Positions 1 to 64,000 of a DNA stretch of 64,000 bases are shown in pieces. Below the pieces are notes generated by a model, which was not told the DNA's origin, searched no databases, and saw only the letters and a program-made list of their open reading frames with translations. The stretch comes from Chloroflexota bacterium (GTDB lineage: Bacteria > Chloroflexota > UBA6077 > CF-72). The translations under genes and the position numbers were made by a program. The stretch covers positions 388-64,387 of the forward strand of contig DASXRR010000329.1 of the NCBI GenBank assembly GCA_036506475.1. The letters run 5' to 3'. Numbering within the stretch: the first letter of the stretch is position 1; every line of letters starts with the position of its first letter.

Positions 1-1
1 A

Positions 2-430
2 ACGTCAGTTGAAGCGATCGCAGGTGCGGGTCTCAGTGGCGATCGATACAGTGCGGGCATCGGCTTTTATTCGCAACGTCCGACCGATTCTGGCGCTCGC
101 GAGGTGACGCTGATCGAAGCCGAAGTGCTGGATCGACTTCGACAGGAGCACGGAGTCGAGCTTGGCACAACGGAGCACCGTCGCAACCTGACCACGCGCG
201 GGGTGCGCTTACGCGAGCTGCTCGGGAGGCGCTTCCGCATTGGCCAGGTCGTGCTGGAAGGCGTCAAAGACTGTCCACCGTGCGAGCATCTCGAAGGGCT
301 TGTCGGCAAGCCGGTCATGCGGCCGTTGGTCGACAGCGGCGGCTTACGCGCGCGGGTCCTCGTGGGCGGCACCATGCGCGTTGGAGATCCGATCGAAATC
401 GTGTCCGCGGCGGTGCTCGCACACTCGTAG
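2..430 (+). CDS. MOSC domain-containing protein (5' end lies outside the window)
   Basis: The frame stays open back to base 2 (…AGAGLSGDRYSAGIGFY…). Translation has the GLSGDRY motif and the conserved C-terminal Cys context (KDCPPCEHLE). Stop at 428-430. Confidence 0.8.
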   Translation, partial: TSVEAIAGAGLSGDRYSAGIGFYSQRPTDSGAREVTLIEAEVLDRLRQEHGVELGTTEHRRNLTTRGVRLRELLGRRFRIGQVVLEGVKDCPPCEHLEGLVGKPVMRPLVDSGGLRARVLVGGTMRVGDPIEIVSAAVLAHS

Positions 431-563
431 GCCCGCCTGAACACGACTTTCAGACTGGTGAACGTCGAGGCATCCGAAGCGTCGTTCACCCAATCGAGCC
501 ACATTCTTTACAGAATAGGTGATTGCCTCGAGCGGCTTGGACTTCTACGCTTGACAAGCCGAT

Positions 564-2117
564 GTGGACCAGGGGTGGAGGCCCCCGGCGTGGGCGCGCG
601 ACGCCGGTAGCCGTGGTGCTGGCTATCGTGGCGACGTGTTCGTGCGTGACATGGCCACTGGCACGACCGAGCGCGTCTCAGTCGCAAGTGGTGGCGTGCA
701 GGTCATGGACTCGAGCTGGGGCCCGTCGATCAGCGCCGATGGGCGCTGGATTGCGTTTGAGTCCCGGGCTTTCGAGCTCGCGCCAGGCAACCAGAACTCG
801 AACCTGCTGCCTGACGTCTACGTCCACGACCGGCAATCCCACACCACCACGCGCGTGTCCACCGACATGCAAGGCGATTCAGCGGGTGGCAGCCAGCCCT
901 CGATCAGCGCCGACGGGCGGTACGTCGCGTTCGCCTCCAGGGGTGTATTGAAGCCCGAGGATCTCAGCGGCGTGGCCAAGATCTACGTGCGCGACCTGCA
1001 AACGTCGACAACCACGCTCGTATCTGTTTCGACCAGTGGCGTGCCTGGATTCGGGTACGACTCCGGCGCCCCGGCGATCAGTGGCGACAGCCATTTCGTG
1101 GCATTCGCATCCGATCGATCGTGGCTGGTGCCTGGCGGCCGAATAACCGCGGACGTGTATGTGCGCGACCTGGTCACAGGCGTTACCACGCTCGAGTCGG
1201 TTAACAGTGCCGGCGGCCACGCCAATAACAACTCATCGCCGCCGAGCATCAGCGACGACGGTCGTTACGTGGCATTTCACTCGGATGCGACGAACCTCGT
1301 GCCAGGCGACACGAATACGAATCCACTCACCTTTGGGCGCACTTTCGATGTGTTCGTACGCGATCGCGCAACGGGCCAGACCATGATTGCGTCCGTCACG
1401 TGTGACGGCTCGTGGTCGAACGGCGACTCGAAGAATGCACGGCTCAGCCGCGATGGGCGAGCGGTCGCGTTCGCGTCGAAGAGCAGCAATATCGAGGCGA
1501 GTGACACCAACACGCTGAGCGATGTGTTCTTGCGCGTGATGGCCACGCCGCCGCCTGGTCCGACTGCGACTCCGACGCCTGTTGCAGCCGCCACCGCTAC
1601 ACATACTCCGACTGCAACAGCCACCATCGCCACAGCCACGCCGACAGCAATGGCAACTCCCACCCTGACGGCGACCGCGACGGCAACACCAACGCCCACA
1701 CCCAGTGCCACGACGGTGGTCACCTTTGACGAACTGGCCAGCCCGAATCGGGTCCTGAGCGGCGAATTCCCCACCGGCGTCATCGATTGGGGGAGCAACA
1801 GCTGGTATTTGTCCGCCCCGTGGCGCCAGTTCACGACCAACAGCGTCGGGTTCAACGGTGCTGGGCCGACAGCCGCCAATCTGACGTTCGTCACGCCGCG
1901 GCGCCTGGTGCGCCTCGACGCCTACAACGGCGGCTCCGGCGCCAGCACCATCAGCCTCAGTTGCGATGGCCAGTCCACAATCACGTTCGTGCTCACGGCC
2001 GGGCAGTTGCAGACATTGTCGACGAACTGGACCAACGCCTGCCAACGCGTGACCATCGGCAGCTCTAACGGATGGGACACGAACTTCGACACTCTCGTCC
2101 TGGACACCGGAACGTAG
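564..2117 (+). CDS. PD40/TolB-like beta-propeller repeat protein with Pro/Thr/Ala linker and an unknown C-terminal beta-rich domain
   Basis: Five or more repeats of PSIS(A/D)DGR(Y/W)VAF.S … DV(Y/F)V(R/H)D..TG.TT.VS. These are followed by PPPGPTATPTPVAAATATHTPTATATIATATPTAMATPTLTATATATPTPTPSAT and a ~130-aa tail. No signal peptide is visible and the start codon is uncertain (GTG 564). Confidence 0.7.
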   Translation: MDQGWRPPAWARDAGSRGAGYRGDVFVRDMATGTTERVSVASGGVQVMDSSWGPSISADGRWIAFESRAFELAPGNQNSNLLPDVYVHDRQSHTTTRVSTDMQGDSAGGSQPSISADGRYVAFASRGVLKPEDLSGVAKIYVRDLQTSTTTLVSVSTSGVPGFGYDSGAPAISGDSHFVAFASDRSWLVPGGRITADVYVRDLVTGVTTLESVNSAGGHANNNSSPPSISDDGRYVAFHSDATNLVPGDTNTNPLTFGRTFDVFVRDRATGQTMIASVTCDGSWSNGDSKNARLSRDGRAVAFASKSSNIEASDTNTLSDVFLRVMATPPPGPTATPTPVAAATATHTPTATATIATATPTAMATPTLTATATATPTPTPSATTVVTFDELASPNRVLSGEFPTGVIDWGSNSWYLSAPWRQFTTNSVGFNGAGPTAANLTFVTPRRLVRLDAYNGGSGASTISLSCDGQSTITFVLTAGQLQTLSTNWTNACQRVTIGSSNGWDTNFDTLVLDTGT

Positions 2118-2385
2118 CGCAGCCAGGCCGCGCCTGGATGATCAGCTTACCGACGGCGTCTCGTTCGCCGAAACCCGCGACCACGTCAAGAAATCCTCAA
2201 CGACTGGTGGATCAATCGCTACCTGTGGGCCACATGACGGCATCAGCGCTTCTAGGTCCCTGACCCGCGCCCGTCGCTGCCGCAAACGTTCCGCACGAGC
2301 CAAGTCCTGGATCACTTGGCCGGTCCAGCCAGCGATGCTGGGTTCGACCTCCGATGCCTGCCAACGCCGTCGGGGCCGGGCCGCA

Positions 2386-2404
2386 GGTGCACCCCGCGGA
2401 GCGA
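2386..2404. repeat. Dispersed REP-like repeat copy (GGTGCACCCCGCGGAGCGA)
   Basis: Exact 19-nt match to 15705-15723, in an intergenic or non-coding stretch upstream of the FucU-like gene. Confidence 0.6.
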
Positions 2405-2556
2405 GGACTCCCCCGACCCAGATATGCCGCCCGACCCGAATGCGCGGCAATCTGCACCCGAGTAGTCGTTCGTTTGCCTCGGCGACGGTCGTGGTTGCAG
2501 ACGTAGCGCCGGACATGGCCAGGGTGCACACTGTGCGGCATGGTCTGCGCTCGCTC

Positions 2557-3027
2557 ATGCTGAAAGGACTTGATCCGCTCCTGAACGCCGAGATCCTGGC
2601 CGCGCTGCGGTCCATGGGTCACGGCGATGAGCTCGTCGTTTCCGACGCGAATTTCCCGGCTGATTCGATTGCGCGACAGACGGTGCTCGGGCACCTGCTG
2701 CGGATGGATGGCGTCGATGCCCCACGGGCAGTCCGCGCAATTCTGTCGGTTTTGCCGTTGGACAGCTTCGTCGAGCATCCGGCAATGCGGATGGAGGTCG
2801 TGGATGCGCCCGACGAGACTCTGCCAGTCCATCGCGAGGTGCAAGCAGAAATCGAGCGCGCGGAGGGCAAGACCTTGATGCTGGCGGGGATCGAGCGCAT
2901 GTCGTTTTACGAGCGCGCGAAGGGTGCGTACTGCGTGATCGCCACGGGTGAGCGTCGCTTCTATGGCTGCTTCATTCTGAAGAAAGGCGTGATCCCGCCA
3001 GCGGAGGAGCACAGCCGCCATGCCTGA
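2557..3027 (+). CDS. RbsD/FucU family sugar mutarotase (L-fucose mutarotase-like)
   Basis: MLKGLDPLLNAEILAALRSMGHGDELVVSDANFP is the family signature. The ATG at 2557 gives a typical ~156-aa product. The ORF-track start at 2335 adds an implausible Arg/Pro-rich extension. Confidence 0.8.
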   Translation: MLKGLDPLLNAEILAALRSMGHGDELVVSDANFPADSIARQTVLGHLLRMDGVDAPRAVRAILSVLPLDSFVEHPAMRMEVVDAPDETLPVHREVQAEIERAEGKTLMLAGIERMSFYERAKGAYCVIATGERRFYGCFILKKGVIPPAEEHSRHA

Positions 3028-4054
3028 GTCGTTTCGAGTTGGCCTCACGCGCGACTTTCTCAAGCCGAACGGCACGCTGGCCTTTGGGAATATCGGCCTG
3101 GATCTGCTCGACGGTGCGCCAGGCATCACTCGGGAGTTCCTCGAGTCTCACAGCCCGGAGCTTCAGCCCGAACAGATCCGAGGCTTCGACGCGCTCCTGG
3201 TCATGACGCCAAGCGTGACCGCCGCCACATTGGCCGGCGCCGACAGGTTGGTGCTCGTAGCGCGTTTCGGAGTCGGTTACGACAACGTCGACATCGCAGC
3301 CTGCACGCGGGCCGGTGTTCTGGTGACCATCACTCCCGATGGCGTGCGCCGGCCGGTGGCCACGAGCGTGCTGGCGTACATGCTGGCGCTCAGCTTGCGG
3401 ATGTTCGACAAGGATCGGTTGACGCGCGCCGGCCGCTGGGCCGACAAGCTGGACTTCATGGGTACGGGTCTAACGGGCCGTACCCTGGGCATCATCGGTC
3501 TGGGCAACATCGGGCGCGAGATCGTCCGGCTGGCGCGTCCACTGGGCATGCGCCACCTGGCGTTCGACCCCTACCTGTCAGCTGCCGACGACGTGGAATT
3601 GGTCGATCTGGAGACGCTCTTACGCGCATCGGATTTCGTGACGATCAATTGCGCTCTCAGCCCGGAGACCCACCACTTGCTGAATCAACAGCGACTGGCG
3701 CTGATGAAGCCGACTGCGTACCTGATCAACACTGCCCGTGGACCGATCGTCGATCAGCGGGCCCTGACGACGGCGCTGGCTGCTCACCGCCTGGCCGGGG
3801 CTGCGCTCGACGTGTTCGAGACTGAACCTATCGATCCGGACGAGCCCTTGCTGGCGCTCGACAACGTTATCCTCGGGCCCCACGCGATCTGCTGGACCGA
3901 CGAATGCTTTCAGGGCATCGGCGAGAGTGCCTGCCGCGGCATCGTCGACGTCGCTGCCGGCCGCGTGCCGCGCTCGATTGTCGACCGCGCGGCGCTGTCC
4001 CATCCGCGCCTGAGTGCGCGCTTGCTCGAGGCCGAGACGGCAGTGCGCCCGTGA
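3020..4054 (+). CDS. D-isomer-specific 2-hydroxyacid dehydrogenase family, NAD-binding
   Basis: Rossmann motif GIIGLGNIGREIV, plus …LINTARGPIVD… and …DVFETEP…. The ATG overlaps the FucU stop by 8 nt. Confidence 0.85.
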   Translation: MPESFRVGLTRDFLKPNGTLAFGNIGLDLLDGAPGITREFLESHSPELQPEQIRGFDALLVMTPSVTAATLAGADRLVLVARFGVGYDNVDIAACTRAGVLVTITPDGVRRPVATSVLAYMLALSLRMFDKDRLTRAGRWADKLDFMGTGLTGRTLGIIGLGNIGREIVRLARPLGMRHLAFDPYLSAADDVELVDLETLLRASDFVTINCALSPETHHLLNQQRLALMKPTAYLINTARGPIVDQRALTTALAAHRLAGAALDVFETEPIDPDEPLLALDNVILGPHAICWTDECFQGIGESACRGIVDVAAGRVPRSIVDRAALSHPRLSARLLEAETAVRP

Positions 4055-4830
4055 TGGCCAATCGCGTGAAGCGCGTCCTTGCAGAAGGCGGAGTTGCGCT
4101 GGGCACCATGGTGTTCGAATTCGCCACCAGTGGCATCGGGCGGATCATCGCCAGCTGCGGGGCCGACTTCGCGATCTTCGACATGGAGCACAGCGGCTGG
4201 AGTACGGAGACCGTCAAGTCGCTCATTGCTTCGTGCGCTGGAACGGGCCTGGTCCCTATGGCACGCGTGCCGGCTACCGAATACCACCTGATCGCGCGCG
4301 TTCTCGACGTTGGCGCGATGGGCATCATGGTGCCGATGGTTCAAAGTGAGGAGCAGGCTCGCCTTATTGTGCAGTCCGCGAAATATCCGCCACTCGGCCG
4401 GCGGGGCGCCGCATTCGGTGTAGCGCACGACGACTACAGCCAGGGCGACGTCGCCGAGAAGATCCGGACCGCCAATACGGAGGGCCTGTTGATCGCCCTG
4501 ATCGAGACGGTAGGGGGAGTCGAAGCCGTCGAGCGCATCGCCGCGGTCGATGGCATCGACGTTCTCTGGATCGGGCATTTCGACCTGACCAACTCACTCG
4601 GAATTCCGGCGCAATTCCAACATCCTTCTTACCTCGAGGCGGTTGAGCGCGTCCTGGCCGCCTGCCGGAAACACGGCAAAGCCGCGGGCTTCATGGTCGC
4701 CAGCCCTGAAGAGGCCGAGGCCAAACTGGCGCAGGGATTCAGATGTTTAGCGTACTGGGGCGATATCTGGCTGTATCAGCAAGCGCTCACCAGCGGGCTG
4801 GAGCGCACACGTAGCGCCACCAATCGCTGA
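4054..4830 (+). CDS. HpcH/HpaI family aldolase (2-keto-3-deoxy-sugar-acid aldolase-like)
   Basis: MANRVKRVLAEGGVALGTMVFEF…ADFAIFDMEHSGW…PMVQSEEQA… resembles 2,4-dihydroxyhept-2-enedioate or KDR aldolases. ATGA start/stop overlap with the dehydrogenase at 4052-4056. Confidence 0.85.
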   Translation: MANRVKRVLAEGGVALGTMVFEFATSGIGRIIASCGADFAIFDMEHSGWSTETVKSLIASCAGTGLVPMARVPATEYHLIARVLDVGAMGIMVPMVQSEEQARLIVQSAKYPPLGRRGAAFGVAHDDYSQGDVAEKIRTANTEGLLIALIETVGGVEAVERIAAVDGIDVLWIGHFDLTNSLGIPAQFQHPSYLEAVERVLAACRKHGKAAGFMVASPEEAEAKLAQGFRCLAYWGDIWLYQQALTSGLERTRSATNR

Positions 4831-5407
4831 CTCTGGCCGCGGCCGTTCGGGCCAGGTCCGGTGACTGCGTCAGCACCATCTACCGGCGTGGTGACGTGCT
4901 CCCGGTGATCGCCGACTTCCGCACTTAGGGCAGCACGTCCACTGACAAGTCGGACTCGCAAAGCTCCCTGCCCATACTCACGACTACCTCAAGACGTGCA
5001 CTTCATACGCGCGGAGTATGGGCGCATGCACGCTACGTCAGATCGAGGGCCCGGCGATCCATCTGACGGCCGCGCCGCCCGAATCCTGTGCGCCCCGACC
5101 GCCGGTCGCAGCTGCTGCAGGTTCCCGATGGCGCGACCGAACTCACGTTCCGGGTACGTCGGAATGGCCCTGGTGCCGTACACCTGCCCATCGCAGTAGT
5201 AGACGGTTGCGGCACCTGGCAGACCTTCGTGGGGACCGGCGCGGGCGCCTTTTTTGTCAGCCCGGCGGAACTGATTGATTAAACGCCAACCTGAACAGCA
5301 GACCAACTGACGTGCGCCTTTTCTTCGAGCAGCCTGGCGATCCAGTCAGTCGTCGAAGAGTATTTCGGTAAGGAATGTATTTCGGTGGTAGGGGAGGATC
5401 AGCGCCA

Positions 5408-6427
5408 CTAGGGCCGGCTGGCGCTGATCAGGGAGTAGTAGCCGTAGGTATGCGTGACGGTGCAGTTCTCGAAACCCGCCTCGCGCAGCAGCCCGAACAG
5501 CTCGCCCAGTGCGAATTGCTTGCCACGCGTGTTGAGCATCATCACCGAGAACAGGGCCGGCGTCAGTGGGCCATCGGAGTTGTCATTCAGCAGCATCTCG
5601 TGGATATAGACGCGGCCGCCGGGCGGCAGCGCGGTGAAGCTCCGCAGCGCCAGATCGTGGCGACGCTGACGGTCCCAGTCGTGGAAGACATTGCTAAAGA
5701 AGATTGCGTCGTACCCGTCGGGCCAGCGATCGTCGAACATATTGAAGGGGTGCGTATCGACGCGGTCTTCGCACCCGTACCGGCGGATGTAGTTCTGTGT
5801 GTCCGCTGTAACGGATGGCAGGTCGGCCACGGTGCAATGAAGTGTCGGGAGCCGCAACGCCAGAGCGATGGCATAACAGCCCGACCCGCCGCCGACGTCG
5901 AGGAGCCGGTGCACGCCTCGAAAGTCCCCTGCGCGCGCTACGCCGAGGGCAGTTGGGAATGAATGACTGTGAAACCGCCGATTCGCCAGCCGCGCTTCTT
6001 CCGCACTGATGCCGCCGCGCTCCCAACGCAGACTGATGCGATCTTCCGGACCCAGGTTGTCACTCCGCAGCTGGTCGAGGAGGGCCTGGGCGGCCGCGCC
6101 GCCAGTGCCAACGTCACGCAGCATGGGCACCCAGAAGAATGGGCTTCCCGGCAGGAGGTAGGTGCGCGCGACGTCGGTCAGATGGAATCGGCCCTGGCGC
6201 TTGACGACGTAGCCCAATCCGCACAGGACCGCCAGCACCGCTTCCATCGATCTCGTGCCCAGGCCCATCTTGGAGCAGATCGCCTCGAGGTCGGGACTGG
6301 CAGATTGCATGAATTCAAACAAGCCGAGCTCGGCGCCGATCAGCACGATGGGCAACTGGTATTGCGATAGCCAGAGGTCCCAGATTGCACGGTCGTCGAC
6401 CGTCGGAGGCTCGATGCTCACCTGCAT
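5408..6427 (-). CDS. Class I SAM-dependent O-methyltransferase (family 2, with N-terminal dimerisation/winged-helix domain)
   Basis: SAM motif LLDVGGGSGCYAIALA with a downstream acidic and aromatic pattern (…VADLP…, …FFSNVFHDW…). 339 aa, typical length. Confidence 0.85.
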   Translation of the reverse strand: MQVSIEPPTVDDRAIWDLWLSQYQLPIVLIGAELGLFEFMQSASPDLEAICSKMGLGTRSMEAVLAVLCGLGYVVKRQGRFHLTDVARTYLLPGSPFFWVPMLRDVGTGGAAAQALLDQLRSDNLGPEDRISLRWERGGISAEEARLANRRFHSHSFPTALGVARAGDFRGVHRLLDVGGGSGCYAIALALRLPTLHCTVADLPSVTADTQNYIRRYGCEDRVDTHPFNMFDDRWPDGYDAIFFSNVFHDWDRQRRHDLALRSFTALPPGGRVYIHEMLLNDNSDGPLTPALFSVMMLNTRGKQFALGELFGLLREAGFENCTVTHTYGYYSLISASRP

Positions 6428-6689
6428 GGGAGGATACCGGCGGCCGCGAGCTGTGCCGAGGTCGATGCCAGCTGATACTCGAGGGCCGGCCCACTGTTAT
6501 GCTGGACAATGTCTGGTACCGGGTGCAGCTGCCTGGTAACGCAGCGGTCATGTCGTATCCGCACCGAAATGTGCAGCCATCCAGTGCCGCGATTCGTCTC
6601 CACAACGGACCGTGGCACACTCGAGCATACGGCCGCCTGGTCGTGGTCCCTCGGTCGACGGCTAGCGGCGATGGAGTGGAAGGAGACTC

Positions 6690-8231
6690 ATGCGTCCGCG
6701 ATCTGCAATGCTGACGCGGCGGTCGATGCTGACGACCGTCCTAAGTACGACGGGTGCCCTGCTGGCAGCCTGCTCAGCACCGTCGACGCCGCCCGTGCCG
6801 GCGACCCCGGCCGCCGCCGCCAAGCCGACCGCGGCGCCGCAACCTGCCGCGACTACGGCTCCAGCGGCAGCCAAGCCGACCGAAGCGGCCGCACCCGCGG
6901 CGACCACAGCTGCCGCTGCAGCGCCAACCCCGGCCGCGGCCGTGAAACCGGCGACCACGCCCGTCATCACGGGCAACTACGAAGTCACGTTCTTGACCAC
7001 CCAGACCAATGCGGCGGACGTGGCCATCTACGAGCAGTTGGCCGCTCGGTTCAAGGAGCTGAATCCGAACCTGTCGGTCAAGGTCACGGCCGAGTCGGGC
7101 ACGAACATCGACCAGAAGTTGCTCACGTACATCACGGCGGGCACGCTGCCGGACATCGTTCAAACGAGCGACAACTTCGCCAAGCCCTACAAGGACAACG
7201 GGGTCACCCAGAACATGATCCCGCTCGCCGAGAAATACGGCTTCCCGTGGAAGGACTTCGACCCGACATTCCTCAACCTGGGCATCGTCGACGGCGAGCT
7301 GCACATGCTGCCCAAGCAGGGTGATGTCATCATCCCGTACATCAACCTGAGAATGGCGAAGGAGGCAGGCGTGACCCCGCCGCTGGACTTCGACCCGGCC
7401 AAGGATGCGAATGGTTGGACGTGGGCCGAGTTCGAGACGATGTACAAGCGCCTGACGGTCGACCAGAGCGGCAAGCGCGGTGACGAGCCCGGGTTCAATA
7501 AGGAAAATGTCGCGGTCTATGGCGCGGCAATGAACGCCGACCAGTGGTACATCTATGTGCCGATGGTGCTGGCCGAAGGCGGCCAGTTCGTCTCCGAGGA
7601 CAATTCGAAGTCGATGCTGAACTCACCGGCTGGTATCTCCGCGTTCCGCAAGCTGACCCAGCCGATGATCGACGGCTATTGGGCACCGCTGACCCTGATC
7701 CAGACGATGAACAACCAGGCCGGCAACGTGTTCGCGTCTGGCCAGGCCGCCATCTCATTGATGCAGCGGCTCTGGTGCACGACGCTGCGCGCGAACCTGA
7801 CCGACGATTTCGACGTGATGCACTTCCCGAAGGGACCAGCCAGGCGGGTGGCCGGCATGGGCACGTTCGGCTTCGCGCTGTCGGCCAAGGCCAAGAACCC
7901 GGACGCGGCCTGGGCGTTCCTGCAGTTCATGTACGGCGAGGAGGGCATGCGCATCATCACCTCGTCCTACAGCTCGGTACCGGCAATGCAGCGCTTCTAC
8001 AACAGCCCATTCTGGCGTGACTTGCCCGGCCCGCCTCACCACAACAGCGTCTTCGTCGATGCCTTTCAGTACGGCACCACACCGCCGCGGATCCCCTTCT
8101 ACTCGACCGGGCCTTTCCGCCAGGCGGTCACGGACGGCATCGTCGCAATCGTGCTCGGCAAGGGGAGCGTCGAGGAGGTCGTGGCTAATGTTGACAAGGA
8201 GCTGAACACCATCCTTCAGGCGCGGCGGTAA
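6690..8231 (+). CDS. ABC transporter substrate-binding lipoprotein (CUT1 sugar family)
   Basis: SD GGAAGGAG lies 5 nt upstream of the ATG. Signal and lipobox …TGALLAAC, a long Ala/Pro/Thr linker, then an SBP_bac_1-like body. Two permease genes follow. Confidence 0.9.
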   Translation: MRPRSAMLTRRSMLTTVLSTTGALLAACSAPSTPPVPATPAAAAKPTAAPQPAATTAPAAAKPTEAAAPAATTAAAAAPTPAAAVKPATTPVITGNYEVTFLTTQTNAADVAIYEQLAARFKELNPNLSVKVTAESGTNIDQKLLTYITAGTLPDIVQTSDNFAKPYKDNGVTQNMIPLAEKYGFPWKDFDPTFLNLGIVDGELHMLPKQGDVIIPYINLRMAKEAGVTPPLDFDPAKDANGWTWAEFETMYKRLTVDQSGKRGDEPGFNKENVAVYGAAMNADQWYIYVPMVLAEGGQFVSEDNSKSMLNSPAGISAFRKLTQPMIDGYWAPLTLIQTMNNQAGNVFASGQAAISLMQRLWCTTLRANLTDDFDVMHFPKGPARRVAGMGTFGFALSAKAKNPDAAWAFLQFMYGEEGMRIITSSYSSVPAMQRFYNSPFWRDLPGPPHHNSVFVDAFQYGTTPPRIPFYSTGPFRQAVTDGIVAIVLGKGSVEEVVANVDKELNTILQARR

Positions 8232-8234
8232 CTC

Positions 8235-9173
8235 ATGAGCGTCAGCGTCACTGAGGCAGGGCAGACGCGCGTCGCGCGGTCGGCCACGCGACGGCGCATC
8301 CGCCGCGACTGGGCCTGGGCGCTGCTCTTCCTGGGGCCGAATGTTGTGCTCTTCCTGTCGTTTACCTTCGTCCCGATCCTGTTCGGGTTCGGCGTCAGCT
8401 TCTTCCGCTGGACGATGATTGAGCCGCCGGTCTTCGTCGGTCTCGACAACTACACCTACTTTCTGTATGGCGATCCGCTCGCGGCGAAGGTGGTGCGCAA
8501 CTCGCTGATCTACACGCTGGGCGCGCTGCCGGCGTCGGTCCTACTGCCGCTCGCTCTGGCGTTCCTCCTCAATACGGGGCTGCGCGGCACCAGCTTCTTC
8601 CGCAGCCTCTACTTCCTGCCGCTGGTCACGTCGGCCGTCGCCACAGCCACCATCTTCAAGTGGATCTATGGTCGCCAGGCCGGTCCCATCAACCAGCTCA
8701 CGGGCCTCTTCGGACTGCCGCGCCAGGATTGGCTGTTCGACGAGCGGCTGGTACTGCCCGCCTTGATCATCGCTACGATCTGGCATCGCGTGCCGCTGAA
8801 CATCATTTTCTACCTGGCGGCGCTGCAGACCGTCCCGCGCAACCTGTACGAAGCGGCCGCGATCGACGGCGCCAACCGCTGGCAGCAGTTCCGCCACATC
8901 ACCTGGCCGCTGGTGACTCCAACAACCTTCTTCGTCCTGATTATCACGACGATCAGTCTGCTGATCGGCGCCTTCGACATGGTCAATGTGATGACCTCAG
9001 GTCAGGGCGGTCCGCTCGACGCCTCAAACGTGTTTGTGTTCAACATCTACCGGACCGCCTTCACCTACTTCCAGATGGGCTATGCCTCGGCGATGGCGTA
9101 CATCCTGTTCCTGGTCGTGCTCACGTTTACGGCCATTCAGTGGTGGCTCCAGAAGCGGTGGGTGCATTACTGA
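8235..9173 (+). CDS. Carbohydrate ABC transporter permease (MalF/UgpA-like)
   Basis: Six-TM pattern and an EAA-like loop (…LYEAAAIDGANRWQQFRHITWPL…). Confidence 0.9.
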   Translation: MSVSVTEAGQTRVARSATRRRIRRDWAWALLFLGPNVVLFLSFTFVPILFGFGVSFFRWTMIEPPVFVGLDNYTYFLYGDPLAAKVVRNSLIYTLGALPASVLLPLALAFLLNTGLRGTSFFRSLYFLPLVTSAVATATIFKWIYGRQAGPINQLTGLFGLPRQDWLFDERLVLPALIIATIWHRVPLNIIFYLAALQTVPRNLYEAAAIDGANRWQQFRHITWPLVTPTTFFVLIITTISLLIGAFDMVNVMTSGQGGPLDASNVFVFNIYRTAFTYFQMGYASAMAYILFLVVLTFTAIQWWLQKRWVHY

Positions 9174-10048
9174 TGGCGGCCCTCGCCCGTGGATTAAGCC
9201 TCTCCCAGAGGGAGAAGGGGTCTGGCCGGCATCTGGATCGCTGGGCGCTGATCGTCTACTTCGCCCTTATTGTCGGCGGCTTCTTCATGATCATGCCATT
9301 CCTGTACATGCTCTCGACCTCACTCAAGCCGCCGAACCAGGTGTTCATCTTCCCGCCACGCTGGATTCCCGACCCGATCGTCTGGAACAACTACGTCGTC
9401 GCGGCTGGCCGGCTGGGCATCGGCGCCTTCCTGAACTCCGTCGCTTTCACGGCGGCCATCGTGCTGGGCCAGGGACTGGTGACGACGATGGGCGGCTTCG
9501 CGTTCGCACGCTTGAAGTTTCCGGCCAAGAACGCGCTCTTTGTTGCCTACCTCGGCACGATGATGATTCCGTTCGTCGTCACGATGATTCCGACCTTCGT
9601 GATCGTCGCCCGCCTCGGCTGGCAGGACACCTACCAGGGCCTCGTCGTGCCAATCATGGCCCAGGGCGCGTTCGGCACGTTCCTGTTCCGCCAATTCTTC
9701 ATGGGCATCCCGGAGGAGCTCGGCGACGCCGCGACGGTCGACGGCGCGAACCCATTCCACATCTATTGGCGGATTTACCTGCCGCTGTCCGGGCCCGCGC
9801 TTACCGCGTACGGGGTGATTACGGCGCTCGCGGCCTGGAACATGTACCTCTGGCCGCTGATCGTCGTCCAATCGCCGTCGCTACGACCGCTGACCCTGGT
9901 GATCGCCCAGTTCTCGGGCGCGATGAATTCCGAGCTCCATATTCTGATGGCGTGTGTCACGCTGAGCCTGGTGCCGATCTTTCTGCTGTACGTGGTTGGC
10001 CAGCGCTTCTTCGTCGAGGGTGTGGCAATGACCGGCGTGAAGGGTTAG
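9173..10048 (+). CDS. Carbohydrate ABC transporter permease (MalG/UgpE-like)
   Basis: ATGA overlap with the upstream permease at 9171-9175. EAA loop …LGDAATVDGANPFHIYWRIYLPL…. The ORF-track start at 8660 lies inside the previous gene. Confidence 0.9.
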   Translation: MAALARGLSLSQREKGSGRHLDRWALIVYFALIVGGFFMIMPFLYMLSTSLKPPNQVFIFPPRWIPDPIVWNNYVVAAGRLGIGAFLNSVAFTAAIVLGQGLVTTMGGFAFARLKFPAKNALFVAYLGTMMIPFVVTMIPTFVIVARLGWQDTYQGLVVPIMAQGAFGTFLFRQFFMGIPEELGDAATVDGANPFHIYWRIYLPLSGPALTAYGVITALAAWNMYLWPLIVVQSPSLRPLTLVIAQFSGAMNSELHILMACVTLSLVPIFLLYVVGQRFFVEGVAMTGVKG

Positions 10049-10088
10049 CAACGCGGGCATCCGTCTCGTTTCGGCTTCAATAGGCGCC

Positions 10089-10505
10089 ATGAGTATGCCC
10101 TTGGCCGAGCTCGAGATGATCAAGCAGTTTGCCGCGCAGACCACGCGCGCGGTGCTCGTGACGCGTAGGAAAGACGATGGCTTGCAGTCATCTCCGATGA
10201 GCGTGATTGCCGACGAGGACGGCAACGTGCTGACCGCAACGCGAGCCAGGAACGCCAAGATCTACAACCTGGCGCGCGATCCGCGTGTGACGCTGTGTTT
10301 GTTTACCGAAAAGTGGCCGGGCCCATGGATGCACGTCGAGGGCGACGCCCACATCACGCGTCTGCCTGACGCCATGCCCTTGCTGGCCGCGTACTACGCG
10401 CGCCGCGGACAGGACACCAGCACCGACCACTTCCGCCAGCGCATGATCGACGAGAATCGCGTCCTGATCCGCATCACGCCGCGACGGGTCGTGCAGCGAG
10501 CATGA
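10089..10505 (+). CDS. PPOX-class (pyridoxamine 5'-phosphate oxidase-like, probably F420-dependent) protein
   Basis: 138-aa split-barrel pattern: …RAVLVTRRKDDGLQSSPMSV…DPRVTLCL…W…HVEGDA…. Confidence 0.7.
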   Translation: MSMPLAELEMIKQFAAQTTRAVLVTRRKDDGLQSSPMSVIADEDGNVLTATRARNAKIYNLARDPRVTLCLFTEKWPGPWMHVEGDAHITRLPDAMPLLAAYYARRGQDTSTDHFRQRMIDENRVLIRITPRRVVQRA

Positions 10506-11191
10506 GCACGTATGTGTTAGTGCACGGCTCGTATCAGGGTGGCTGGATCTGGAAACCGGTTGCGGAGCGATTGGAACACGCAGGTCATCAGGTCTATCGA
10601 CCCACGCTGGACGGCTCGGCGGAACGGAGGCGCAACAGCGCCGCCGGGCTCACCCTCGAACAGCACGGCGCCGAGCTGGCCGACCTGCTGTTCTACGAAG
10701 ACCTGCAGGCGGTGGTCCTCGTTGGCACCAGCATCGGCGGCATGGTCGTTGCGCAGAGTGCGCCGTCAGTGCACGACCGTATCCGGCGCCTGGTCTTCAT
10801 CGACGCGTTGGTGCCATTGCCCGGTGAATCAGTGCCGATCGTGAATTCGCGGCCGCCGCACGATCGACGTAACGGCGTGTATGGTCCGCCGCCCGAACAG
10901 GCGCGCACGACGATCTTCGGCGACATCGCCGGTGAAGTAGGCGACTGGGCAGCCGCGCGCTATACGCAACAGGCGATCGGACCGACAGACGATCCAGTTG
11001 ACCTACGCGACTTCTGGGCACGCAGGTGGCAGGTCGACGTGCTGCGCTGCACGCGGAGTCCGCTGCCGCCAGAAGCACATCAGCGGCGGACTGCCGAACG
11101 ACTGCACGGCAGTTACGCCGAAATCGACGCCGGCCATTACCCGATGCTGTCGCATCCGGAGGAAATTGCGAACTACCTCCTCGCGCGCTAG
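10502..11191 (+). CDS. Alpha/beta hydrolase (SABP2/esterase-like)
   Basis: MSTYVLVHGSYQGGWIWKPV…, nucleophile-elbow region …LVGTSIGGMV…, C-terminal …DAGHYPMLSHPEE…. ATGA overlap with the upstream gene. Confidence 0.8.
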   Translation: MSTYVLVHGSYQGGWIWKPVAERLEHAGHQVYRPTLDGSAERRRNSAAGLTLEQHGAELADLLFYEDLQAVVLVGTSIGGMVVAQSAPSVHDRIRRLVFIDALVPLPGESVPIVNSRPPHDRRNGVYGPPPEQARTTIFGDIAGEVGDWAAARYTQQAIGPTDDPVDLRDFWARRWQVDVLRCTRSPLPPEAHQRRTAERLHGSYAEIDAGHYPMLSHPEEIANYLLAR

Positions 11192-11404
11192 GCCGGCCGC
11201 GGCTGGGTGGGGAACCCAGCACGCGCACCGGCCCCCGAGCAGGGCTCGGGCCGGCCGGGGTCTCGTCGAGAACAGGGGGATCTGTTCTGTCCGATCCACG
11301 CGCGCCGGGCCGACAGATTGCTCGAGGTCGATGCACGCCAGGTTGAGCTAGCGTCTGACGGCGGTTGACGGTGTCGGTCGGGCGGCCACTATCCTGGCAG
11401 ACAC

Positions 11405-12193
11405 ATGGACACACCCCTCGCCGGGCGCACGGCACTTGTCACAGGTGCGGGCATGGGCATTGGCCAGGCCATCGCCATCGAGCTCGCCCGCCAGGGAGCC
11501 GATGTGGCGATCCATTACGCCAGCAGCGCCGCCGGCGCGGAGGAAACCACTGCGCAGATCAGCCAGCTTGGTCGGCGCACGCGCGCATTCCAGGCCGACC
11601 TCGGGCAGGTCGACGAGGCGCTGCATCTCGTCGACGCTGCCGCGGACGCACTGGGCGGGCTCGACATCCTGGTCAACAATGCCGGCGTTACACGCACACT
11701 TGATTTCGCCGAGACGACACCGGCGATCTACGACGCGGTCTTCAACCTCAATATGCGTGGCTACTTCTTTTGCGCCCAGCAGGCGGTTAGCCACATGCAA
11801 CACCGTGGTAAAGGCGCCATCGTGAACGTGACGTCGGTCCACGGCTTCGCTGGGTTCCCGCGCCACGCGGCGTACGCGGCAACCAAAGGTGCAATTATCG
11901 CCTTTACGCGTGAGCTGTCGATCGAGCTCGCTCCACAGAACATCCGCGTGAATGCCGTGGGCCCTGGATTGATCGAAGTGCCACGCTATTTCGACATCGC
12001 CGGCTACACCAGTGAGCTGGGTGGCAGCATGGTCCCCTGGGGACGTGTTGGCCACCCGCCCGACGTTGCACCCGCGGTCGCCTTTCTGGTGTCCGACGCA
12101 GCAGACTTCATTACGGGTCAGGTGCTGTACGTGGACGGCGGGACGACCGCGCGCATGGGTCTCTGGTGGGACCAGGGCCGTACTACAGCGTAG
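11405..12193 (+). CDS. SDR family oxidoreductase (FabG-like)
   Basis: [16 protein letters not shown] and YAATKGA motifs. Confidence 0.9.
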
Positions 12194-12564
12194 TCGTCGT
12201 GCGCATGAAAATGCCTGGCGGTTCAGACTCGCAGCAGAGTGGCTTGCGCCTCTCCGCAGCCCCTTCCAGCATCCACATACTGGCACGCACCTTTCGATGC
12301 GTCGGAGCGGGAACCGGTGTGCCCTTTCGGGTTGCGTCTGTGGCGGCTACCGATTCCGTCGCGTTGTCTGTCTCACCAGGCGTTGCCAAGACTACGCCAA
12401 TTTCGAAGGGCGCGCCAAGCAGCGCCGGCGGCGCGTTACGGCGTGTGTGTGCACAGTTGCCCACCAGCAGCGAGGACGCCTGAGCATCGGCGCGTTTAGG
12501 TACTCGAGTTAGGTACATCGGCCGATTCGCGGATGCGCTGGGCTGGCGCAACGCCAACACGCAG

Positions 12565-13404
12565 GTGACGCTGACCCCCAGCGCGTCGAGTGCGGGTGTG
12601 CAATCGATCACATTCAGTGCCAGCGGAGCGAATCCAATCACGACGACGACAGTCTCCGGTTCGACTGCGTCCGTGGCGATTTCGAACGAAGGCGAGACGA
12701 CGCTGGTCTACGCGGCGGTCGACAACGCCGGCAACACCGAATACCCGAAGACGTTGAAGATCAAGGTCGACAAGACGCCGCCAACCACCCTCGGGTACGT
12801 CACGGCCGACCCCAACGGCACGCAGCATGTGTCGCTGCAGGCGTGGGATCAGTCGAACCTATCGGGCGTCAAGAACATTCAGTTTCAGGCGAGCGGGGCC
12901 AATCCGATCGCACCGACGACCACTCCGGGTGCGAGCGCGCACTTCGACATCACCGCGCCTGGTTCGACAACCGTCCACTATTGGGCGGTCGACAATGCCG
13001 ACGGTTTCGAGGGACCACACAGCCTCACACTCAAGCCGATCGCGCAGTTCACGCCCACATCGTTCCAGGTGAGTGCGCCGGTGGGTGGCACCGTGACAAA
13101 GACGGTAAGTATCAAGAACACCGGCCAGACCGCGCTGCCGTTCTCGTCGCTCGCGGTGATCGACTCGAGCGGCTTCACGTCGTCGGTGTTCAAGGTCAAG
13201 TACACCTCGTCGCCGCCGTGCACGGGCACCCTGTGGCCGAATCGCTCGTGCGCGGTGGACATCGAGTTTTCGCCGTACGGCGTCGGCACTTCCAATGAGA
13301 AGCTCGTGCTCAACGGTAACTCGTGGAGCAATCCGGACTCGGTCGGTCTCACCGGCACGGCGACCGGCCTGCCCAAAGCGACGCTCGGCACCCCTGGTGC
13401 ATGA
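12565..13404 (+). CDS. Surface-protein fragment: two Ig-like repeats plus a choice-of-anchor-D-like domain; N-terminally truncated, possibly a pseudogene
   Basis: Internal repeat (…ITFSASGANPITTTT…TTLVYAAVDNAGN… and …IQFQASGANPIAPTT…TTVHYWAVDNADG…), then …VSIKNTGQTALPF…CAVDIEFSP…. No signal peptide. The frame is open upstream only to an in-frame TGA at 12481-12483. Confidence 0.5.
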   Translation: MTLTPSASSAGVQSITFSASGANPITTTTVSGSTASVAISNEGETTLVYAAVDNAGNTEYPKTLKIKVDKTPPTTLGYVTADPNGTQHVSLQAWDQSNLSGVKNIQFQASGANPIAPTTTPGASAHFDITAPGSTTVHYWAVDNADGFEGPHSLTLKPIAQFTPTSFQVSAPVGGTVTKTVSIKNTGQTALPFSSLAVIDSSGFTSSVFKVKYTSSPPCTGTLWPNRSCAVDIEFSPYGVGTSNEKLVLNGNSWSNPDSVGLTGTATGLPKATLGTPGA

Positions 13405-13408
13405 CGGC

Positions 13409-13576
13409 GCGGCGGTGCTTGTACACACCCTGGCCATGCTGGCTGTCATGGGCGTGGTCGCGCTGGCCGTCTACGAGAAGTTGGGCGTCGGCATCCTGCG
13501 CCACGCCTGGCTCAATGTGGACCTGCTATGAGCGCTCGCCGTGGTGACTGCCGGCCTGGTCACGCTCTTCACCTGA
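13409..13576 (+). pseudogene. Remnant of a membrane-protein C-terminus interrupted by an in-frame TGA
   Basis: …AAVLVHTLAMLAVMGVVALAVYEKLGVGILRHAWLNVDLL*ALAVVTAGLVTLFT*. Hydrophobic helices continue in the same frame across the TGA at 13529-13531. No plausible start or N-terminal part. Confidence 0.3.
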
Positions 13577-13611
13577 CATGCCGGACGCGGGCGAGCGGCT
13601 AGCATGGGCAC

Positions 13612-15129
13612 GTGCGGATCCTGCTCGCGGGTATGGACGGCGCGCTCGGCGACCGACTGAAGGGCGCGCTCAGCGCTCAGCACGACGTGGCGACGATGGA
13701 CGGCGATCCGCGCGATCGCGACACCGCTGCCCAGGCAAGCGCAGGCCGTGACGCCATCGTGTGCGGGGTATCGCAGGTCGATGTAGCGGACCCGCTGCCC
13801 GCGCTCGACCGCGCCTCACGCGGCGTGTTCAACCTGATCTCGACGACGACAGCGACGCGCTTTGTGCTGCTGAGCTCGCTACGGCCGTTCGAACGCTATC
13901 CACTCGACCATAGGGTGACCGAGTACTGGGCACCGCGCCCGACGACCGATCCGTTGGACCTCGTGCCGTACACCGCCGAAGGCGTGGTGCGCGAAGCGGC
14001 GCACACGCTGCCGCTCAAAGCGATCTGCCTGCGCCTCGGGCCGGTCGTTGACGACACAGCCGGCGATCCGCGCGCGGTCCACGTCGACGACGTCGTGCAG
14101 GCCGTCGAGAAGGCGCTCGCGTTCGACAAGCCGCAAAACGGCTGGTCGGCGTTTCACATCGTCGGCGCGGGCACGACGCGCTTTCCACTCGGTATGGCGG
14201 GCGGCGCGGACCGCGCCAGCGCGTTGCCGATGCCGATGCTCGGCTACACGCCCCGTCACGACGTAAGCGGCGGGCGACCCCTCGACGCACGCGATGCCCC
14301 GCCCGCGCGCAGCCTGCGCGACATTCCTGGCGGCGGCGCGCGGCGCGTGCTCATCTTCGGCGCGGGCGGACCGCTCGCGGCCATCTCGGCAGCCGCGCTC
14401 GAACGGGACCACATTCTCCGTCTGTGCGATCTGCGCCCGCTCGCGGACATTGTCGCGCATGGCACGCCGCAGTCGCGTGGCGCTCCGGTGCCGAAGCTCC
14501 TTGGGCCGCCGCACGAGACGCGACCGGTCGACGTCACCGACTACGATCAGGTGCTCGAGGCCACGCGTGGCATGGACGCGGTCATCAACATGACCGTGAT
14601 GCGCCACGATCCGGTCGAGGCGTTCCGCGTCAACACCCTGGGTGCCTACAACGTCGTCAAGGCAGCGGTCGAGTGCGGCATCCGCCGGATCGTGCAGACC
14701 GGGCCGCAGCAGGTGACCAACACGATGCCCGGTGGGTACTGGTCGGACACGGATTTGCCTTCGGACGTCCCGCCCAGGCCGGGTGTCGCGCTGTATTTCA
14801 TCAGTAAATTTCTGGGCCACGAGATCGTGCGCATCTTCGCCCAGGAGCACGATATGGAAGTGCCGACGCTGGTCTTCGGACCGTTTACCAACCCCGACGA
14901 CTGCGAACCGGATGAGCTTGGCTGCTACCCGTTCCTCGTCTCATGGGCCGACGCCGCCGAAGCAGTCCGCGGCGCCCTGCGCGCACCGTCCTTTCCGCGT
15001 CCATTCGAGGTCTTCCCTATCCTGGCTGACCTGCCCCACGGCCGCTATCGGACCGACCGTGCCAAAGAGCTGCTGCACTGGCAGCCACGCGACAACCTGG
15101 ACGTGCACTGGCGCAGGCACTTGCCCTGA
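13612..15129 (+). CDS. Tandem NAD(P)-binding (epimerase/dehydratase-like) two-domain protein
   Basis: Two Rossmann starts (MRILLAGMDGALG… and …RVLIFGAGGPLAA…). The second half has a YxxxK motif (YFISKFLG). Confidence 0.7.
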   Translation: MRILLAGMDGALGDRLKGALSAQHDVATMDGDPRDRDTAAQASAGRDAIVCGVSQVDVADPLPALDRASRGVFNLISTTTATRFVLLSSLRPFERYPLDHRVTEYWAPRPTTDPLDLVPYTAEGVVREAAHTLPLKAICLRLGPVVDDTAGDPRAVHVDDVVQAVEKALAFDKPQNGWSAFHIVGAGTTRFPLGMAGGADRASALPMPMLGYTPRHDVSGGRPLDARDAPPARSLRDIPGGGARRVLIFGAGGPLAAISAAALERDHILRLCDLRPLADIVAHGTPQSRGAPVPKLLGPPHETRPVDVTDYDQVLEATRGMDAVINMTVMRHDPVEAFRVNTLGAYNVVKAAVECGIRRIVQTGPQQVTNTMPGGYWSDTDLPSDVPPRPGVALYFISKFLGHEIVRIFAQEHDMEVPTLVFGPFTNPDDCEPDELGCYPFLVSWADAAEAVRGALRAPSFPRPFEVFPILADLPHGRYRTDRAKELLHWQPRDNLDVHWRRHLP

Positions 15130-15134
15130 CTGCG

Positions 15135-15599
15135 CTAGGCTGGGCTGAGGGCGATCTGCCAGCCGCACGCGGACTGGACGTCCAGGTAGTACTCGCCGGG
15201 CTCGAGGTTGTACACGTAGCTCGCAGCGCTCGCACCGGTCGCTGGAACGTGGACGAGCTTCGCCAGATCGGTCACGTGGCCGAGCGACGAATCGCCATTG
15301 GCGGGATCAACAGCCTTCAGCTCGGCCGAGTGGGTGCAAGGCGGAAACTCGGGGGCCTCCCCCCAGGCGGCCCACTCGGTGCGGTAGGTGCCACCAGCCA
15401 GGTAGAACGGGTCGGTGGACTGGCTGTAGATGCCCGTGCGGATGATGGGTGTGCCGGTGGTTGGTTTTCGCTGAGGACTGTTGACATCGCCGTCGAAGCC
15501 GCGGCCAAGCCCACGCCAAGCCAGCACCACCGCGACCAGCGCGAAACCGCCGATGACCAGGAAGTCGGGCCAATGCGCAGCTCGTCGTGCGGAGCTCAT
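15135..15599 (-). CDS. Hypothetical membrane-anchored protein
   Basis: MSSARRAAHWPDFLVIGGFALVAVVLAW… is a single N-terminal TM segment, followed by a ~110-aa extracytoplasmic domain. No recognisable family. The internal ATG at 15599 is preferred over the ORF-track start. Confidence 0.55.
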   Translation of the reverse strand: MSSARRAAHWPDFLVIGGFALVAVVLAWRGLGRGFDGDVNSPQRKPTTGTPIIRTGIYSQSTDPFYLAGGTYRTEWAAWGEAPEFPPCTHSAELKAVDPANGDSSLGHVTDLAKLVHVPATGASAASYVYNLEPGEYYLDVQSACGWQIALSPA

Positions 15600-15677
15600 T
15601 CCGCGCCATGGTACGTGCCATTCGTGCAATACAGCGCACTCGTGTTCGTTAGCGTTGTCCCGGTCGGGGGGCCGCAG

Positions 15678-15732
15678 GTGCACCGCGGAGCGAAGCGGAG
15701 CGTGGGTGCACCCCGCGGAGCGAAGCGGAGCG
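15678..15732. repeat. Tandem REP-like repeat (two ~27-nt units, GGTGCACC(C)CGCGGAGCGAAGCGGAGCG)
   Basis: Two adjacent near-identical units in the intergenic gap between two minus-strand genes. The core recurs at 2386-2404. Confidence 0.7.
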
Positions 15733-15782
15733 CGGGCTCCCGCGACCCAATGACGTAGCGGACCGGGGTAGGTCTATAGGCG

Positions 15783-16514
15783 TTACGGCGCGGCCTGGAA
15801 GATGGTCACCCCGAGCGCGCGATACTTCGGCCGATCGTCGGGCGTGGTCGCGGTCCCCATGGCGATCCGGATCCCGGTGCCAGCAAGCTGCTCGGCCACG
15901 TTCTGCATGCACGCCTCGACGGTCTTGAGCGGGTACTGCGGATGGAGGTCGAGCGAGAACTCGAGGTCGTTCGGGCCCCAGGTGACATGGGTGATCCCCG
16001 GCCTGACGAGTCGAGCGATGTTCGTCACCGTCTGGACTGATTCGATCTGGATGCTGAGCAAGACGGTCTCGTTCCACCAGGCGGCGTACTCGCGTCGGGC
16101 AGTTGGGGCGGTGCGGCTGCGCAGGCCAAGTCTGTTGGCGCCGCCCCAGCTGCGCCGCCCGAGCGGCCCGTAGTAGGCAAAATCGAGGGCGTCCTGCACG
16201 GTCGACGACTCCATCACCTCGGGCACCAGCGCGCCGCTGACGCCCAGGTCGAAGAAGCGGCCGACCTTATGCGCGTCGCGCGTATGCGGGATGCGGAGTT
16301 GCACGGGAATGCCCAGCTCCTCCGCCGCGCCGGTGAAGCTGACCAATAGATGATCGCTGTACGCCGAGTGCTGGGCATCCAGCCAGATCAGGTCGCATTG
16401 GCCGCCGCCCTTGACCGCCGCCAGTTGTTCCTTGCTCCAACCAATGTCTCCGCGTACGGCGACCAGCTCATCGCCGGCGGCGATGCGCGCGCGCAGGTTG
16501 CTGTGGCTCGTCAC
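15783..16514 (-). CDS. HpcH/HpaI aldolase/citrate-lyase family protein
   Basis: …DLIWLDAQHSAY…RIPHTRDAHKVGRFFDLGVSGALVPEV…ALDFAYYGPLGRRSWG…. Confidence 0.75.
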   Translation of the reverse strand: MTSHSNLRARIAAGDELVAVRGDIGWSKEQLAAVKGGGQCDLIWLDAQHSAYSDHLLVSFTGAAEELGIPVQLRIPHTRDAHKVGRFFDLGVSGALVPEVMESSTVQDALDFAYYGPLGRRSWGGANRLGLRSRTAPTARREYAAWWNETVLLSIQIESVQTVTNIARLVRPGITHVTWGPNDLEFSLDLHPQYPLKTVEACMQNVAEQLAGTGIRIAMGTATTPDDRPKYRALGVTIFQAAP

Positions 16515-16735
16515 GTTCGTGATTTCCTCATCGTGTGCTGATTGGACTACATCCTCATGGTGCGCTGCCGTGAGCGAGCTAAACGGCAGCCGGGCTAGCC
16601 GGGCGCGCGTTCAGATTTGCGCATCTTTGGCGCACTCGATGCGCAGCGCGCGACTTGCAACGAGTCAATGATGGACGTGCATCACTCCGCGGGGCCAACC
16701 GATCGACGCGGGGTGATGTGACGAAGGAGGAACTG

Positions 16736-17131
16736 ATGTCCACGCAATCTATTGGTCGCCCGGCGACCGCGATGGTCGTAGTGGGGTTGTGGATCGTCCA
16801 GATCTTGCTGGCGGCCGTCTTTGCCTTTTCGGGCGCGTTCAAACTCATCACCCCGATCGAAGAGATGCCGCTGCCGTTCGCGCTGCCGGGCGTGTTCATT
16901 CGCTTCATCGGAACCTGCGAGGTACTGGGCGCGCTCGGGCTGGTGCTGCCTGGCCTGGTGCGAATTCGACAGAGCCTGACGCCACTGGCGGCTGGCGGAC
17001 TGGTGGTGCTCATGCTCGGCGCCGCGATGTTTACCCCGCCTGACGCGCCCGCGTTGGTGCTGATGCCGGTGGTGATTGGGCTGCTCGCGGCCATCGTCGC
17101 TTACGGACGCTGGCGGGTGGCACCGCTATGA
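16736..17131 (+). CDS. DoxX family membrane protein
   Basis: SD GAAGGAGG precedes the ATG at 16736. Four-TM pattern …LLAAVFAFSGAFKL…FIGTCEVLGALGLVLPG…. Confidence 0.8.
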   Translation: MSTQSIGRPATAMVVVGLWIVQILLAAVFAFSGAFKLITPIEEMPLPFALPGVFIRFIGTCEVLGALGLVLPGLVRIRQSLTPLAAGGLVVLMLGAAMFTPPDAPALVLMPVVIGLLAAIVAYGRWRVAPL

Positions 17132-17883
17132 ACTACCCATTTACGATCGAAGACGAGATCGACGTCGATGCCACGCCTGAAGAGGCGTGGCAGGCGATCA
17201 GCGTCGGGCCGCGACTCGACTCCTGGTTCATGGGCCGCAGCGAGATCGAGCCGCGCGTTGGTGGAACCGCGCGGATCGACTTTGACGGCTTCGCCATGGA
17301 ATCCACGGTCACCGAGTGGGACCCGCCAACGCGGCTGGTGTATCGCTCCAGCGAAGACCCGGATGGAGCATTTATGGAATTTGGCTGGCGGGTCGAGCAA
17401 CGTGCCGGCGGCGGCGCGACGCTGCACTTCACCCACCGCGGCTGCCTGGCGGGCGACGACAGCGAGGCGGAGTACGAGGCGCTCAAGAGCGGCGACCCGA
17501 TGTACTTGCGCAAGCTGGCGCACTATCTGGAGTTCTTCAATGGCCAGATTGCAACGCGCAACATTGCGGTCCAGGGACCGGTCGTCGCGTCGGCCGACCA
17601 GTTCTGGTCGGCGCTGCGGCGGGCGCTCGGGCTCGATCAAGGTGCCGGAGTCCGCGAATGGGATGTGGTGCATGCTGCACTCGACGGACTTGGAACAGTC
17701 GATGGAGTCGTGGACTATCTCACGCCCGCGTTTCTGGGGGTGCGCAGCAGCACCGCTCTGTACCGCTTCCTGTACGCACCGGGCGGCGTGGCGATGGTCG
17801 AGCACCACGACTTCTCGTCCTCGCCAAATGGGCACACGAGCGCCGACGCATGGCGGGCCTGGCTTGCCAAGGTGTTCGAATAA
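17128..17883 (+). CDS. SRPBCC / AHSA1 (activator of Hsp90 ATPase-like) domain protein
   Basis: …DVDATPEEAWQAIS…GWRVEQRAGGGATLHFTH…. ATGA overlap with doxX. DoxX next to SRPBCC is a common pairing. Confidence 0.75.
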   Translation: MNYPFTIEDEIDVDATPEEAWQAISVGPRLDSWFMGRSEIEPRVGGTARIDFDGFAMESTVTEWDPPTRLVYRSSEDPDGAFMEFGWRVEQRAGGGATLHFTHRGCLAGDDSEAEYEALKSGDPMYLRKLAHYLEFFNGQIATRNIAVQGPVVASADQFWSALRRALGLDQGAGVREWDVVHAALDGLGTVDGVVDYLTPAFLGVRSSTALYRFLYAPGGVAMVEHHDFSSSPNGHTSADAWRAWLAKVFE

Positions 17884-17894
17884 GCAGCGTCACG

Positions 17895-17922
17895 GAGAGT
17901 CGCCGTAGCCACGGCGACTCTC
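17895..17922 (+). terminator. Perfect 11-bp stem-loop after the SRPBCC gene (no U-tract)
   Basis: GAGAGTCGCCG-tagcca-CGGCGACTCTC begins 12 nt after the TAA stop. Confidence 0.5.
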
Positions 17923-18083
17923 GAAGCTGGGGATGCGCGTACCCCATCTGGGGGACTTTGTCCTGTGGAGCGCGATCTCGAGGCTGCACAGGCTAAATGG
18001 CTGCCACTGACGTACCGATAGTCAAACTGCGAGCCAGGTAGCTCACGCTCCGACCGCCTCACGTCCTCAGGAGGGCACGATCC

Positions 18084-18218
18084 ATGAAGTTCCACATCAA
18101 GTGGGAAACCCCAAAGCCACGCCTCTCGGCTGCTCGCATTCGGGCAAGCCTGATTCTGCTCGGCATCACGGTTCTGGCCCTGGCTGGGTCGGCCGGCCAA
18201 AAGTGGTCGGGCCAGTAA
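18084..18218 (+). CDS. Small (44 aa) single-TM protein
   Basis: AGGAGG lies 8 nt upstream of the ATG. Product MKFHIKWETPKPRLSAARIRASLILLGITVLALAGSAGQKWSGQ. Absent from the ORF track because it is under 60 aa. Confidence 0.45.
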   Translation: MKFHIKWETPKPRLSAARIRASLILLGITVLALAGSAGQKWSGQ

Positions 18219-18294
18219 CCCGGGACTCTAGCGAACAGACCGGATCGCGGGCGGTGCTCGCCGCCGCCCGGGTCCGATCGTCTTTGCACGAGCT

Positions 18295-18921
18295 ATGGTC
18301 GCGCTGATTGCGCTGCCAATGTTGGCAGTCCTCCTCGCACTGGCCTTGGGCGGCTCGCTGGCCGGCTGGGCCCGACACGGCATCGCGTGGTGGCAGCTTG
18401 CGGCGGCCGCGCTGGCCGTCCAATTGGTGCTCTACAACCCCCCACTCGACGAGCAGCCGTGGGCGATCGCGTGGGGCCCGGCGATCTGGATAGCCAGTAT
18501 TGCCGCCATGCTGCTCGTGCTCGCGCGCAACGGCATGGTGCGCGGCCCCGGCCGACCAGCTTGGTGGATTGCCACGCTGGGCACGTCGATGAATCTGGCG
18601 GTCGTCACATTCAACGGCGGCTATATGCCCCGCGCGACAGACCATCCATCGTTTTATTCAGCGGCCTCCCAGCTGACCAATGTCGTTCCTCTGGGCGAGC
18701 ACACACAATTAGCCTGGTTGGCGGACGTCATTCAGCAGCCGGCCTGGTTGCCACTGGCGAATGTGCTCAGTATCGGTGACGTGCTGCTTGCAGGCGGTCT
18801 CGCGTGGTGGGTCTTTGCCATGACGATGTCGGGCCGTACCAGAGCATTCTCTCTGCGGCTGTCGAGCGATAGCGCACCCTCGGGACGCCGGCAGGCGTCG
18901 AGCGCTAGCGATGCGCGATAG
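18295..18921 (+). CDS. DUF5317-like integral membrane protein
   Basis: Multi-TM protein with …VVTFNGGYMP… and …LADVI…ANVLSIGDVLLAGG…. Overlaps the downstream GGDEF-EAL gene by 11 nt, a pairing I recall as typical for DUF5317. Confidence 0.65.
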   Translation: MVALIALPMLAVLLALALGGSLAGWARHGIAWWQLAAAALAVQLVLYNPPLDEQPWAIAWGPAIWIASIAAMLLVLARNGMVRGPGRPAWWIATLGTSMNLAVVTFNGGYMPRATDHPSFYSAASQLTNVVPLGEHTQLAWLADVIQQPAWLPLANVLSIGDVLLAGGLAWWVFAMTMSGRTRAFSLRLSSDSAPSGRRQASSASDAR

Positions 18922-20989
18922 CCTCGTTCGTGGCTACATCGGCCTGATCTGTCTCACAGCGTGCGGCACCCTCGCGCTCGGGCTTGCTCTACCCGCCGAG
19001 CAGACTGAGTGGACGTGGTGGGGTCCAGCGCTGCTGCTCGCCGCAATCATTCTCGCCGAGCACCTGGCGATTCCGCTGCCCCGGGCAGGTGAAGTATCGG
19101 TCGCGACCATTCCTCAAGTGGTCGCGGCGCTGCTCCTGCCGCCCCCGCTCGCCGCGACCATCGCCGGACTCGGCATGCTCGTCGACCAGGTGCGCCACCG
19201 TGCACCGCTGACGCGGCTCGCATTCAACGCGGGCGCAAGCACGGTGACCGTTGGCGCCACGTCCTTGCTTGCTCAGCAGCTCGGTCTTGTCGGCACAATT
19301 CATGGCGCCAACCACACTGCCTGGGCATTCACGTTCTTTCCGGTCGCCATTACCTACTACGTCATCAACGTACTCCTGGTCACTGGAGTCGTCTCCTTGT
19401 CGACAGGCGCGGGCTTGCGCAGCGTCCTACGTGAGAATGGCCGGTTCGCCGCCGCGGCAGAGCTCGCCGCTGCAGTGATCGGCGGCCTCGTGGCGTTCGT
19501 ATGGGTGAAGGATCCCTTCTGGCTGCCCGTCGCCCTGTTTCCTGCGCTGATATCACAGCTCACGTTGCGCTACATCGACGCGAGCGCTCGAAAGACAGCC
19601 GAGCTAGAGCATCAGGCGCTCCACGACACGTTGACCAAGCTGCCCAACCGCAGTTTCTTGCAGCGACGTCTCGGCCAAGCGATCGAGGAAGCGAGGGACG
19701 AGAATGGGCCGCTGGCGCTGCTGATGCTCGATCTCGACCGATTCAAGGACGTCAACGACACATTCGGCCATCACTACGGTGACGTGCTGCTTCAGGAGAC
19801 CGGACTGCGACTCGTCCGAGTTGTGCCGGATGGGGCAACGATCGCCCGCCTGGGCGGGGACGAGTTCGCCGTGCTGCTGCCGAAGTGCACGCTCGAGCAG
19901 GCCCGTACGACGGCCGAAAGAATCATGGTCGTTCTGGAAGAACCGTTCATCCTGGAGGAATACCAGGTGAGCATCGGAGCCAGCGCTGGTATAGCTGCCT
20001 TCCCAGATCAGGGTGCCGATGCCGAGACGCTTCTGCGACATGCCGATCTGGCAATGTACGTCGCCAAAGGCTCCGAACTCAGTGTCGCGGTCTATGCATC
20101 TGAACAGGACCGGCACAGCCGAGATCGGCTCCAGCTCGCCGCGGACCTGCGGCGTGCTGTTGACCGTGGCGAGCTGCGACTCGACTACCAGCCCATCGTC
20201 TCGCTCGAGACAGGCTGCCTCGAGGAGGTCGAGGCGTTGGTCCGATGGCAGCACCCGGAGCGCGGGCTGCTTGGACCGGGGCAGTTCATCGCGCTCGCCG
20301 AAGAAACGGGCATGATCGTGCCGATTGGTCGCTGGGTATTGGAGGAGGCATGCCGCCAGGCGGTCGCGTGGCGCGAGCGCTATCCGGCGCGCCGGTCTCT
20401 GCTCATGAGCGTGAATCTCTCGGCCAGGCAGGTGCAGCAGACCGACGTACCCGCTGAGGTGAAACGCATTCTTCGGGCGACTGGCATGGACCCGCGCTCG
20501 CTGAAGCTCGAGATAACAGAGAGTGTCGCTATGGGCAATGCTGAGATGACCATCGCCACACTCTGGCTGCTCAAGGCAACGGGAATTCGTCTTGCGATCG
20601 ACGACTTCGGAACAGGCTACTCGTCGCTTGAATACCTCAAGCGATTTCCAGTGGATACGCTGAAGATCGACAAAGTTTTTGTCGACGGGCTCGGGGTGTA
20701 TCCCGAAGACGCGGCGCTGGTCGCGGCCATCATCGCGTTCGCGCATGCAGTTGGGCTCACGACCACCGCCGAGGGCGTTGAGGAAGCCAGCCAGATTGCA
20801 CACCTGCGCGACTTGGGCGCTGACCATGTGCAGGGCTACTACTGTTCGAGGCCTGTGCCGGCCGAAGTGGTCGAGCAGCTCTTCGCTGGGTCACAGCCCT
20901 TGATCGAACGCGACAACTTGCGACAACCCCAATCTGCGGCTGCTAATCGGCGACGATTGCCGAAGCGGCGCCCAGCGCGCGCCGCCTGA
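18911..20989 (+). CDS. Membrane-bound GGDEF-EAL protein (diguanylate cyclase/phosphodiesterase)
   Basis: ~230-aa N-terminal polytopic domain, GGDEF motif (ARLGGDEFAVLL), EAL motif (EVEALVRW) and …DDFGTGYSSL…KID…. Confidence 0.9.
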   Translation: MRDSLVRGYIGLICLTACGTLALGLALPAEQTEWTWWGPALLLAAIILAEHLAIPLPRAGEVSVATIPQVVAALLLPPPLAATIAGLGMLVDQVRHRAPLTRLAFNAGASTVTVGATSLLAQQLGLVGTIHGANHTAWAFTFFPVAITYYVINVLLVTGVVSLSTGAGLRSVLRENGRFAAAAELAAAVIGGLVAFVWVKDPFWLPVALFPALISQLTLRYIDASARKTAELEHQALHDTLTKLPNRSFLQRRLGQAIEEARDENGPLALLMLDLDRFKDVNDTFGHHYGDVLLQETGLRLVRVVPDGATIARLGGDEFAVLLPKCTLEQARTTAERIMVVLEEPFILEEYQVSIGASAGIAAFPDQGADAETLLRHADLAMYVAKGSELSVAVYASEQDRHSRDRLQLAADLRRAVDRGELRLDYQPIVSLETGCLEEVEALVRWQHPERGLLGPGQFIALAEETGMIVPIGRWVLEEACRQAVAWRERYPARRSLLMSVNLSARQVQQTDVPAEVKRILRATGMDPRSLKLEITESVAMGNAEMTIATLWLLKATGIRLAIDDFGTGYSSLEYLKRFPVDTLKIDKVFVDGLGVYPEDAALVAAIIAFAHAVGLTTTAEGVEEASQIAHLRDLGADHVQGYYCSRPVPAEVVEQLFAGSQPLIERDNLRQPQSAAANRRRLPKRRPARAA

Positions 20990-21046
20990 CGCATCGCCAA
21001 CGCGTGGCGTTAAGTACGACACGAGCGAGCGGTTCGCGTTGGTACG

Positions 21047-22612
21047 GTGCATCGCATCTCTCACGCGCGCCTGAGTTATCTCGCCTGGGCCGTTGGGACC
21101 GCGGTCTTGACCGCGGCCTTCGGCCTGCTCGCGACCTACAACCTGGAAAATTATCGCCCCGTCACCAATGACGAGGTGGAGCTCATGGCAGTCGGCTACA
21201 AGTTAGCGAGTCAGGGTGTGCTGGGCTCCGACTTGTACGCCGGGTTCTACGGCGCTGACCAGCACTTTTTCATCACGCTGCCCCTGCAGCACGGTCTGCA
21301 GGCGATCAGCTTCCACCTGTTCGGACCCGGCGTACTCCAGGCGCGTGGTGTCTCCGTTGTGGCGGGCATGTCGATCGTCTGGCTGGTCGGGCTGCTTGCG
21401 TATCGCTGGTACGGGCTCGCGCCTGCCGTGGTGTGCGAGCTGCTGCTGGTCGCCTGGCCATCAAATCTGACAGCCGCCTCCAACGGACTACCACTGCTCG
21501 GTGTAGCGCGTACCGCGCGCTACGACGTTCTTGCCGTGGCCACTGGTTGGATTGCGATTGCCCTCCTGGATGCCACTGTCCACAAACCGCGCGCTATTCG
21601 CGGCGTCGTCCTCGGCGCCTGTTGTGGTATCGCGGCGCTGTCGCAGTTCATGGGCCTGTTCGTGCTGCCGCTGGTTTTCGTGAATTGGCTTGCGGCTCGA
21701 GCACCGCTACGCGCGCTGGTGCCCGTCGTGTGCGGGTGTGGCGTCATTGTCTTGCCCTGGCTGGCGTACGGCGCGTGGTATGCGCGCGATGTCGCGGGCC
21801 AGCTGAGCGTGTATGCCGGCCGCGGCGACTTCCTGCGTCCGGAGTTCTACGTCGACAACATCACGCAGGAGGCCGGCCGGTACGCCCACCTGCTCACTCG
21901 CATGGATCTGAGCACGTTGCTGCTGACGATAGCCATATGGCCAGCGGTGGTGTACGTCATCTGGCGCAGCCTCCGCTCCGGCAGCAGCGGCGACCACATC
22001 GTGTGGTCCAGTCTGCTCGTGTTCGCCGGGTTGCTGTTGCTCCTGGACCACGGCAAGTCGTCGATATACGCGATCGTGCTGCTGCCGTCGATCTGCCTGT
22101 GTCTGGCGCGGTTCTCAACCAGCGTGCTCGCGTCGGCGTGGCCGCGCCTCTGGCTGCGACTGCCTGCATGCCTGGTTGGCATCTGGATCATGATCGCCGT
22201 CTCACTCGACGGCATAGGTGCCTACCAGATCACGCTGATGCAAGCGAAACAGGTCAGTCCGTACGCTGAGGTTGGCCAGCAGATCGAGCGTGCATTGGCT
22301 CCGCGGGCACGGGTGCTCGGCCCGGAACGTTGGTGGTGGGCCACACACACCCATCCCTACCTCTCACTGCGCAGCGTGTGGTGGCAGTGGGGCCTTGCCT
22401 CCGGACCTTCACTCAGCGACGTGGATAACATCATCGTCAACGACAATGTCCGCGCCGATATCCTGCTCTTTCCCGAATCAGTGCAGCAGCGCTTCTGGAC
22501 CTTCATTCGCATGTGCACGACACGCGCCGCCGCGCTGGACGATCCAACCTACTTCGGCATCGACATCTATCGTGTACTCGGGCAGTCTCCGGATCCGGAC
22601 CAGTGCGGCTAG
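21047..22612 (+). CDS. Polytopic glycosyltransferase, GT39/ArnT (PMT_2)-like
   Basis: ~12 predicted TM helices. N-terminal …NDEVELMAVGYKLASQGVLG… resembles the ArnT-like first-loop region. Family call from general architecture only. Confidence 0.55.
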   Translation: MHRISHARLSYLAWAVGTAVLTAAFGLLATYNLENYRPVTNDEVELMAVGYKLASQGVLGSDLYAGFYGADQHFFITLPLQHGLQAISFHLFGPGVLQARGVSVVAGMSIVWLVGLLAYRWYGLAPAVVCELLLVAWPSNLTAASNGLPLLGVARTARYDVLAVATGWIAIALLDATVHKPRAIRGVVLGACCGIAALSQFMGLFVLPLVFVNWLAARAPLRALVPVVCGCGVIVLPWLAYGAWYARDVAGQLSVYAGRGDFLRPEFYVDNITQEAGRYAHLLTRMDLSTLLLTIAIWPAVVYVIWRSLRSGSSGDHIVWSSLLVFAGLLLLLDHGKSSIYAIVLLPSICLCLARFSTSVLASAWPRLWLRLPACLVGIWIMIAVSLDGIGAYQITLMQAKQVSPYAEVGQQIERALAPRARVLGPERWWWATHTHPYLSLRSVWWQWGLASGPSLSDVDNIIVNDNVRADILLFPESVQQRFWTFIRMCTTRAAALDDPTYFGIDIYRVLGQSPDPDQCG

Positions 22613-22629
22613 GTCTGCGGGTTGTCATT

Positions 22630-22652
22630 CTGAGCCCTTCGGCTTCGCTCAG
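22630..22652. repeat. Hairpin inside a GTCATTCTGAGC…GCTCAGGACAAGCTCCGCGAAGGATC-type intergenic element
   Basis: CTGAGC-ccttcggcttc-GCTCAG lies between convergent genes. It resembles widespread small REP-like elements and shares GCTTCGCTC/CTCCGCG strings with the 15.7 kb repeat. Confidence 0.45.
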
Positions 22653-22719
22653 GACAAGCTCCGCGAAGGATCCGCGGGCTGGCGTTCGATTGACAATCGA
22701 CGCCGGACCTGCGCCGAGG

Positions 22720-23550
22720 TTAGCCTTTCAGCGCTCCGGCGAGGAGGCCGCGCATGAACAGGCGGCCGAGGAGCAGGTAGACCAGGACGGTCGGGGCGGC
22801 GGCCAGGATGGCGGCGGCCATCTGCAGGTTCCATTCGATCGAGAACGTGCCGGTGATGTTGTTGATGGCGACGGTCATCGGCGCGAGCTGGGGATTGCTC
22901 AGCACCACGACGCCCAGCAGAAAGTCGTTCCAGATGTTGGTGAATTGCCAGATCAAGGCGACGGCGAAGGCAGGCGCCGCGATGGGCAGCATGATCCACC
23001 AGTACAGGCCGAAGAAACCAGCACCATCGATGCGCCCGGCGTCGAGCATCTCGCGCGGGACGGTGACGAAGTAGGAGCGGAAAATCAGCGCTGTAATCGG
23101 CATCCCGAATACGCAGTGCACGAAGATGAGGCCCGGAATAGAGCCATATAAATGCACGAACGTCAGCACTTGCACCAGCGGGATCAAGATGCCCTGATAG
23201 GGCAAGAATATGCCGAACAGAATGAGCATGAAGATCAGGTTTGAGTAGCGGAACTTCCACTTGGCGAACACGTACCCGTTAAGCGAGCCAATGAACGACG
23301 AGATCAGCGCGGCGGGGATGGTGATCATCACGCTATTCCAGAAGTTAGGCGCGACTAGCGGTAATGCGCGCGTCCAACTGTCCAGATAGAGCGACGTCGG
23401 GAGATTCCACATCTGGTCAACCGACACTCGGTCGAACGGCTTGAAGGCCGTGAGCATCAGCATGTATACGGGCAGCAGGTAGTACGCGGCGAAGAAGATC
23501 AGCACACCGTACAGCACCACCCGACCGGAGTAGCGCATGGCCAGGCTCAT
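22720..23550 (-). CDS. Carbohydrate ABC transporter permease (MalG-like)
   Basis: EAA loop …MLDAGRIDGAGFFGLYWWIMLPI…. ATGA overlap with the upstream permease. Confidence 0.9.
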   Translation of the reverse strand: MSLAMRYSGRVVLYGVLIFFAAYYLLPVYMLMLTAFKPFDRVSVDQMWNLPTSLYLDSWTRALPLVAPNFWNSVMITIPAALISSFIGSLNGYVFAKWKFRYSNLIFMLILFGIFLPYQGILIPLVQVLTFVHLYGSIPGLIFVHCVFGMPITALIFRSYFVTVPREMLDAGRIDGAGFFGLYWWIMLPIAAPAFAVALIWQFTNIWNDFLLGVVVLSNPQLAPMTVAINNITGTFSIEWNLQMAAAILAAAPTVLVYLLLGRLFMRGLLAGALKG

Positions 23551-24425
23551 CGTTCGATCTCGTCCTTCACCGTCAGGAAATAGGGGATGATCAACCCGAG
23601 CGCGAAGATGAGCATGATCACGCCAATTGCCGCGCCTTGCGAGTAGCGATATTGCTGAAACGTGGTCTGGAACATGAAATACGCGGGCGTGTCAGTCGCG
23701 AACGCGGGACCGCTGCCGGTCATAGCCGCGGGCAAATCGAACAAACGCAGCGAGATCGTGCCGAGAATGATGAGCGCAGTGAGCGTAACCGGGGTGATCA
23801 GCGGGATGGCGATGTAGCGGTAGTACTGAATGCCGCTGGCCCCGTCGATTCTGGCCGCGTCACGGAGCTCGCCCGGTACGCCGCGCAGGCCGGCCAGGTA
23901 CAACGCCATGGTGTAACCCGACATCTGCCAAGCGGCGGCGATCGACGTCGCGATAATGCCGATGTTTGGGTCGGCGTACCAACGGTTTTGCAGGAAACCC
24001 AGGCCGACCACCTCGAAGATGTCGTTCAGGCCGGCCGACGGATTCATCAGCCACTTCCACGCCACGCCCGTGACGATTGCTGAGATCGCGAACGGCAGCA
24101 CGTAGATCGTGCGAAAGATCGCCTCGGCTTTGATGCGCTGATCGAGCAAGATGGCCAGGATGAGCCCGATGCCCAGGCATTGCACGAGGAAGAAGACGCT
24201 GAACACGGCGGTATTGCGTAGATCGATAAGGAACCTCGGTGTCTGAAATAGCCGCCCGAAGTTCTGCAGGCCGACCCACGTGTAATTCGGCGTGATGTCG
24301 TTCCAGTTGACCAGCGAGATGAAGCCGGTCCATAGAATGAAGGCGTAAATAAAGATCAGTACCGCCAGCACTGACGGGGCGACGACGACACACGCCCAGA
24401 AGGTATCTGACTTCAACCACGCCAA
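23547..24425 (-). CDS. Carbohydrate ABC transporter permease (MalF-like)
   Basis: …LRDAARIDGASGIQYYRYIAIPL…. Start taken as TTG at 24425 (alternative 24416). The ORF-track extension to 25103 runs into the SBP gene. Confidence 0.85.
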   Translation of the reverse strand: MAWLKSDTFWACVVVAPSVLAVLIFIYAFILWTGFISLVNWNDITPNYTWVGLQNFGRLFQTPRFLIDLRNTAVFSVFFLVQCLGIGLILAILLDQRIKAEAIFRTIYVLPFAISAIVTGVAWKWLMNPSAGLNDIFEVVGLGFLQNRWYADPNIGIIATSIAAAWQMSGYTMALYLAGLRGVPGELRDAARIDGASGIQYYRYIAIPLITPVTLTALIILGTISLRLFDLPAAMTGSGPAFATDTPAYFMFQTTFQQYRYSQGAAIGVIMLIFALGLIIPYFLTVKDEIER

Positions 24426-24460
24426 ACGCCGCCGCCGATGAACCGGCGCTTCAACAGAAC

Positions 24461-24483
24461 GGGGGGCGACAAGGTCGCCCCCC
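24461..24483 (-). promoter_or_regulatory. Perfect 10-bp GC hairpin between the SBP and first permease genes
   Basis: GGGGGGCGAC-aag-GTCGCCCCCC, 22 nt downstream of the SBP stop on the minus-strand transcript. Such hairpins commonly act as intra-operon attenuators or mRNA stabilisers after SBP genes. Confidence 0.5.
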
Positions 24484-24505
24484 AGCACGGATTGCAAATC
24501 GAAAC

Positions 24506-25819
24506 TCAGCCGAAACCGGCGACCTGCGCGGCCTGTACCAGAGCCTGCTGCGCCGCCGAAACGTCGCGCGTGACCGCGAACGTGTTGACGATGTTCACGT
24601 AGTCGGTGACCCAGCTTTCCTTCGCCGCAAACCCGTGCACCACGCTCGGCACGATGATATTCGACTTGAAGTCGCTCATCGCCGACCGCTGGTAGGAGTC
24701 GTAGCCGGGACCCTGGCCAGCGTCGACGCGGGCCGGGATCGATCCCTTGAGGGGATTGAACGCGTCCTGGCCGGCGACCGAGCCGGCGATCTTGAGCCAG
24801 GCGATGGCGTTGTCGCGGTCGACCACATTCTTGGGCAGACCGAACGAGTCCGCCAGCGCGTTGTAGACACCGCTCGTCGACGGCGTCGCGCTGTAGCCGA
24901 AATCGGTGAACTTCTTGCTCTTGAGGTAGCCGTTGTTCCAGTCGCCATTGATGACGCTGAAGGCACGTCCCGCGATCACCCGGTCGGTGCTGTCCGTCCA
25001 GGACACCGACAGATAGTCGGTGTTGGCGAAACCGAGCAGCGTGTCGAAGGTATTGAGCGCCTGGGTCACGCCCGGGTCGGACCACGGCGTGCCGCCGGTC
25101 CACAGGCCCTTGTAGCCCTGCGCGCCAAGGTCGCCGAGCAACACGTTTTCGAACACGTGGGCGGCGTGGCCGGGCTGATTCTCGCCGATGGAGATGAGTG
25201 GGATGCCCTGCGCGCGCAGGGTCTCGCCCAGATTGAAGAAGTCATGGAAGGTCGTCGGCACGGGCGCGCCCGTGCTGGCGAGTATGGCCTGGTTGAACCA
25301 CAGCACATTCGACCGATGGATGTTGACCGGCACGGCCCATTGGTGTCCGTCGGCCTGCGAGATCGACAGCAGCTGGTCGGGGAAGGTGCTGGTCCAGCCC
25401 TCGCTCTCGTACAGGAAGTCGATCGGCTCCATGCGGCCAGCTTTGACGTGGCTATCGAGCAGCTCGTGGCCAAGGTGGACCTGGAAGGAGTCGGGCGGCT
25501 GACCGGCGAGCATGCGGGTCTGCAGGACGGCCTTCATGTTGCCGCCAGCGCCGGTGCCACCAGCGAGCGCGGCATTGACGACCTCGACGTCCGAATTGGA
25601 AGCCTTGAACGCGGCATACAGCGCTTCGAGGGCCTCGACCTCGCCGGGTGCCGTCCACCAGGAGAAGATTTCGAGCTTACCCGCTGCGCGGGCCAACAGC
25701 GGCGGAAGGGCCAGGTTGCCAGCGGCAGCCAATAGCCCGGCTGTGCCGAGCGAGGCCTGAAGAAAACGTCGACGACGCATTGGTAATGCAAGTCCGGGAA
25801 CGCGAGCGGGATGCGCCAC
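24506..25819 (-). CDS. ABC transporter substrate-binding protein (CUT1 sugar family) with Tat-type signal
   Basis: GGGAGG lies 6 nt before the GTG at 25819. Signal …MRRRRFLQASLGTAGLLAAAG…ARAAG, then an SBP_bac_1-like body. Confidence 0.9.
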   Translation of the reverse strand: MAHPARVPGLALPMRRRRFLQASLGTAGLLAAAGNLALPPLLARAAGKLEIFSWWTAPGEVEALEALYAAFKASNSDVEVVNAALAGGTGAGGNMKAVLQTRMLAGQPPDSFQVHLGHELLDSHVKAGRMEPIDFLYESEGWTSTFPDQLLSISQADGHQWAVPVNIHRSNVLWFNQAILASTGAPVPTTFHDFFNLGETLRAQGIPLISIGENQPGHAAHVFENVLLGDLGAQGYKGLWTGGTPWSDPGVTQALNTFDTLLGFANTDYLSVSWTDSTDRVIAGRAFSVINGDWNNGYLKSKKFTDFGYSATPSTSGVYNALADSFGLPKNVVDRDNAIAWLKIAGSVAGQDAFNPLKGSIPARVDAGQGPGYDSYQRSAMSDFKSNIIVPSVVHGFAAKESWVTDYVNIVNTFAVTRDVSAAQQALVQAAQVAGFG

Positions 25820-25973
25820 GGGGTACCTCCCAGTCTGAGGTGGTCCGGCCTGAAAACGCGCGAAGATCGCGGGCCGAGTCTAGTCGGCCGCAGACGCGCT
25901 TGTCCATCAGACGGAGGGAAGAGCACGCGCGCGGGCCCGTGAAAACCAGGCCGCGCACAACGCGCGTAGCGCG

Positions 25974-26612
25974 CTATACCCGCGCAGCAAGGCTCTCCCG
26001 AGTCACGTTCTCACGTTCGGTGACCTGGCGAATGACGAAGTCGAACGTGCCATGCTTGGTCCCGTTCGCGTCGACCGTACAGCGGACGAGCAGCTCGTCC
26101 GTGTAGAACGGGTCGTCCGCGTTGCCTGGCTCCCCGTCAATATAGAGCTGCGTCGTCACGGGACTGCTGATGCCTTGCACCTTGACGTGGATGTGCTTCG
26201 CGTCGCGCGGGTAGTAGCAGCCGGGGACAATCGTCGTGAACTGGTAACGCCCCTCATCGTCGGTGTGGACATAGCCGGTGTATTTGTAGCCGAGCATGTC
26301 GTAGTTCCCGACACCGTCGGACGACCAGATGTTGACGACCGCGTTCGGGATGGGCCTGCCCGTGGTGCTCAGGACGCGCCCGGACAGGACCAGCTCAGGC
26401 TTGTCACCAGGCTCGAGCAGGTTCGAGCGCATCGGCGCACCAAGGCGGAAGTACGGCCCATCGATCTCTTGCGGTGTCGGCTTCAGCTCGCCTGCCTGGG
26501 GCGGCTCCGGCTGGCGCACGGCCTTGCCCGCCAGACTGCCACCGGGTACCCGCTCGCCGCGCATCATCGCACCCATGGCCGCGAACGTCTCTCGCATGTC
26601 GTCGGTGATCAT
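25974..26612 (-). CDS. Intradiol ring-cleavage dioxygenase family protein
   Basis: …IDGPYFRLGAP…LSGRVLSTTGRPIPNAVVNIWSSDGVGNY…PGCYYPRDAKHIHVKV…. Confidence 0.75.
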   Translation of the reverse strand: MITDDMRETFAAMGAMMRGERVPGGSLAGKAVRQPEPPQAGELKPTPQEIDGPYFRLGAPMRSNLLEPGDKPELVLSGRVLSTTGRPIPNAVVNIWSSDGVGNYDMLGYKYTGYVHTDDEGRYQFTTIVPGCYYPRDAKHIHVKVQGISSPVTTQLYIDGEPGNADDPFYTDELLVRCTVDANGTKHGTFDFVIRQVTERENVTRESLAARV

Positions 26613-27014
26613 GTGCTTCTTCCCCTGATCCTGGAATTGGCCGCTGAGTTTGCGCTTCGACTCGCATCATACGGTTCGCGAGGTCTGTCAGCGTATGGTC
26701 AGTAGTACGCTCGTCTCCGCCCCGGGCCCGGCGCGCGGCGCGCACTCCGACCCGAGGAGATGCGCTGCTACGCCTGACTCGCGGACCACGCGCGACTGGA
26801 ACCCGTTCGTCCTGCTGCCGATCGACGCCAAGTGGTCCTCCGAACGCGCCATCCACCCTGTTAAATGGCGTAGCTGGCTAGAAGCTAACGCCCGGCCAGC
26901 GAATTCGGCAGCGACTCAGGCCGGGTGCGTCCAGGCTGGCTGACGGTTCCGTGTTATCGCGACTCGCCTCGCATGCGACCGGCCCTGTGCTCACGGCTCT
27001 ATGATCAGTCCGCT

Positions 27015-28193
27015 ATGCCGCTCCGAGACAAGCGCTTCGGCGCATTTATGGCGCCGTTCCACCCACCCATCGAGCACCCACTGCTGGCGCTGGAGCGCGA
27101 CTTGGAGCTGCTCGTCTGGCTGGACGAGCTGGCGTTCGACGAGGTCTGGGTCGGCGAACACCACAGCGCGGGGTGGGAGTACATCAACTCGCCTGAGCTG
27201 TTCCTGGCCATCGCCGCCGAGCGGACCAAGCACATCAAACTCGGCACTGGCGTAGTCAGCTTGCCGTATCACCACCCACTGCTGGTGGCCGAACGCATGG
27301 CGTTCCTGGACAACATGACGCGCGGTCGGGTGCTCTTCGGCGTCGGACCTGGTGCGCTGGTGACCGATGCGCTGATGCTCGGCGTCGAGCCGACACGCAC
27401 GCGGCCGATGATGGACGAGGCACTCGGCGTGATCCTGCGGCTGTTCACCGAGACCGAGCCGATTACCGTCGAATCTGACTGGTTTACGTTGCGCAACGCG
27501 GTGCTGCACGTGCGACCCTACTCCAAGCCGTACATGCCGCTTGCGGTGGCGTCGATGCAGTCGCCCGCTGGACCGGCGCTCGCGGGCAAATACGGCGCAG
27601 GGCTGCTGTCCGTCGGAGTCTTCTTCGGCTTCCGCGGCGCCGTTGACCTGAAGGCCCAGTGGCAGATTGCCGAGGACGCGGCAGCGGAGGCTGGGCGCAC
27701 AGTCAGTCGCGACGAATGGCGCTTGGTGCTGCCGATGCATCTGGCTGAGACCAGGCAGGAAGCGATCGCCCAGATTCACGATCGTGGTACGGCCTGGCTA
27801 ACGCAGTACCAGCGCGATGTACTCGGTCGGCCGCTGCCGGAGGACATCCCCGAAGAGCACGTGGTGGAAACGCTGGCAGAGCGCGGCAGCTGGCTGGTCG
27901 GCACACCTGACGACTGCATCGCCGCGATCGAACGGCTCGAAGAGCTGAGTGGAGGCTTCGGCGGGCTGCTGGTCATGGTTCAGGACTGGGCAACGCGTGA
28001 GCAGCAACGGCACAGCTACGAGCTTCTCGCACGCTACGTTATGCCTCGGTACACGGGTGCGCTCGTCGGCGTCGAGGCCGGCCACCGCTACGGCGTTGCC
28101 CAGGCCGCGGAGGCCCAGCGGGCGATGAAACGCTCGATCGAGCAGGCGTTCGAGACACGCGAGCGCACGTCGGCCAACGGCCCCGCGGTCTAG
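27015..28193 (+). CDS. LLM-class flavin-dependent (luciferase-like) monooxygenase
   Basis: …FGAFMAPFHPP…LDELAFDEVWVGEHHS…, as in LimB-type enzymes. The ATG at 27015 is preferred over the ORF-track start. Confidence 0.85.
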   Translation: MPLRDKRFGAFMAPFHPPIEHPLLALERDLELLVWLDELAFDEVWVGEHHSAGWEYINSPELFLAIAAERTKHIKLGTGVVSLPYHHPLLVAERMAFLDNMTRGRVLFGVGPGALVTDALMLGVEPTRTRPMMDEALGVILRLFTETEPITVESDWFTLRNAVLHVRPYSKPYMPLAVASMQSPAGPALAGKYGAGLLSVGVFFGFRGAVDLKAQWQIAEDAAAEAGRTVSRDEWRLVLPMHLAETRQEAIAQIHDRGTAWLTQYQRDVLGRPLPEDIPEEHVVETLAERGSWLVGTPDDCIAAIERLEELSGGFGGLLVMVQDWATREQQRHSYELLARYVMPRYTGALVGVEAGHRYGVAQAAEAQRAMKRSIEQAFETRERTSANGPAV

Positions 28194-28248
28194 CGCGCAG
28201 CCAGGCGCGGGACCGCACGGCGACTCACGCATCGCCCCCAGCTGTGTA

Positions 28249-29580
28249 TTAGCGTTGCGCGGGCTTCGGTGGCTGCTGGCCACCCAGCCGGCCGGCCAGG
28301 GCCGGGTCCAACTCGGGGTGCGGCACGTAGGCCTGGCGCAGGTCCTGGGTGGCGGCGACCCAGTCGGTGTCCTCGGGCAGGATGATCCCGCCCGACCGCT
28401 GGCGGTAAATCTCCGGTTGGTCCACGCCGGGCGGAACGGTACCGTCCTGCGTCAGGGCCTGGGCGGCCTGGAGCAGGCGGCGTCGCGTGCGGATGATCAT
28501 CACGTCGGAGCTGGCGAGGTGTTCCGCGGTGCGGTCGTATATCGGACCCATCGTCTCGGTCACCGCCTGATCCTGAGTGTGGATGCCGGCAATGCCGGTG
28601 TAGTCGCCGCCGTAGCGCTGCCATGCGCGGTCGACGCGGTAGTCGTTGCGGATGTCTGACACCATCCGGAAGCGGCCGTACCAGTCTGTGCTGTTGGGGT
28701 GCAGCTCCATGCCCGGCTGGACCGCTCGCTCGACGCCGCGCACCTTGGGCGTGAGCGAGAAGAACATGGTGTGCTCGTCGTCGATCGGTACCCAGCCGCG
28801 GGCCAGGATCTGATGGCCGAGCACGCCGGTGGGGATCATGGTCCAGAACGGAAACAGAAACAGTCCGATGCGGTGGTAGAGCATGCCTGACTCGGCTGGC
28901 CGGAACGCCGAGTACATCGAGCCGAACTCGGTGTCCACCACCTGGTAGCGTGGCGCGCGATCTTTGAGTGTGTAGTACTGGAAGGTACCCGGCTGGGCCG
29001 ACTCGGGATCCGCGGCGCCGAAGTGCAGGAAACCGAAGTGGCTGGTGTCGATGTCGCCTTCGAGCGCTTGCAGGTAGTTACAGTCGCGCTGGATGGCGCT
29101 CACAACGTACTCGCCCTCGGGCAGATTGTTCGCCTCGATGTCTGGCAGCGGTGGGGGCGTCTCACGAGGACCCATATACGCCCACACGAGGCCGTTGCGC
29201 TCTCTGGTCGGGTACGCGACCGCACGGACTTTGGTTTTGAAGTCTGATTCGGCCGGTTCATTGGGCATGTCGATGCAGCTGCCACCCACGTCGAACTTCC
29301 AGCCGTGGTAGACGCAGCGCAGGCCCGCCTCTTCGTTACGACCGAAGAACAGCGAGGCCCCGCGATGGGGACAATGGTTCTCGACCAGGCCGACCTGGCC
29401 GTTGGTGTCGCGGAACGCAATCAGCTGTTCGCCGAGCAGCACCACGCGGACAGGGTCGCTATCTGGCTGGGGTAGCTCACTGGAGAGCAGCGCGGGCAGC
29501 CAATACTGGCGCATCAGGTTGCCCATGGGCGTGCCCGGGCTGACCCGGCAGACAGTCTCGTTGTCGATCTTGCTCAGCAT
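28249..29580 (-). CDS. Rieske [2Fe-2S] non-heme-iron oxygenase, alpha subunit (phthalate-family type)
   Basis: CPHRGASL…-x17-…CVYHGWKF Rieske motif with a mononuclear-iron domain downstream. No reductase or ferredoxin partner in the window. Confidence 0.9.
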   Translation of the reverse strand: MLSKIDNETVCRVSPGTPMGNLMRQYWLPALLSSELPQPDSDPVRVVLLGEQLIAFRDTNGQVGLVENHCPHRGASLFFGRNEEAGLRCVYHGWKFDVGGSCIDMPNEPAESDFKTKVRAVAYPTRERNGLVWAYMGPRETPPPLPDIEANNLPEGEYVVSAIQRDCNYLQALEGDIDTSHFGFLHFGAADPESAQPGTFQYYTLKDRAPRYQVVDTEFGSMYSAFRPAESGMLYHRIGLFLFPFWTMIPTGVLGHQILARGWVPIDDEHTMFFSLTPKVRGVERAVQPGMELHPNSTDWYGRFRMVSDIRNDYRVDRAWQRYGGDYTGIAGIHTQDQAVTETMGPIYDRTAEHLASSDVMIIRTRRRLLQAAQALTQDGTVPPGVDQPEIYRQRSGGIILPEDTDWVAATQDLRQAYVPHPELDPALAGRLGGQQPPKPAQR

Positions 29581-29685
29581 GACAGCTCTCCCGTGCTATT
29601 CGGGCGTGTGGCCTACCCCCATCGTATTCTGCGACGGTAGGTGGGGGCCCGCGCCACGGTGCCCACGGGAGTCGCGCGCACTGGC

Positions 29686-30849
29686 TCAGGTTGCGCCGTC
29701 GACCGGGTCGAGCCCGAAGGCCACGCGGCCGGTGAAGCGGTGCTGGCGTTTGGCTTGCAGCGGATGGAACTGTGCGCCATGAATGTCGCGTAGCAAGCGC
29801 TCCAGGGCGCTCGTGCGCTGGAAGCTCGAACCGCCGACGGCCTCGGCTGCTTTCTCGACCGCGGCGATGAGCGACTGGGTAGCGATGGTCTTGCGCACGA
29901 ACGCGGTGTTGGCTGTGACGAGGTCAGGCGCAAAGGCGTAGTTGGCGCACAGATCGATCATCGCCTGCACCGCCATCTGGCCGGTGGCGAGGGCATTCTC
30001 CATTTCGCCCACCGCGTACCAGACATCTGGATCCTCGCGCTTGCGCTGCAATTGCTGCAGCGCCAATTCGCGCGCAGCCTCCGCCACGCCGACGTACGCC
30101 GACATGACAATTGACTGCGCGACCACCGCGATCACGCTATAGAACGGATGCCACCTGCCGCGCGGTCTGCGCAACGACACCGCGCTGTCGGGCACGAACA
30201 CATTTTCCAAAATGACATCGTTTGAGCCACTCCCCCGCATGCCCATCGCACGCCAGTTGTCGAGGACGGTCACGCCGGGGACACTCATCGGCGACGGGAA
30301 ATGCAGCACGGTCGGGCCGTCGACTGGATCGTCGTACACGGTCGTCGTGATGAGCAGATCACCGGCTGGTGAGCCACTGCCGAAGATCTTGCGCGCATTG
30401 ACGCGGTAGCCGCCGTCGACGCGCTCGGCACGGCCCGACGACTCGAGCCAGTCAGAGGCGCCGGTGCTCACCAGGACGAGCTGCTCGGCGGCAATCCGTC
30501 GCAGTAAGTCGTCCACCGGCTGGCCCTGGCGTCGGCGCCAGACCGTTGCCGCGACCTGGTGCGTGTGCATCGCAAGCGCGAGTGCCGTCGCCCCGCACGA
30601 GTGAGCCAGCTCGCGTATCAGCGCGCACAGTTCGGCGTGGGTGGCGCCGCCACCACCGAGATCAACGGGCACGCCCGCGGAAAAGGCGCCGCATGCCTTG
30701 AGCTCGACATAGTTCTCCGCGACGAACGCATCACTGGCGTCGTGGACGCCCGCTCGCTCCGCGAATCGCGGTCCAAGCTCGCGTGGAATGGCGCGCCAAT
30801 CGCGCGCGCTGGTCTGTTCTGTAGCGGATTCGAGCATCTCGTCGAGCAT
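29686..30849 (-). CDS. Acyl-CoA dehydrogenase family protein
   Basis: 387-aa ACAD three-domain pattern (…GGGGATHAEL…, …KIFGSGSPAGD…, C-terminal helical domain). Confidence 0.8.
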   Translation of the reverse strand: MLDEMLESATEQTSARDWRAIPRELGPRFAERAGVHDASDAFVAENYVELKACGAFSAGVPVDLGGGGATHAELCALIRELAHSCGATALALAMHTHQVAATVWRRRQGQPVDDLLRRIAAEQLVLVSTGASDWLESSGRAERVDGGYRVNARKIFGSGSPAGDLLITTTVYDDPVDGPTVLHFPSPMSVPGVTVLDNWRAMGMRGSGSNDVILENVFVPDSAVSLRRPRGRWHPFYSVIAVVAQSIVMSAYVGVAEAARELALQQLQRKREDPDVWYAVGEMENALATGQMAVQAMIDLCANYAFAPDLVTANTAFVRKTIATQSLIAAVEKAAEAVGGSSFQRTSALERLLRDIHGAQFHPLQAKRQHRFTGRVAFGLDPVDGAT

Positions 30850-30932
30850 GCGCCGAAGGGTAGGCTGATCGGGCGCAGAACGCTATCCGAGAAGCCCGTC
30901 AATTCTGGGCTCGGCGGCCTGAGGGAATGCCC

Positions 30933-33464
30933 TCACGTGAGTCCGTGCTCCACGGCAAAGGCCGCCGCCGCCGCTCGGCCGCGTCGGCCAATCTTCTGGT
31001 AGATGTGGGTGATGTGGCGTTCGACCGTCGAGCTGGCGACGTCCAGGTCCGCGGCAATCTGAGGGGTCGTGCGACCGTCCGCCAGTCGGCGCAACACTTC
31101 GACCTCGGCGTGGGTCAGGCGAGCCGGAAACTCGCCGCCAGACGCGACCTCGACCGACCACGCCGCCGCGATGGCCGCATCCAAGGACATGAGTCGGCCA
31201 TGCGCCCAGGCAGCCGCGAACGTGGCGTCGCCAAGTCTTTGTCGCGCCACCTGCATGCCCTGGGTGAACAGCGCTTCGGTCAACGGAATGTTCAGCGTGT
31301 GCGCCGATTCGCTCATGACCGTCACGGCGCCGCCAAGGCGCACCGCGAGCTCCGGCTGCCGCTCGGCCGCCAGGCCGGCGAAAAGCGACAGGATCGTCCG
31401 CACCAGCCATCCTGCATTGAGCTCGCGGGCAATCTCGAGCGCTTCGTGGTACAGCGCCAACGCCGCCGGAAAAGCGCCCGCCCGATGGTGAAGCATGCCC
31501 TGTAGGTGGAGGACGATGACGATACCTTCGAGATGGCCGAGCTCCCGACGAATCGCCAGGCTGCGCTCATAACAGGCGTGCGCGGTCGCATCGTCGTGGG
31601 CGATGTGTGCCGCCAGCCCGAGCAGGTGCACAGCCCACCCGATCAGCCAGCGATCGCCAAGCGCCTCGGCGATGTGCAAGCTCTTCTCCGCGAGCTGGCG
31701 GGCAGCACGTGAGTCGTTGTCGAAGTAGGCCACGCGACCGAGGACGTGCAGCACCCAGGCACGCGCCCAGTCGTCGTGCACATCTTCGGCGATGGCCAGG
31801 CTCTCCTCGAGCAGGCGCTTTGCTGAGGCCAGGTCGCGCTGAACGTGCGCCAACCAACCTGCGCCATACAGGGCTTTCTGTCGTGCCGGCGTACGAGTAG
31901 ACGTCGTGGCCAGGGCGCGGTTGAGCCAGCGGCTGCCTTCGCCGAAGTGGCCGCCGATCCACCAGTAGCGCGCCAGCGCGCCCGCCAGGCGAAGCGCCGT
32001 GTCGCCGCTCGGTCTGGGCTGGGCCAGGCTCCATTCGAGCGCCGCGCGCAGATTGTCACGATCCAGGTCGAGTCGGTCCAGCCACATCCGGACGTTCGGC
32101 CCTCCAAGCCCTGGTTCGGCGCACTCGGCGAGGGCCACGAAATACTCGGCATGCCGACGTCGCAACGGCTCGAGCTCGCCCGTCCACGCGAGCTGTTCGA
32201 GGCCGAACTCGCGAATCGTCTCGAGCATGCCAATGCGCACCTCGCCGCTGGTCCCGCCCATGGTTCGCACCAGGCTCTTGGCCACCAGCGAGTCGATCAG
32301 ATCGATACCCGCGCCGAAGGCGCACACTGCCTGCGTGGCCTCCAGGCTGGAGCCGCCCACGAACACGGCCAGCTGGCGGAACAAAGCCTGTTCCTGCTCG
32401 TCGAGCAGGTCGTAGCTCCAGGCGATTGTGTTGCGCAGCGTCTGTTGCCGAGCCGGCAGGTCGCGCGCCCCTCCCGTGAGCAGCTGCAGTCGGCGTTCGA
32501 GTGGCGCCAGCATCGCCCGCGGCTCGAGCAGGCGAGTGCGCGCGGCGGCCAGCTCAATCGCCAGGGGCAGCCCGTCCAGCCGCCGACAGATCTCAGCCAC
32601 AGCTGCCGCGTTTTCAGCTGTCAGTGCGAAGTCGGCTTTGACGGCGCGCACGCGTTCGACATACAGCTGCACTGACTCGCACGTGCCAAACGCATGCAGG
32701 TCAGTAACCGCGTCCGGTAGGGCGAGCGGCGGGACCGTCAGCTCCTGCTCGCCGACTAGGCGCAACGGGGCGCGGCTGGTCACCAACACATGCAAGTGTG
32801 GGCACGTTGACAAGAGCTCGCCGATCTCGACAGCCGCGCCGAGCACCTGCTCGAAATTGTCGAGAATCAGCAGCAGCCGTCGGTCGCGTAAGTAGTTCTT
32901 CAGCCCCTCCAGGTGCGGTCGCCACCCGTCGTTTGACACATTGAGCACGTGCGCGATGCTGGCCGCGACCAGACCCGCATCTGAGACACTCGCCAGGTCC
33001 ACCAGGAACACACCATCGGCGTAGTCCGCGAGCAGGAACGTGGCGGCTTCCAACGCCACGCGGGTTTTGCCTGTTCCGCCCGGCCCGGTGAGCGTCAAAA
33101 GCCGAGCGCCCGCGGATGAGGCGCCAAGCAGACGTCGAACCTCTGCCAGCGTCTGCTCGCGCCCGACGAAGGTAGTGCGCGTCAATGGCAGGTTGTGTGT
33201 GGGCGACCAGGCCGGAGACCCAGCGCCCAGCCTGCGACGCGCTTGACGCGCCGCCTCCAGCTCATCCAGCTGCTCCGGAGTGAGTCGCAGTGCCTCGCCC
33301 AGCAGGCGCAATGTTGCGCGCTGAGGACTCTTCAGGCCGCGCTCCATGTCGCTGATCGCGCGTTCGCTCAACTGGGCGCGCTCGGCCAGCTCAGCCTGTG
33401 TCAGGCCCAAGGCGCGGCGCTCGCGTCGAAGCAACGCGGCGAAACTCGGCAGGCGTGTTGCCAC
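30933..33464 (-). CDS. XRE-HTH / NB-ARC-type ATPase / TPR / LuxR-HTH regulator (STAND, LAL-like)
   Basis: N-terminal …LGLTQAELAERAQLSERAISDMERG…, Walker A GPGGTGKTR, long TPR-like helical repeats, C-terminal GerE/LuxR HTH …LTHAEVEVLRRLADGRTTPQIAADLDVASSTVERHITHIYQKIG…. Confidence 0.9.
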   Translation of the reverse strand: MATRLPSFAALLRRERRALGLTQAELAERAQLSERAISDMERGLKSPQRATLRLLGEALRLTPEQLDELEAARQARRRLGAGSPAWSPTHNLPLTRTTFVGREQTLAEVRRLLGASSAGARLLTLTGPGGTGKTRVALEAATFLLADYADGVFLVDLASVSDAGLVAASIAHVLNVSNDGWRPHLEGLKNYLRDRRLLLILDNFEQVLGAAVEIGELLSTCPHLHVLVTSRAPLRLVGEQELTVPPLALPDAVTDLHAFGTCESVQLYVERVRAVKADFALTAENAAAVAEICRRLDGLPLAIELAAARTRLLEPRAMLAPLERRLQLLTGGARDLPARQQTLRNTIAWSYDLLDEQEQALFRQLAVFVGGSSLEATQAVCAFGAGIDLIDSLVAKSLVRTMGGTSGEVRIGMLETIREFGLEQLAWTGELEPLRRRHAEYFVALAECAEPGLGGPNVRMWLDRLDLDRDNLRAALEWSLAQPRPSGDTALRLAGALARYWWIGGHFGEGSRWLNRALATTSTRTPARQKALYGAGWLAHVQRDLASAKRLLEESLAIAEDVHDDWARAWVLHVLGRVAYFDNDSRAARQLAEKSLHIAEALGDRWLIGWAVHLLGLAAHIAHDDATAHACYERSLAIRRELGHLEGIVIVLHLQGMLHHRAGAFPAALALYHEALEIARELNAGWLVRTILSLFAGLAAERQPELAVRLGGAVTVMSESAHTLNIPLTEALFTQGMQVARQRLGDATFAAAWAHGRLMSLDAAIAAAWSVEVASGGEFPARLTHAEVEVLRRLADGRTTPQIAADLDVASSTVERHITHIYQKIGRRGRAAAAAFAVEHGLT

Positions 33465-33554
33465 TTGTGTGGCTGAAAGTGTGGCTGGTGTGTGGCGCGA
33501 GGTCCAGCGCCAGTCGAGACTCGCCCAATCTGCAACCTTCGAGGGAGGAAGCTC

Positions 33555-34919
33555 ATGCCCACAGTCAAGTGGCGGTTCTCGGCTCTAGCCGTTGTTCTTG
33601 TCGTTGCCAGCCTCGCATCTAGACCGACCCTCACATCGGCCGCGACGGCTCAGCGTCAAACTCAAACGCCGACCTGGAGCACGTGGCTGTTGTCGTCGCC
33701 GGGCGAGCTGCGCCTGGGTCCGCCGCCAGATGCGGCCGAGACGCTCGTCGAGCTGGCCGAGATCCAGGCGTTGGCCGACAATCGTGACGTCGCGGCGCTC
33801 GACCGCATCCACTACTGGGATGCCGGCGCTCCGCCATACCGCTGGACGCAGCGGGCGATTACGTACGCCCAGAGCCACGGCGTCGGTGGCAATCGCGCGA
33901 TCCGGCTGATGGCGCTGATGAACGTTGCGATCTACGAGGCGATCGTCGCGGCCGATGACAGCAAACAGGCCCACAACCGTGCACGGCCCGCGACATCGCG
34001 CGCGGCCATCGCGATGCCTGTGACACCTGGGTATCCGGATGAACGGGCAGCGGCAGCGGGTGCCGCGGCGGGTGTGCTTGCCTACCTCTTTCCCGCGGAC
34101 GGAGACCTGTTTGCGAGTTGGGCCGAGGAAGCGGGGCGCTCGCGCGTAGAAGCTGGTGTCGCGTATCCCAGCGACACTGCGGCCGGGCTTGCGCTAGGTC
34201 GCCAGGTCGGAGAGCGGGCCGTCGCATGGGGCAAGACCGATGGCTCTGACGCGAAGTGGACGGGCAGCGTCCCGACCGAGCCTGGCAAGTGGACAGGCAC
34301 AAACCCGATCGAGCCGCTAGCGGGTTCGTGGAAGCCGTGGACGCTCACCAGTGGCAGCCAATTTCGGCCCGGCCCTCCCCCGGCGTCCGATTCCGAGCAG
34401 ATGGAGCGCGATGCGGCGGAGGTGAAGAACTACGCCCGCACCAATCTGACCAACCTGACGGCGAGCTACTGGGAGTACTTCGGTGGCCGCGCCGTATTCG
34501 AATACTGGAACGATCTGGCTAGCCGCCTCATCTTCGAGCACCGACTGCAGGACGATGCGGTGCAGGCGTCACGCGTGTACGCGCTCGTCAACATCGCCAT
34601 GCACGACGCCGGAATCGCCTGTTGGGATGCCAAGTACGCTTATTGGGCCCCGCGGCCGGCGATGATCGATCCGACGATCACAACCCTGTTCGCGACACCC
34701 AACCACCCCAGCTACCCGTCGGCGCACTCGTGTTTCGCCGGCGCAGCGGCGACTATCATGACGCGCCAGTTTCCGTCCGAAGCAGGCTCACTGGATGCCC
34801 TGGTTGACCAGGCCGGCGAGGCGCGGATTATGGGCGGCATCCATTACCGAAACGACGTCGATACGGGCAAGACGCTCGGCGAACGCGTGGGTGAGGTGGT
34901 CTGGACCCGCGGCAGCTAA
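33555..34919 (+). CDS. Secreted PAP2-superfamily protein, vanadium-haloperoxidase/acid-phosphatase-like
   Basis: SD GAGGGAGGA before the ATG at 33555. Signal peptide MPTVKWRFSALAVVLVVASLASRP. PAP2 motifs …HPSYPSAHSCFAGAAA… and …GGIHYRNDVDTG…. Confidence 0.8.
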   Translation: MPTVKWRFSALAVVLVVASLASRPTLTSAATAQRQTQTPTWSTWLLSSPGELRLGPPPDAAETLVELAEIQALADNRDVAALDRIHYWDAGAPPYRWTQRAITYAQSHGVGGNRAIRLMALMNVAIYEAIVAADDSKQAHNRARPATSRAAIAMPVTPGYPDERAAAAGAAAGVLAYLFPADGDLFASWAEEAGRSRVEAGVAYPSDTAAGLALGRQVGERAVAWGKTDGSDAKWTGSVPTEPGKWTGTNPIEPLAGSWKPWTLTSGSQFRPGPPPASDSEQMERDAAEVKNYARTNLTNLTASYWEYFGGRAVFEYWNDLASRLIFEHRLQDDAVQASRVYALVNIAMHDAGIACWDAKYAYWAPRPAMIDPTITTLFATPNHPSYPSAHSCFAGAAATIMTRQFPSEAGSLDALVDQAGEARIMGGIHYRNDVDTGKTLGERVGEVVWTRGS

Positions 34920-35004
34920 CTCCCCTTTGATCCGAGCCTGAGCGGCGGCTGAGCAGCGGGGTCTAGGCTGGTCCGACTGCAGCACGACGGTCACCCCTCG
35001 ATCC

Positions 35005-37449
35005 GTGACGATCTTTGCCCAGCAGCAACATCAATCCCGAGCGCCGGGGCCGTCCAGCGATCTGGGCGTCTACCCCCGGCGCTCGGCTGCGCCGCGGGCC
35101 GAGGGCCTGCCGCCGGCGTTGCGCGATCGTGTGCAGCCTGCTTTTGGATTCGACTTTGCCAATATTCGGCTGCACATCGGAGGTGAAGCGGACACCGCGG
35201 CGCGCGGTCTGCACGCCGCGGCGTTCACGTATGGCCGAGATATCTATTTCCGCGAGCATCGGTTTGAGCCGCACACGGTCGCCGGGCAGTGGCTCATTGC
35301 CCACGAGCTGGCGCACGTCATCCAGCAACAACAGCGCGGAGTCAGTGCGTCGGGCGGCGCGTCCGCTGGTCTCGAGCGCCACGCCACGCAAGCGGCACAT
35401 CTGGCGATCGCCGGGCGCACCGTCCCGCCCGCACCGAGCGGCGCTGGACTCGGGGTCCAGTGCGAAACCGAGGAAGAGTTACGGGCGCAGCTCGCAGCGG
35501 TTCAGGCCAGCATCAACGCCGAACGTGTCCGAATCGCCGGGGTGGAGAGCAGCGCGCCGAAGGTACCAACGTGGGAGCTCGGAACATCGGGCACGTTCGA
35601 ACGAAGAGATTGGGCGGGCATTCGCGCCGGCGAGACGAAGGCATACTACAACCTTCTGGAGCGGCGCGATGTCCTCCAGTTGCGGGTCAACTATCCCGAA
35701 CACCAGTTTCTCGAGCAGGTTTCGATCAACCGAGTGGTGACAAAAGACGGGCAAGTGTTCGAAATCCCCGAGCGCATTGCCGATTGGGCGTTGGTCAAAG
35801 ACGACGAGGTGATCCTGGGCGACAAGAAGAGTACCGGGGCGATCAAGAGTGGGATTAAAGGTGGGATTCCCAAGGACCGGCCGGTGACCGCCGCCGATCT
35901 CCAGGGTTCGTTCCGCACAACAACGGGTCGCTTTACGAAGGGTGGCAATCCGGTGACTCGAACGAAGTTCGGCGATCAGGTGATGAAAGAGCGTTATGCG
36001 ATCATGCGCGCCACCGCGCTGGGCGGCAAAATCGTCGTCGCCGGAACTGGCGCAGGCGGCGCAAAAGTCGAGCGCCAGGTACCTCCAGCCGGTCTGCGCA
36101 TCTCGCGCTTGAATCCATATGGTCAGCTCCCGGACAAGTTGTTGGACGAGCCCGCCGCGGCTCCGCCCCGCCCTGCTCCAAGCACCGCGAGCACACCGCC
36201 GGGCACGGGGTCGTCGGCTGCAACCGGCTCGACGACGCGCACGGTTCCCGCGGGCACCACTGCAGCGCGTGCCAATGCGCCTCAGGACGAATCCGTCGAC
36301 GTCCCGCCGACACGAGCACCAGCTGCTGGCGGCGGCGGGATCACCAGGGCCGAGGTTGCCGCGATTGGCCTCGACATCGGCCAGATCGTCCTGGTGCAGA
36401 TACTCAATCATTACCTCGAGCAGTCCTATGCCGAAATCCGTGGCCAGGCCACGCGCGAGTACATCCGCGACGCCGTCGCCGATGCTTATCCGGAGATGCG
36501 ACAAGCGATCAATGCCCGGCGCACCGAAATCGCGGCGACGCAAGCCCGAGGACGAGAAGCGACCCTGAAGGTGATTGTCAAGGTCGGCTTCAGCGACAAC
36601 ACCGAGAGCGATCCCTTCACCGGGACGACTGGCACGACCATCAGCAACGTACCGAGTACTGCGCATGTCGTGGATGTGCAGGCTGTGCTCGAGGGCGAGA
36701 CGGCCAAACCCTACGACAAGAGCACGAGCTTCGTGGGCGACTTGTTCCGCGGCATGATTGGCTATCGCTCACGGTACTACCATCTCTCCTTTCCAATTGG
36801 TGGCACCGACACACGCGTGCGCCATCAACAGGAGACAGCCAGGAAGATCGAAGCAGCCATTGGCCGGCGTGGCTCGTTCGAGGACCTCATTGTGCAATCA
36901 CGGCTCGGCGGGCAGGACCCGGCGGCACTGCGCGAGTACGTGGACTACCAGCTCGAGACGGCCCTGCCGTCGCCAGGCGGCAAGCCCATCGGTCGCGCTG
37001 ATGTTTCAGCGGAGTATTGGCGCCAGATGCGCGCGTTGATCGACGGCCCGCTCACGGACATCGTTGCGCAAGCGAGGATCAAGTCCGTGCCGCTTGATGT
37101 CCTGAAGCAGCGCGTGGGTGCCGAATCCGACATCGGCAAACAGATCGACGCTCCGCTCCTGGACAAGGAAGCCGTGGCCAAACAGGAGCATCTGTGGACG
37201 CTCGGCGGCACGGATGCGGAGATCGCGCAACAGCGAGCATCAGTCGAGGCGTTGCGCGCGGAGCTCAAGGAAAAGCAGCAGCTGCTGTCGACGCTCGGCA
37301 CAACTGACGCGCGCACGCCCGAGGAGATCGCCGCCAAGGAGCCGCCGCATCCCCCGTGGTCTCGGATTCACTCCTTGAAGCAAGACATCGCCGCGGTCCG
37401 CGAACGCTTGTGGGTGGAAGAAAAGCTGCTCAGGTCTATTGACAAGTAA
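35005..37449 (+). CDS. DUF4157 (HExxH zincin-like) domain protein with a large uncharacterised C-terminal region
   Basis: …FGFDFANIRLHIGGEADTAARGLHAAAFTYGRDIYF…LIAHELAHVIQQQ… (HExxH at nt 35302-35316). Then a ~270-aa region with a D…DxK pattern, a Pro/Ala/Thr linker (36145-36339) and a ~370-aa helical/coiled-coil tail. No obvious SD, so the start is uncertain. Confidence 0.8.
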   Translation: MTIFAQQQHQSRAPGPSSDLGVYPRRSAAPRAEGLPPALRDRVQPAFGFDFANIRLHIGGEADTAARGLHAAAFTYGRDIYFREHRFEPHTVAGQWLIAHELAHVIQQQQRGVSASGGASAGLERHATQAAHLAIAGRTVPPAPSGAGLGVQCETEEELRAQLAAVQASINAERVRIAGVESSAPKVPTWELGTSGTFERRDWAGIRAGETKAYYNLLERRDVLQLRVNYPEHQFLEQVSINRVVTKDGQVFEIPERIADWALVKDDEVILGDKKSTGAIKSGIKGGIPKDRPVTAADLQGSFRTTTGRFTKGGNPVTRTKFGDQVMKERYAIMRATALGGKIVVAGTGAGGAKVERQVPPAGLRISRLNPYGQLPDKLLDEPAAAPPRPAPSTASTPPGTGSSAATGSTTRTVPAGTTAARANAPQDESVDVPPTRAPAAGGGGITRAEVAAIGLDIGQIVLVQILNHYLEQSYAEIRGQATREYIRDAVADAYPEMRQAINARRTEIAATQARGREATLKVIVKVGFSDNTESDPFTGTTGTTISNVPSTAHVVDVQAVLEGETAKPYDKSTSFVGDLFRGMIGYRSRYYHLSFPIGGTDTRVRHQQETARKIEAAIGRRGSFEDLIVQSRLGGQDPAALREYVDYQLETALPSPGGKPIGRADVSAEYWRQMRALIDGPLTDIVAQARIKSVPLDVLKQRVGAESDIGKQIDAPLLDKEAVAKQEHLWTLGGTDAEIAQQRASVEALRAELKEKQQLLSTLGTTDARTPEEIAAKEPPHPPWSRIHSLKQDIAAVRERLWVEEKLLRSIDK

Positions 37450-37529
37450 ACGTCAGCCGCGCTCCAGCACGTACTGCGCCTGATCTGCTGGCCCGACCAA
37501 CCGCGGATGCTCAGTATCATAGGCGGGCG

Positions 37530-38303
37530 GTGGATCTGGGCCTGACTGGAAAAGTCGGACTGGTGACTGGCGGAAGCCGGGGCATTGGTCGCGCGACGGC
37601 GCTGCGCCTGGCGCTCGAGGGAGTGGACGTCGCGATCTGCGGGCGCACCGCTGAGACCCTGCACTCGACGCTCTCCGAGCTGCGCGCAACGGGCGTTCGA
37701 GCCCATGGCGTAGTCACCGATGTGACATCCGCGGGCGAGGCGGAGCGTTTTGTCGACGACGCAGCCGCGGCGCTCGGCGGAGTCGATCTCGTGGTGGCCA
37801 ATGTCGGCGGCTCGTCGGGTCGGGGATTGCTTGAATCCACTCCAGAGGATTGGCTGCGCACCTTTGAGCTGAACCTGTTCCACGCCGTGCGATCGATTCG
37901 CGCAGCGGTGCCGCACATGCAGGCGCGCGGTGGTGGCAGCGCGGTGTCGATCGCATCGATCTCGGGCTGGAAGCCTGGCCCGACGGCACAGTACGGTGCA
38001 GCCAAAGCGGGCGAAATCTTTCTGGCTGGGGCTCTGGCGTGGGAGCTCGCGGCGTCGCGGATTCGCGTCAACACGGTGAGCCCTGGTTCGATCATGTTTG
38101 CGGGTGGCAGCTGGGCCCGATTTCGTGAGCGCGACGCGGACCGGTTTGGGGAGTTCGAACGACGCGAGTTTCCGTGGGGTCGACTGGGCACGGCTGAAGA
38201 AGTGGCAGACGTTGTGGCGTTCGTCTTGTCCGAGCGTGCGTCGTGGATCAACGGTGCGAATATCGCGGTGGATGGGGCGCAGGGCCGCCCCAGCGCATTC
38301 TGA
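37530..38303 (+). CDS. SDR family oxidoreductase
   Basis: TGGSRGIGRATA and YGAAKAG motifs. Confidence 0.9.
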   Translation: MDLGLTGKVGLVTGGSRGIGRATALRLALEGVDVAICGRTAETLHSTLSELRATGVRAHGVVTDVTSAGEAERFVDDAAAALGGVDLVVANVGGSSGRGLLESTPEDWLRTFELNLFHAVRSIRAAVPHMQARGGGSAVSIASISGWKPGPTAQYGAAKAGEIFLAGALAWELAASRIRVNTVSPGSIMFAGGSWARFRERDADRFGEFERREFPWGRLGTAEEVADVVAFVLSERASWINGANIAVDGAQGRPSAF

Positions 38304-38407
38304 CCGAGCTCGAACGATCAACAACTATGACAACGGCACGCGTGCCGAGGGCGAGGTGCTCACGCGCCGGCTGGCGCGTATGCCTCTGGTGAGCTCTAAC
38401 AACAGCA

Positions 38408-38435
38408 TTGTCAAATCTTTTGATAGTGTATGATG
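38408..38435 (+). promoter_or_regulatory. AT-rich sigma-70-like promoter candidate upstream of hsp20
   Basis: TTGTCA then tgTATGAT(G), spacing 15-16 nt depending on register, in a local AT-rich island ~80 nt before the hsp20 ATG. Contains the small palindrome TCAAA-tct-TTTGA. Confidence 0.3.
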
Positions 38436-38511
38436 TAGACGCACGGGCACGAAGGGTCGCCGAGGCATGCGCCATAAGGCTTTGCCCAGCCCTGCAAGAA
38501 AGTTGGACGCC

Positions 38512-38994
38512 ATGTCCATTGAACTCGGGCGCTCGCGCGCCTACGCACACCTGCTCCACCACATCGTGGACGGGTCCTACGAGCGATCGTTTGCACCGTT
38601 TGCGCCTTCCAGCGCAGCGGACGGCGGCAGCGCTGGTTTCCAGTCCCTGCCCGTGAATGTCTGGGAAACAGAAGACACCTACGTGGCCGCGCTGCTGGCG
38701 CCCGGTCTCGATGAACAGACGCTCAATGTCACGGTCCATGAGAACACGCTGGCGATCGAAGGTGCGCTGCGGGTCCAGGCGCCTGAGGGCGCCAGGGCCG
38801 TCTGGCACGAGTTCGATCAAGGCCCGACCAGGTTCCGACGCGCCCTGCAGCTGGGCACGTCTGTTGACGCGTCCAAGGTAGAAGCGCTCTTCAGCAATGG
38901 GCTGCTCATGGTCACTATGGCCAAAGCCGAACGCGCCAAGCCGCGACAGATCCAGGTGCAGGGGTTAGCGACCCTGGCCGCCCTGGAGGAGTAG
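38512..38994 (+). CDS. Hsp20/alpha-crystallin family small heat-shock protein
   Basis: …PVNVWETEDTYVAALLAPGLDEQTLNVTVHENTLAIEG…FRRALQLGTSVDASKVEALFSNGLLMVTMAK…. Confidence 0.85.
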   Translation: MSIELGRSRAYAHLLHHIVDGSYERSFAPFAPSSAADGGSAGFQSLPVNVWETEDTYVAALLAPGLDEQTLNVTVHENTLAIEGALRVQAPEGARAVWHEFDQGPTRFRRALQLGTSVDASKVEALFSNGLLMVTMAKAERAKPRQIQVQGLATLAALEE

Positions 38995-39021
38995 GTCCGC
39001 GCGCACTAGGCCAAGCACCAG

Positions 39022-39046
39022 GCGGCGCCTCAGGATGGGGCGCCGC
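39022..39046 (+). terminator. GC hairpin after hsp20 (8-bp stem)
   Basis: GCGGCGCC-tcaggatgg-GGCGCCGC, 28 nt after the stop. No U-tract. Lies immediately before the sigma-factor SD. Confidence 0.35.
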
Positions 39047-39073
39047 GCTGAGGAACGGGAGGAGAGGTGAGCC

Positions 39074-40057
39074 ATGCGAGCGCGCGCGGACTTTCATACA
39101 CCGGGCAACGCCACAGACGACACGTCACCGGAGGCCTATTTTCGCGAGATTGTGCTTCACGAATTGCTTACGGCGCAGGAGGAAGTCGCGCTCGCACAGC
39201 ATCGAGACGCGGGCAGAGCGGCGACCGCTCAACTGACGGCATCGACCACGACGCTCAGCGAACAGGAGTGCAGCCGGCTCGAGCAGCTTGTCGATATGGG
39301 CTGCCAGGCGCAGCGGCGCCTGATTGAATGCAACCTGCGCCTCGTGGTGTCAGTGGCGCGGAACTATCTCGGGCGCGGGCTTGCACTGCTTGATCTGGTC
39401 CAGGAAGGCAACCTGGGGCTGCAGATCGGTATTGACAAATTCGACTGGAGGCGCGGATTCCGGGTCAGCACATACGTGCATTGGTGGATCCGCCAGAGCG
39501 TGATGCGCGCACTCAACCGGCACTCGCGCGCAGTCCGCCTCCCGACTCATGTGGTCGCGTTCCTGACCGATGCCAAGCGAGCGGAAGGTGCGCTCACGGC
39601 TGAGCTCGGGCGGCAGCCGACGGACGATGAGCTTGCCCAGACGCTACGCGTCAACGTAGTTCAACTGAGCGCTGCGCGACGAATGGCACGCTCGCCGTTA
39701 CCGCTCGATTCGCCCACGCGAATCGGCGGGGACGATCAGCGCACCCTCGGCGAGTCGCTACCAGACGAGGCGGCTGAGCAGGCCGGCTCGAGGGCGGCTG
39801 AAAGCGCCGATTTATCCGCGAGGTTACAGCGCGTCTTGACCGAGCTCACTCCTCGCGAACGCGAGGTGCTTCAACTCCGGTTCGGACTTGACGGGCTCAC
39901 CGAGCGGACTCTGTTGGAGGTCGGCATCGAGTTGGGGCTTAGCCGCGAGCGCGTCCGCCAGATCGAAGCGACCGCCCTCTCCAGGCTGCGGAGCATGCCG
40001 GGCGTGCGGCGGGGCCTGGCCGAGTACATATACGACGTGGCGCGCGACGCAGCCTGA
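39074..40057 (+). CDS. RNA polymerase sigma-70 family factor (regions 1.2-4, RpoD-like alternative sigma)
   Basis: SD GGGAGGAGAGG. …NLRLVVSVARNY…LDLVQEGNLGLQIGIDKFDWRRGFRVSTYVHWWIRQSV… and region 4 …LEVGIELGLSRERVRQIEATAL…. Confidence 0.9.
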   Translation: MRARADFHTPGNATDDTSPEAYFREIVLHELLTAQEEVALAQHRDAGRAATAQLTASTTTLSEQECSRLEQLVDMGCQAQRRLIECNLRLVVSVARNYLGRGLALLDLVQEGNLGLQIGIDKFDWRRGFRVSTYVHWWIRQSVMRALNRHSRAVRLPTHVVAFLTDAKRAEGALTAELGRQPTDDELAQTLRVNVVQLSAARRMARSPLPLDSPTRIGGDDQRTLGESLPDEAAEQAGSRAAESADLSARLQRVLTELTPREREVLQLRFGLDGLTERTLLEVGIELGLSRERVRQIEATALSRLRSMPGVRRGLAEYIYDVARDAA

Positions 40058-40206
40058 CTCAACTCAACGCGTTGCGCGAGCGCGAGTCGCCTCGCCCACC
40101 GTGCTCCACGCGACGCCGAGTCGGAGCCAGATGGTGTATCGTGGCCCCACTTTGCCCGCACCAAGGACGCTCAGGAATGGTCAGACCATCGTAGCAGGAG
40201 GTGGGC

Positions 40207-41469
40207 ATGAACGAGTCGACAGAGGCGATCAAGATTGGTCGTCGGGATTTGTTTCCACTTGTTGGCGCGGCGGCTCTGGCGGCGTTCGTTGCGCCGGCCG
40301 TTGTCCACGCGGATAACGACGCAGAGGACGACGAAAGGGACGACGGCCAGCGAGCGCCGTCACGCTACGTCTACGTCGGAACCTACACGGCGCCGCACAC
40401 CGCGCCCGGCGGCGTCCAGCCGAGCACCGCCAGAGGTATCTACGCCTTCAAGATGGACGGCCGCACCGGCGCGCTCAGCCTGATTCAGGTGTTCGAGATC
40501 GAAAACCCGTCGTGGGTCGCCACCGACGCCAGCATGAGCCATCTGTACGCCACGAGCGAGGTGTCGACCTGGAAAGGGGCCAGCAATACGGGCGGCATCA
40601 CCGCCTTCGCGATCGATCCCGCAACGGGCAAGCTCACGTCGCTTGGCGACCAGCCGACACAAGGCGCGATTCCGGCCCATGTGATCGTCGACCCGACGGG
40701 CAAATTCGCGCTCGTGGCGAACTACATCGGCGCGAACTGGAGCGTGCTGCCTATCCAGGCCAATGGCTCGCTCGGCCCGGCCACCGGCGTCTTCGCGGTG
40801 ACCGGTCACGGTCCGAACACGGCGCGCCAGGAGGCGCCGCATCCGCACGACACAAAGTTCGATCCGGCTGGCGCATTCGTCTTCGGACCCGACCTCGGCA
40901 CGGACAACGTTTGGTCGTGGACGCTCAATACGAGCACCGGGATGCTTGTCGCGAACACCAATCTGGATCATGCGCAGGTCGCGTCCGGCTCCGGCCCGCG
41001 GCATATGTCGTTCCATCCAACTGGCAAGTTCGTGTACGTCATCGACGAGATGGTGTCGTCGATCACCGCCTTCAGCTACGACGCGGCGCGCGGGACGTTC
41101 ACCTGGCTGCAGACGGTCTCGACGTTGCCTGCCGGATTCACTGGCACCAGCAGCACGGCGGAAATCATCGTTCACCAGAGCGGCAAGTTCGTGTACGGCT
41201 CCAATCGCGGGCACAACAGCATCGTTGGCTTCCGCATCGACCAGGCCACGGGCAAGTTGACGACGATCGGCTGGACGTCGACGCAGGGGGCGATCCCGCG
41301 CGGCTTCAACATCGATCCGTCGGGCAGGTTGATGCTCGTCGGCAACCAGAACTCCGATACCGTGGTGCCGTTCCGAATCAACCAGAATTCGGGCCGGCTG
41401 CATCCGACCGGCGCGGTGACCAGGACGCCTGTGCCCGTGAGCTTCGCCTTCGGCCGCACATTCAGTTGA
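40207..41469 (+). CDS. Seven-bladed beta-propeller lactonase (Pgl/Lactonase family) with Tat-like signal
   Basis: AGGAGG lies 6 nt before the ATG at 40207. …RRDLFPLVGAAALAAFVAPAVVHA… and repeated …GSGPRHMSFHPTGKFVYVIDEM…. Confidence 0.85.
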   Translation: MNESTEAIKIGRRDLFPLVGAAALAAFVAPAVVHADNDAEDDERDDGQRAPSRYVYVGTYTAPHTAPGGVQPSTARGIYAFKMDGRTGALSLIQVFEIENPSWVATDASMSHLYATSEVSTWKGASNTGGITAFAIDPATGKLTSLGDQPTQGAIPAHVIVDPTGKFALVANYIGANWSVLPIQANGSLGPATGVFAVTGHGPNTARQEAPHPHDTKFDPAGAFVFGPDLGTDNVWSWTLNTSTGMLVANTNLDHAQVASGSGPRHMSFHPTGKFVYVIDEMVSSITAFSYDAARGTFTWLQTVSTLPAGFTGTSSTAEIIVHQSGKFVYGSNRGHNSIVGFRIDQATGKLTTIGWTSTQGAIPRGFNIDPSGRLMLVGNQNSDTVVPFRINQNSGRLHPTGAVTRTPVPVSFAFGRTFS

Positions 41470-41506
41470 GCGCGTCGCATTCGGCGGTGAGTGGTAACGT
41501 CGCCGT

Positions 41507-42451
41507 GTGAGGCGGGCCGAGCACATCGCACTGCCATCCGAGCCAGTGGCGCGGCCGGCGTGGCATCTGGGCGACCTGTCAGAGTCGGGTCATTGGGCGT
41601 ACTACCTGCTGCTACCCAGCCTGGTGCTCGTCGCGATGGTCGCGATTTACCCGGTTGCCTCGGGCGTCTGGCTCAGCTTCCAACGCTACAACTTGCTGCG
41701 CGCACCCGTGCCGAGCTTCGTAGGCCTCGCCCAGTACGCCGACCTATGGACGGATTCCGTGTTCTGGACGGCGGCTCGAAACACGGTCGTATGGGTCGCC
41801 GTCGGGGCAGGCTCGCAGTTCCTGCTGGGTCTGATTGTTGCGCTGGCCTTGAACCGTCCGCGTCTGCGTGGGATCGGCCTGCTCCGCATCGGCCTGCTGC
41901 TGCCGTGGCTCATGCCGACCGTGGTCGCTGGGCACATGTGGAGCTTGCTGCTCGACTCGCGCCTGGGCGTGGTCAACGATGTGCTGGTTCGACTCGGCGT
42001 GCTGCAGACCTATGTAGCCTGGTTTGCCCAAGCAGAGACGGCGATGGCCGGCGTCCTGGTCGTGGACCTGTGGAAGAACTTTCCGTTCTTCACGTTGCTG
42101 CTGCTGGCCGGCTTACAGGGTGTGCCGGACGAACTGTACGAAGCAGCGGAAGTCGACGGTGCCAACGCGTGGTATCGCTTCTGGCGCATCACGTTGCCAC
42201 TGCTGACGCCGGTGATCGTGGCGTCGGTGATCCTGCGCGTCATCGGCCTGGTGAATGCGCCCGACTTGATGATCATCCTGACCCACGGCGGGCCCGGACT
42301 GGCCACCCATGTGCTGTCATTGCTGGCGTTCAACGATGCCTATACAGGCTTCAATTTCGGCGCGGCCGCGGCGGTCGCAACGGTCATGCTGGTGGTCTTG
42401 ATGGCGTTCACGTCGGCGTATGTGCGCGTGTCGGGCGTGACCCGTGAGTAA
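41507..42451 (+). CDS. Carbohydrate ABC transporter permease (MalF-like)
   Basis: …LYEAAEVDGANAWYRFWRITLPL…. Start (GTG 41507) uncertain. Confidence 0.85.
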   Translation: MRRAEHIALPSEPVARPAWHLGDLSESGHWAYYLLLPSLVLVAMVAIYPVASGVWLSFQRYNLLRAPVPSFVGLAQYADLWTDSVFWTAARNTVVWVAVGAGSQFLLGLIVALALNRPRLRGIGLLRIGLLLPWLMPTVVAGHMWSLLLDSRLGVVNDVLVRLGVLQTYVAWFAQAETAMAGVLVVDLWKNFPFFTLLLLAGLQGVPDELYEAAEVDGANAWYRFWRITLPLLTPVIVASVILRVIGLVNAPDLMIILTHGGPGLATHVLSLLAFNDAYTGFNFGAAAAVATVMLVVLMAFTSAYVRVSGVTRE

Positions 42452-42454
42452 GTC

Positions 42455-43300
42455 ATGATTCGCTCGCGTCGCCAGACCCAGCGGCTCTACGACGTGCTCT
42501 CATACGGCGTGTTGATTGGTGCGTTCACATTCGCCGTCTTCCCGATCGTGTGGACCGCGCTCACATCGCTGAAAGCAAACGCCGACATCGTGACCGCCGA
42601 CATCCAGTACATCCCTCTCCGTCCGACGTTCCAGAACTACGCCACGCTGTGGGCGCAGGCCGGCTTTCCGGTCATGTTTCTGAACAGCGCCATCGTAACG
42701 GCGCTCACGGTGCTCGTGTGCCTGGCAGTTGGCATCACCGGCGCGTACAGTCTGTCGCGCTACCGCTTCCGAGCGCGCGGCCAACTCCTGCTCTTCTATC
42801 TCGTGATCCGCATGTTTCCAGCGGTGCTGCTGTTGTTGCCGATCTTCATCGCGCTGCGTGTGCTGGGCTTATACGACACCCACCTCGGACTGACGCTGGC
42901 GTATACCGCGTTTCTGACCCCGGTCAGTATCTGGATTCTGAAAGGATTCTTCGACACTATCCCACCGGAGTTGGAGGACGCGGCGCGCATAGATGGCTGC
43001 ACGCGCGCCGGCGCTATTCTCCGAGTCGTGTTGCCGCTGGCACGGCCGGGCGTCGCGGCGACGGCGGTGCTGATCGCCATTTCGGCGTGGAACGAGTTCT
43101 TGTTCGCGCTGATGCTCACCACGAGCCAGGGGATTCGGACCTGGCCGGTCGGGTTGCAGTTGATGGTCGGCGAATATCAACTGCCGTGGGGTCTGCTGAC
43201 GGCTGGCGGCGTCATCAGCATTGCGCCGATTCTGTTGTTCTTTGCGCTCGTCCAGCGCGCACTCGTGCGCGGCCTCACGCTGGGCGCCGTGAAAGGCTAA
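42455..43300 (+). CDS. Carbohydrate ABC transporter permease (MalG-like)
   Basis: …LEDAARIDGCTRAGAILRVVLPL…. Confidence 0.9.
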   Translation: MIRSRRQTQRLYDVLSYGVLIGAFTFAVFPIVWTALTSLKANADIVTADIQYIPLRPTFQNYATLWAQAGFPVMFLNSAIVTALTVLVCLAVGITGAYSLSRYRFRARGQLLLFYLVIRMFPAVLLLLPIFIALRVLGLYDTHLGLTLAYTAFLTPVSIWILKGFFDTIPPELEDAARIDGCTRAGAILRVVLPLARPGVAATAVLIAISAWNEFLFALMLTTSQGIRTWPVGLQLMVGEYQLPWGLLTAGGVISIAPILLFFALVQRALVRGLTLGAVKG

Positions 43301-43324
43301 AAGTTGTCAATAGGGAGGGACGTC

Positions 43325-44635
43325 ATGCATAGACGCGATTTTCTCAGAGCGACGGCGCTTACTGGCAGTGGGCTATTACTCGTGGCGTGCGCGCCGCAGG
43401 CTGTGGCGCCACCTGGTGTCTCCCAATCGAGCGCGCCTACTCCAGCGGCAGTCAAGCCTGCGGCGCTCACGGGCACGGTCAGCTACTGGCATACCTTCAC
43501 CAGCCAGAGCGAGATGGACGGGCTGACCAAGGTAACCAAGGCCTTCAAGGACAAGTATCCGAACGTCACCGTCAACAGCGAGAATGTGCCCAACTCCGAT
43601 TTCATGGCCAAGTTCACGCTCGCGGTCCAGGGCGGCGGCAAGCCCGAAACCACGATGATTTCGAGCGTTCGCCTGCCGGATATGGCCGCCATGGGTGGTT
43701 TGATCGACCTGACCTCGCGCGTGGCATCGTGGGATCAGCGTCAGTATCTGCCGGACGAACGCTTCAAGGACGCCACGATCAACGGCAAGATTTACGGCGT
43801 CCCCAGCTTTGCCTTCGTCAACTGGATGTATTACCGCGCCGATTGGTTCAAAGAGGCCGGACTGGCGCCGCCCAAGACCTTCGACGAGTTCCAGAACGCC
43901 GCGATCAAGCTGACCGATCCATCGAAGAACCGCTTTGGCTTTGGCATGCGCGGCGCCGGCGGCGGCGAGGGCATGCTGATCGAGGTCATCCGTTCGTTCG
44001 GCTCACCAATCGTGGATGACAAGGGCCAGCCAGCGATGGACCCTCAGAAGGCGACCGACGCACTGCGCTGGTTCAGCGAGCTGTTCACGAAACACAAGGC
44101 GGTGCCGCCGAGCGTCACCAATGACAGCTTCCAGCAGATCATGACCGGCTTTACGACCGGTCAAACTGCCATGCTGTGGCACCACACCGGATCGCTCATC
44201 GACGTCAGTACCGCCCTCGGCGCGGACTCCGGTAAGTTCGGCACGCTGGCGCGACCGGCCGGTCCGGCGGCGCATATTGCCGATGTCAGCTATTCGTACA
44301 ACGGCATGAGCGACCCGAAGAACGTGGACGCGGACTGGGCGTGGCTAGACCACTGGGCGCAGCCGGACACGCAGATCACGTTCCTCGAATCGACCGGCTA
44401 CTTCCCATCTTCGACCAAAGTCGTCGAAGACGCGCGGGTGCAGAAGAATCCGTACTACGCCGCGGCCATTGACACGCTCAAGTTCGGCGGTCCAGCCCCG
44501 GCCTTCGCGGGCTCCTCGAACTGGGGGCTGACCGTCGTGCTGCCAAACTTCCAGCGCGTGCTGCTGGGCGAGATCAAGCCCGAGGAGGCGATCGACAACA
44601 TGATGAAGGGCCTCGACAAAGCGGTGAAAGGCTGA
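43325..44635 (+). CDS. ABC transporter substrate-binding lipoprotein (CUT1 family), Tat-type signal
   Basis: GGGAGGG lies 5 nt before the ATG at 43325. MHRRDFLRATALTGSGLLLVAC. Unusual gene order permease-permease-SBP. Confidence 0.9.
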   Translation: MHRRDFLRATALTGSGLLLVACAPQAVAPPGVSQSSAPTPAAVKPAALTGTVSYWHTFTSQSEMDGLTKVTKAFKDKYPNVTVNSENVPNSDFMAKFTLAVQGGGKPETTMISSVRLPDMAAMGGLIDLTSRVASWDQRQYLPDERFKDATINGKIYGVPSFAFVNWMYYRADWFKEAGLAPPKTFDEFQNAAIKLTDPSKNRFGFGMRGAGGGEGMLIEVIRSFGSPIVDDKGQPAMDPQKATDALRWFSELFTKHKAVPPSVTNDSFQQIMTGFTTGQTAMLWHHTGSLIDVSTALGADSGKFGTLARPAGPAAHIADVSYSYNGMSDPKNVDADWAWLDHWAQPDTQITFLESTGYFPSSTKVVEDARVQKNPYYAAAIDTLKFGGPAPAFAGSSNWGLTVVLPNFQRVLLGEIKPEEAIDNMMKGLDKAVKG

Positions 44636-45444
<809 letters not shown>

Positions 45445-45448
<4 letters not shown>

Positions 45449-46311
45449 GATTGCGTCTGGGTGTGGCCGGCGGACCGCTGCCGCGCCTCCCCTCGGACTT
45501 TGACGCCGCACTGGCTCGCCAACTTTCCGACCTGGGCGTGCGTGTCCTGACGACGCACTTCCAGCCCTCGCCTGAGGCTGTAGCCGTCGAGGCGGCTCGC
45601 GTGCGCGCTGTGTTGGCCGAGCATGGCCTGTCGATCGTGCAGGCGACCGGCTACAACCCGCAGTTGACTCATCCCGACAACGCCGTCTTGTCGTCCGAGC
45701 TCGATCGACTCCGTGCCGCCTTCGAGACGGCGAAACTACTCGGCGCGGAGATGATCATCAGTGGCTGTGGCTCGCGGCATGCCAGTGCCTTCTATGGTCC
45801 GCACCCGGACAATCATGCGCCCGCCACGCGTGAGCGCCTGATTGACAGCTTGCGCCGCGTTGTCCCGTGGGCTGAGGAGGCCGGCGTCATCTTGGCTCTG
45901 GAGTGCCATGTCACGACCGCGCTCGACACTCCGGAGCATATCCGTGAGGTCATTCTGGCGGTGGACTCACCCTGGGTGCGCGCCAACTTCGACCCGGTCA
46001 ACCTGCTCGGCGACTTCGCCAGGGTCTGGGACAACGCGGCGATGATGCGCCACATGTGGCGCACTCTGGGCGCGTGCTATACGAAGTCGGCGCACATTAA
46101 GGACGTTCGAGCGGATCCGGAGCTGGTGGTGCACATCTCCGAGGCGCCACCCGGCCAGGGCCTGCTCGATCTGGACGCATTCTTCGAGGTAGTCAGCGCT
46201 TTAGGCGAAGATACCGCGGTGATCGTCGAACACCTGCCCGCCGATCAAGCGCTGGCCGCTATCGCGTACGTGAAGCAGGCGGCCGAGCAGCGCGCCTTCA
46301 CGTTCAGTTGA
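45445..46311 (+). CDS. Sugar phosphate isomerase/epimerase (xylose-isomerase-like TIM barrel)
   Basis: AP_endonuc_2-like pattern …ILALECH… …NFDPVNL…. 4-nt overlap with the SDR gene. Confidence 0.8.
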
Positions 46312-48718
46312 GTGCACGCGGTGGCGGGACGATCGACCGCGCGTATTCGAATGCCTCATCCAGGCTCAGTGTGGATCCCGCGGTCCAGGCGCGATTGAGG
46401 GTCTCGGCCGCGATGGTGTCACGCACGCCGGCCAAAGCCTTGTCGTAGAAGAATCGCGTCACCACGTCGTCTCGGCTTCCGAACTGGGCGAAGAGCCGGT
46501 CGCGGGCGCCGAGTAGCCGGGCTGCAGCTTCTGGGTTCCCATGCGCGAGAGCGAGCACGGCCAGATCGCCCAGGATCACCAGCTTCGACTGAACCGATCG
46601 GTGCTGCTGCGCCAGATCCCAGGCTTCGTAAAACAAGCGCGCGGCGCGCCCGACATCGCCCTCGAGCAATGCCAGGTGACCCAGGCCCTGGAGTGGCGGC
46701 GGATCGGGAAAACCGAGTCGGGCGATTTCCTCCCACTGATTTCGCGCTAGCGTGTACTCGCCCGACAGATAGCTCAGCAGGCCCGATGGCCACAGTGCGA
46801 CCGCGATGGGCATCGGGTCGCCGGCGTCACGGCAGATCGCGAGCTGTTCGGCGAGCAAGCGCCGTGCGGCGGGCAGATTTCCCTCGGACAGCTCGATTCG
46901 CCCCAGATGGTCCAGGCAGAAGGCGGCTGCCATCCGCTCGTCAATCGCGCGGGCACTGCTGAGACCTGCCTCGAGGCGCTGCCGCGCAGCGTCGAGGTCG
47001 GCGTCCGCGTACGCCAGGAAACCAGCCGTGCAGTAGGCCGCGACGCGAGCAGCGGAGTCCGGTTGGCCCGCCAAACCAAGCAGCTGCTCAGCCAATGCCC
47101 GGCCTTCACTCAGTGGCCCACACCGGTGCCAGAACTGGAACTGCTTCTGTACCAGCCAGCCGCCAGTATCCAGATCACCCGTTTGGATGCACCAGGCGAC
47201 CGCCTCGCGCAGGTTCGCCCGCTCTTCCTCCACCTCGACCCAGGACGAGATGTAGCCCGACAACACCGGTAGCCGCATGAAATTCGTGGGCTGGCCGCCG
47301 CTTAGCCACTCCAGGTAGTAGCGCGCATGTGCGTGACGCGTCGGCCGTTCGTCGGCGCTGTCGGCCAGCTTCTCGCGAGCAAACTCGCGCAGCGTTTCGA
47401 GCATCGCATAGCGCGTGTGACGACCGACCGTCTGCTGGTACAGCAAGCTCTTACTCAGCAGACTTTCGATCCCATCCAGCACATCAAGGCCGAACTCGCC
47501 AACGGTCGCTTCCGCGGCGCCGAGCGTAAATCCGCCGGCGAAGACCGCTAAGCGTCTGAAGAGCACCTGTTCCTCGGGGTGCAGCAGGTCGTGGCTCCAG
47601 GCGATGGTCGCGCGCAGCGTCTGCTGGCGCCAGGGGAGATCGCGGGCTCCTCCAGTGAGGGCGCGTAGCGGCTGCTCCAGGTGTCGCACGAGGGCATCGG
47701 GCGCCAGTACGCGCACACGTGCGGCGGCGAGCTCGAGCGCGAGCGGCAATCCGTCCAGGCGCTGACAGATCGCAGCAATTGCTGGCGCGTTGTCGGTGGT
47801 GAACAGGAAATCGGGCTGTACTGCCTGAGCCCGATCGAGAAAGAGCTGAATGGCGTCGTACTCAGCCAGTTTGCCCAGATCGCGGATGTCTGACGCGGGA
47901 ATATCCAACGGCTTGACCGGGTATTCGCGTTCTCCATACAGCCGCAACGCGACCCGACTTGTCACGACCACCTTCAGTGTGGGGCAGTCCGCGAGCAGAT
48001 CCGGGGTCGCCAGAGCAGCCTCAATCACATGCTCGAAGTTGTCGAGGATGAGCAGCGTGGGCCGCTCGCACAAGTGACGCGCGAGCGTGCCTAGTAGCGC
48101 CTGGCCCGATCGCTCCTGAAGCCCGAGCACCTGAGCAATGGCTGGCAGCACCTGCGCCGGCTCGGTGATCGCCGCCAGCGCGACAAACACGAGCCGTTCG
48201 TCGAGCTCGGCTCGTCGTTGCTCGGCAACGTGCAGCGCCAGGCGCGTCTTGCCGACCCCGCCGGGTCCGGTCAGCGTGAGCAGGCGGACTCCCTGGCGGT
48301 CCAACAGTCGCTGCAGCTCCGCCACCTCACGTTGGCGACCGATGAACGGCGTCAGGTGGAGCGGCAGGTCGCGGTGTGCAGGACCAGGCCGCTGAACGAC
48401 TCCATGCTCCCCGGCAACCAGCGAACCGCGCTCGGTCGGCGAGCTTCGGTGCGCCAGGCGTGCCTCGGTCACCGCGGAGCGAAGCCAATCGGCGGTGACG
48501 GTAAGCCCGGACAGGGCACCTTCTCGGTACTCACGGAGCAATCCGAGCTCGTGGCACAGTCGTATCAGCGACTCGGTCGCGTCAGCGTCGGGCGGCAGCT
48601 CGCCGTGTTCCCAGTGCTGGATCGTCCGGCGGCCATAACCAAGTCGAGCCGCCCAGCCGTCCTGGCTCACGCCCGCGGCCTCGCGCAATGCGCGGACCAC
48701 GGCGCTCAATCCCGGCAC
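46304..48718 (-). CDS. XRE-HTH / NB-ARC-type ATPase / TPR protein (STAND; no LuxR domain)
   Basis: N-terminal …AAGVSQDGWAARLGYGRRTIQHWEHG…, Walker A GPGGVGKTR, long TPR-like C-terminus. Paralogous over the ATPase core to 30933-33464. Confidence 0.9.
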   Translation of the reverse strand: MPGLSAVVRALREAAGVSQDGWAARLGYGRRTIQHWEHGELPPDADATESLIRLCHELGLLREYREGALSGLTVTADWLRSAVTEARLAHRSSPTERGSLVAGEHGVVQRPGPAHRDLPLHLTPFIGRQREVAELQRLLDRQGVRLLTLTGPGGVGKTRLALHVAEQRRAELDERLVFVALAAITEPAQVLPAIAQVLGLQERSGQALLGTLARHLCERPTLLILDNFEHVIEAALATPDLLADCPTLKVVVTSRVALRLYGEREYPVKPLDIPASDIRDLGKLAEYDAIQLFLDRAQAVQPDFLFTTDNAPAIAAICQRLDGLPLALELAAARVRVLAPDALVRHLEQPLRALTGGARDLPWRQQTLRATIAWSHDLLHPEEQVLFRRLAVFAGGFTLGAAEATVGEFGLDVLDGIESLLSKSLLYQQTVGRHTRYAMLETLREFAREKLADSADERPTRHAHARYYLEWLSGGQPTNFMRLPVLSGYISSWVEVEEERANLREAVAWCIQTGDLDTGGWLVQKQFQFWHRCGPLSEGRALAEQLLGLAGQPDSAARVAAYCTAGFLAYADADLDAARQRLEAGLSSARAIDERMAAAFCLDHLGRIELSEGNLPAARRLLAEQLAICRDAGDPMPIAVALWPSGLLSYLSGEYTLARNQWEEIARLGFPDPPPLQGLGHLALLEGDVGRAARLFYEAWDLAQQHRSVQSKLVILGDLAVLALAHGNPEAAARLLGARDRLFAQFGSRDDVVTRFFYDKALAGVRDTIAAETLNRAWTAGSTLSLDEAFEYARSIVPPPRALN

Positions 48719-48879
48719 GGGTCTCGATGGCTCACCTGCGCAGGTTCAGACTTGCGATCACCGGCGCATCCGTTGCGCACTGCCCCTCTTGTAGCAGGTC
48801 AACGATTGAGGCTGTCTACAGCTTTCGCTTGACGGAAGCGATCGTCTCTAACTCGCCGGGATCTCGGAGTTGGCGGAAG

Positions 48880-49044
48880 TTAGTCGAGCTTGCGTGGCGG
48901 GAACCAATCGAGCCACTCGGCACGTGCCAAACGCTGCTGCCGGACCTGGCGTACCTTGGCCGCCGCCTCGTGCTGTTTGCGGTCGACGGCTGCCTGAGCG
49001 TGGTCAGGGCAATCCTTCGGATGCGTGTACTTGCTACGCATCAT
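48880..49044 (-). CDS. Small (54 aa) helical hypothetical protein, translationally coupled to the zinc-ribbon gene
   Basis: Its ATG overlaps the TGA of the upstream gene (ATGA at 49041-49044). Product MMRSKYTHPKDCPDHAQAAVDRKQHEAAAKVRQVRQQRLARAEWLDWFPPRKLD. Confidence 0.4.
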   Translation of the reverse strand: MMRSKYTHPKDCPDHAQAAVDRKQHEAAAKVRQVRQQRLARAEWLDWFPPRKLD

Positions 49045-49232
49045 GAGGTCAGCCCTGCGACAGCGGCAGCAGACGTCGGTTCCGTTTGCCGGCTGGCGCG
49101 CCGCACTGCGCGGCATGCGCGGCAACGGGTAGGCGTGCCCGTAGACCCGCGCCTGGCCAGGAACTCCTGCTCGCGGGCAGTCAGGGAAAACATCTGTTCG
49201 CACTCGCGGCAGATAAGGGATTGTTCGGTCAT
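49041..49232 (-). CDS. Zinc-ribbon (zf-trcl-like, CxxC…CxxC) small protein
   Basis: …LICRECEQMFSLTAREQEFLARRGSTGTPTRCRACRAVRRA… parallels the N-terminal module of the 49577 gene (CRDCGQAFTFTSGEQDFYASRGFSEPSRCPDCRAARKA). Confidence 0.65.
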   Translation of the reverse strand: MTEQSLICRECEQMFSLTAREQEFLARRGSTGTPTRCRACRAVRRASRQTEPTSAAAVAGLTS

Positions 49233-49430
49233 CGTGGGCAGCCCCCTTCGAAGAAAGGATCGGCCCCGCTGGAAGGACGTGATCCGGACAAGGCTGGTTC
49301 CGTCAACACAATAGACTCGACGAGCGCAGAAGAGGAACGAGCCAGCACGTACACCTTAACAACAAAGACCCGAAAACACACTAATGCAAACGTCCTTTGA
49401 TGTCTTTCTGTTCGCGCGCCATGGTTCGTT

Positions 49431-49459
49431 TTTGGTAAACGAGAGAAAATCGACTATGA
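49431..49459 (+). promoter_or_regulatory. Near-consensus sigma-70 promoter candidate (TTGGTA-N17-TATGAT)
   Basis: Located in the most AT-rich stretch of the window, ~115 nt upstream of the 49577 ATG. This would give a long 5' UTR. Confidence 0.4.
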
Positions 49460-49576
49460 TAGGTGTGAACTAGCCGCATTCCTTTGCTTCGTTGTCACAT
49501 CACGCGTTGACGGAGCCCGTATCGCGCCGCTTGGCTTGCTGGTTCGTCGAGTGGTTTTCTGAGGGAGCTGTCAATT

Positions 49577-49930
49577 ATGTCGGCCGATCTATCTTTGGCC
49601 TGCCGCGACTGCGGCCAGGCATTTACCTTTACCAGCGGCGAGCAGGATTTCTACGCCAGCCGCGGATTCAGCGAACCGAGCCGCTGCCCGGACTGTCGTG
49701 CTGCCCGCAAGGCCCAGCGCGACGGCGGTTCGACTAGTAGCTACGGGTCGTCTTACAGTGGCGGCGGTCGTGCGGCGCGCGAGATGTTCAGCGCCACTTG
49801 TTCTGGCTGTGGTCAAGAGGCCCAGGTGCCGTTCCAGCCGAGTAACGACAAGCCGGTCTACTGCTCGGCGTGCTTCGAGCAGCGCGGCGGCGCCAGCCGA
49901 TCTGGCGGTTACGGCCGCAGCCGCTACTAA
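49577..49930 (+). CDS. Zinc-ribbon protein: zf-trcl module plus CxxC-x17-CxxC module with Gly/Ser/Tyr/Arg-rich linker and tail
   Basis: SD GAGGGAG. CRDC…CPDC, then CSGCGQEAQVPFQPSNDKPVYCSAC. Low-complexity …SSYGSSYSGGGR… and …SRSGGYGRSRY. Confidence 0.8.
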   Translation: MSADLSLACRDCGQAFTFTSGEQDFYASRGFSEPSRCPDCRAARKAQRDGGSTSSYGSSYSGGGRAAREMFSATCSGCGQEAQVPFQPSNDKPVYCSACFEQRGGASRSGGYGRSRY

Positions 49931-49975
49931 GGGCCCCGGCATTCGCCCGCCGTGCACCTGAAAGGAGGAGCAACC

Positions 49976-50053
49976 ATGTCCAAGAAAGGTGGCAACAAGA
50001 CCAAGCGTCCACCGAAGCCTGCGATGGAGAACAAAGGCCCCAAGGGCAAGTAG
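49976..50053 (+). CDS. 25-aa lysine-rich micro-protein (MSKKGGNKTKRPPKPAMENKGPKGK)
   Basis: AAAGGAGGAG ends 5 nt before the ATG. Host-like AAG-biased Lys codons. 45 nt downstream of the zinc-ribbon gene stop. Below the ORF-track length cut-off. Confidence 0.45.
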   Translation: MSKKGGNKTKRPPKPAMENKGPKGK

Positions 50054-50058
50054 TCAGG

Positions 50059-50471
50059 TCATTCCACGTCGCCCCGTGCCTCTGTCGTGAGCGCGGCGGC
50101 GACGGCGTCGTCCAGACCGCACGCCTGCCTAGCGGCCCACTCGGCTGCAACAGAAGCACGCCCGAGCTCGTCCCACGTGAGCGCCAGCGCTCAGTCGAAA
50201 GTCGGCACGATCGTTGGGCGGAAGTGGTGCCCGATTGGCTGCGCGCCAGGCGTCGGCGGCGCCGAACTGCCACGCCCCTTTCGCATGCTAGCCGTTTGCG
50301 GCGGCCAGCTCCGCCAGCCCCTCCCGGCAACACCGCGAGCCGCCAGATGGCCAGGGTCGTCTCCTGGTGCGCCCGCGCGGCCACGTAGTTGACCTCGTTG
50401 TGCGCCAATGCCGTGGCGCTGTCGAGGACCCGACCGTGCACTGCTGGCGGCACGTCGGCCGACAGATCCAC
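50059..50471 (-). pseudogene. Apparent frameshifted gene remnant
   Basis: Protein-like segments occur in all three minus-strand frames in succession: MDLSADVPPAVHGRVLDSATALAHNEVNYVAARAHQETTLAIWRL…, …PIGHHFRPTIVPTFD*, …ALALTWDELGRASVAAEWAARQACGLDDAVAAALTTEARGDVE*. No single intact ORF with sensible composition. Confidence 0.25.
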
Positions 50472-50484
50472 CGCTAAGGCCGTT

Positions 50485-51978
50485 TTACGGATACGTCGCG
50501 TCGGGCTCGAACGGATAGAGCGGCCGCCGGCGCCGTCGATAGTCGAACGTCGACAGATCCGCCGCCGACGCGCCCGGTGTGTTCACCAGCAGCATTTCGG
50601 CGGCGATGGGCTGATACGCCGGCCGAGGCGACACCACACCTTTGGCCACGATAATCCGGAAGTCCTCGGGCCGCACGCCAACCGTGTAGTACTGTTGCCG
50701 ACTGGTATTCAGGTAGCGTGTCGACACGAGCAACAAAGTGTGCCCATCGTCGGTCTGGAGCACAACTGAGGTGCCATTGTTGAAGTAGCGAAAGCCGCCG
50801 TGGACCGGCTCCGGCTCCTCGAACCGGCCATCCGCGATCAGCCGCACCACGCCTGAGACGGTCAGCGGCGGACCATGCAAGTCGTCCGTCGAACCACCCA
50901 GCGAAAGTCTCACCCGCGCGCCGACGCCGGCCGCAACACACGCGGCGACCGCATCGGCAGCCCGAAATGTCTCGAGCAATCCGCGCACGCCGAGCCGTTG
51001 GGCCTCGGCCAGGATGAACGTCGAGTCGCCCGCACTGCCGGCGCCTACGTTGTCGCCCACGTCCAAGAGCAAAACCGGACCGCGTGGCGCCTGAACGGCA
51101 TGCTCGAGTGCCTCGCGCGGCGTATAGGTCGGCGCATCGGCCAGCGCGTCCCGCCGCGCCCACGCGCGCTCGGCCATCCAGCGCGCAGCATTCCGCGCGA
51201 CAATTGGGTCGCCGTCGGCCACGGCGTAGAACGCGGCGCCCATCTCGGCCACGTCCGCCCACGGGTAGCCCTGGCCCATGCTGGTGTGGATGACGCCCGG
51301 TGTCTGGTTGGCAGCCTCCACATCGGCCATCACGCTGCGCATCGGCTCCTCACGCGTGTCCTGGCGCAGGATGCTGATGACCATCGGCGGCATCTCCAGC
51401 GCAGCGACGGGTTGAATCTCGCCCCGAATTGTGCGCACCAGGATCTCGCACGCGTCCATCGCGCGCTCCCGCGCATCCATATGCGGATTGGTCCGATAGA
51501 CCACGATTGCCTGCGTCTGCTCGACCATCTGCTGCGACAGATTGGCGTGCAAATCGAGCGTCATGACCACCGGCACATCCGCGCCAATCAGCGCCCGCAC
51601 GCGCGTTGCGATTTCGCCGTCGACATCCGGAAACTGCTCGGATACCGCCGCGCCCATCTGATTGAGCAACACTCCGTCCCACGGCCCGTGGTCGCGTAGT
51701 AGCTGCAGCATCTCGCCGACGATTCGATCGAACGCGTCGCTGGTGATCGTGCCCGAGGGATCGTTGACCGCGAAGAGCAGCGGCACGAGCTCGAAGCCGA
51801 ACTCATCAGCCGCCTGAAAGTAGCCGGCGAAGGTCGAGTGCGACGCTCGCTGATTGCGCTCGATGTCATCACCTCGCCACAGTCCGCCGTAGCTCGACGC
51901 GCTGAACGATTCGTACGTGGTCGCGAACGAGGAGAACGTGTTGGTCTCGTGGTGCAGGCCAAGTGCGGCGATGCGCAT
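50485..51978 (-). CDS. M81 family metallopeptidase (MlrC/DUF1485-like)
   Basis: AAGGAGG before the ATG at 51978. MRIAALGLHHETNTF…SDAFDRIVGEMLQLLRDHGPWDGVLLNQMGA…. Confidence 0.85.
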   Translation of the reverse strand: MRIAALGLHHETNTFSSFATTYESFSASSYGGLWRGDDIERNQRASHSTFAGYFQAADEFGFELVPLLFAVNDPSGTITSDAFDRIVGEMLQLLRDHGPWDGVLLNQMGAAVSEQFPDVDGEIATRVRALIGADVPVVMTLDLHANLSQQMVEQTQAIVVYRTNPHMDARERAMDACEILVRTIRGEIQPVAALEMPPMVISILRQDTREEPMRSVMADVEAANQTPGVIHTSMGQGYPWADVAEMGAAFYAVADGDPIVARNAARWMAERAWARRDALADAPTYTPREALEHAVQAPRGPVLLLDVGDNVGAGSAGDSTFILAEAQRLGVRGLLETFRAADAVAACVAAGVGARVRLSLGGSTDDLHGPPLTVSGVVRLIADGRFEEPEPVHGGFRYFNNGTSVVLQTDDGHTLLLVSTRYLNTSRQQYYTVGVRPEDFRIIVAKGVVSPRPAYQPIAAEMLLVNTPGASAADLSTFDYRRRRRPLYPFEPDATYP

Positions 51979-52037
51979 GGCGCCTCCTTGAACATGGTTG
52001 ACGGTCAGCGCGCGGCAAACGTATTGTGGACCACTCG

Positions 52038-53516
52038 ATGAGGCTCGCGGCGCTTGGTATGGCGCACGAAACAAATACCTTCGCCAGGGACGCGACGGAC
52101 TTCGCCGCGTTCGTTCAGAGTGGCATCCTGCGCGGCGAGGAGATCGTGCGCGACTACGGCGAGTCGCATGCCACGATGGCCGGCTTCCTCGAAGCGCGGG
52201 CAACGCTGGGCGTCGACGTCGTGCCACTGCTGTTCACATTCACGAATCCGAACGGCACGATCACCAGCGACGCGTTCGATCGAATCGTCGGCGAGATGCT
52301 GCAACTGCTGCGCGATCGGGGACCGTGGGACGGCGTGCTCCTGGCGCAGCACGGCGCGGCAGTCTCGGAGGCGTATCCAGACATGGATGGCGAGGTCGCG
52401 GCCCGTGTCCGAGCACTGGTCGGCCCCGACGTGCCGATCGGCATGGCGCCCGACATGCACGCCAATCTGTCGCACAAGATGATCGACAACACGACCGTCA
52501 CGGTCGTCTATCGCACCAATCCGCACCTCGATCCCCGCCCGCGCGCGCTCGAGTGCGCCGAGCTCATCGTGCGCACGATCAAGGGCGAGATTCGACCCGT
52601 CCAGGCGCTCGAGACGCCGCCCGTGGTCATCAACATCGTCAAGCAGTTCACCGGCGAGGAGCCCATGCGCAGCCTGGTCGCCGACGTCGAGGAGGTTATC
52701 CAGCGCCCTGGCATGCTGTCGGCCAGCGTCGCCGAGGGCTACCCGTACGCCGACGTCGCCGAGATGGGCATGGCCTTCCTGGCAATTAGCGACGGCGATG
52801 CTAGCGCGGCCCGCAAGGCAGCGCAGTGGATGGCCCGCCGCGCCTGGTCCATGCGCGAGCAGTTTGTCGCCGACACGCCGGCACCCGAGTCGGCGCTCCG
52901 GACAGCCATGGCCGCGCCAAAAGGCCCGATCGTGCTCATGGACGTCGGCGACAATATTGGCGGCGGCAGCCCGGCGGACTCGACGATCCTGCTCGAAGCC
53001 GCCCAGCGCCTCGGCGTGCGCAGTTACTTGCAGACGCTGCGCGATCCGCGGGCGGTGTCGGAGTGCATCGCCGCTGGCGTCGGCTCCACCGTGTCGCTAC
53101 GGGTAGGCGCCAAAACGGATGACCGCCACGGCTCGCCAGTCCAGGTCACCGGCGTCGTGCGCCGCATCTCCGATGGCAAATTCGAAGATCCGACGCCAAC
53201 GCATGGCGGATTCCGTTTCTTCGATGGCGGTCCAACCGTCGTCCTGGAGACGGAGGATGACCATACGCTGGTGCTGACCACGCGTTTGATCGGCAACACC
53301 AGTCTGCAACAGATGTACTCCGTTGGCGTCCGGCCGGAGACAAAACACGTTGTCGTCGCCAAAGGCGTCGTCTCACCCCGGCCAGCGTATGCCCCAATCG
53401 CCGCCCAGGTCGTACTCGTCAATACTCCAGGTGTCACTACGTCTGATTTGTCGACCTTTGAGTACACGCGCCGTCGCCGCCCGCTGTATCCGTTCGAGCC
53501 CGATGCCACCTACTGA
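52038..53516 (+). CDS. M81 family metallopeptidase (MlrC/DUF1485-like), divergent paralog
   Basis: MRLAALGMAHETNTF…SDAFDRIVGEMLQLLRDRGPWDGVLLAQHGA…, collinear with the minus-strand paralog over its full length. Confidence 0.85.
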   Translation: MRLAALGMAHETNTFARDATDFAAFVQSGILRGEEIVRDYGESHATMAGFLEARATLGVDVVPLLFTFTNPNGTITSDAFDRIVGEMLQLLRDRGPWDGVLLAQHGAAVSEAYPDMDGEVAARVRALVGPDVPIGMAPDMHANLSHKMIDNTTVTVVYRTNPHLDPRPRALECAELIVRTIKGEIRPVQALETPPVVINIVKQFTGEEPMRSLVADVEEVIQRPGMLSASVAEGYPYADVAEMGMAFLAISDGDASAARKAAQWMARRAWSMREQFVADTPAPESALRTAMAAPKGPIVLMDVGDNIGGGSPADSTILLEAAQRLGVRSYLQTLRDPRAVSECIAAGVGSTVSLRVGAKTDDRHGSPVQVTGVVRRISDGKFEDPTPTHGGFRFFDGGPTVVLETEDDHTLVLTTRLIGNTSLQQMYSVGVRPETKHVVVAKGVVSPRPAYAPIAAQVVLVNTPGVTTSDLSTFEYTRRRRPLYPFEPDATY

Positions 53517-54816
53517 CCAGCACCGCTCCTACGCGAATTCGGAGCGTCTGCACGCGGCCGCCAGCGAAGTCCTGGCCGGCGGCACGAACAGCAACTTCCG
53601 TCAGTGGGGCCAGCCCGTACCGCTGGTCTTCGAACGCGCTAGCGGTTCGCGGCTCTACGACGTCGACGGCAACAGCTACGTCGACTACGCGCTAGGTATG
53701 GGTCCAAACATCCTCGGCCATGCTCCCGAGCCCGTCCTCCGGGCTGTCGCCGACAGTCTCGGCCAGGGCCAGCTGTTCGCTGGCCAGCACGTCGCGGAGG
53801 CGACGCTCGCGCGCCGCGTGTGCGAGATCGTGCCGTGCGCCGAGCTGGTGCGCTTCGGCGTCGCTGGCTCGGAAATGGACCAGCTCGCCCTGCGCCTGGC
53901 GCGCGCCTATACCCGTCGCTCGAAGGTCGTGAAATTCGAGGGCCACTACCACGGCTGGTTCGATACCGTCCTGGTCAGCGTCGCCCCGCCGTTGGACAAG
54001 GCCGGTCCAGAGCATGCGCCAACGCCATACCTTCCGACCGCTGGCCAGTCTGCTCTTGCCGCCGCCGACATAGCCGTACTGCCCTGGAACAACCTGGACG
54101 CCGTCCGCGCGTATCTCGAAGCACATGCCCACGAAACCGCCGCACTGCTCATGGAGCCGATCCTGTGCAACACCAGCGTCATCCTCCCCCGCCCCGGCTA
54201 CCTCGAGGGCGTGCGCAAGTTGTGCGACCAGTACGACGTGCTGCTCATCTTCGACGAGGTCATCACTGGTTTCCGGGTCGCCCTGGGCGGTGCCCAGGCC
54301 AAGCTTGGCGTGACACCCGATCTAGCTGTATTCGCGAAGTCCCTGGCCGGCGGCTTTCCCATCGGCGCCGTCGCCGGTAAACGAGCCATCATGGCATTGC
54401 TCGGCGACGGTTCGGTCCTGCACGGCGGCAGCTTCAACGGCCACACCGCCAGCGTCGCCGCCGCCCTGGCCACGCTCGAACAGCTAGCTCGCGACGGCAT
54501 CTTCACAGGCATGGAAGAGCAAGGCGAGACTCTCATGGAAGGCCTACGCCAGGTCGCCCAGAAAGCCGCCATCCCTTTCCTGGTCCAGGGCGTAGGCACC
54601 GTCTTCAACACCGCCTTCACCGACCAGCCCGCCGTCTACGATTACCGCTCCTACGTCCCAGCCGACGCGGAAAAGTTGAAACGCTTCCTGCACGCACTCC
54701 AGGACAACGGCATCCGCCCGACCAGCCGCGGCACCTGGTTCCTATCCACCGCCCATACCAACGCCGATATCGAAGAAACAATCAGCGCTGCCGAACGCGC
54801 GCTCGCCACGCTCTGA
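53503..54816 (+). CDS. Class-III (GSA-aminomutase-like) PLP-dependent aminotransferase
   Basis: …VLAGGTNSNFR…YVDYALGMGPNILGH…IFDEVITGFRV…FAKSLAGGFPIGAV…. 14-nt overlap with the MlrC gene. Confidence 0.85.
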   Translation: MPPTDQHRSYANSERLHAAASEVLAGGTNSNFRQWGQPVPLVFERASGSRLYDVDGNSYVDYALGMGPNILGHAPEPVLRAVADSLGQGQLFAGQHVAEATLARRVCEIVPCAELVRFGVAGSEMDQLALRLARAYTRRSKVVKFEGHYHGWFDTVLVSVAPPLDKAGPEHAPTPYLPTAGQSALAAADIAVLPWNNLDAVRAYLEAHAHETAALLMEPILCNTSVILPRPGYLEGVRKLCDQYDVLLIFDEVITGFRVALGGAQAKLGVTPDLAVFAKSLAGGFPIGAVAGKRAIMALLGDGSVLHGGSFNGHTASVAAALATLEQLARDGIFTGMEEQGETLMEGLRQVAQKAAIPFLVQGVGTVFNTAFTDQPAVYDYRSYVPADAEKLKRFLHALQDNGIRPTSRGTWFLSTAHTNADIEETISAAERALATL

Positions 54817-54818
54817 CC

Positions 54819-55688
54819 CTAACGGAGTCCAGGCACACGGCGGCGTGCGATCTGGTCCGCGGTCGGCCGTTCGACGTCGTACACCAGGCCGACGCGCTCC
54901 AGTGCAACGATCAAACACGCCGACGCATCTAATTGCCCGGCATCCAGACCGTGGATGGCCGAACGTGGAAACGCGTGGTGATTGTTGTGCCAGCCCTCGC
55001 CCAATGCGAGCAGCCCCACCAGCCACTGGTTTCGACTTCTGTCCGCGGTGACGAAGGACCGAGTGCCGAAAGTGTGGCACACCGAATTGACACTCCAGGT
55101 CGCGTGGTGGAGCAGAAAGGTGCGTACGAATCCGCCCCACAACAGGCCCGACCAGCCGCCGAGCGCGAGCGGCACGGCGAGACTCAGCAGACTCCACACG
55201 ACGTTGGTGCGATCGACAAACACGACCAGACGGTCCTGGATGATGTCTTGACAATAGTGTTGCGCGTCGGCTTGCTCGGCACTGAACAGCCAGCCCAGGT
55301 GGGCATGGAGCAAACCGTCGAGCGGGCTGTGCGGATCACCCTCGCGATCGGACCGCGCGTGGTGCTTGCGGTGATTCGCGGTCCAGTCCAGTGGCGCGCC
55401 TTCGATGGCCATCGAACCCAACACCAGCAACACGAATCGAACCAGCCCGGGTGCCCGAAAGCCGCGGTGGGCGAGCATGCGGTGATAGCCGGTCGTCAGC
55501 CCGAGCGAGATGGGCACATACATGCCCGCGAGGAGCGCAAGATCGCGCCATGACACTGCCTGTGCCCAGAGCAGCCAGACGGCATACACGCACGCGACGA
55601 GTGGCGCAATCACTACAAACAGCACGAGCGCCTGGTGGGCGCGCACGCTCAGGCGTTTGCGGGCCGGGACGGACAGCGTTGCAAACAC
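54819..55688 (-). CDS. Membrane acyl-CoA/acyl-lipid desaturase (Delta9 type)
   Basis: His boxes HRMLAH, HRKHH, HNNHH. The GTG at 55688 is preceded by AGGAG, which overlaps the upstream gene's stop. The ORF-track start at 55838 would overlap the upstream gene by more than 140 nt. Confidence 0.85.
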   Translation of the reverse strand: MFATLSVPARKRLSVRAHQALVLFVVIAPLVACVYAVWLLWAQAVSWRDLALLAGMYVPISLGLTTGYHRMLAHRGFRAPGLVRFVLLVLGSMAIEGAPLDWTANHRKHHARSDREGDPHSPLDGLLHAHLGWLFSAEQADAQHYCQDIIQDRLVVFVDRTNVVWSLLSLAVPLALGGWSGLLWGGFVRTFLLHHATWSVNSVCHTFGTRSFVTADRSRNQWLVGLLALGEGWHNNHHAFPRSAIHGLDAGQLDASACLIVALERVGLVYDVERPTADQIARRRVPGLR

Positions 55689-55695
55689 GCCGCTC

Positions 55696-56967
55696 CTAGC
55701 TTCGGCCGCTCTGGCGCGTGTGAGCCGCCGCGAAATTCGCGCTGCCATAGCTGGCCATCGATGCCGCGGCGGAGATCTCCAGACACAGCGCGGCGGCGGC
55801 GACGATTTGCGCCAGGCGATACGCGCTACCCGGACCATGACAGCGCATCAGCGACAGATATGCCCGCGCATGTGGCAGTCCGGTGCCGCCGCCAACGGTC
55901 CCGACCTCCACACCCGACAGCCGGATGGCCGCGTGGATGCCGCCTTCGACCGGCTGCAGCAGGTCGTGCGCCATGCTGCTGGTGCCAACCATGCCCAGGT
56001 CCTGTCCAGTCGCCGCGAACAGCGCGGCAATCGCGGACGCCGGTGTAAACGCGACCGACTGCATGTCACTGGCGTGACTGCCATGCAGCCCAGCGTGCTC
56101 CAACGCAACGAGGTCGGCGACGGTCGTGCGTAACATTCGGCGTAGTGTCTCGTCGCACAGCGTCGCTTCGGCCAGCACCGTCTTGCCGTGCCCGCCGGCG
56201 ATGAAGTACTGCGCGCTGGGTTTCTTGTCGCCGCCCATATTTGTCTCCAGAAACATGCGCAGCGGATGGAAGCCGCATTCCGCGGCGAAACGGTCGAGCA
56301 CGAATGCGTGGTTCAGTGCGTGTGCGTTGCGCGTCACCATGTTCGGTCCACACGCCTCACCGGTCGTGAAGCGGTACAGCACATGGCACACCGGCCCGAG
56401 AACATGCGTATCGACTTCCCACAGTCGGGCATGACGACTCAGGCGCGCCGCTCCACCGAGTTGCTCCTGATACAGCGGATTGGCCGGGTCGCGCAGCCAC
56501 GCGCGCATATCGACCGTATGCGCGGCGATCCAACGCGCGAAGATCACCGCCTGCTCGGTGGTTTGGAACGCGAAACACGAATCACGTGTCATTCGGTCGT
56601 GCACCACGTGCGTCCGTACGCCGCCGTCCTGAAGGACCGCGTTCATACCACGCAGCATCGACGCTGACAGGCCACCTTCTGTGTGCGCGAGCGGCACGAA
56701 TACGTCGTCCGTCTCGCGCCCATCCTCCACAATAGCGCCGTTCACGTCATCCAGGCGGTACTGGCCCAGGCTCACGCGCAATGGGCCGACCACACTGACC
56801 GGCAGAAGCATGTGCCCGGTCAACGCCTCCTGGGCAGTGGCAAATTCCTCCGCCGGGCGCGGCCAGTCCAGTACGAACTGGTGCTCGGGCGACCAGTCGG
56901 CGAGCCCGCGCAGCAGCGCTTGTCGCTCGGCGATCGAGGCCGGCGTATTCTTACGTGGCCAATGCAT
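55696..56967 (-). CDS. HMG-CoA reductase family protein, divergent (non-canonical Asp motif)
   Basis: …PLAHTEGGLSASMLRGMN…, …TTGEACGPNMVTRN… (canonical GDAMGxN), …GVEVGTVGGGTGL…. The ATG at 56967 lies 17 nt inside the end of the upstream gene. Confidence 0.75.
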   Translation of the reverse strand: MHWPRKNTPASIAERQALLRGLADWSPEHQFVLDWPRPAEEFATAQEALTGHMLLPVSVVGPLRVSLGQYRLDDVNGAIVEDGRETDDVFVPLAHTEGGLSASMLRGMNAVLQDGGVRTHVVHDRMTRDSCFAFQTTEQAVIFARWIAAHTVDMRAWLRDPANPLYQEQLGGAARLSRHARLWEVDTHVLGPVCHVLYRFTTGEACGPNMVTRNAHALNHAFVLDRFAAECGFHPLRMFLETNMGGDKKPSAQYFIAGGHGKTVLAEATLCDETLRRMLRTTVADLVALEHAGLHGSHASDMQSVAFTPASAIAALFAATGQDLGMVGTSSMAHDLLQPVEGGIHAAIRLSGVEVGTVGGGTGLPHARAYLSLMRCHGPGSAYRLAQIVAAAALCLEISAAASMASYGSANFAAAHTRQSGRS

Positions 56968-57937
56968 ACCGTGCTGACGTCGGCGCACAGAGTGACGCCA
57001 CCAGACAGCCAAAACAGCGCGGGAGAAGTCCCGTCGCCTGGCTCGGTACGGGTTCGGCGTCGATCTGGATGTTTTCCTCAGCCGGCGAATCATGTCCTGG
57101 CTGGGTCGGCGCGCGCGGTGGTTCGGGCGGTCCGGAGTCGCATAATCCGATACGAGTACTGACATGCTCCAGCTCGGCGCACAGCTCCAACACGAACCGA
57201 TCGCCGTCGAAGTTCAGCACCTCGCAATCACTTCGAATACGATCGACGCCGCGGGGCACCATGCGTAGTATTTCGTCGCGCGTCTCGATCAACGCGCGGC
57301 GACGCGCAGGCGACAATGCCGGGACACGCCGGCTGAGATAGCGCACCGCGAAGGCCTGGTGGCGCGATTCGTCCTGCAAGATGCGCGTGGCAAGTTGACC
57401 AAACAGCGCCTGGCGCTGGCTGCGCGCAAACGATTGGTAAAAGAGCCTGGCGAAGAGGTCGCTGATGAGGATGCCCCAGGTCCAGTCGATGCGATCGCCG
57501 CGCCGCAATCGATGGTGGAAGCGCAGCATTTCAGGCATCGCGCGGATGCTGAGCGGATCGTGCCCGAGGTGCTGATAGAGTCGGGTCAGGGCCTCGAAGT
57601 GGCGCGCCTCATCCATGATGAAGGCAGCCACATAGAGTTGCGCGCTCGATTCGCCAGCTTCCATGAGTTGGGTGAGCACGCGCCCGGCGCCCAGCATGGC
57701 GGTCTGCTCGCCCAGGTAGACCGGGGTCAGCAGGTGTGCGAGCGCCTCCGCCTGGCGCGCCGACAACTGCAGCGGCACCGTCCAGTTGACGTCGCGGGAG
57801 GTCCAGCCCGCGTGGGCCGACTTGTGAAACAACTCGAGGAACAGGTCGTCGTCGAAGTCGGGGAGTATGCGGATGATGCCGCGGAACCCCGGCGGTGACT
57901 GCGCAGGACTTGCTGCGGGCATACGCCTCCCCGACAT
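56951..57937 (-). CDS. Ferritin-like di-iron (AurF/desaturase-like four-helix-bundle) oxygenase candidate
   Basis: Two ExxH motifs ~90 residues apart (FIMDEARHFEAL and ILQDESRHQAFA), plus a candidate ligand Glu in …VYLGEQTAML…. Confidence 0.6.
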   Translation of the reverse strand: MSGRRMPAASPAQSPPGFRGIIRILPDFDDDLFLELFHKSAHAGWTSRDVNWTVPLQLSARQAEALAHLLTPVYLGEQTAMLGAGRVLTQLMEAGESSAQLYVAAFIMDEARHFEALTRLYQHLGHDPLSIRAMPEMLRFHHRLRRGDRIDWTWGILISDLFARLFYQSFARSQRQALFGQLATRILQDESRHQAFAVRYLSRRVPALSPARRRALIETRDEILRMVPRGVDRIRSDCEVLNFDGDRFVLELCAELEHVSTRIGLCDSGPPEPPRAPTQPGHDSPAEENIQIDAEPVPSQATGLLPRCFGCLVASLCAPTSARYALAT

Positions 57938-58044
57938 TGAGCGAAGTAGGTGCCGAGCCTACCACCGCGACTCGCCAGCATGATAGCCATTGCCAGCAGC
58001 GGAGTATCCTGCCTGCGCGACACGACAGTGTCCGGGGAGGAGAC

Positions 58045-58665
58045 GTGCACACGCGGAGCCTCATCCGAGCGTCAGCTACGGCGCTGGTGGCCGGCGGCGT
58101 GAGCCTCGGGCTGTTCGTCCTGGTCTTATACCCGGTGGGTGGCTTCTTCGGCGCCGAGCACGCGCGCCATCCGGCGTGGATACCCGCGCACACCCTGCAC
58201 TTCATAGGCGCCCTCCTGACGCTCGTCGGCCTGATCGGCCTGTACGCCTACACTGCGAACAACCTGGGCCGACTCGGCACCATCGGCCTGGTGCTCGCGG
58301 TCTGCGGGACGGCTCAGTTCGTGGGCACCGGCATGCTGACGGCATTCGTCTGGCCGGTGCTGGCCAGTGCCGCGCCAGACACAATCGCACCAGGCGGAGC
58401 GCTCTTCACATCGCCGGCGAACACCCTGTTCTACACCACCGTGCTGACGCTGATCCCCGGCTACGTCGTGTTAGCGGTTGCACTCGCCCGCGCCCGCATC
58501 CTCACGCGCGCCGCCGCCGTGCTGCTGGCTATTGGCGTCGTCCTGGCCATCACGCCTCCCGAACCCGTCGGTCCCGTCCCCTGGCTAGGACTGGTCATTG
58601 GCGGCGTCCTGTTCGCCGCCGGCGAAGTCTGGCTTGGCTATCGGCTCTGGTCGCTCGCGAAATGA
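58045..58665 (+). CDS. Hypothetical polytopic membrane protein
   Basis: GGGGAGGAG before the GTG at 58045. ~6 hydrophobic helices. No family recognised. Confidence 0.55.
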   Translation: MHTRSLIRASATALVAGGVSLGLFVLVLYPVGGFFGAEHARHPAWIPAHTLHFIGALLTLVGLIGLYAYTANNLGRLGTIGLVLAVCGTAQFVGTGMLTAFVWPVLASAAPDTIAPGGALFTSPANTLFYTTVLTLIPGYVVLAVALARARILTRAAAVLLAIGVVLAITPPEPVGPVPWLGLVIGGVLFAAGEVWLGYRLWSLAK

Positions 58666-59462
58666 GTCAACTGACGCACGCGTCGGTCAGTCGCCAGCAG
58701 AAGGTGTTCTATGCCGCCGTTGGCCTGCTCGCGGCATGGGTAGGCGCCTGGGGCCTCGTCGCACCTGCCTACGTCGACTGGGCGCTGCCGTGGATCGTGC
58801 CACCACTCCATGCTCGCTTCCTGGGCGCGATGTACGTCTCGGGCGCCACCTTCATGCTCGGCGCAATCCTTGCACGACACTGGTCAGCAATCCGCGTGAT
58901 CGTGCCCATGATCAGCATCTGGACCGGCACCTTGCTACTGGTCTCACTGCTGTACCTGCCAGCGTTCGACTTCACGCATCACCAGGTCTGGATCTGGTTC
59001 GCCGCGTACCTGATTTATCCCGTCATCGCCGCGATCATCGCCTGGCGCAAGCGCACCAGCGCCGACCACGGAACCGGCCCCGCCGTGCCTCAGGCATTGA
59101 AGCAGTACCTTTTGGCCCAGGGCGTCCTGGTCACCCTGCTAGCGCTGGTCCTCCTGTTCCTGCCGCAAGTCGGCGCATCACTCTGGCCCTGGCCAATCAC
59201 GCCGCTCCTCACGCAGCTCTACGGCGCCCCTTTCCTGGCCTACGGCCTGGGCAGCCTGTACGCCACCCGGCAAGCCGCCAAATCGGATCTCACCCTGTTC
59301 CTACTCGGCACCGCCGTCTTCACTGCCACGGTCCTCGCCGCCTCGATCATCCACCTGGCGCTCTTCTCCTTCAACGCCCCTGCAAGTTGGCTCTGGTTCG
59401 CCGGCTTCGGCCTGGCCACGCTGATCCTCGTGCTCAGTGCTGGTCACAGCCTCAGGACGTAA
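58662..59462 (+). CDS. Hypothetical polytopic membrane protein
   Basis: ATGA overlap with the upstream gene. ~8 hydrophobic helices. No family recognised. Confidence 0.6.
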   Translation: MSQLTHASVSRQQKVFYAAVGLLAAWVGAWGLVAPAYVDWALPWIVPPLHARFLGAMYVSGATFMLGAILARHWSAIRVIVPMISIWTGTLLLVSLLYLPAFDFTHHQVWIWFAAYLIYPVIAAIIAWRKRTSADHGTGPAVPQALKQYLLAQGVLVTLLALVLLFLPQVGASLWPWPITPLLTQLYGAPFLAYGLGSLYATRQAAKSDLTLFLLGTAVFTATVLAASIIHLALFSFNAPASWLWFAGFGLATLILVLSAGHSLRT

Positions 59463-59624
59463 GAAACTCGGCGACGCGCCGCGACGGCGCCAGCAGTTGG
59501 TTGCTGGCCGTCCACAGGCCGAAGCCCAAGCCTACGAGTGCCAGGATGGGGATGCGTGCTGCGAGCGCGAGTAAGATGCGCTTCACACCTTGTCTACGAA
59601 GTGGCCGGGGCCAAATCGACAACG

Positions 59625-60422
59625 ATGCCCGATGACGACCTGACGAAGTTTGCTGCGCACGGTGCTGCGCCGTTGCCAACCGACGGCGAGCCGGGTGTTG
59701 TCGAGCACGATGGGGCTCGGATCTGGTACGCCGCATATGGCGACGGATCGCCGGTCTTTCTGCTGCACGGCGGCATGGGCCACAGCGGCAATTGGGGGTA
59801 TCAGGTGCCCGCGCTGGTCGAGTCTGGCTATCGCACGGTAGTCGTCGATAGCCGCGGCCACGGCCGCAGCACGCGCGACGCTCGGCCGTATACGTACGAG
59901 TTGATGGCCTCGGACACGCTGGCGGTAATGGACGCGTTGAACGTGGACAGGGCCACGGTTGTGGGTTGGAGTGACGGCGCGTGCACTGGCTTGATTCTGG
60001 CCATGCACGCTCCAGAACGAGTTTCAGGCGTGTTGTTCTTTGGCTGCAACATGGATCCGAGCGGCGTCAAACCGTTTGAATCAAGTCCGATCATCAACCG
60101 CTGCTGGAGCCGCCATGTCGAAGACTATGGCCAGCTGTCGTCCACGCCTGACCAATTCAGTGAGTTTGCCGATGCGGTCGGACTGATGCAGCGGACGCAG
60201 CCGAATGCCTCCGTCCAGGATTTGGCCGAAATCCGCGTACCAGTAACCATCGTGCACAGCGAGCACGATGAATTCATCAAACGTGAACATGCGGAGTATC
60301 TTGCGCGCAGCATCCCTGGCGCCGAAATGGTCATTCTATCCGGAGTAAGTCACTTCGCTCCGCTGCAAAGACCTGCGCAGTTCAACGCCGCCGTGCTCGC
60401 GTTTCTACGCCGGATTGGCTGA
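59625..60422 (+). CDS. Alpha/beta hydrolase
   Basis: …PVFLLHGGMGHSGNW…, nucleophile elbow …VVGWSDGACTG…, C-terminal …SGVSHFAPLQRP…. Confidence 0.85.
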   Translation: MPDDDLTKFAAHGAAPLPTDGEPGVVEHDGARIWYAAYGDGSPVFLLHGGMGHSGNWGYQVPALVESGYRTVVVDSRGHGRSTRDARPYTYELMASDTLAVMDALNVDRATVVGWSDGACTGLILAMHAPERVSGVLFFGCNMDPSGVKPFESSPIINRCWSRHVEDYGQLSSTPDQFSEFADAVGLMQRTQPNASVQDLAEIRVPVTIVHSEHDEFIKREHAEYLARSIPGAEMVILSGVSHFAPLQRPAQFNAAVLAFLRRIG

Positions 60423-60558
60423 GCCGACGCGCTGAGCCACGCACGGCCGGGCGTGCTCCGCGGGTGACGGCCAGGTCTGGCACAATAGCGCCGTCATGCC
60501 CGGCGGTGCACACCGAGCCGAAGATCCTGTCGGTATCGGGTGACCGAGGCCGTGCCGC

Positions 60559-61263
60559 ATGGACCTTGTCTGGCAGGCGATTGGCGATGCGGTCATGCTC
60601 GTCGTGCGCGGCGACGCCGAGCTGGTGCGCATTGCCAGTCTGTCATTGCTCGTGTCCGGAGCGGCTACCTTGCTCGCCGCGGCATTGGGCATCCCGCTGG
60701 GCATCGCGCTACACGTTGGCCGCTTTCCCGGGCGCGCCACCGCGGCTGTGGTGGTGAACGCCGGCATGGCCCTACCGCCGGTGGTCGTTGGCTTGCTGGT
60801 CATGCTCGTGCTGTGGCGCACTGGACCGCTCGGCTCTTTGGCCTTGCTGTTTACGCCAGCGGCGATGGTCATCGCGCAGGTCATCGTCGCCGTGCCGTTG
60901 ATCGCCGGGTTTACTCGCGCGGCGATCAGTCTGCTCGAGCCCGACCTGGTGTTGGCTATGCGGGCCGACGGAGCCGCTGAAGGCCGCATCGGCGTGGAGC
61001 TCGCGCGGGCGGCGCTGGCTCAGGTGCTGGTCGCGGTCGCGGCGGGATTTGGGCGCGCGATCAGCGAGGTTGGCGCGAGCATGATGGTCGGCGGCAACAT
61101 CGTCGGGCAAACACGGATTCTGACGACGGCGATTGCACTCGAATCGGGGCGTGGCGAGTTCGCACTCGCACTCGCGCTCGGGTTCATTCTGCTGCTGCTG
61201 GCGCTGGGCGTGAACGCGCTGCTTGGCCTGGTGGCGCAACCAACCCGGCTGGCACTGGGTTAG
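60559..61263 (+). CDS. ABC transporter permease (tungstate/TupB-like)
   Basis: Five- to six-TM small permease with …MRADGAAEGRIGVELAR… and …ISEVGASMMVGGNI…. Sits beside a TupA-like binding protein. Confidence 0.65.
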   Translation: MDLVWQAIGDAVMLVVRGDAELVRIASLSLLVSGAATLLAAALGIPLGIALHVGRFPGRATAAVVVNAGMALPPVVVGLLVMLVLWRTGPLGSLALLFTPAAMVIAQVIVAVPLIAGFTRAAISLLEPDLVLAMRADGAAEGRIGVELARAALAQVLVAVAAGFGRAISEVGASMMVGGNIVGQTRILTTAIALESGRGEFALALALGFILLLLALGVNALLGLVAQPTRLALG

Positions 61264-62165
61264 AGTCCGACCTCGGCTTCGGACTTGCCCGCGTCCGGAA
61301 CGAACAACGCTTCACCGTACTTGTCTGTGCCGAACGCGGCGATCAGTTGCTGTGTTTCCGCGGCGACCATGAAGTCCGCGAATGCCTTGCCACCGGCAGC
61401 ATTGATGGGCGCGTTCGGAAACTTGGTCGGACTCACCGGCATGACGTGGTACACGTTCAGCAGCACCGGATCGCGCTCGACCATGATCGGGAGCTGGATG
61501 CGGCCGCTGAACGACAAGAACGTGGCGCGATCGGCGATCGTGTACGCCTGGCGCTGATCGGCAATCGTGAGTGTTTGGCCCATGCCGGTGCCGCTCTCGA
61601 TGTACCAGGGTTGACCCTTTGGCGTGATGTTGTCCTTCTGCCACAGGCTCAGCTCGAGCTGTTGCGTGCCGGAGTTGTCACCTCGTGACACGAAGGGCGC
61701 TTTTGCGTCGGCGATCTTCTTCAGCGCTGTCAGCGCGTCCGTTTCGCCTTTGATCTTCGCGGGATCCGTGGGCGGTCCGACGATGAGAAAATCGTTGTGC
61801 ATGACCAGTCGCCGCTCGGTGCCATTGCCTTGCTGCATCCATTGCACTTCGCTGGCCGGCGCGTGGACCAGCACGACGTCGGCTTCGCCACGCGCACCTA
61901 ACGCCAGTGCCGCGCCGGTGCCAACGCTGATGGTCTTGACCTGGTAGCCGGTCTGCTGCTGAAAGAGTGGCACCAACACGTCGAGTAAGCCGCTGTCCTG
62001 GGTGCTCGTGGTCGTCGCCAGGATCAGCTCATTGCTTGTGCGGGGTACGGGCGTGGGCTGGGGCGGGGTGGTCGGCACAGGAGGCGCCGACCGCGCGCAG
62101 CCGTTAAGAAGGACGAGCAGCGCGACGGCGGCAAGAAGTGAGCGGGCGCGGGCCCTCATCGGCAT
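61260..62165 (-). CDS. Tungstate/molybdate-type periplasmic binding lipoprotein (TupA-like, PBP_like_2)
   Basis: Lipobox …LLVLLNGC. …LILATTTSTQDSGLLDVLVPLFQQQTGYQVKTISVGTGAALALGARGEADVVLVHAP…. Start taken at 62165 (MPMRARARS…). Confidence 0.75.
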   Translation of the reverse strand: MPMRARARSLLAAVALLVLLNGCARSAPPVPTTPPQPTPVPRTSNELILATTTSTQDSGLLDVLVPLFQQQTGYQVKTISVGTGAALALGARGEADVVLVHAPASEVQWMQQGNGTERRLVMHNDFLIVGPPTDPAKIKGETDALTALKKIADAKAPFVSRGDNSGTQQLELSLWQKDNITPKGQPWYIESGTGMGQTLTIADQRQAYTIADRATFLSFSGRIQLPIMVERDPVLLNVYHVMPVSPTKFPNAPINAAGGKAFADFMVAAETQQLIAAFGTDKYGEALFVPDAGKSEAEVGL

Positions 62166-62227
62166 AGCGTAGACGCCGAAGACCAGCGCCATTTTTCAGC
62201 GACGGCATCGTATCGTCTGTAGAGCCC

Positions 62228-63283
62228 ATGAAGATCGTGAGCTACGACGTCCAGCCCGTGCGCGTGACCTACGAGGATTCGGTCACTGGTACCCACGTTG
62301 TGCTGCGCCTGCGGACCGACGACGGGATCGAGGGCGTGAGCTTCGTCAGTCGCATTGGCAGTTCGACTATCGAGCCACTGGCGATGCTGATCCGCGGCGC
62401 CGCACACCAGGTGGTCGGCGAGAACCCGATGAATGGCGAGGCGCTCTACGCCCGGGTGTTCCGCGCCGTCTTCGGCGGCCTGCCGAGCGGGCTCGAAGCG
62501 CGCGCGGCTAGCGCGATCGACGCCGCGGCCTGGGACATTCGCGGCAAGGCGCTGGGTCAGCCCGTGTGGCGGCTGATGGGCGGCTTTCGCGATCGCGTGC
62601 CGGTGTCGGCGAACTGGGGCGTGCAGAATGGGCCCGACCGTGACACCCTGGAGCGGCGTGCGCACGAGTTGATCAACCGTGGCTATCGAGCGCTCAAGTT
62701 CCAGCTTGGCTTTCTCGAGCGCGATGTGGCGCTCGCGCACATGCGGCTCATGCGCGAGATCGTCGGCCGCGACATACGCCTGATCGTGGACGCGAACCAG
62801 CAGTGGACAGCCAAGCACGCCATTGCCATGGGCGCTGCGCTGGCGGAGTACGACCCGTACTGGATCGAGGATCCGGTGCCTGCCCACGACTACGCCGGAC
62901 TGCGCCAGGTCACCACTGCGCTCGAGACACGGATCTGTGCCGGCGAGGTGTATCAGAACGTACCGCAGTTCAGACGCCTGCTCGAGGAACGCGCGGCCGA
63001 CCAGGTCATGATCGACCTCGATCTTGGGCTGACCGGCTTCCTCAAGGTTGCGCACCTGGCAGAGGCGTACGGCTTGCCGGTCGTCAACCACCTCGCGACG
63101 GAGATCCTGGCGCACGGCGTGGCCGCGGTCCCGAATGGGCTGATTATCGGCTTCTACCCGTGGGCGCAGCCGTTGTTCACCAGCCCGGCGCGCATTGAGG
63201 ACGGGAATCTGTGCCTGCCGGACACACCCGGGCTCGGCCTCGAGCTTGACGAGGAGGCCATGCGCCACTTCGCGCTCGACTAG
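62228..63283 (+). CDS. Enolase-superfamily enzyme (mandelate racemase/muconate-lactonizing family, probable sugar-acid dehydratase)
   Basis: …GYRALKFQLG…IVDANQQW…YWIEDP…CAGE… metal-ligand spacing. Confidence 0.85.
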   Translation: MKIVSYDVQPVRVTYEDSVTGTHVVLRLRTDDGIEGVSFVSRIGSSTIEPLAMLIRGAAHQVVGENPMNGEALYARVFRAVFGGLPSGLEARAASAIDAAAWDIRGKALGQPVWRLMGGFRDRVPVSANWGVQNGPDRDTLERRAHELINRGYRALKFQLGFLERDVALAHMRLMREIVGRDIRLIVDANQQWTAKHAIAMGAALAEYDPYWIEDPVPAHDYAGLRQVTTALETRICAGEVYQNVPQFRRLLEERAADQVMIDLDLGLTGFLKVAHLAEAYGLPVVNHLATEILAHGVAAVPNGLIIGFYPWAQPLFTSPARIEDGNLCLPDTPGLGLELDEEAMRHFALD

Positions 63284-64000
63284 GCCTTCGAGCTGCGCCA
63301 GGCCTCGTATTCTGGCCGCGCGGCTTCGCTGAGGGGGTAATAGCGGCGCAGGTCGCCGCCTTCAGAGAGGCGCACGCGACTGAATTCCTCCCACTCCACG
63401 TGTTCGCTTGCTTTCTGCGCGAGCTGCGGCGCCAGAGCGATCGGCACCACGACGGCGCCGTCGTCGTCGGCGACGATCAGATCGCCGGGCATGACCGTGA
63501 CGCCGCCGCACGCGATGGGTACGTTCACGGCGAACGGGAAGAGGTTGGTCTGGGTATGAAAGTTGGGTGTGACGCCGCACAGCCACAGGCCCAGGCCGAG
63601 GGTCTTGACCTCGCCGAAGTCGCGGATGGCCCCGTCGATGACCACGCCCAGGCCGCCGCGGCCGCGGAAGTAGGTCATCATCATCGCACCGAACACGCCA
63701 CTGGACAGGTCGCCGCGGGCGTCGACCACGACGATGTCGCCCGGCTGGGTGTGGTACAGCACGTGGCGGTGCAGCTGCACCTCCGGATCGACGTACTCCG
63801 CATTCGCCGGGTACAGGTCTTCGCGCAGCGGCATGAACTGCAAGGTCAGCGCGGGCCCGACAATGGATGCGCCCGGAGTCATCGCCAATGGCCCCTGGAT
63901 GAACGCGTTGCGGATGCCCAACCGCTTCAGCTCGCCACTGGCGGTCGCGCTGCCGATGGGCTGCAAGGATTCGACGAGCGATGGCTCGGGTCGGGTGATG
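63280..64000 (-). CDS. RraA family protein (HMG/CHA aldolase-like); 5' end probably beyond the window
   Basis: …GDIVVVDARGDLSSGVFGAMMMTYFRGRGGLGVVIDGAIRD…. The frame stays open upstream of the TTG at 63966 to the window edge. Confidence 0.8.
   Translation of the reverse strand, partial: ITRPEPSLVESLQPIGSATASGELKRLGIRNAFIQGPLAMTPGASIVGPALTLQFMPLREDLYPANAEYVDPEVQLHRHVLYHTQPGDIVVVDARGDLSSGVFGAMMMTYFRGRGGLGVVIDGAIRDFGEVKTLGLGLWLCGVTPNFHTQTNLFPFAVNVPIACGGVTVMPGDLIVADDDGAVVVPIALAPQLAQKASEHVEWEEFSRVRLSEGGDLRRYYPLSEAARPEYEAWRSSKA

Follow-up and report, generated by a model that had tools for sequence, protein, structure and literature searches.

Two adjacent genes in a 64,000-nucleotide stretch of Chloroflexota DNA (hereafter the window) encode a ferritin-like di-metal protein and a divergent relative of HMG-CoA reductase (HMGR), and this pair recurs in many uncultured bacteria. 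The most likely product of the module is a membrane lipid of an unusual kind, a long-chain alcohol or diol, as opposed to an isoprenoid. Tentatively, at a little under an even chance, the window carries a variant of a widespread, uncharacterised lipid module whose product is a hydroxy-alcohol or diol, phosphorylated and acylated in most relatives.

Gene organisation at the locus and in related genomes

An initial annotation had described three head-to-tail ORFs (Table 1). This observation was confirmed: the coordinates agreed and all quoted motifs were found, namely MDEARH and QDESRH in the di-metal protein, TEGGLSAS, GTVGGGT and GEACGPNMV in the reductase, and the His boxes HRMLAH, HRKHH and HNNHH in the desaturase. 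Both junctions also read as reported, the reductase ATG falling within the di-metal gene and an AGGAG ahead of the desaturase GTG overlapping the reductase stop. The di-metal gene more likely starts at its second ATG (57922), which has GGGGAGG ahead of it; a metagenome gene call of identical sequence comprises 323 amino acids. Since more than 100 reductase homologues were found at 65-74% identity, these are genuine genes, not ORFs arising by chance.

Table 1. Position of genes and sequence features at the locus.
Feature	Position	Strand	Remarks
Putative ferritin-like di-metal carboxylate oxygenase	56951..57937	-	R2lox-like fold; Pfam family label AurF
Cys-rich C-terminal tail (PRCFGCLxxxxC) of di-metal protein	56987..57022	-	Conserved; after disordered linker
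Putative divergent class-I-type HMG-CoA-reductase-like acyl-thioester reductase, 423 aa	55696..56967	-	Pfam HMG-CoA_red
17-nt overlap of di-metal gene 3' end and reductase gene start	56951..56967	-	Sequence reading; translational coupling
Reductase/desaturase junction: TAG 55698-55696, AGGAG 55697-55693, GTG 55688-55686	55686..55698	-	Sequence reading
Membrane fatty-acid desaturase, Delta9 (acyl-CoA/acyl-lipid) type, three His boxes	54819..55688	-	Pfam FA_desaturase

The third gene was verified as a membrane fatty-acid desaturase by Pfam (FA_desaturase, 68.4 bits); the NCBIfam DesA family model gave 85.5 bits, far under its cut-off of 400. A similar Delta9-type desaturase was encoded near the pair in only one of 80 related genomes (locus L063, 40% identity, non-adjacent). 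The expectation that the trio would be conserved elsewhere was therefore not borne out. Judged from gene order, the conserved unit consists of the di-metal and reductase genes, and the Delta9-type desaturase of the window is a rare, lineage-specific accessory.

Members of the HMGR-like subfamily were found in at least 540 species-level genomes belonging to approximately six phyla. The reductase gene has the di-metal gene immediately upstream in 4 of 5 CSP1-3-like, 3 of 3 Dormibacterota, 5 of 5 Chloroflexota and 28 of 30 Binatia MAGs (together the non-Bacillota, non-Actinomycetota set, n = 43), and adjoins it in 4 of 6 Bacillota. In Actinomycetota carriers the sole ferritin-like neighbour is distant, and a 4HBT hot-dog protein is encoded as well. 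The conserved reductase core starts at most 75 nt past the di-metal stop in 39 of 44 related loci (median 38 nt). The proposed coupling of the HMGR-like protein to an O2-activating di-metal protein was upheld.

A kinase gene with DAGK_cat and YegS_C domains is adjacent in 40 of the 43 non-Bacillota, non-Actinomycetota genomes, at a median of 17 nt past the reductase stop; the neighbourhood survey found no adjacent kinase in Bacillota and Actinomycetota carriers. A PlsC-type acyltransferase (PF01553) is encoded near the module in seven genomes and a second type of FA_desaturase in six, and a CDP-alcohol phosphatidyltransferase gene lies upstream in Binatia. In CSP1-3-like loci the plsC gene adjoins cmk; as cmk-plsC-der is a common housekeeping arrangement, this adjacency may be partly incidental. 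These partners give the HMGR-like protein a lipid context, as had been suggested, and a stronger one than the window does by itself: no kinase or PlsC gene lies within its 64 kb. No adjacent gene encodes an electron donor (ferredoxin or reductase).

The HMGR-like reductase

Membership of the HMG-CoA reductase family was clear from Pfam (HMG-CoA_red, PF00368; 243.9 bits, E 3.6e-72). The protein shares its fold family with class I enzymes such as human HMGCR (PDB 1DQ8/1DQA) and that of Methanothermococcus thermolithotrophicus (6HR7, the best PDB match at E 1e-35), yet is only about 30% identical to the solved enzymes, as estimated by eye from printed alignments, and has no membrane or sterol-sensing domain. 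Residues were compared with those of human HMGR, whose roles were taken from PMC7503714. The catalytic tetrad is intact (E97, K248, D323 and H416 for human E559, K691, D767 and H866), corresponding to the Glu, the Lys of the DKKP cis-loop, the Asp of GQD and the C-terminal His of class I enzymes. With this fold and these residues kept, the reductase probably shares the reaction of these enzymes as well, in which two hydride transfers convert a thioester into a primary alcohol.

Human pocket residues D690 (D247 here) and K692 are retained as well, and so is Arg590 (R128). By contrast, S684, K735, H752 and N755 have given way to E241, A292, T308 and S311, respectively, and the NADPH-site motif DAMGxN to EACGPN. 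Across the subfamily S684 has become an invariant Glu, K735 an Ala or other hydrophobic residue and N755 an invariant Ser. Lys735 pairs with the HMG carboxylate in the human enzyme structures, so its loss points to a substrate lacking that group. The kept tetrad and the replaced pocket residues together indicate that thioester-reducing chemistry was retained while the HMG-binding pocket was remodelled. The subfamily is also discrete, with a sharp gap between its members (650-300 bits) and all other HMGR-family proteins (at most 190 bits).

A genuine but divergent HMG-CoA reductase for mevalonate synthesis or degradation, with unrelated neighbours, would agree with the strong Pfam match, the intact tetrad and the database name 3-hydroxy-3-methylglutaryl-CoA reductase. 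We nevertheless regard it as scarcely credible. The protein fails the equivalog model TIGR00533 (181 bits against a cut-off of 441.8), S684, K735, N755 and DAMGxN have all been replaced in a manner conserved throughout the subfamily, and the neighbours are conserved and lipid-related. In place of a mevalonate context, the reductase is coupled to an oxygenase and, in relatives, a lipid kinase. A Pfam scan of 40 of the approximately 53 likely window ORFs detected no HMG-CoA synthase, GHMP kinase or prenyl-synthase domain, in line with the reported lack of isoprenoid genes, and no mevalonate-pathway gene occurred in the inspected neighbourhoods of relatives, in one of which ispH (LYTB) of the MEP pathway precedes the pair by three genes. 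The view that this member of the HMGR family falls outside the bona fide HMG-CoA reductases was sustained.

The net reaction proposed here, in which four electrons from NAD(P)H reduce a fatty acyl thioester to a primary alcohol, is that of the FAR family of alcohol-forming fatty acyl-CoA reductases (e.g. Marinobacter Maqu_2220). The latter have a Rossmann/SDR-type fold, wholly unlike the HMGR fold; if the window reductase makes a fatty alcohol, FAR-type chemistry would have been recruited separately onto the HMGR fold.

The nearest relatives outside the subfamily are fusions of an HMGR-like domain with APH/EcKL/choline-kinase-like kinases (e.g. P0148, P0152 and P0218; 35-40% identity). They likewise retain the catalytic residues and lack Lys735, but differ in their motifs (GDAAGQNMTT, GQDIACVHES). 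One comprises AMP-binding, PP-binding, HMGR-like and kinase domains, i.e. an acyl-AMP ligase and carrier domain ahead of the reductase. Sister-group clusters contain genes for a CDP-alcohol phosphatidyltransferase, a CarS-like cytidylyltransferase, UbiA and DUF3419. As among relatives of the window reductase, the link is to a kinase and phospholipid head-group genes, although in those relatives the kinase is a separate YegS/DAGK gene and not a fused APH/EcKL domain; no R2lox-like partner was seen in the three sister contexts inspected. As far as we found, this group is also uncharacterised. It independently repeats the same logic, in which an acyl thioester is reduced and the alcohol then phosphorylated.

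The di-metal protein

The first protein scored 26.2 bits against Pfam AurF (PF11583), just below the gathering score of 29.6, and most close homologues carry a precomputed PF11583 match. E77, E110, H113, D160, E190 and H193 are conserved in family alignments; E77, D160 and E190 are approximately 90% conserved in a wider set (A2), and in a closer set (A3) every one except E77 is invariant. In a profile search of the PDB, R2lox proteins (ligand-binding oxidases of R2-like type) ranked best (E 1e-9). An AF2 model (pLDDT 80.5) was compared using Foldseek, and matches 1-24 were all R2lox (TM 0.62-0.71). The modelled fold is thus closest to R2lox and not to AurF-type N-oxygenases, a correction to the original reading, of which the ferritin-like protein with two ExxH motifs stands.

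R2lox and the di-metal protein have in common a ligand pattern of four carboxylates and two His. Differences are nonetheless considerable, with only 16-19% identity and 16-23 bits from NCBIfam R2lox models (cut-offs 194-315). The Val of the R2lox Tyr-Val ether cross-link (V72) aligns with an invariant Ala (A80), and a disordered linker and Cys-rich C-terminal tail are extra. In this tail C308, C311 and C317 are invariant in 39 homologues, and the model shows a short helix (309-317) behind a low-pLDDT linker. CSP1-3-like, Chloroflexota, Dormibacterota and Bacillota versions carry the tail; those of Binatia and Actinomycetota lack it. R2lox proteins hold C16/C18 (hydroxy) fatty acids at the metal site, while their physiological function is still open (PMC9314684). 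By analogy, the resemblance of the di-metal protein is to enzymes whose ligands are long aliphatic chains. Its regiochemistry (2-OH, 3-OH, or hydroxylation at all) is beyond what sequence can tell, and the enzyme could be a desaturase or something else.

The AurF/CmlI arylamine N-oxygenases share the ferritin-like di-iron helical bundle, consistent with the weak to moderate Pfam match. Their metal site has three His, however, and a third conserved His ligand is lacking here. No AurF or CmlI structure was recovered at E<=1 in the PDB profile search or among the top 50 fold matches, and the locus has no aromatic-amine pathway context. The AurF label, together with a chain length not fixed by sequence, would suit a specialised small-molecule, non-membrane pathway, for example one that N-oxygenates or hydroxylates an amino- or hydroxy-acid thioester, then reduces it to the alcohol and phosphorylates the latter. 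This is improbable in our estimate, given the classic four-carboxylate/two-His site with two invariant His only, the searches without AurF, and partners such as a DAGK_cat lipid kinase, PlsC, membrane fatty-acid desaturases and a CDP-alcohol phosphatidyltransferase. The module moreover lies amid housekeeping genes in more than 500 species of approximately six phyla, unlike a sporadic secondary-metabolite cluster.

Cyanobacterial AAR and ADO likewise pair a thioester reductase with a ferritin-like di-iron enzyme on fatty substrates. In a corresponding hydrocarbon pathway, the HMGR-like enzyme would free a fatty aldehyde, the ferritin-like enzyme would deformylate it to an alkane or alkene and the desaturase would add unsaturation. 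The C-terminal half of the di-metal family profile does match aldehyde decarbonylases (E 1e-7 to 1e-5), one homologue has a precomputed PF11266 (Ald_deCOase) match, and the window version comes without a kinase. Such a pathway is very improbable all the same. Full-length sequence and fold matches are to R2lox instead of ADO, and R2lox proteins tested elsewhere had no ADO activity (PMC9314684). The window reductase belongs to a family unrelated to AAR and retains all four residues for both reduction steps. Usually the third gene of the module encodes a lipid kinase, and this would be pointless for a hydrocarbon, since that has no hydroxyl to phosphorylate. Among the products originally listed, a diol or hydroxy-alcohol fits the lipid context best, and the hydrocarbon is disfavoured by the kinase and acyltransferase.

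Candidate lipid pathway and known diol lipids

For the preferred hydroxy-alcohol or diol lipid, the data show the gene families, the kept and lost residues, the fold and the conserved gene order, and from these we infer substrate, regiochemistry, step order and final product as follows. The invariant core would be an R2lox-like di-metal oxygenase that activates O2, coupled in translation to an HMGR-like reductase using NAD(P)H. The oxygenase would attack a long-chain acyl thioester close to the head, in the simplest case as a 2-hydroxylase, and the HMGR-like enzyme, by the four-electron reduction of its family, would then turn the thioester into a primary alcohol, yielding a long-chain hydroxy-alkanol, i.e. 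an alkanediol; alternatively, the di-metal enzyme may act on the alcohol, after reduction. In most carriers the YegS/DAGK-type kinase encoded by the next gene would phosphorylate the primary alcohol, giving an alkane-1,2-diol 1-phosphate shaped like lysophosphatidic acid. Acylation of the remaining hydroxyl by a PlsC-type acyltransferase would produce a glycerol-free phosphatidic acid analogue able to enter head-group synthesis. In the window variant, the Delta9-type desaturase encoded by the third gene would desaturate the acyl, alkyl or lipid chain at one position, and kinase and acyltransferase, if present, would be encoded elsewhere in the genome. With neither in the 64 kb, the downstream steps are unsupported for this genome. 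The kinase-free Bacillota and Actinomycetota loci and the want of an adjacent electron-donor gene also count against this reading.

An ordinary fatty-alcohol module is unlikely, but the most serious competitor. Here the HMGR-like enzyme would turn ordinary acyl-CoA or acyl-ACP into a fatty alcohol, from which alkyl phosphates, ether lipids, wax esters or fatty glycosides would be made, and the di-metal protein would be a soluble desaturase or chain modifier instead of a head-proximal hydroxylase. Ferritin-like enzymes include acyl-ACP desaturases, desaturases recur near the module, and the retained thioester-reduction residues in a remodelled HMG pocket, including the loss of Lys735, also fit. 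The kinase-fused sister with acyl-AMP ligase and carrier domains suggests a route from fatty acid to alkyl phosphate. On the other hand, R128 (Arg590) and D247 (Asp690) are kept and the invariant Glu241 is gained, compatible with a polar group near the thioester, and a PlsC-type acyltransferase requires a second hydroxyl. The strict pairing and translational coupling of oxygenase and reductase further suggest consecutive steps on one head group.

Long-chain 1,2-diol membrane lipids are known in Thermomicrobium roseum, Nitrolancea hollandica, Roseiflexus castenholzii and Thermus. They carry the head group on the C1 hydroxyl and a fatty acid ester on the C2 hydroxyl, with the alkyl chain running from C3, exactly the structure to be expected from oxygenase, thioester reductase, kinase and PlsC acting together. 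According to the T. roseum genome paper, how the diols arise from fatty acids 'remains to be clarified'. A link of the module to the Thermomicrobium diol lipids leans negative, because no cultured Thermomicrobia, Thermus or Roseiflexus appeared in the best-match lists: Thermomicrobium, Sphaerobacter, Nitrolancea, Roseiflexus and Thermus were absent from the best 80 genomes or 120 proteins of any search. In contrast to the known producers, the carriers found belong almost all to uncultured lineages. T. roseum itself encodes a DAGK_cat protein (trd_0351), with the uncharacterised trd_0349 flanking it.

The operon and its surroundings in the window

The three minus-strand ORFs were found at the positions claimed in the initial annotation, and every motif quoted there was present in their translations. 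Their tight packing was also read from the sequence: the reductase ATG lies 17 nt within the upstream di-metal gene, and an AGGAG over the reductase stop lies 4 nt ahead of the desaturase GTG. Pfam searches with the families proposed for the three proteins gave the scores listed below. For the di-metal gene, the ATG at 57922 is more likely to be the start than that of the longest ORF, given the GGGGAGG in front of it and an identical metagenome gene call of 323 aa.

Features of the window with coordinates, strand and recognised domains
Feature	Position	Strand	Remarks
Di-metal oxygenase gene	56951-57937	minus	Pfam AurF, 26.2 bits (gathering score 29.6)
PRCFGCLxxxxC tail of di-metal protein	56987-57022	minus	residues ~306-317, after disordered Pro-rich linker
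HMGR-like reductase gene	55696-56967	minus	Pfam HMG-CoA_red, 243.9 bits
Membrane desaturase gene	54819-55688	minus	Pfam FA_desaturase, 68.4 bits
Multi-pass membrane-protein gene (predicted)	57895-58665	plus	no Pfam match
Multi-pass membrane-protein gene (predicted)	58674-59462	plus	no Pfam match
M81/MlrC-type metallopeptidase gene	50485-52227	minus	DUF1485 + MlrC_C
M81/MlrC-type metallopeptidase gene	52026-53516	plus	DUF1485 + MlrC_C
Regulator gene	46304-48718	minus	HTH + AAA/NB-ARC + TPR
Regulator gene	30933-33464	minus	HTH + AAA/NB-ARC + TPR, C-terminal LuxR/GerE
eCIS_core protein gene	35005-37449	plus	814 aa; PF13699 at N-terminus, 91.5 bits
PAP2 protein gene	33492-34919	plus	475 aa; PAP2 domain C-terminal only

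The operon is isolated. A class-III aminotransferase gene is convergent on its 3′ end, and the two predicted membrane-protein genes are divergent from its 5′ end. No sigma-70-like promoter was found in the operon scan, and terminator-like hairpins were weak only. Pfam analysis of 40 of the ~53 likely ORFs of the window yielded sugar transporters, short-chain dehydrogenases, regulators and M81 peptidases. The lack of isoprenoid context initially noted was upheld, as no mevalonate or prenyl gene was present among these 40 ORFs or in the related loci inspected. Using tblastn, no homologue of the kinase or PlsC-type acyltransferase that accompanies related reductase genes was found in the 64-kb window.

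A single further gene with a lipid-phosphate connection was seen in the window, the one for the PAP2 (lipid phosphate phosphatase) protein, ~21 kb from the operon. The two metallopeptidase genes are paralogues in head-to-head arrangement; taken from its longest ORF, the minus-strand copy would begin inside the other gene, and its true start is therefore probably further in. No further domain was recognised in the eCIS_core protein, and both regulators are large.

In the desaturase, the three-His-box pattern HxxxxH/HxxHH/HxxHH is satisfied by HRMLAH, HRKHH and HNNHH, a spelling akin to that of Delta9 enzymes. The protein scored 85.5 with the NCBIfam DesA model (cut-off 400). It is probably of the Delta9 (SCD/DesA3-like) type, with a predicted Delta9 regiospecificity and acyl-CoA or acyl-lipid as putative substrate.

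The HMGR-like reductase and its di-metal partner

The reductase aligned with HMG-CoA_red (PF00368) over profile positions 2-364 of 368 (E 3.6e-72), and among solved structures it is closest to class I HMGRs (6HR7, E 1e-35; human enzyme, E 3e-22). Residues were mapped onto human HMGR, for which the catalytic, pocket and NADPH-site roles were taken from PMC7503714. A check of the catalytic Glu, Lys, Asp and His, as proposed in the initial annotation, found all four kept. The pocket and signature replacements are common to members of the subfamily, where the counterpart of DAMGxN reads [DE]AC/V/AG[PAQ]N.

Residues of human HMGR and their counterparts in the reductase
Human HMGR	Role	Reductase	State
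Glu559	catalytic	E97	kept; invariant in 23 subfamily members
Lys691	catalytic	K248	kept; invariant in 23 subfamily members
Asp767	catalytic	D323	kept; invariant in 23 subfamily members
His866	catalytic	H416	kept; invariant in 23 subfamily members
Asp690, Lys692	pocket	D247, K249	kept
Arg590		R128	kept
Ser684	HMG pocket	E241	replaced by invariant Glu
Lys735	HMG pocket	A292	Ala, Leu, Ile, Val or His in relatives
His752		T308	Thr
Asn755	HMG pocket	S311	replaced by invariant Ser
DAMGxN (Gly656, Met657, Asn658)	part of NADPH site	GEACGPN	replaced

With the catalytic residues kept and the pocket replaced, the enzyme should still turn a thioester into an alcohol, and its predicted pocket no longer matches that for HMG. 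In particular Lys735, which pairs with the HMG carboxylate in human HMGR structures, is gone. Assignment as a true, functional class I HMGR (EC 1.1.1.34) would agree with the shared PF00368 domain and catalytic tetrad. However, the protein is without equivalents of Ser684, Lys735 and Asn755 and without DAMGxN, scores 181.1 bits with the NCBIfam equivalog TIGR00533 (cut-off 441.8), and has a gene context in which the 40 scanned ORFs and the related loci inspected showed no mevalonate or prenyl gene, so that this assignment is disfavoured.

The reductase subfamily is discrete: when 1.84 billion cluster representatives were searched exhaustively, five full-length representatives scored from 650 to 300 bits, followed by matches of 190 bits or less. 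The metagenomic homologues found at 65-74% identity number more than 100, and annotation pipelines name all of them HMG-CoA reductase. The present result corrects a misannotation carried by thousands of database entries named '3-hydroxy-3-methylglutaryl-CoA reductase', a name which would wrongly imply mevalonate-pathway capacity in Dormibacterota, Binatia, CSP1-3 and similar phyla.

Alignments of the di-metal protein gave E77, E110, H113, D160, E190 and H193 as ligands, a four-carboxylate/two-His site. E77, D160 and E190 are ~90% conserved in the wider set, and H113 and H193 are the only His residues invariant family-wide, Binatia and Actinomycetota versions included. H142 is invariant in the 39 closer homologues only and is Gln in Binatia. 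Searched against the PDB, the family profile retrieved oxidases of the R2-like ligand-binding type (R2lox) best (E 1e-9 to 1e-6), followed by C-terminal halves of cyanobacterial aldehyde decarbonylases. An AlphaFold2 model (pLDDT 80.5, pTM 0.74) was used for Foldseek, in which the first 24 matches were all R2lox (TM 0.62-0.71), followed by RNR R2 proteins. AurF or CmlI structures were retrieved by neither the PDB profile search nor the fold search.

An AurF-type N-oxygenase would fit the precomputed PF11583 match in most homologues, the window protein itself falling below the gathering score. The AurF di-iron site carries an additional third His ligand. As the ligand pattern, with no third His family-wide, and the fold point elsewhere, the AurF label was dropped in favour of an R2lox-like identity.

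The predicted model shares with R2lox the R2/ferritin-like fold and the four-carboxylate/two-His pattern. It differs in an added disordered linker, a Cys tail, and an Ala at the position of the cross-link Val: V72 of GkR2loxI, which takes part in the Tyr-Val ether cross-link, aligns with Ala80, invariant in the family. This position was read from the profile alignment to 6F6C, a V72A mutant chain, and the Val partner alone was mapped. Scores with the curated R2lox equivalog models were 16-23 bits, against cut-offs of 194-315. Given these scores and the Ala, the family is predicted to be R2lox-like, not bona fide R2lox. C16/C18 (hydroxy) fatty acids have been found bound at the metal site of R2lox proteins (PMC9314684).

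The linker and PRCFGCLxxxxC tail are lineage-specific extras. The three tail Cys are invariant in 39 homologues, whereas versions from Binatia and Actinomycetota lack the tail. It might anchor the protein in a membrane, be lipidated, bind a metal or take part in redox chemistry.

Gene neighbourhoods in carrier genomes

A scan for carriers of the reductase subfamily took a single genome from each species, relied on the motifs NMGGDKKP and GQDLGMVG, and found at least 540 genomes. Every one of the best 80 is a MAG, and they belong to CSP1-3 (labelled 'Armatimonadota'), Dormibacterota, Chloroflexota, Binatia (labelled 'Deltaproteobacteria'), Thermaerobacter-like Bacillota, and Gaiellaceae and other Actinomycetota. 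Relatives of Thermaerobacter spp. and of Gaiella occulta are among the carriers of the module. Representative neighbourhoods were chosen by ORF clustering, which over-extends starts in these high-GC loci and served for this choice only; neighbour families were then confirmed by Pfam.

Neighbours of the reductase gene in the best 80 of at least 540 carrier loci
Lineage	Di-metal gene beside reductase	YegS/DAGK_cat	PlsC-type	Second-type FA_desaturase
CSP1-3-like	4/5	5/5	5/5	0/5
Dormibacterota	3/3	3/3	2/3	2/3
Chloroflexota	5/5	4/5	0/5	4/5
Binatia	28/30	28/30	0/30	0/30
Bacillota	4/6	0/6	0/6	0/6
Actinomycetota	1/31	0/31	0/31	0/31

From these counts, the conserved unit is the pair of di-metal and reductase genes, usually extended by a YegS/DAGK lipid kinase gene. 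The pair abuts (median 38 nt from the di-metal stop to the conserved reductase core), and the kinase start follows the reductase stop at a median of 17 nt. A CDP-alcohol phosphatidyltransferase gene lies just upstream in 12 Binatia loci. The synteny check proposed for the whole trio thus returned the pair and not the Delta9-type third gene: among these 80 loci a window-like desaturase occurs near the pair at a single one (L063), so the trio was dropped as a conserved unit and the window carries a rare variant. The strongest contextual signal is the lipid kinase, which the window is without.

An AAR/ADO-like hydrocarbon route, as in cyanobacterial alkane synthesis, where no step comes after the hydrocarbon, would account for the match of the di-metal protein to ADO. 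That match is partial, confined to the C-terminal half, the reductase is HMGR-like and not AAR, and a lipid kinase gene comes next in most genomes; the route is disfavoured.

The Actinomycetota have a different module architecture, without kinase. Upstream of the HMGR-like gene, 18 of 31 loci carry a divergent, very distant ferritin-like gene (for example L055:7129-7947, minus) whose product has ExxH plus DxxH and no Pfam match. Downstream, a 4HBT hot-dog thioesterase-like protein is encoded in 20 of 31 (L073:9337-9804). The gene of the most divergent in-clade representative, P0123 (L085:500-5126; 46% identity), has a cNMP-binding protein gene after it and an MMPL/sterol-sensing-domain transporter gene convergent to it. 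These surroundings point to lipid export in yet another context.

Beyond the subfamily, the next-best matches were not canonical HMGRs but a second non-canonical HMGR-like group with the motifs GDAAGQNMTT and GQDIACVHES. Many of its proteins carry an APH/EcKL/choline-kinase-like kinase as a C-terminal fusion. One fusion combines AMP-binding, PP-binding, HMGR-like and kinase parts, that is, an acyl-AMP ligase and a carrier domain in front (L089:609-4973, neighbours to about 10000), and another joins DUF3419, HMGR-like and kinase domains; a further locus of this group is L087:7001-9766. Neighbouring genes encode acyl-AMP ligase, CDP-alcohol phosphatidyltransferase, CarS-like cytidylyltransferase, UbiA, DUF3419 (BtaA-like) and a PPDK-like protein. 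As predicted from these domains, the sister group would show an independent logic of reducing an acyl thioester and then phosphorylating the alcohol in lipid-type clusters, which supports the same reading for the separate kinase of the module. The clusters look like another uncharacterised route to a glycerol-free phospholipid. Taken together with the module, the kinase-fused sister group indicates that the HMGR fold was put to new use, recruited at least twice for this lipid chemistry.

A candidate route to long-chain diol lipids

This uncharacterised module is widespread, carries a systematic misannotation and is built from known enzyme kinds. The initial annotation had read the operon as fatty-acyl thioester reduction in lipid synthesis. 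That reading is partly supported and sharpened, with a pair in place of the trio and an R2lox-like in place of an AurF-like enzyme.

The most economical chemistry using every recurrent partner would comprise five steps. A long-chain acyl thioester, with CoA or ACP as possible carrier, would be oxygenated near its head by the di-metal enzyme and reduced to the primary alcohol by the HMGR-like enzyme, yielding an alkanediol. The primary alcohol would be phosphorylated by the YegS/DAGK kinase, the secondary hydroxyl acylated by PlsC, and the head group added by cytidylyl- and phosphatidyl-transferases. The intermediate alkane-1,2-diol 1-phosphate would be identical in shape to lysophosphatidic acid. 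In the window variant a Delta9-type desaturase takes the third position instead of the kinase, and the chain would therefore be unsaturated. A rival scheme has a plain fatty alcohol as product and gives the di-metal protein the part of a desaturase. A non-lipid small molecule is disfavoured, since the partner genes count against it.

Read broadly, as a module for hydroxy-alcohol or diol-type lipids, the proposal stands only slightly short of an even chance. The specific claim, that R2lox-like oxygenase, HMGR-like reductase, YegS/DAGK kinase and PlsC are the genes so far missing for the synthesis of glycerol-free long-chain 1,2-diol phospholipids, is possible but improbable. There is a real chance that the module explains an orphan lipid class. 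Long-chain diol lipids were described in 1986, as cited in the 2009 T. roseum genome paper, which says of 1,2-diol formation that the route 'remains to be clarified'. In the diol lipids reported from Nitrolancea and Thermomicrobium, the head group is on the C1 hydroxyl and a fatty acid on the C2 hydroxyl; the proposed end product would have the same architecture. Outside subscription-only papers, the literature searched yielded neither a later assignment of genes to this route nor a paper tying an HMGR-like gene to lipids of the diol or any other kind.

The module thus offers a concrete candidate gene set for the question dating to 1986, as a compact candidate lipid pathway that comprises two to four genes and occurs in at least 540 species-level genomes, most of them from soil and subsurface lineages without cultured members. 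It also gives a functional lead for the R2lox-like oxidases, whose physiological substrate has been sought since their discovery. If the 1,2-diol reading is true, such phospholipids would be far commoner than the few thermophiles of their discovery, extending to hundreds of lineages of soil and the subsurface, for the most part uncultured, among CSP1-3, Dormibacterota, Chloroflexota, Binatia, Gaiellales and Thermaerobacter-like Bacillota, and the R2lox-like branch of ferritin-like oxidases would have a first physiological role.

The initial annotation had speculated on Thermomicrobia-like 1,2-diol lipids. Chloroflexota MAGs rank high among the module matches. Thermomicrobium, Sphaerobacter, Nitrolancea, Roseiflexus and Thermus were absent from the best 80 of at least 540 genomes, from the best 120 proteins listed for reductase, kinase or di-metal protein, and from the matches in a plasmid collection in which the T. 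roseum megaplasmid was expected. With no cultured diol producer among the best matches listed, these matches make it somewhat less likely that cultured Thermomicrobia have a close orthologue.

A literature text search for the T. roseum locus tags trd_0349 and trd_0351 gave no match. In an extract of an RNA-seq supplement (PMC6776052), the DAGK_cat protein trd_0351 is well expressed, with a fold change of 0.717 that nearly equals the 0.722 of the uncharacterised protein trd_0349. Possibly, trd_0349 to trd_0351 form a candidate orthologous trio.
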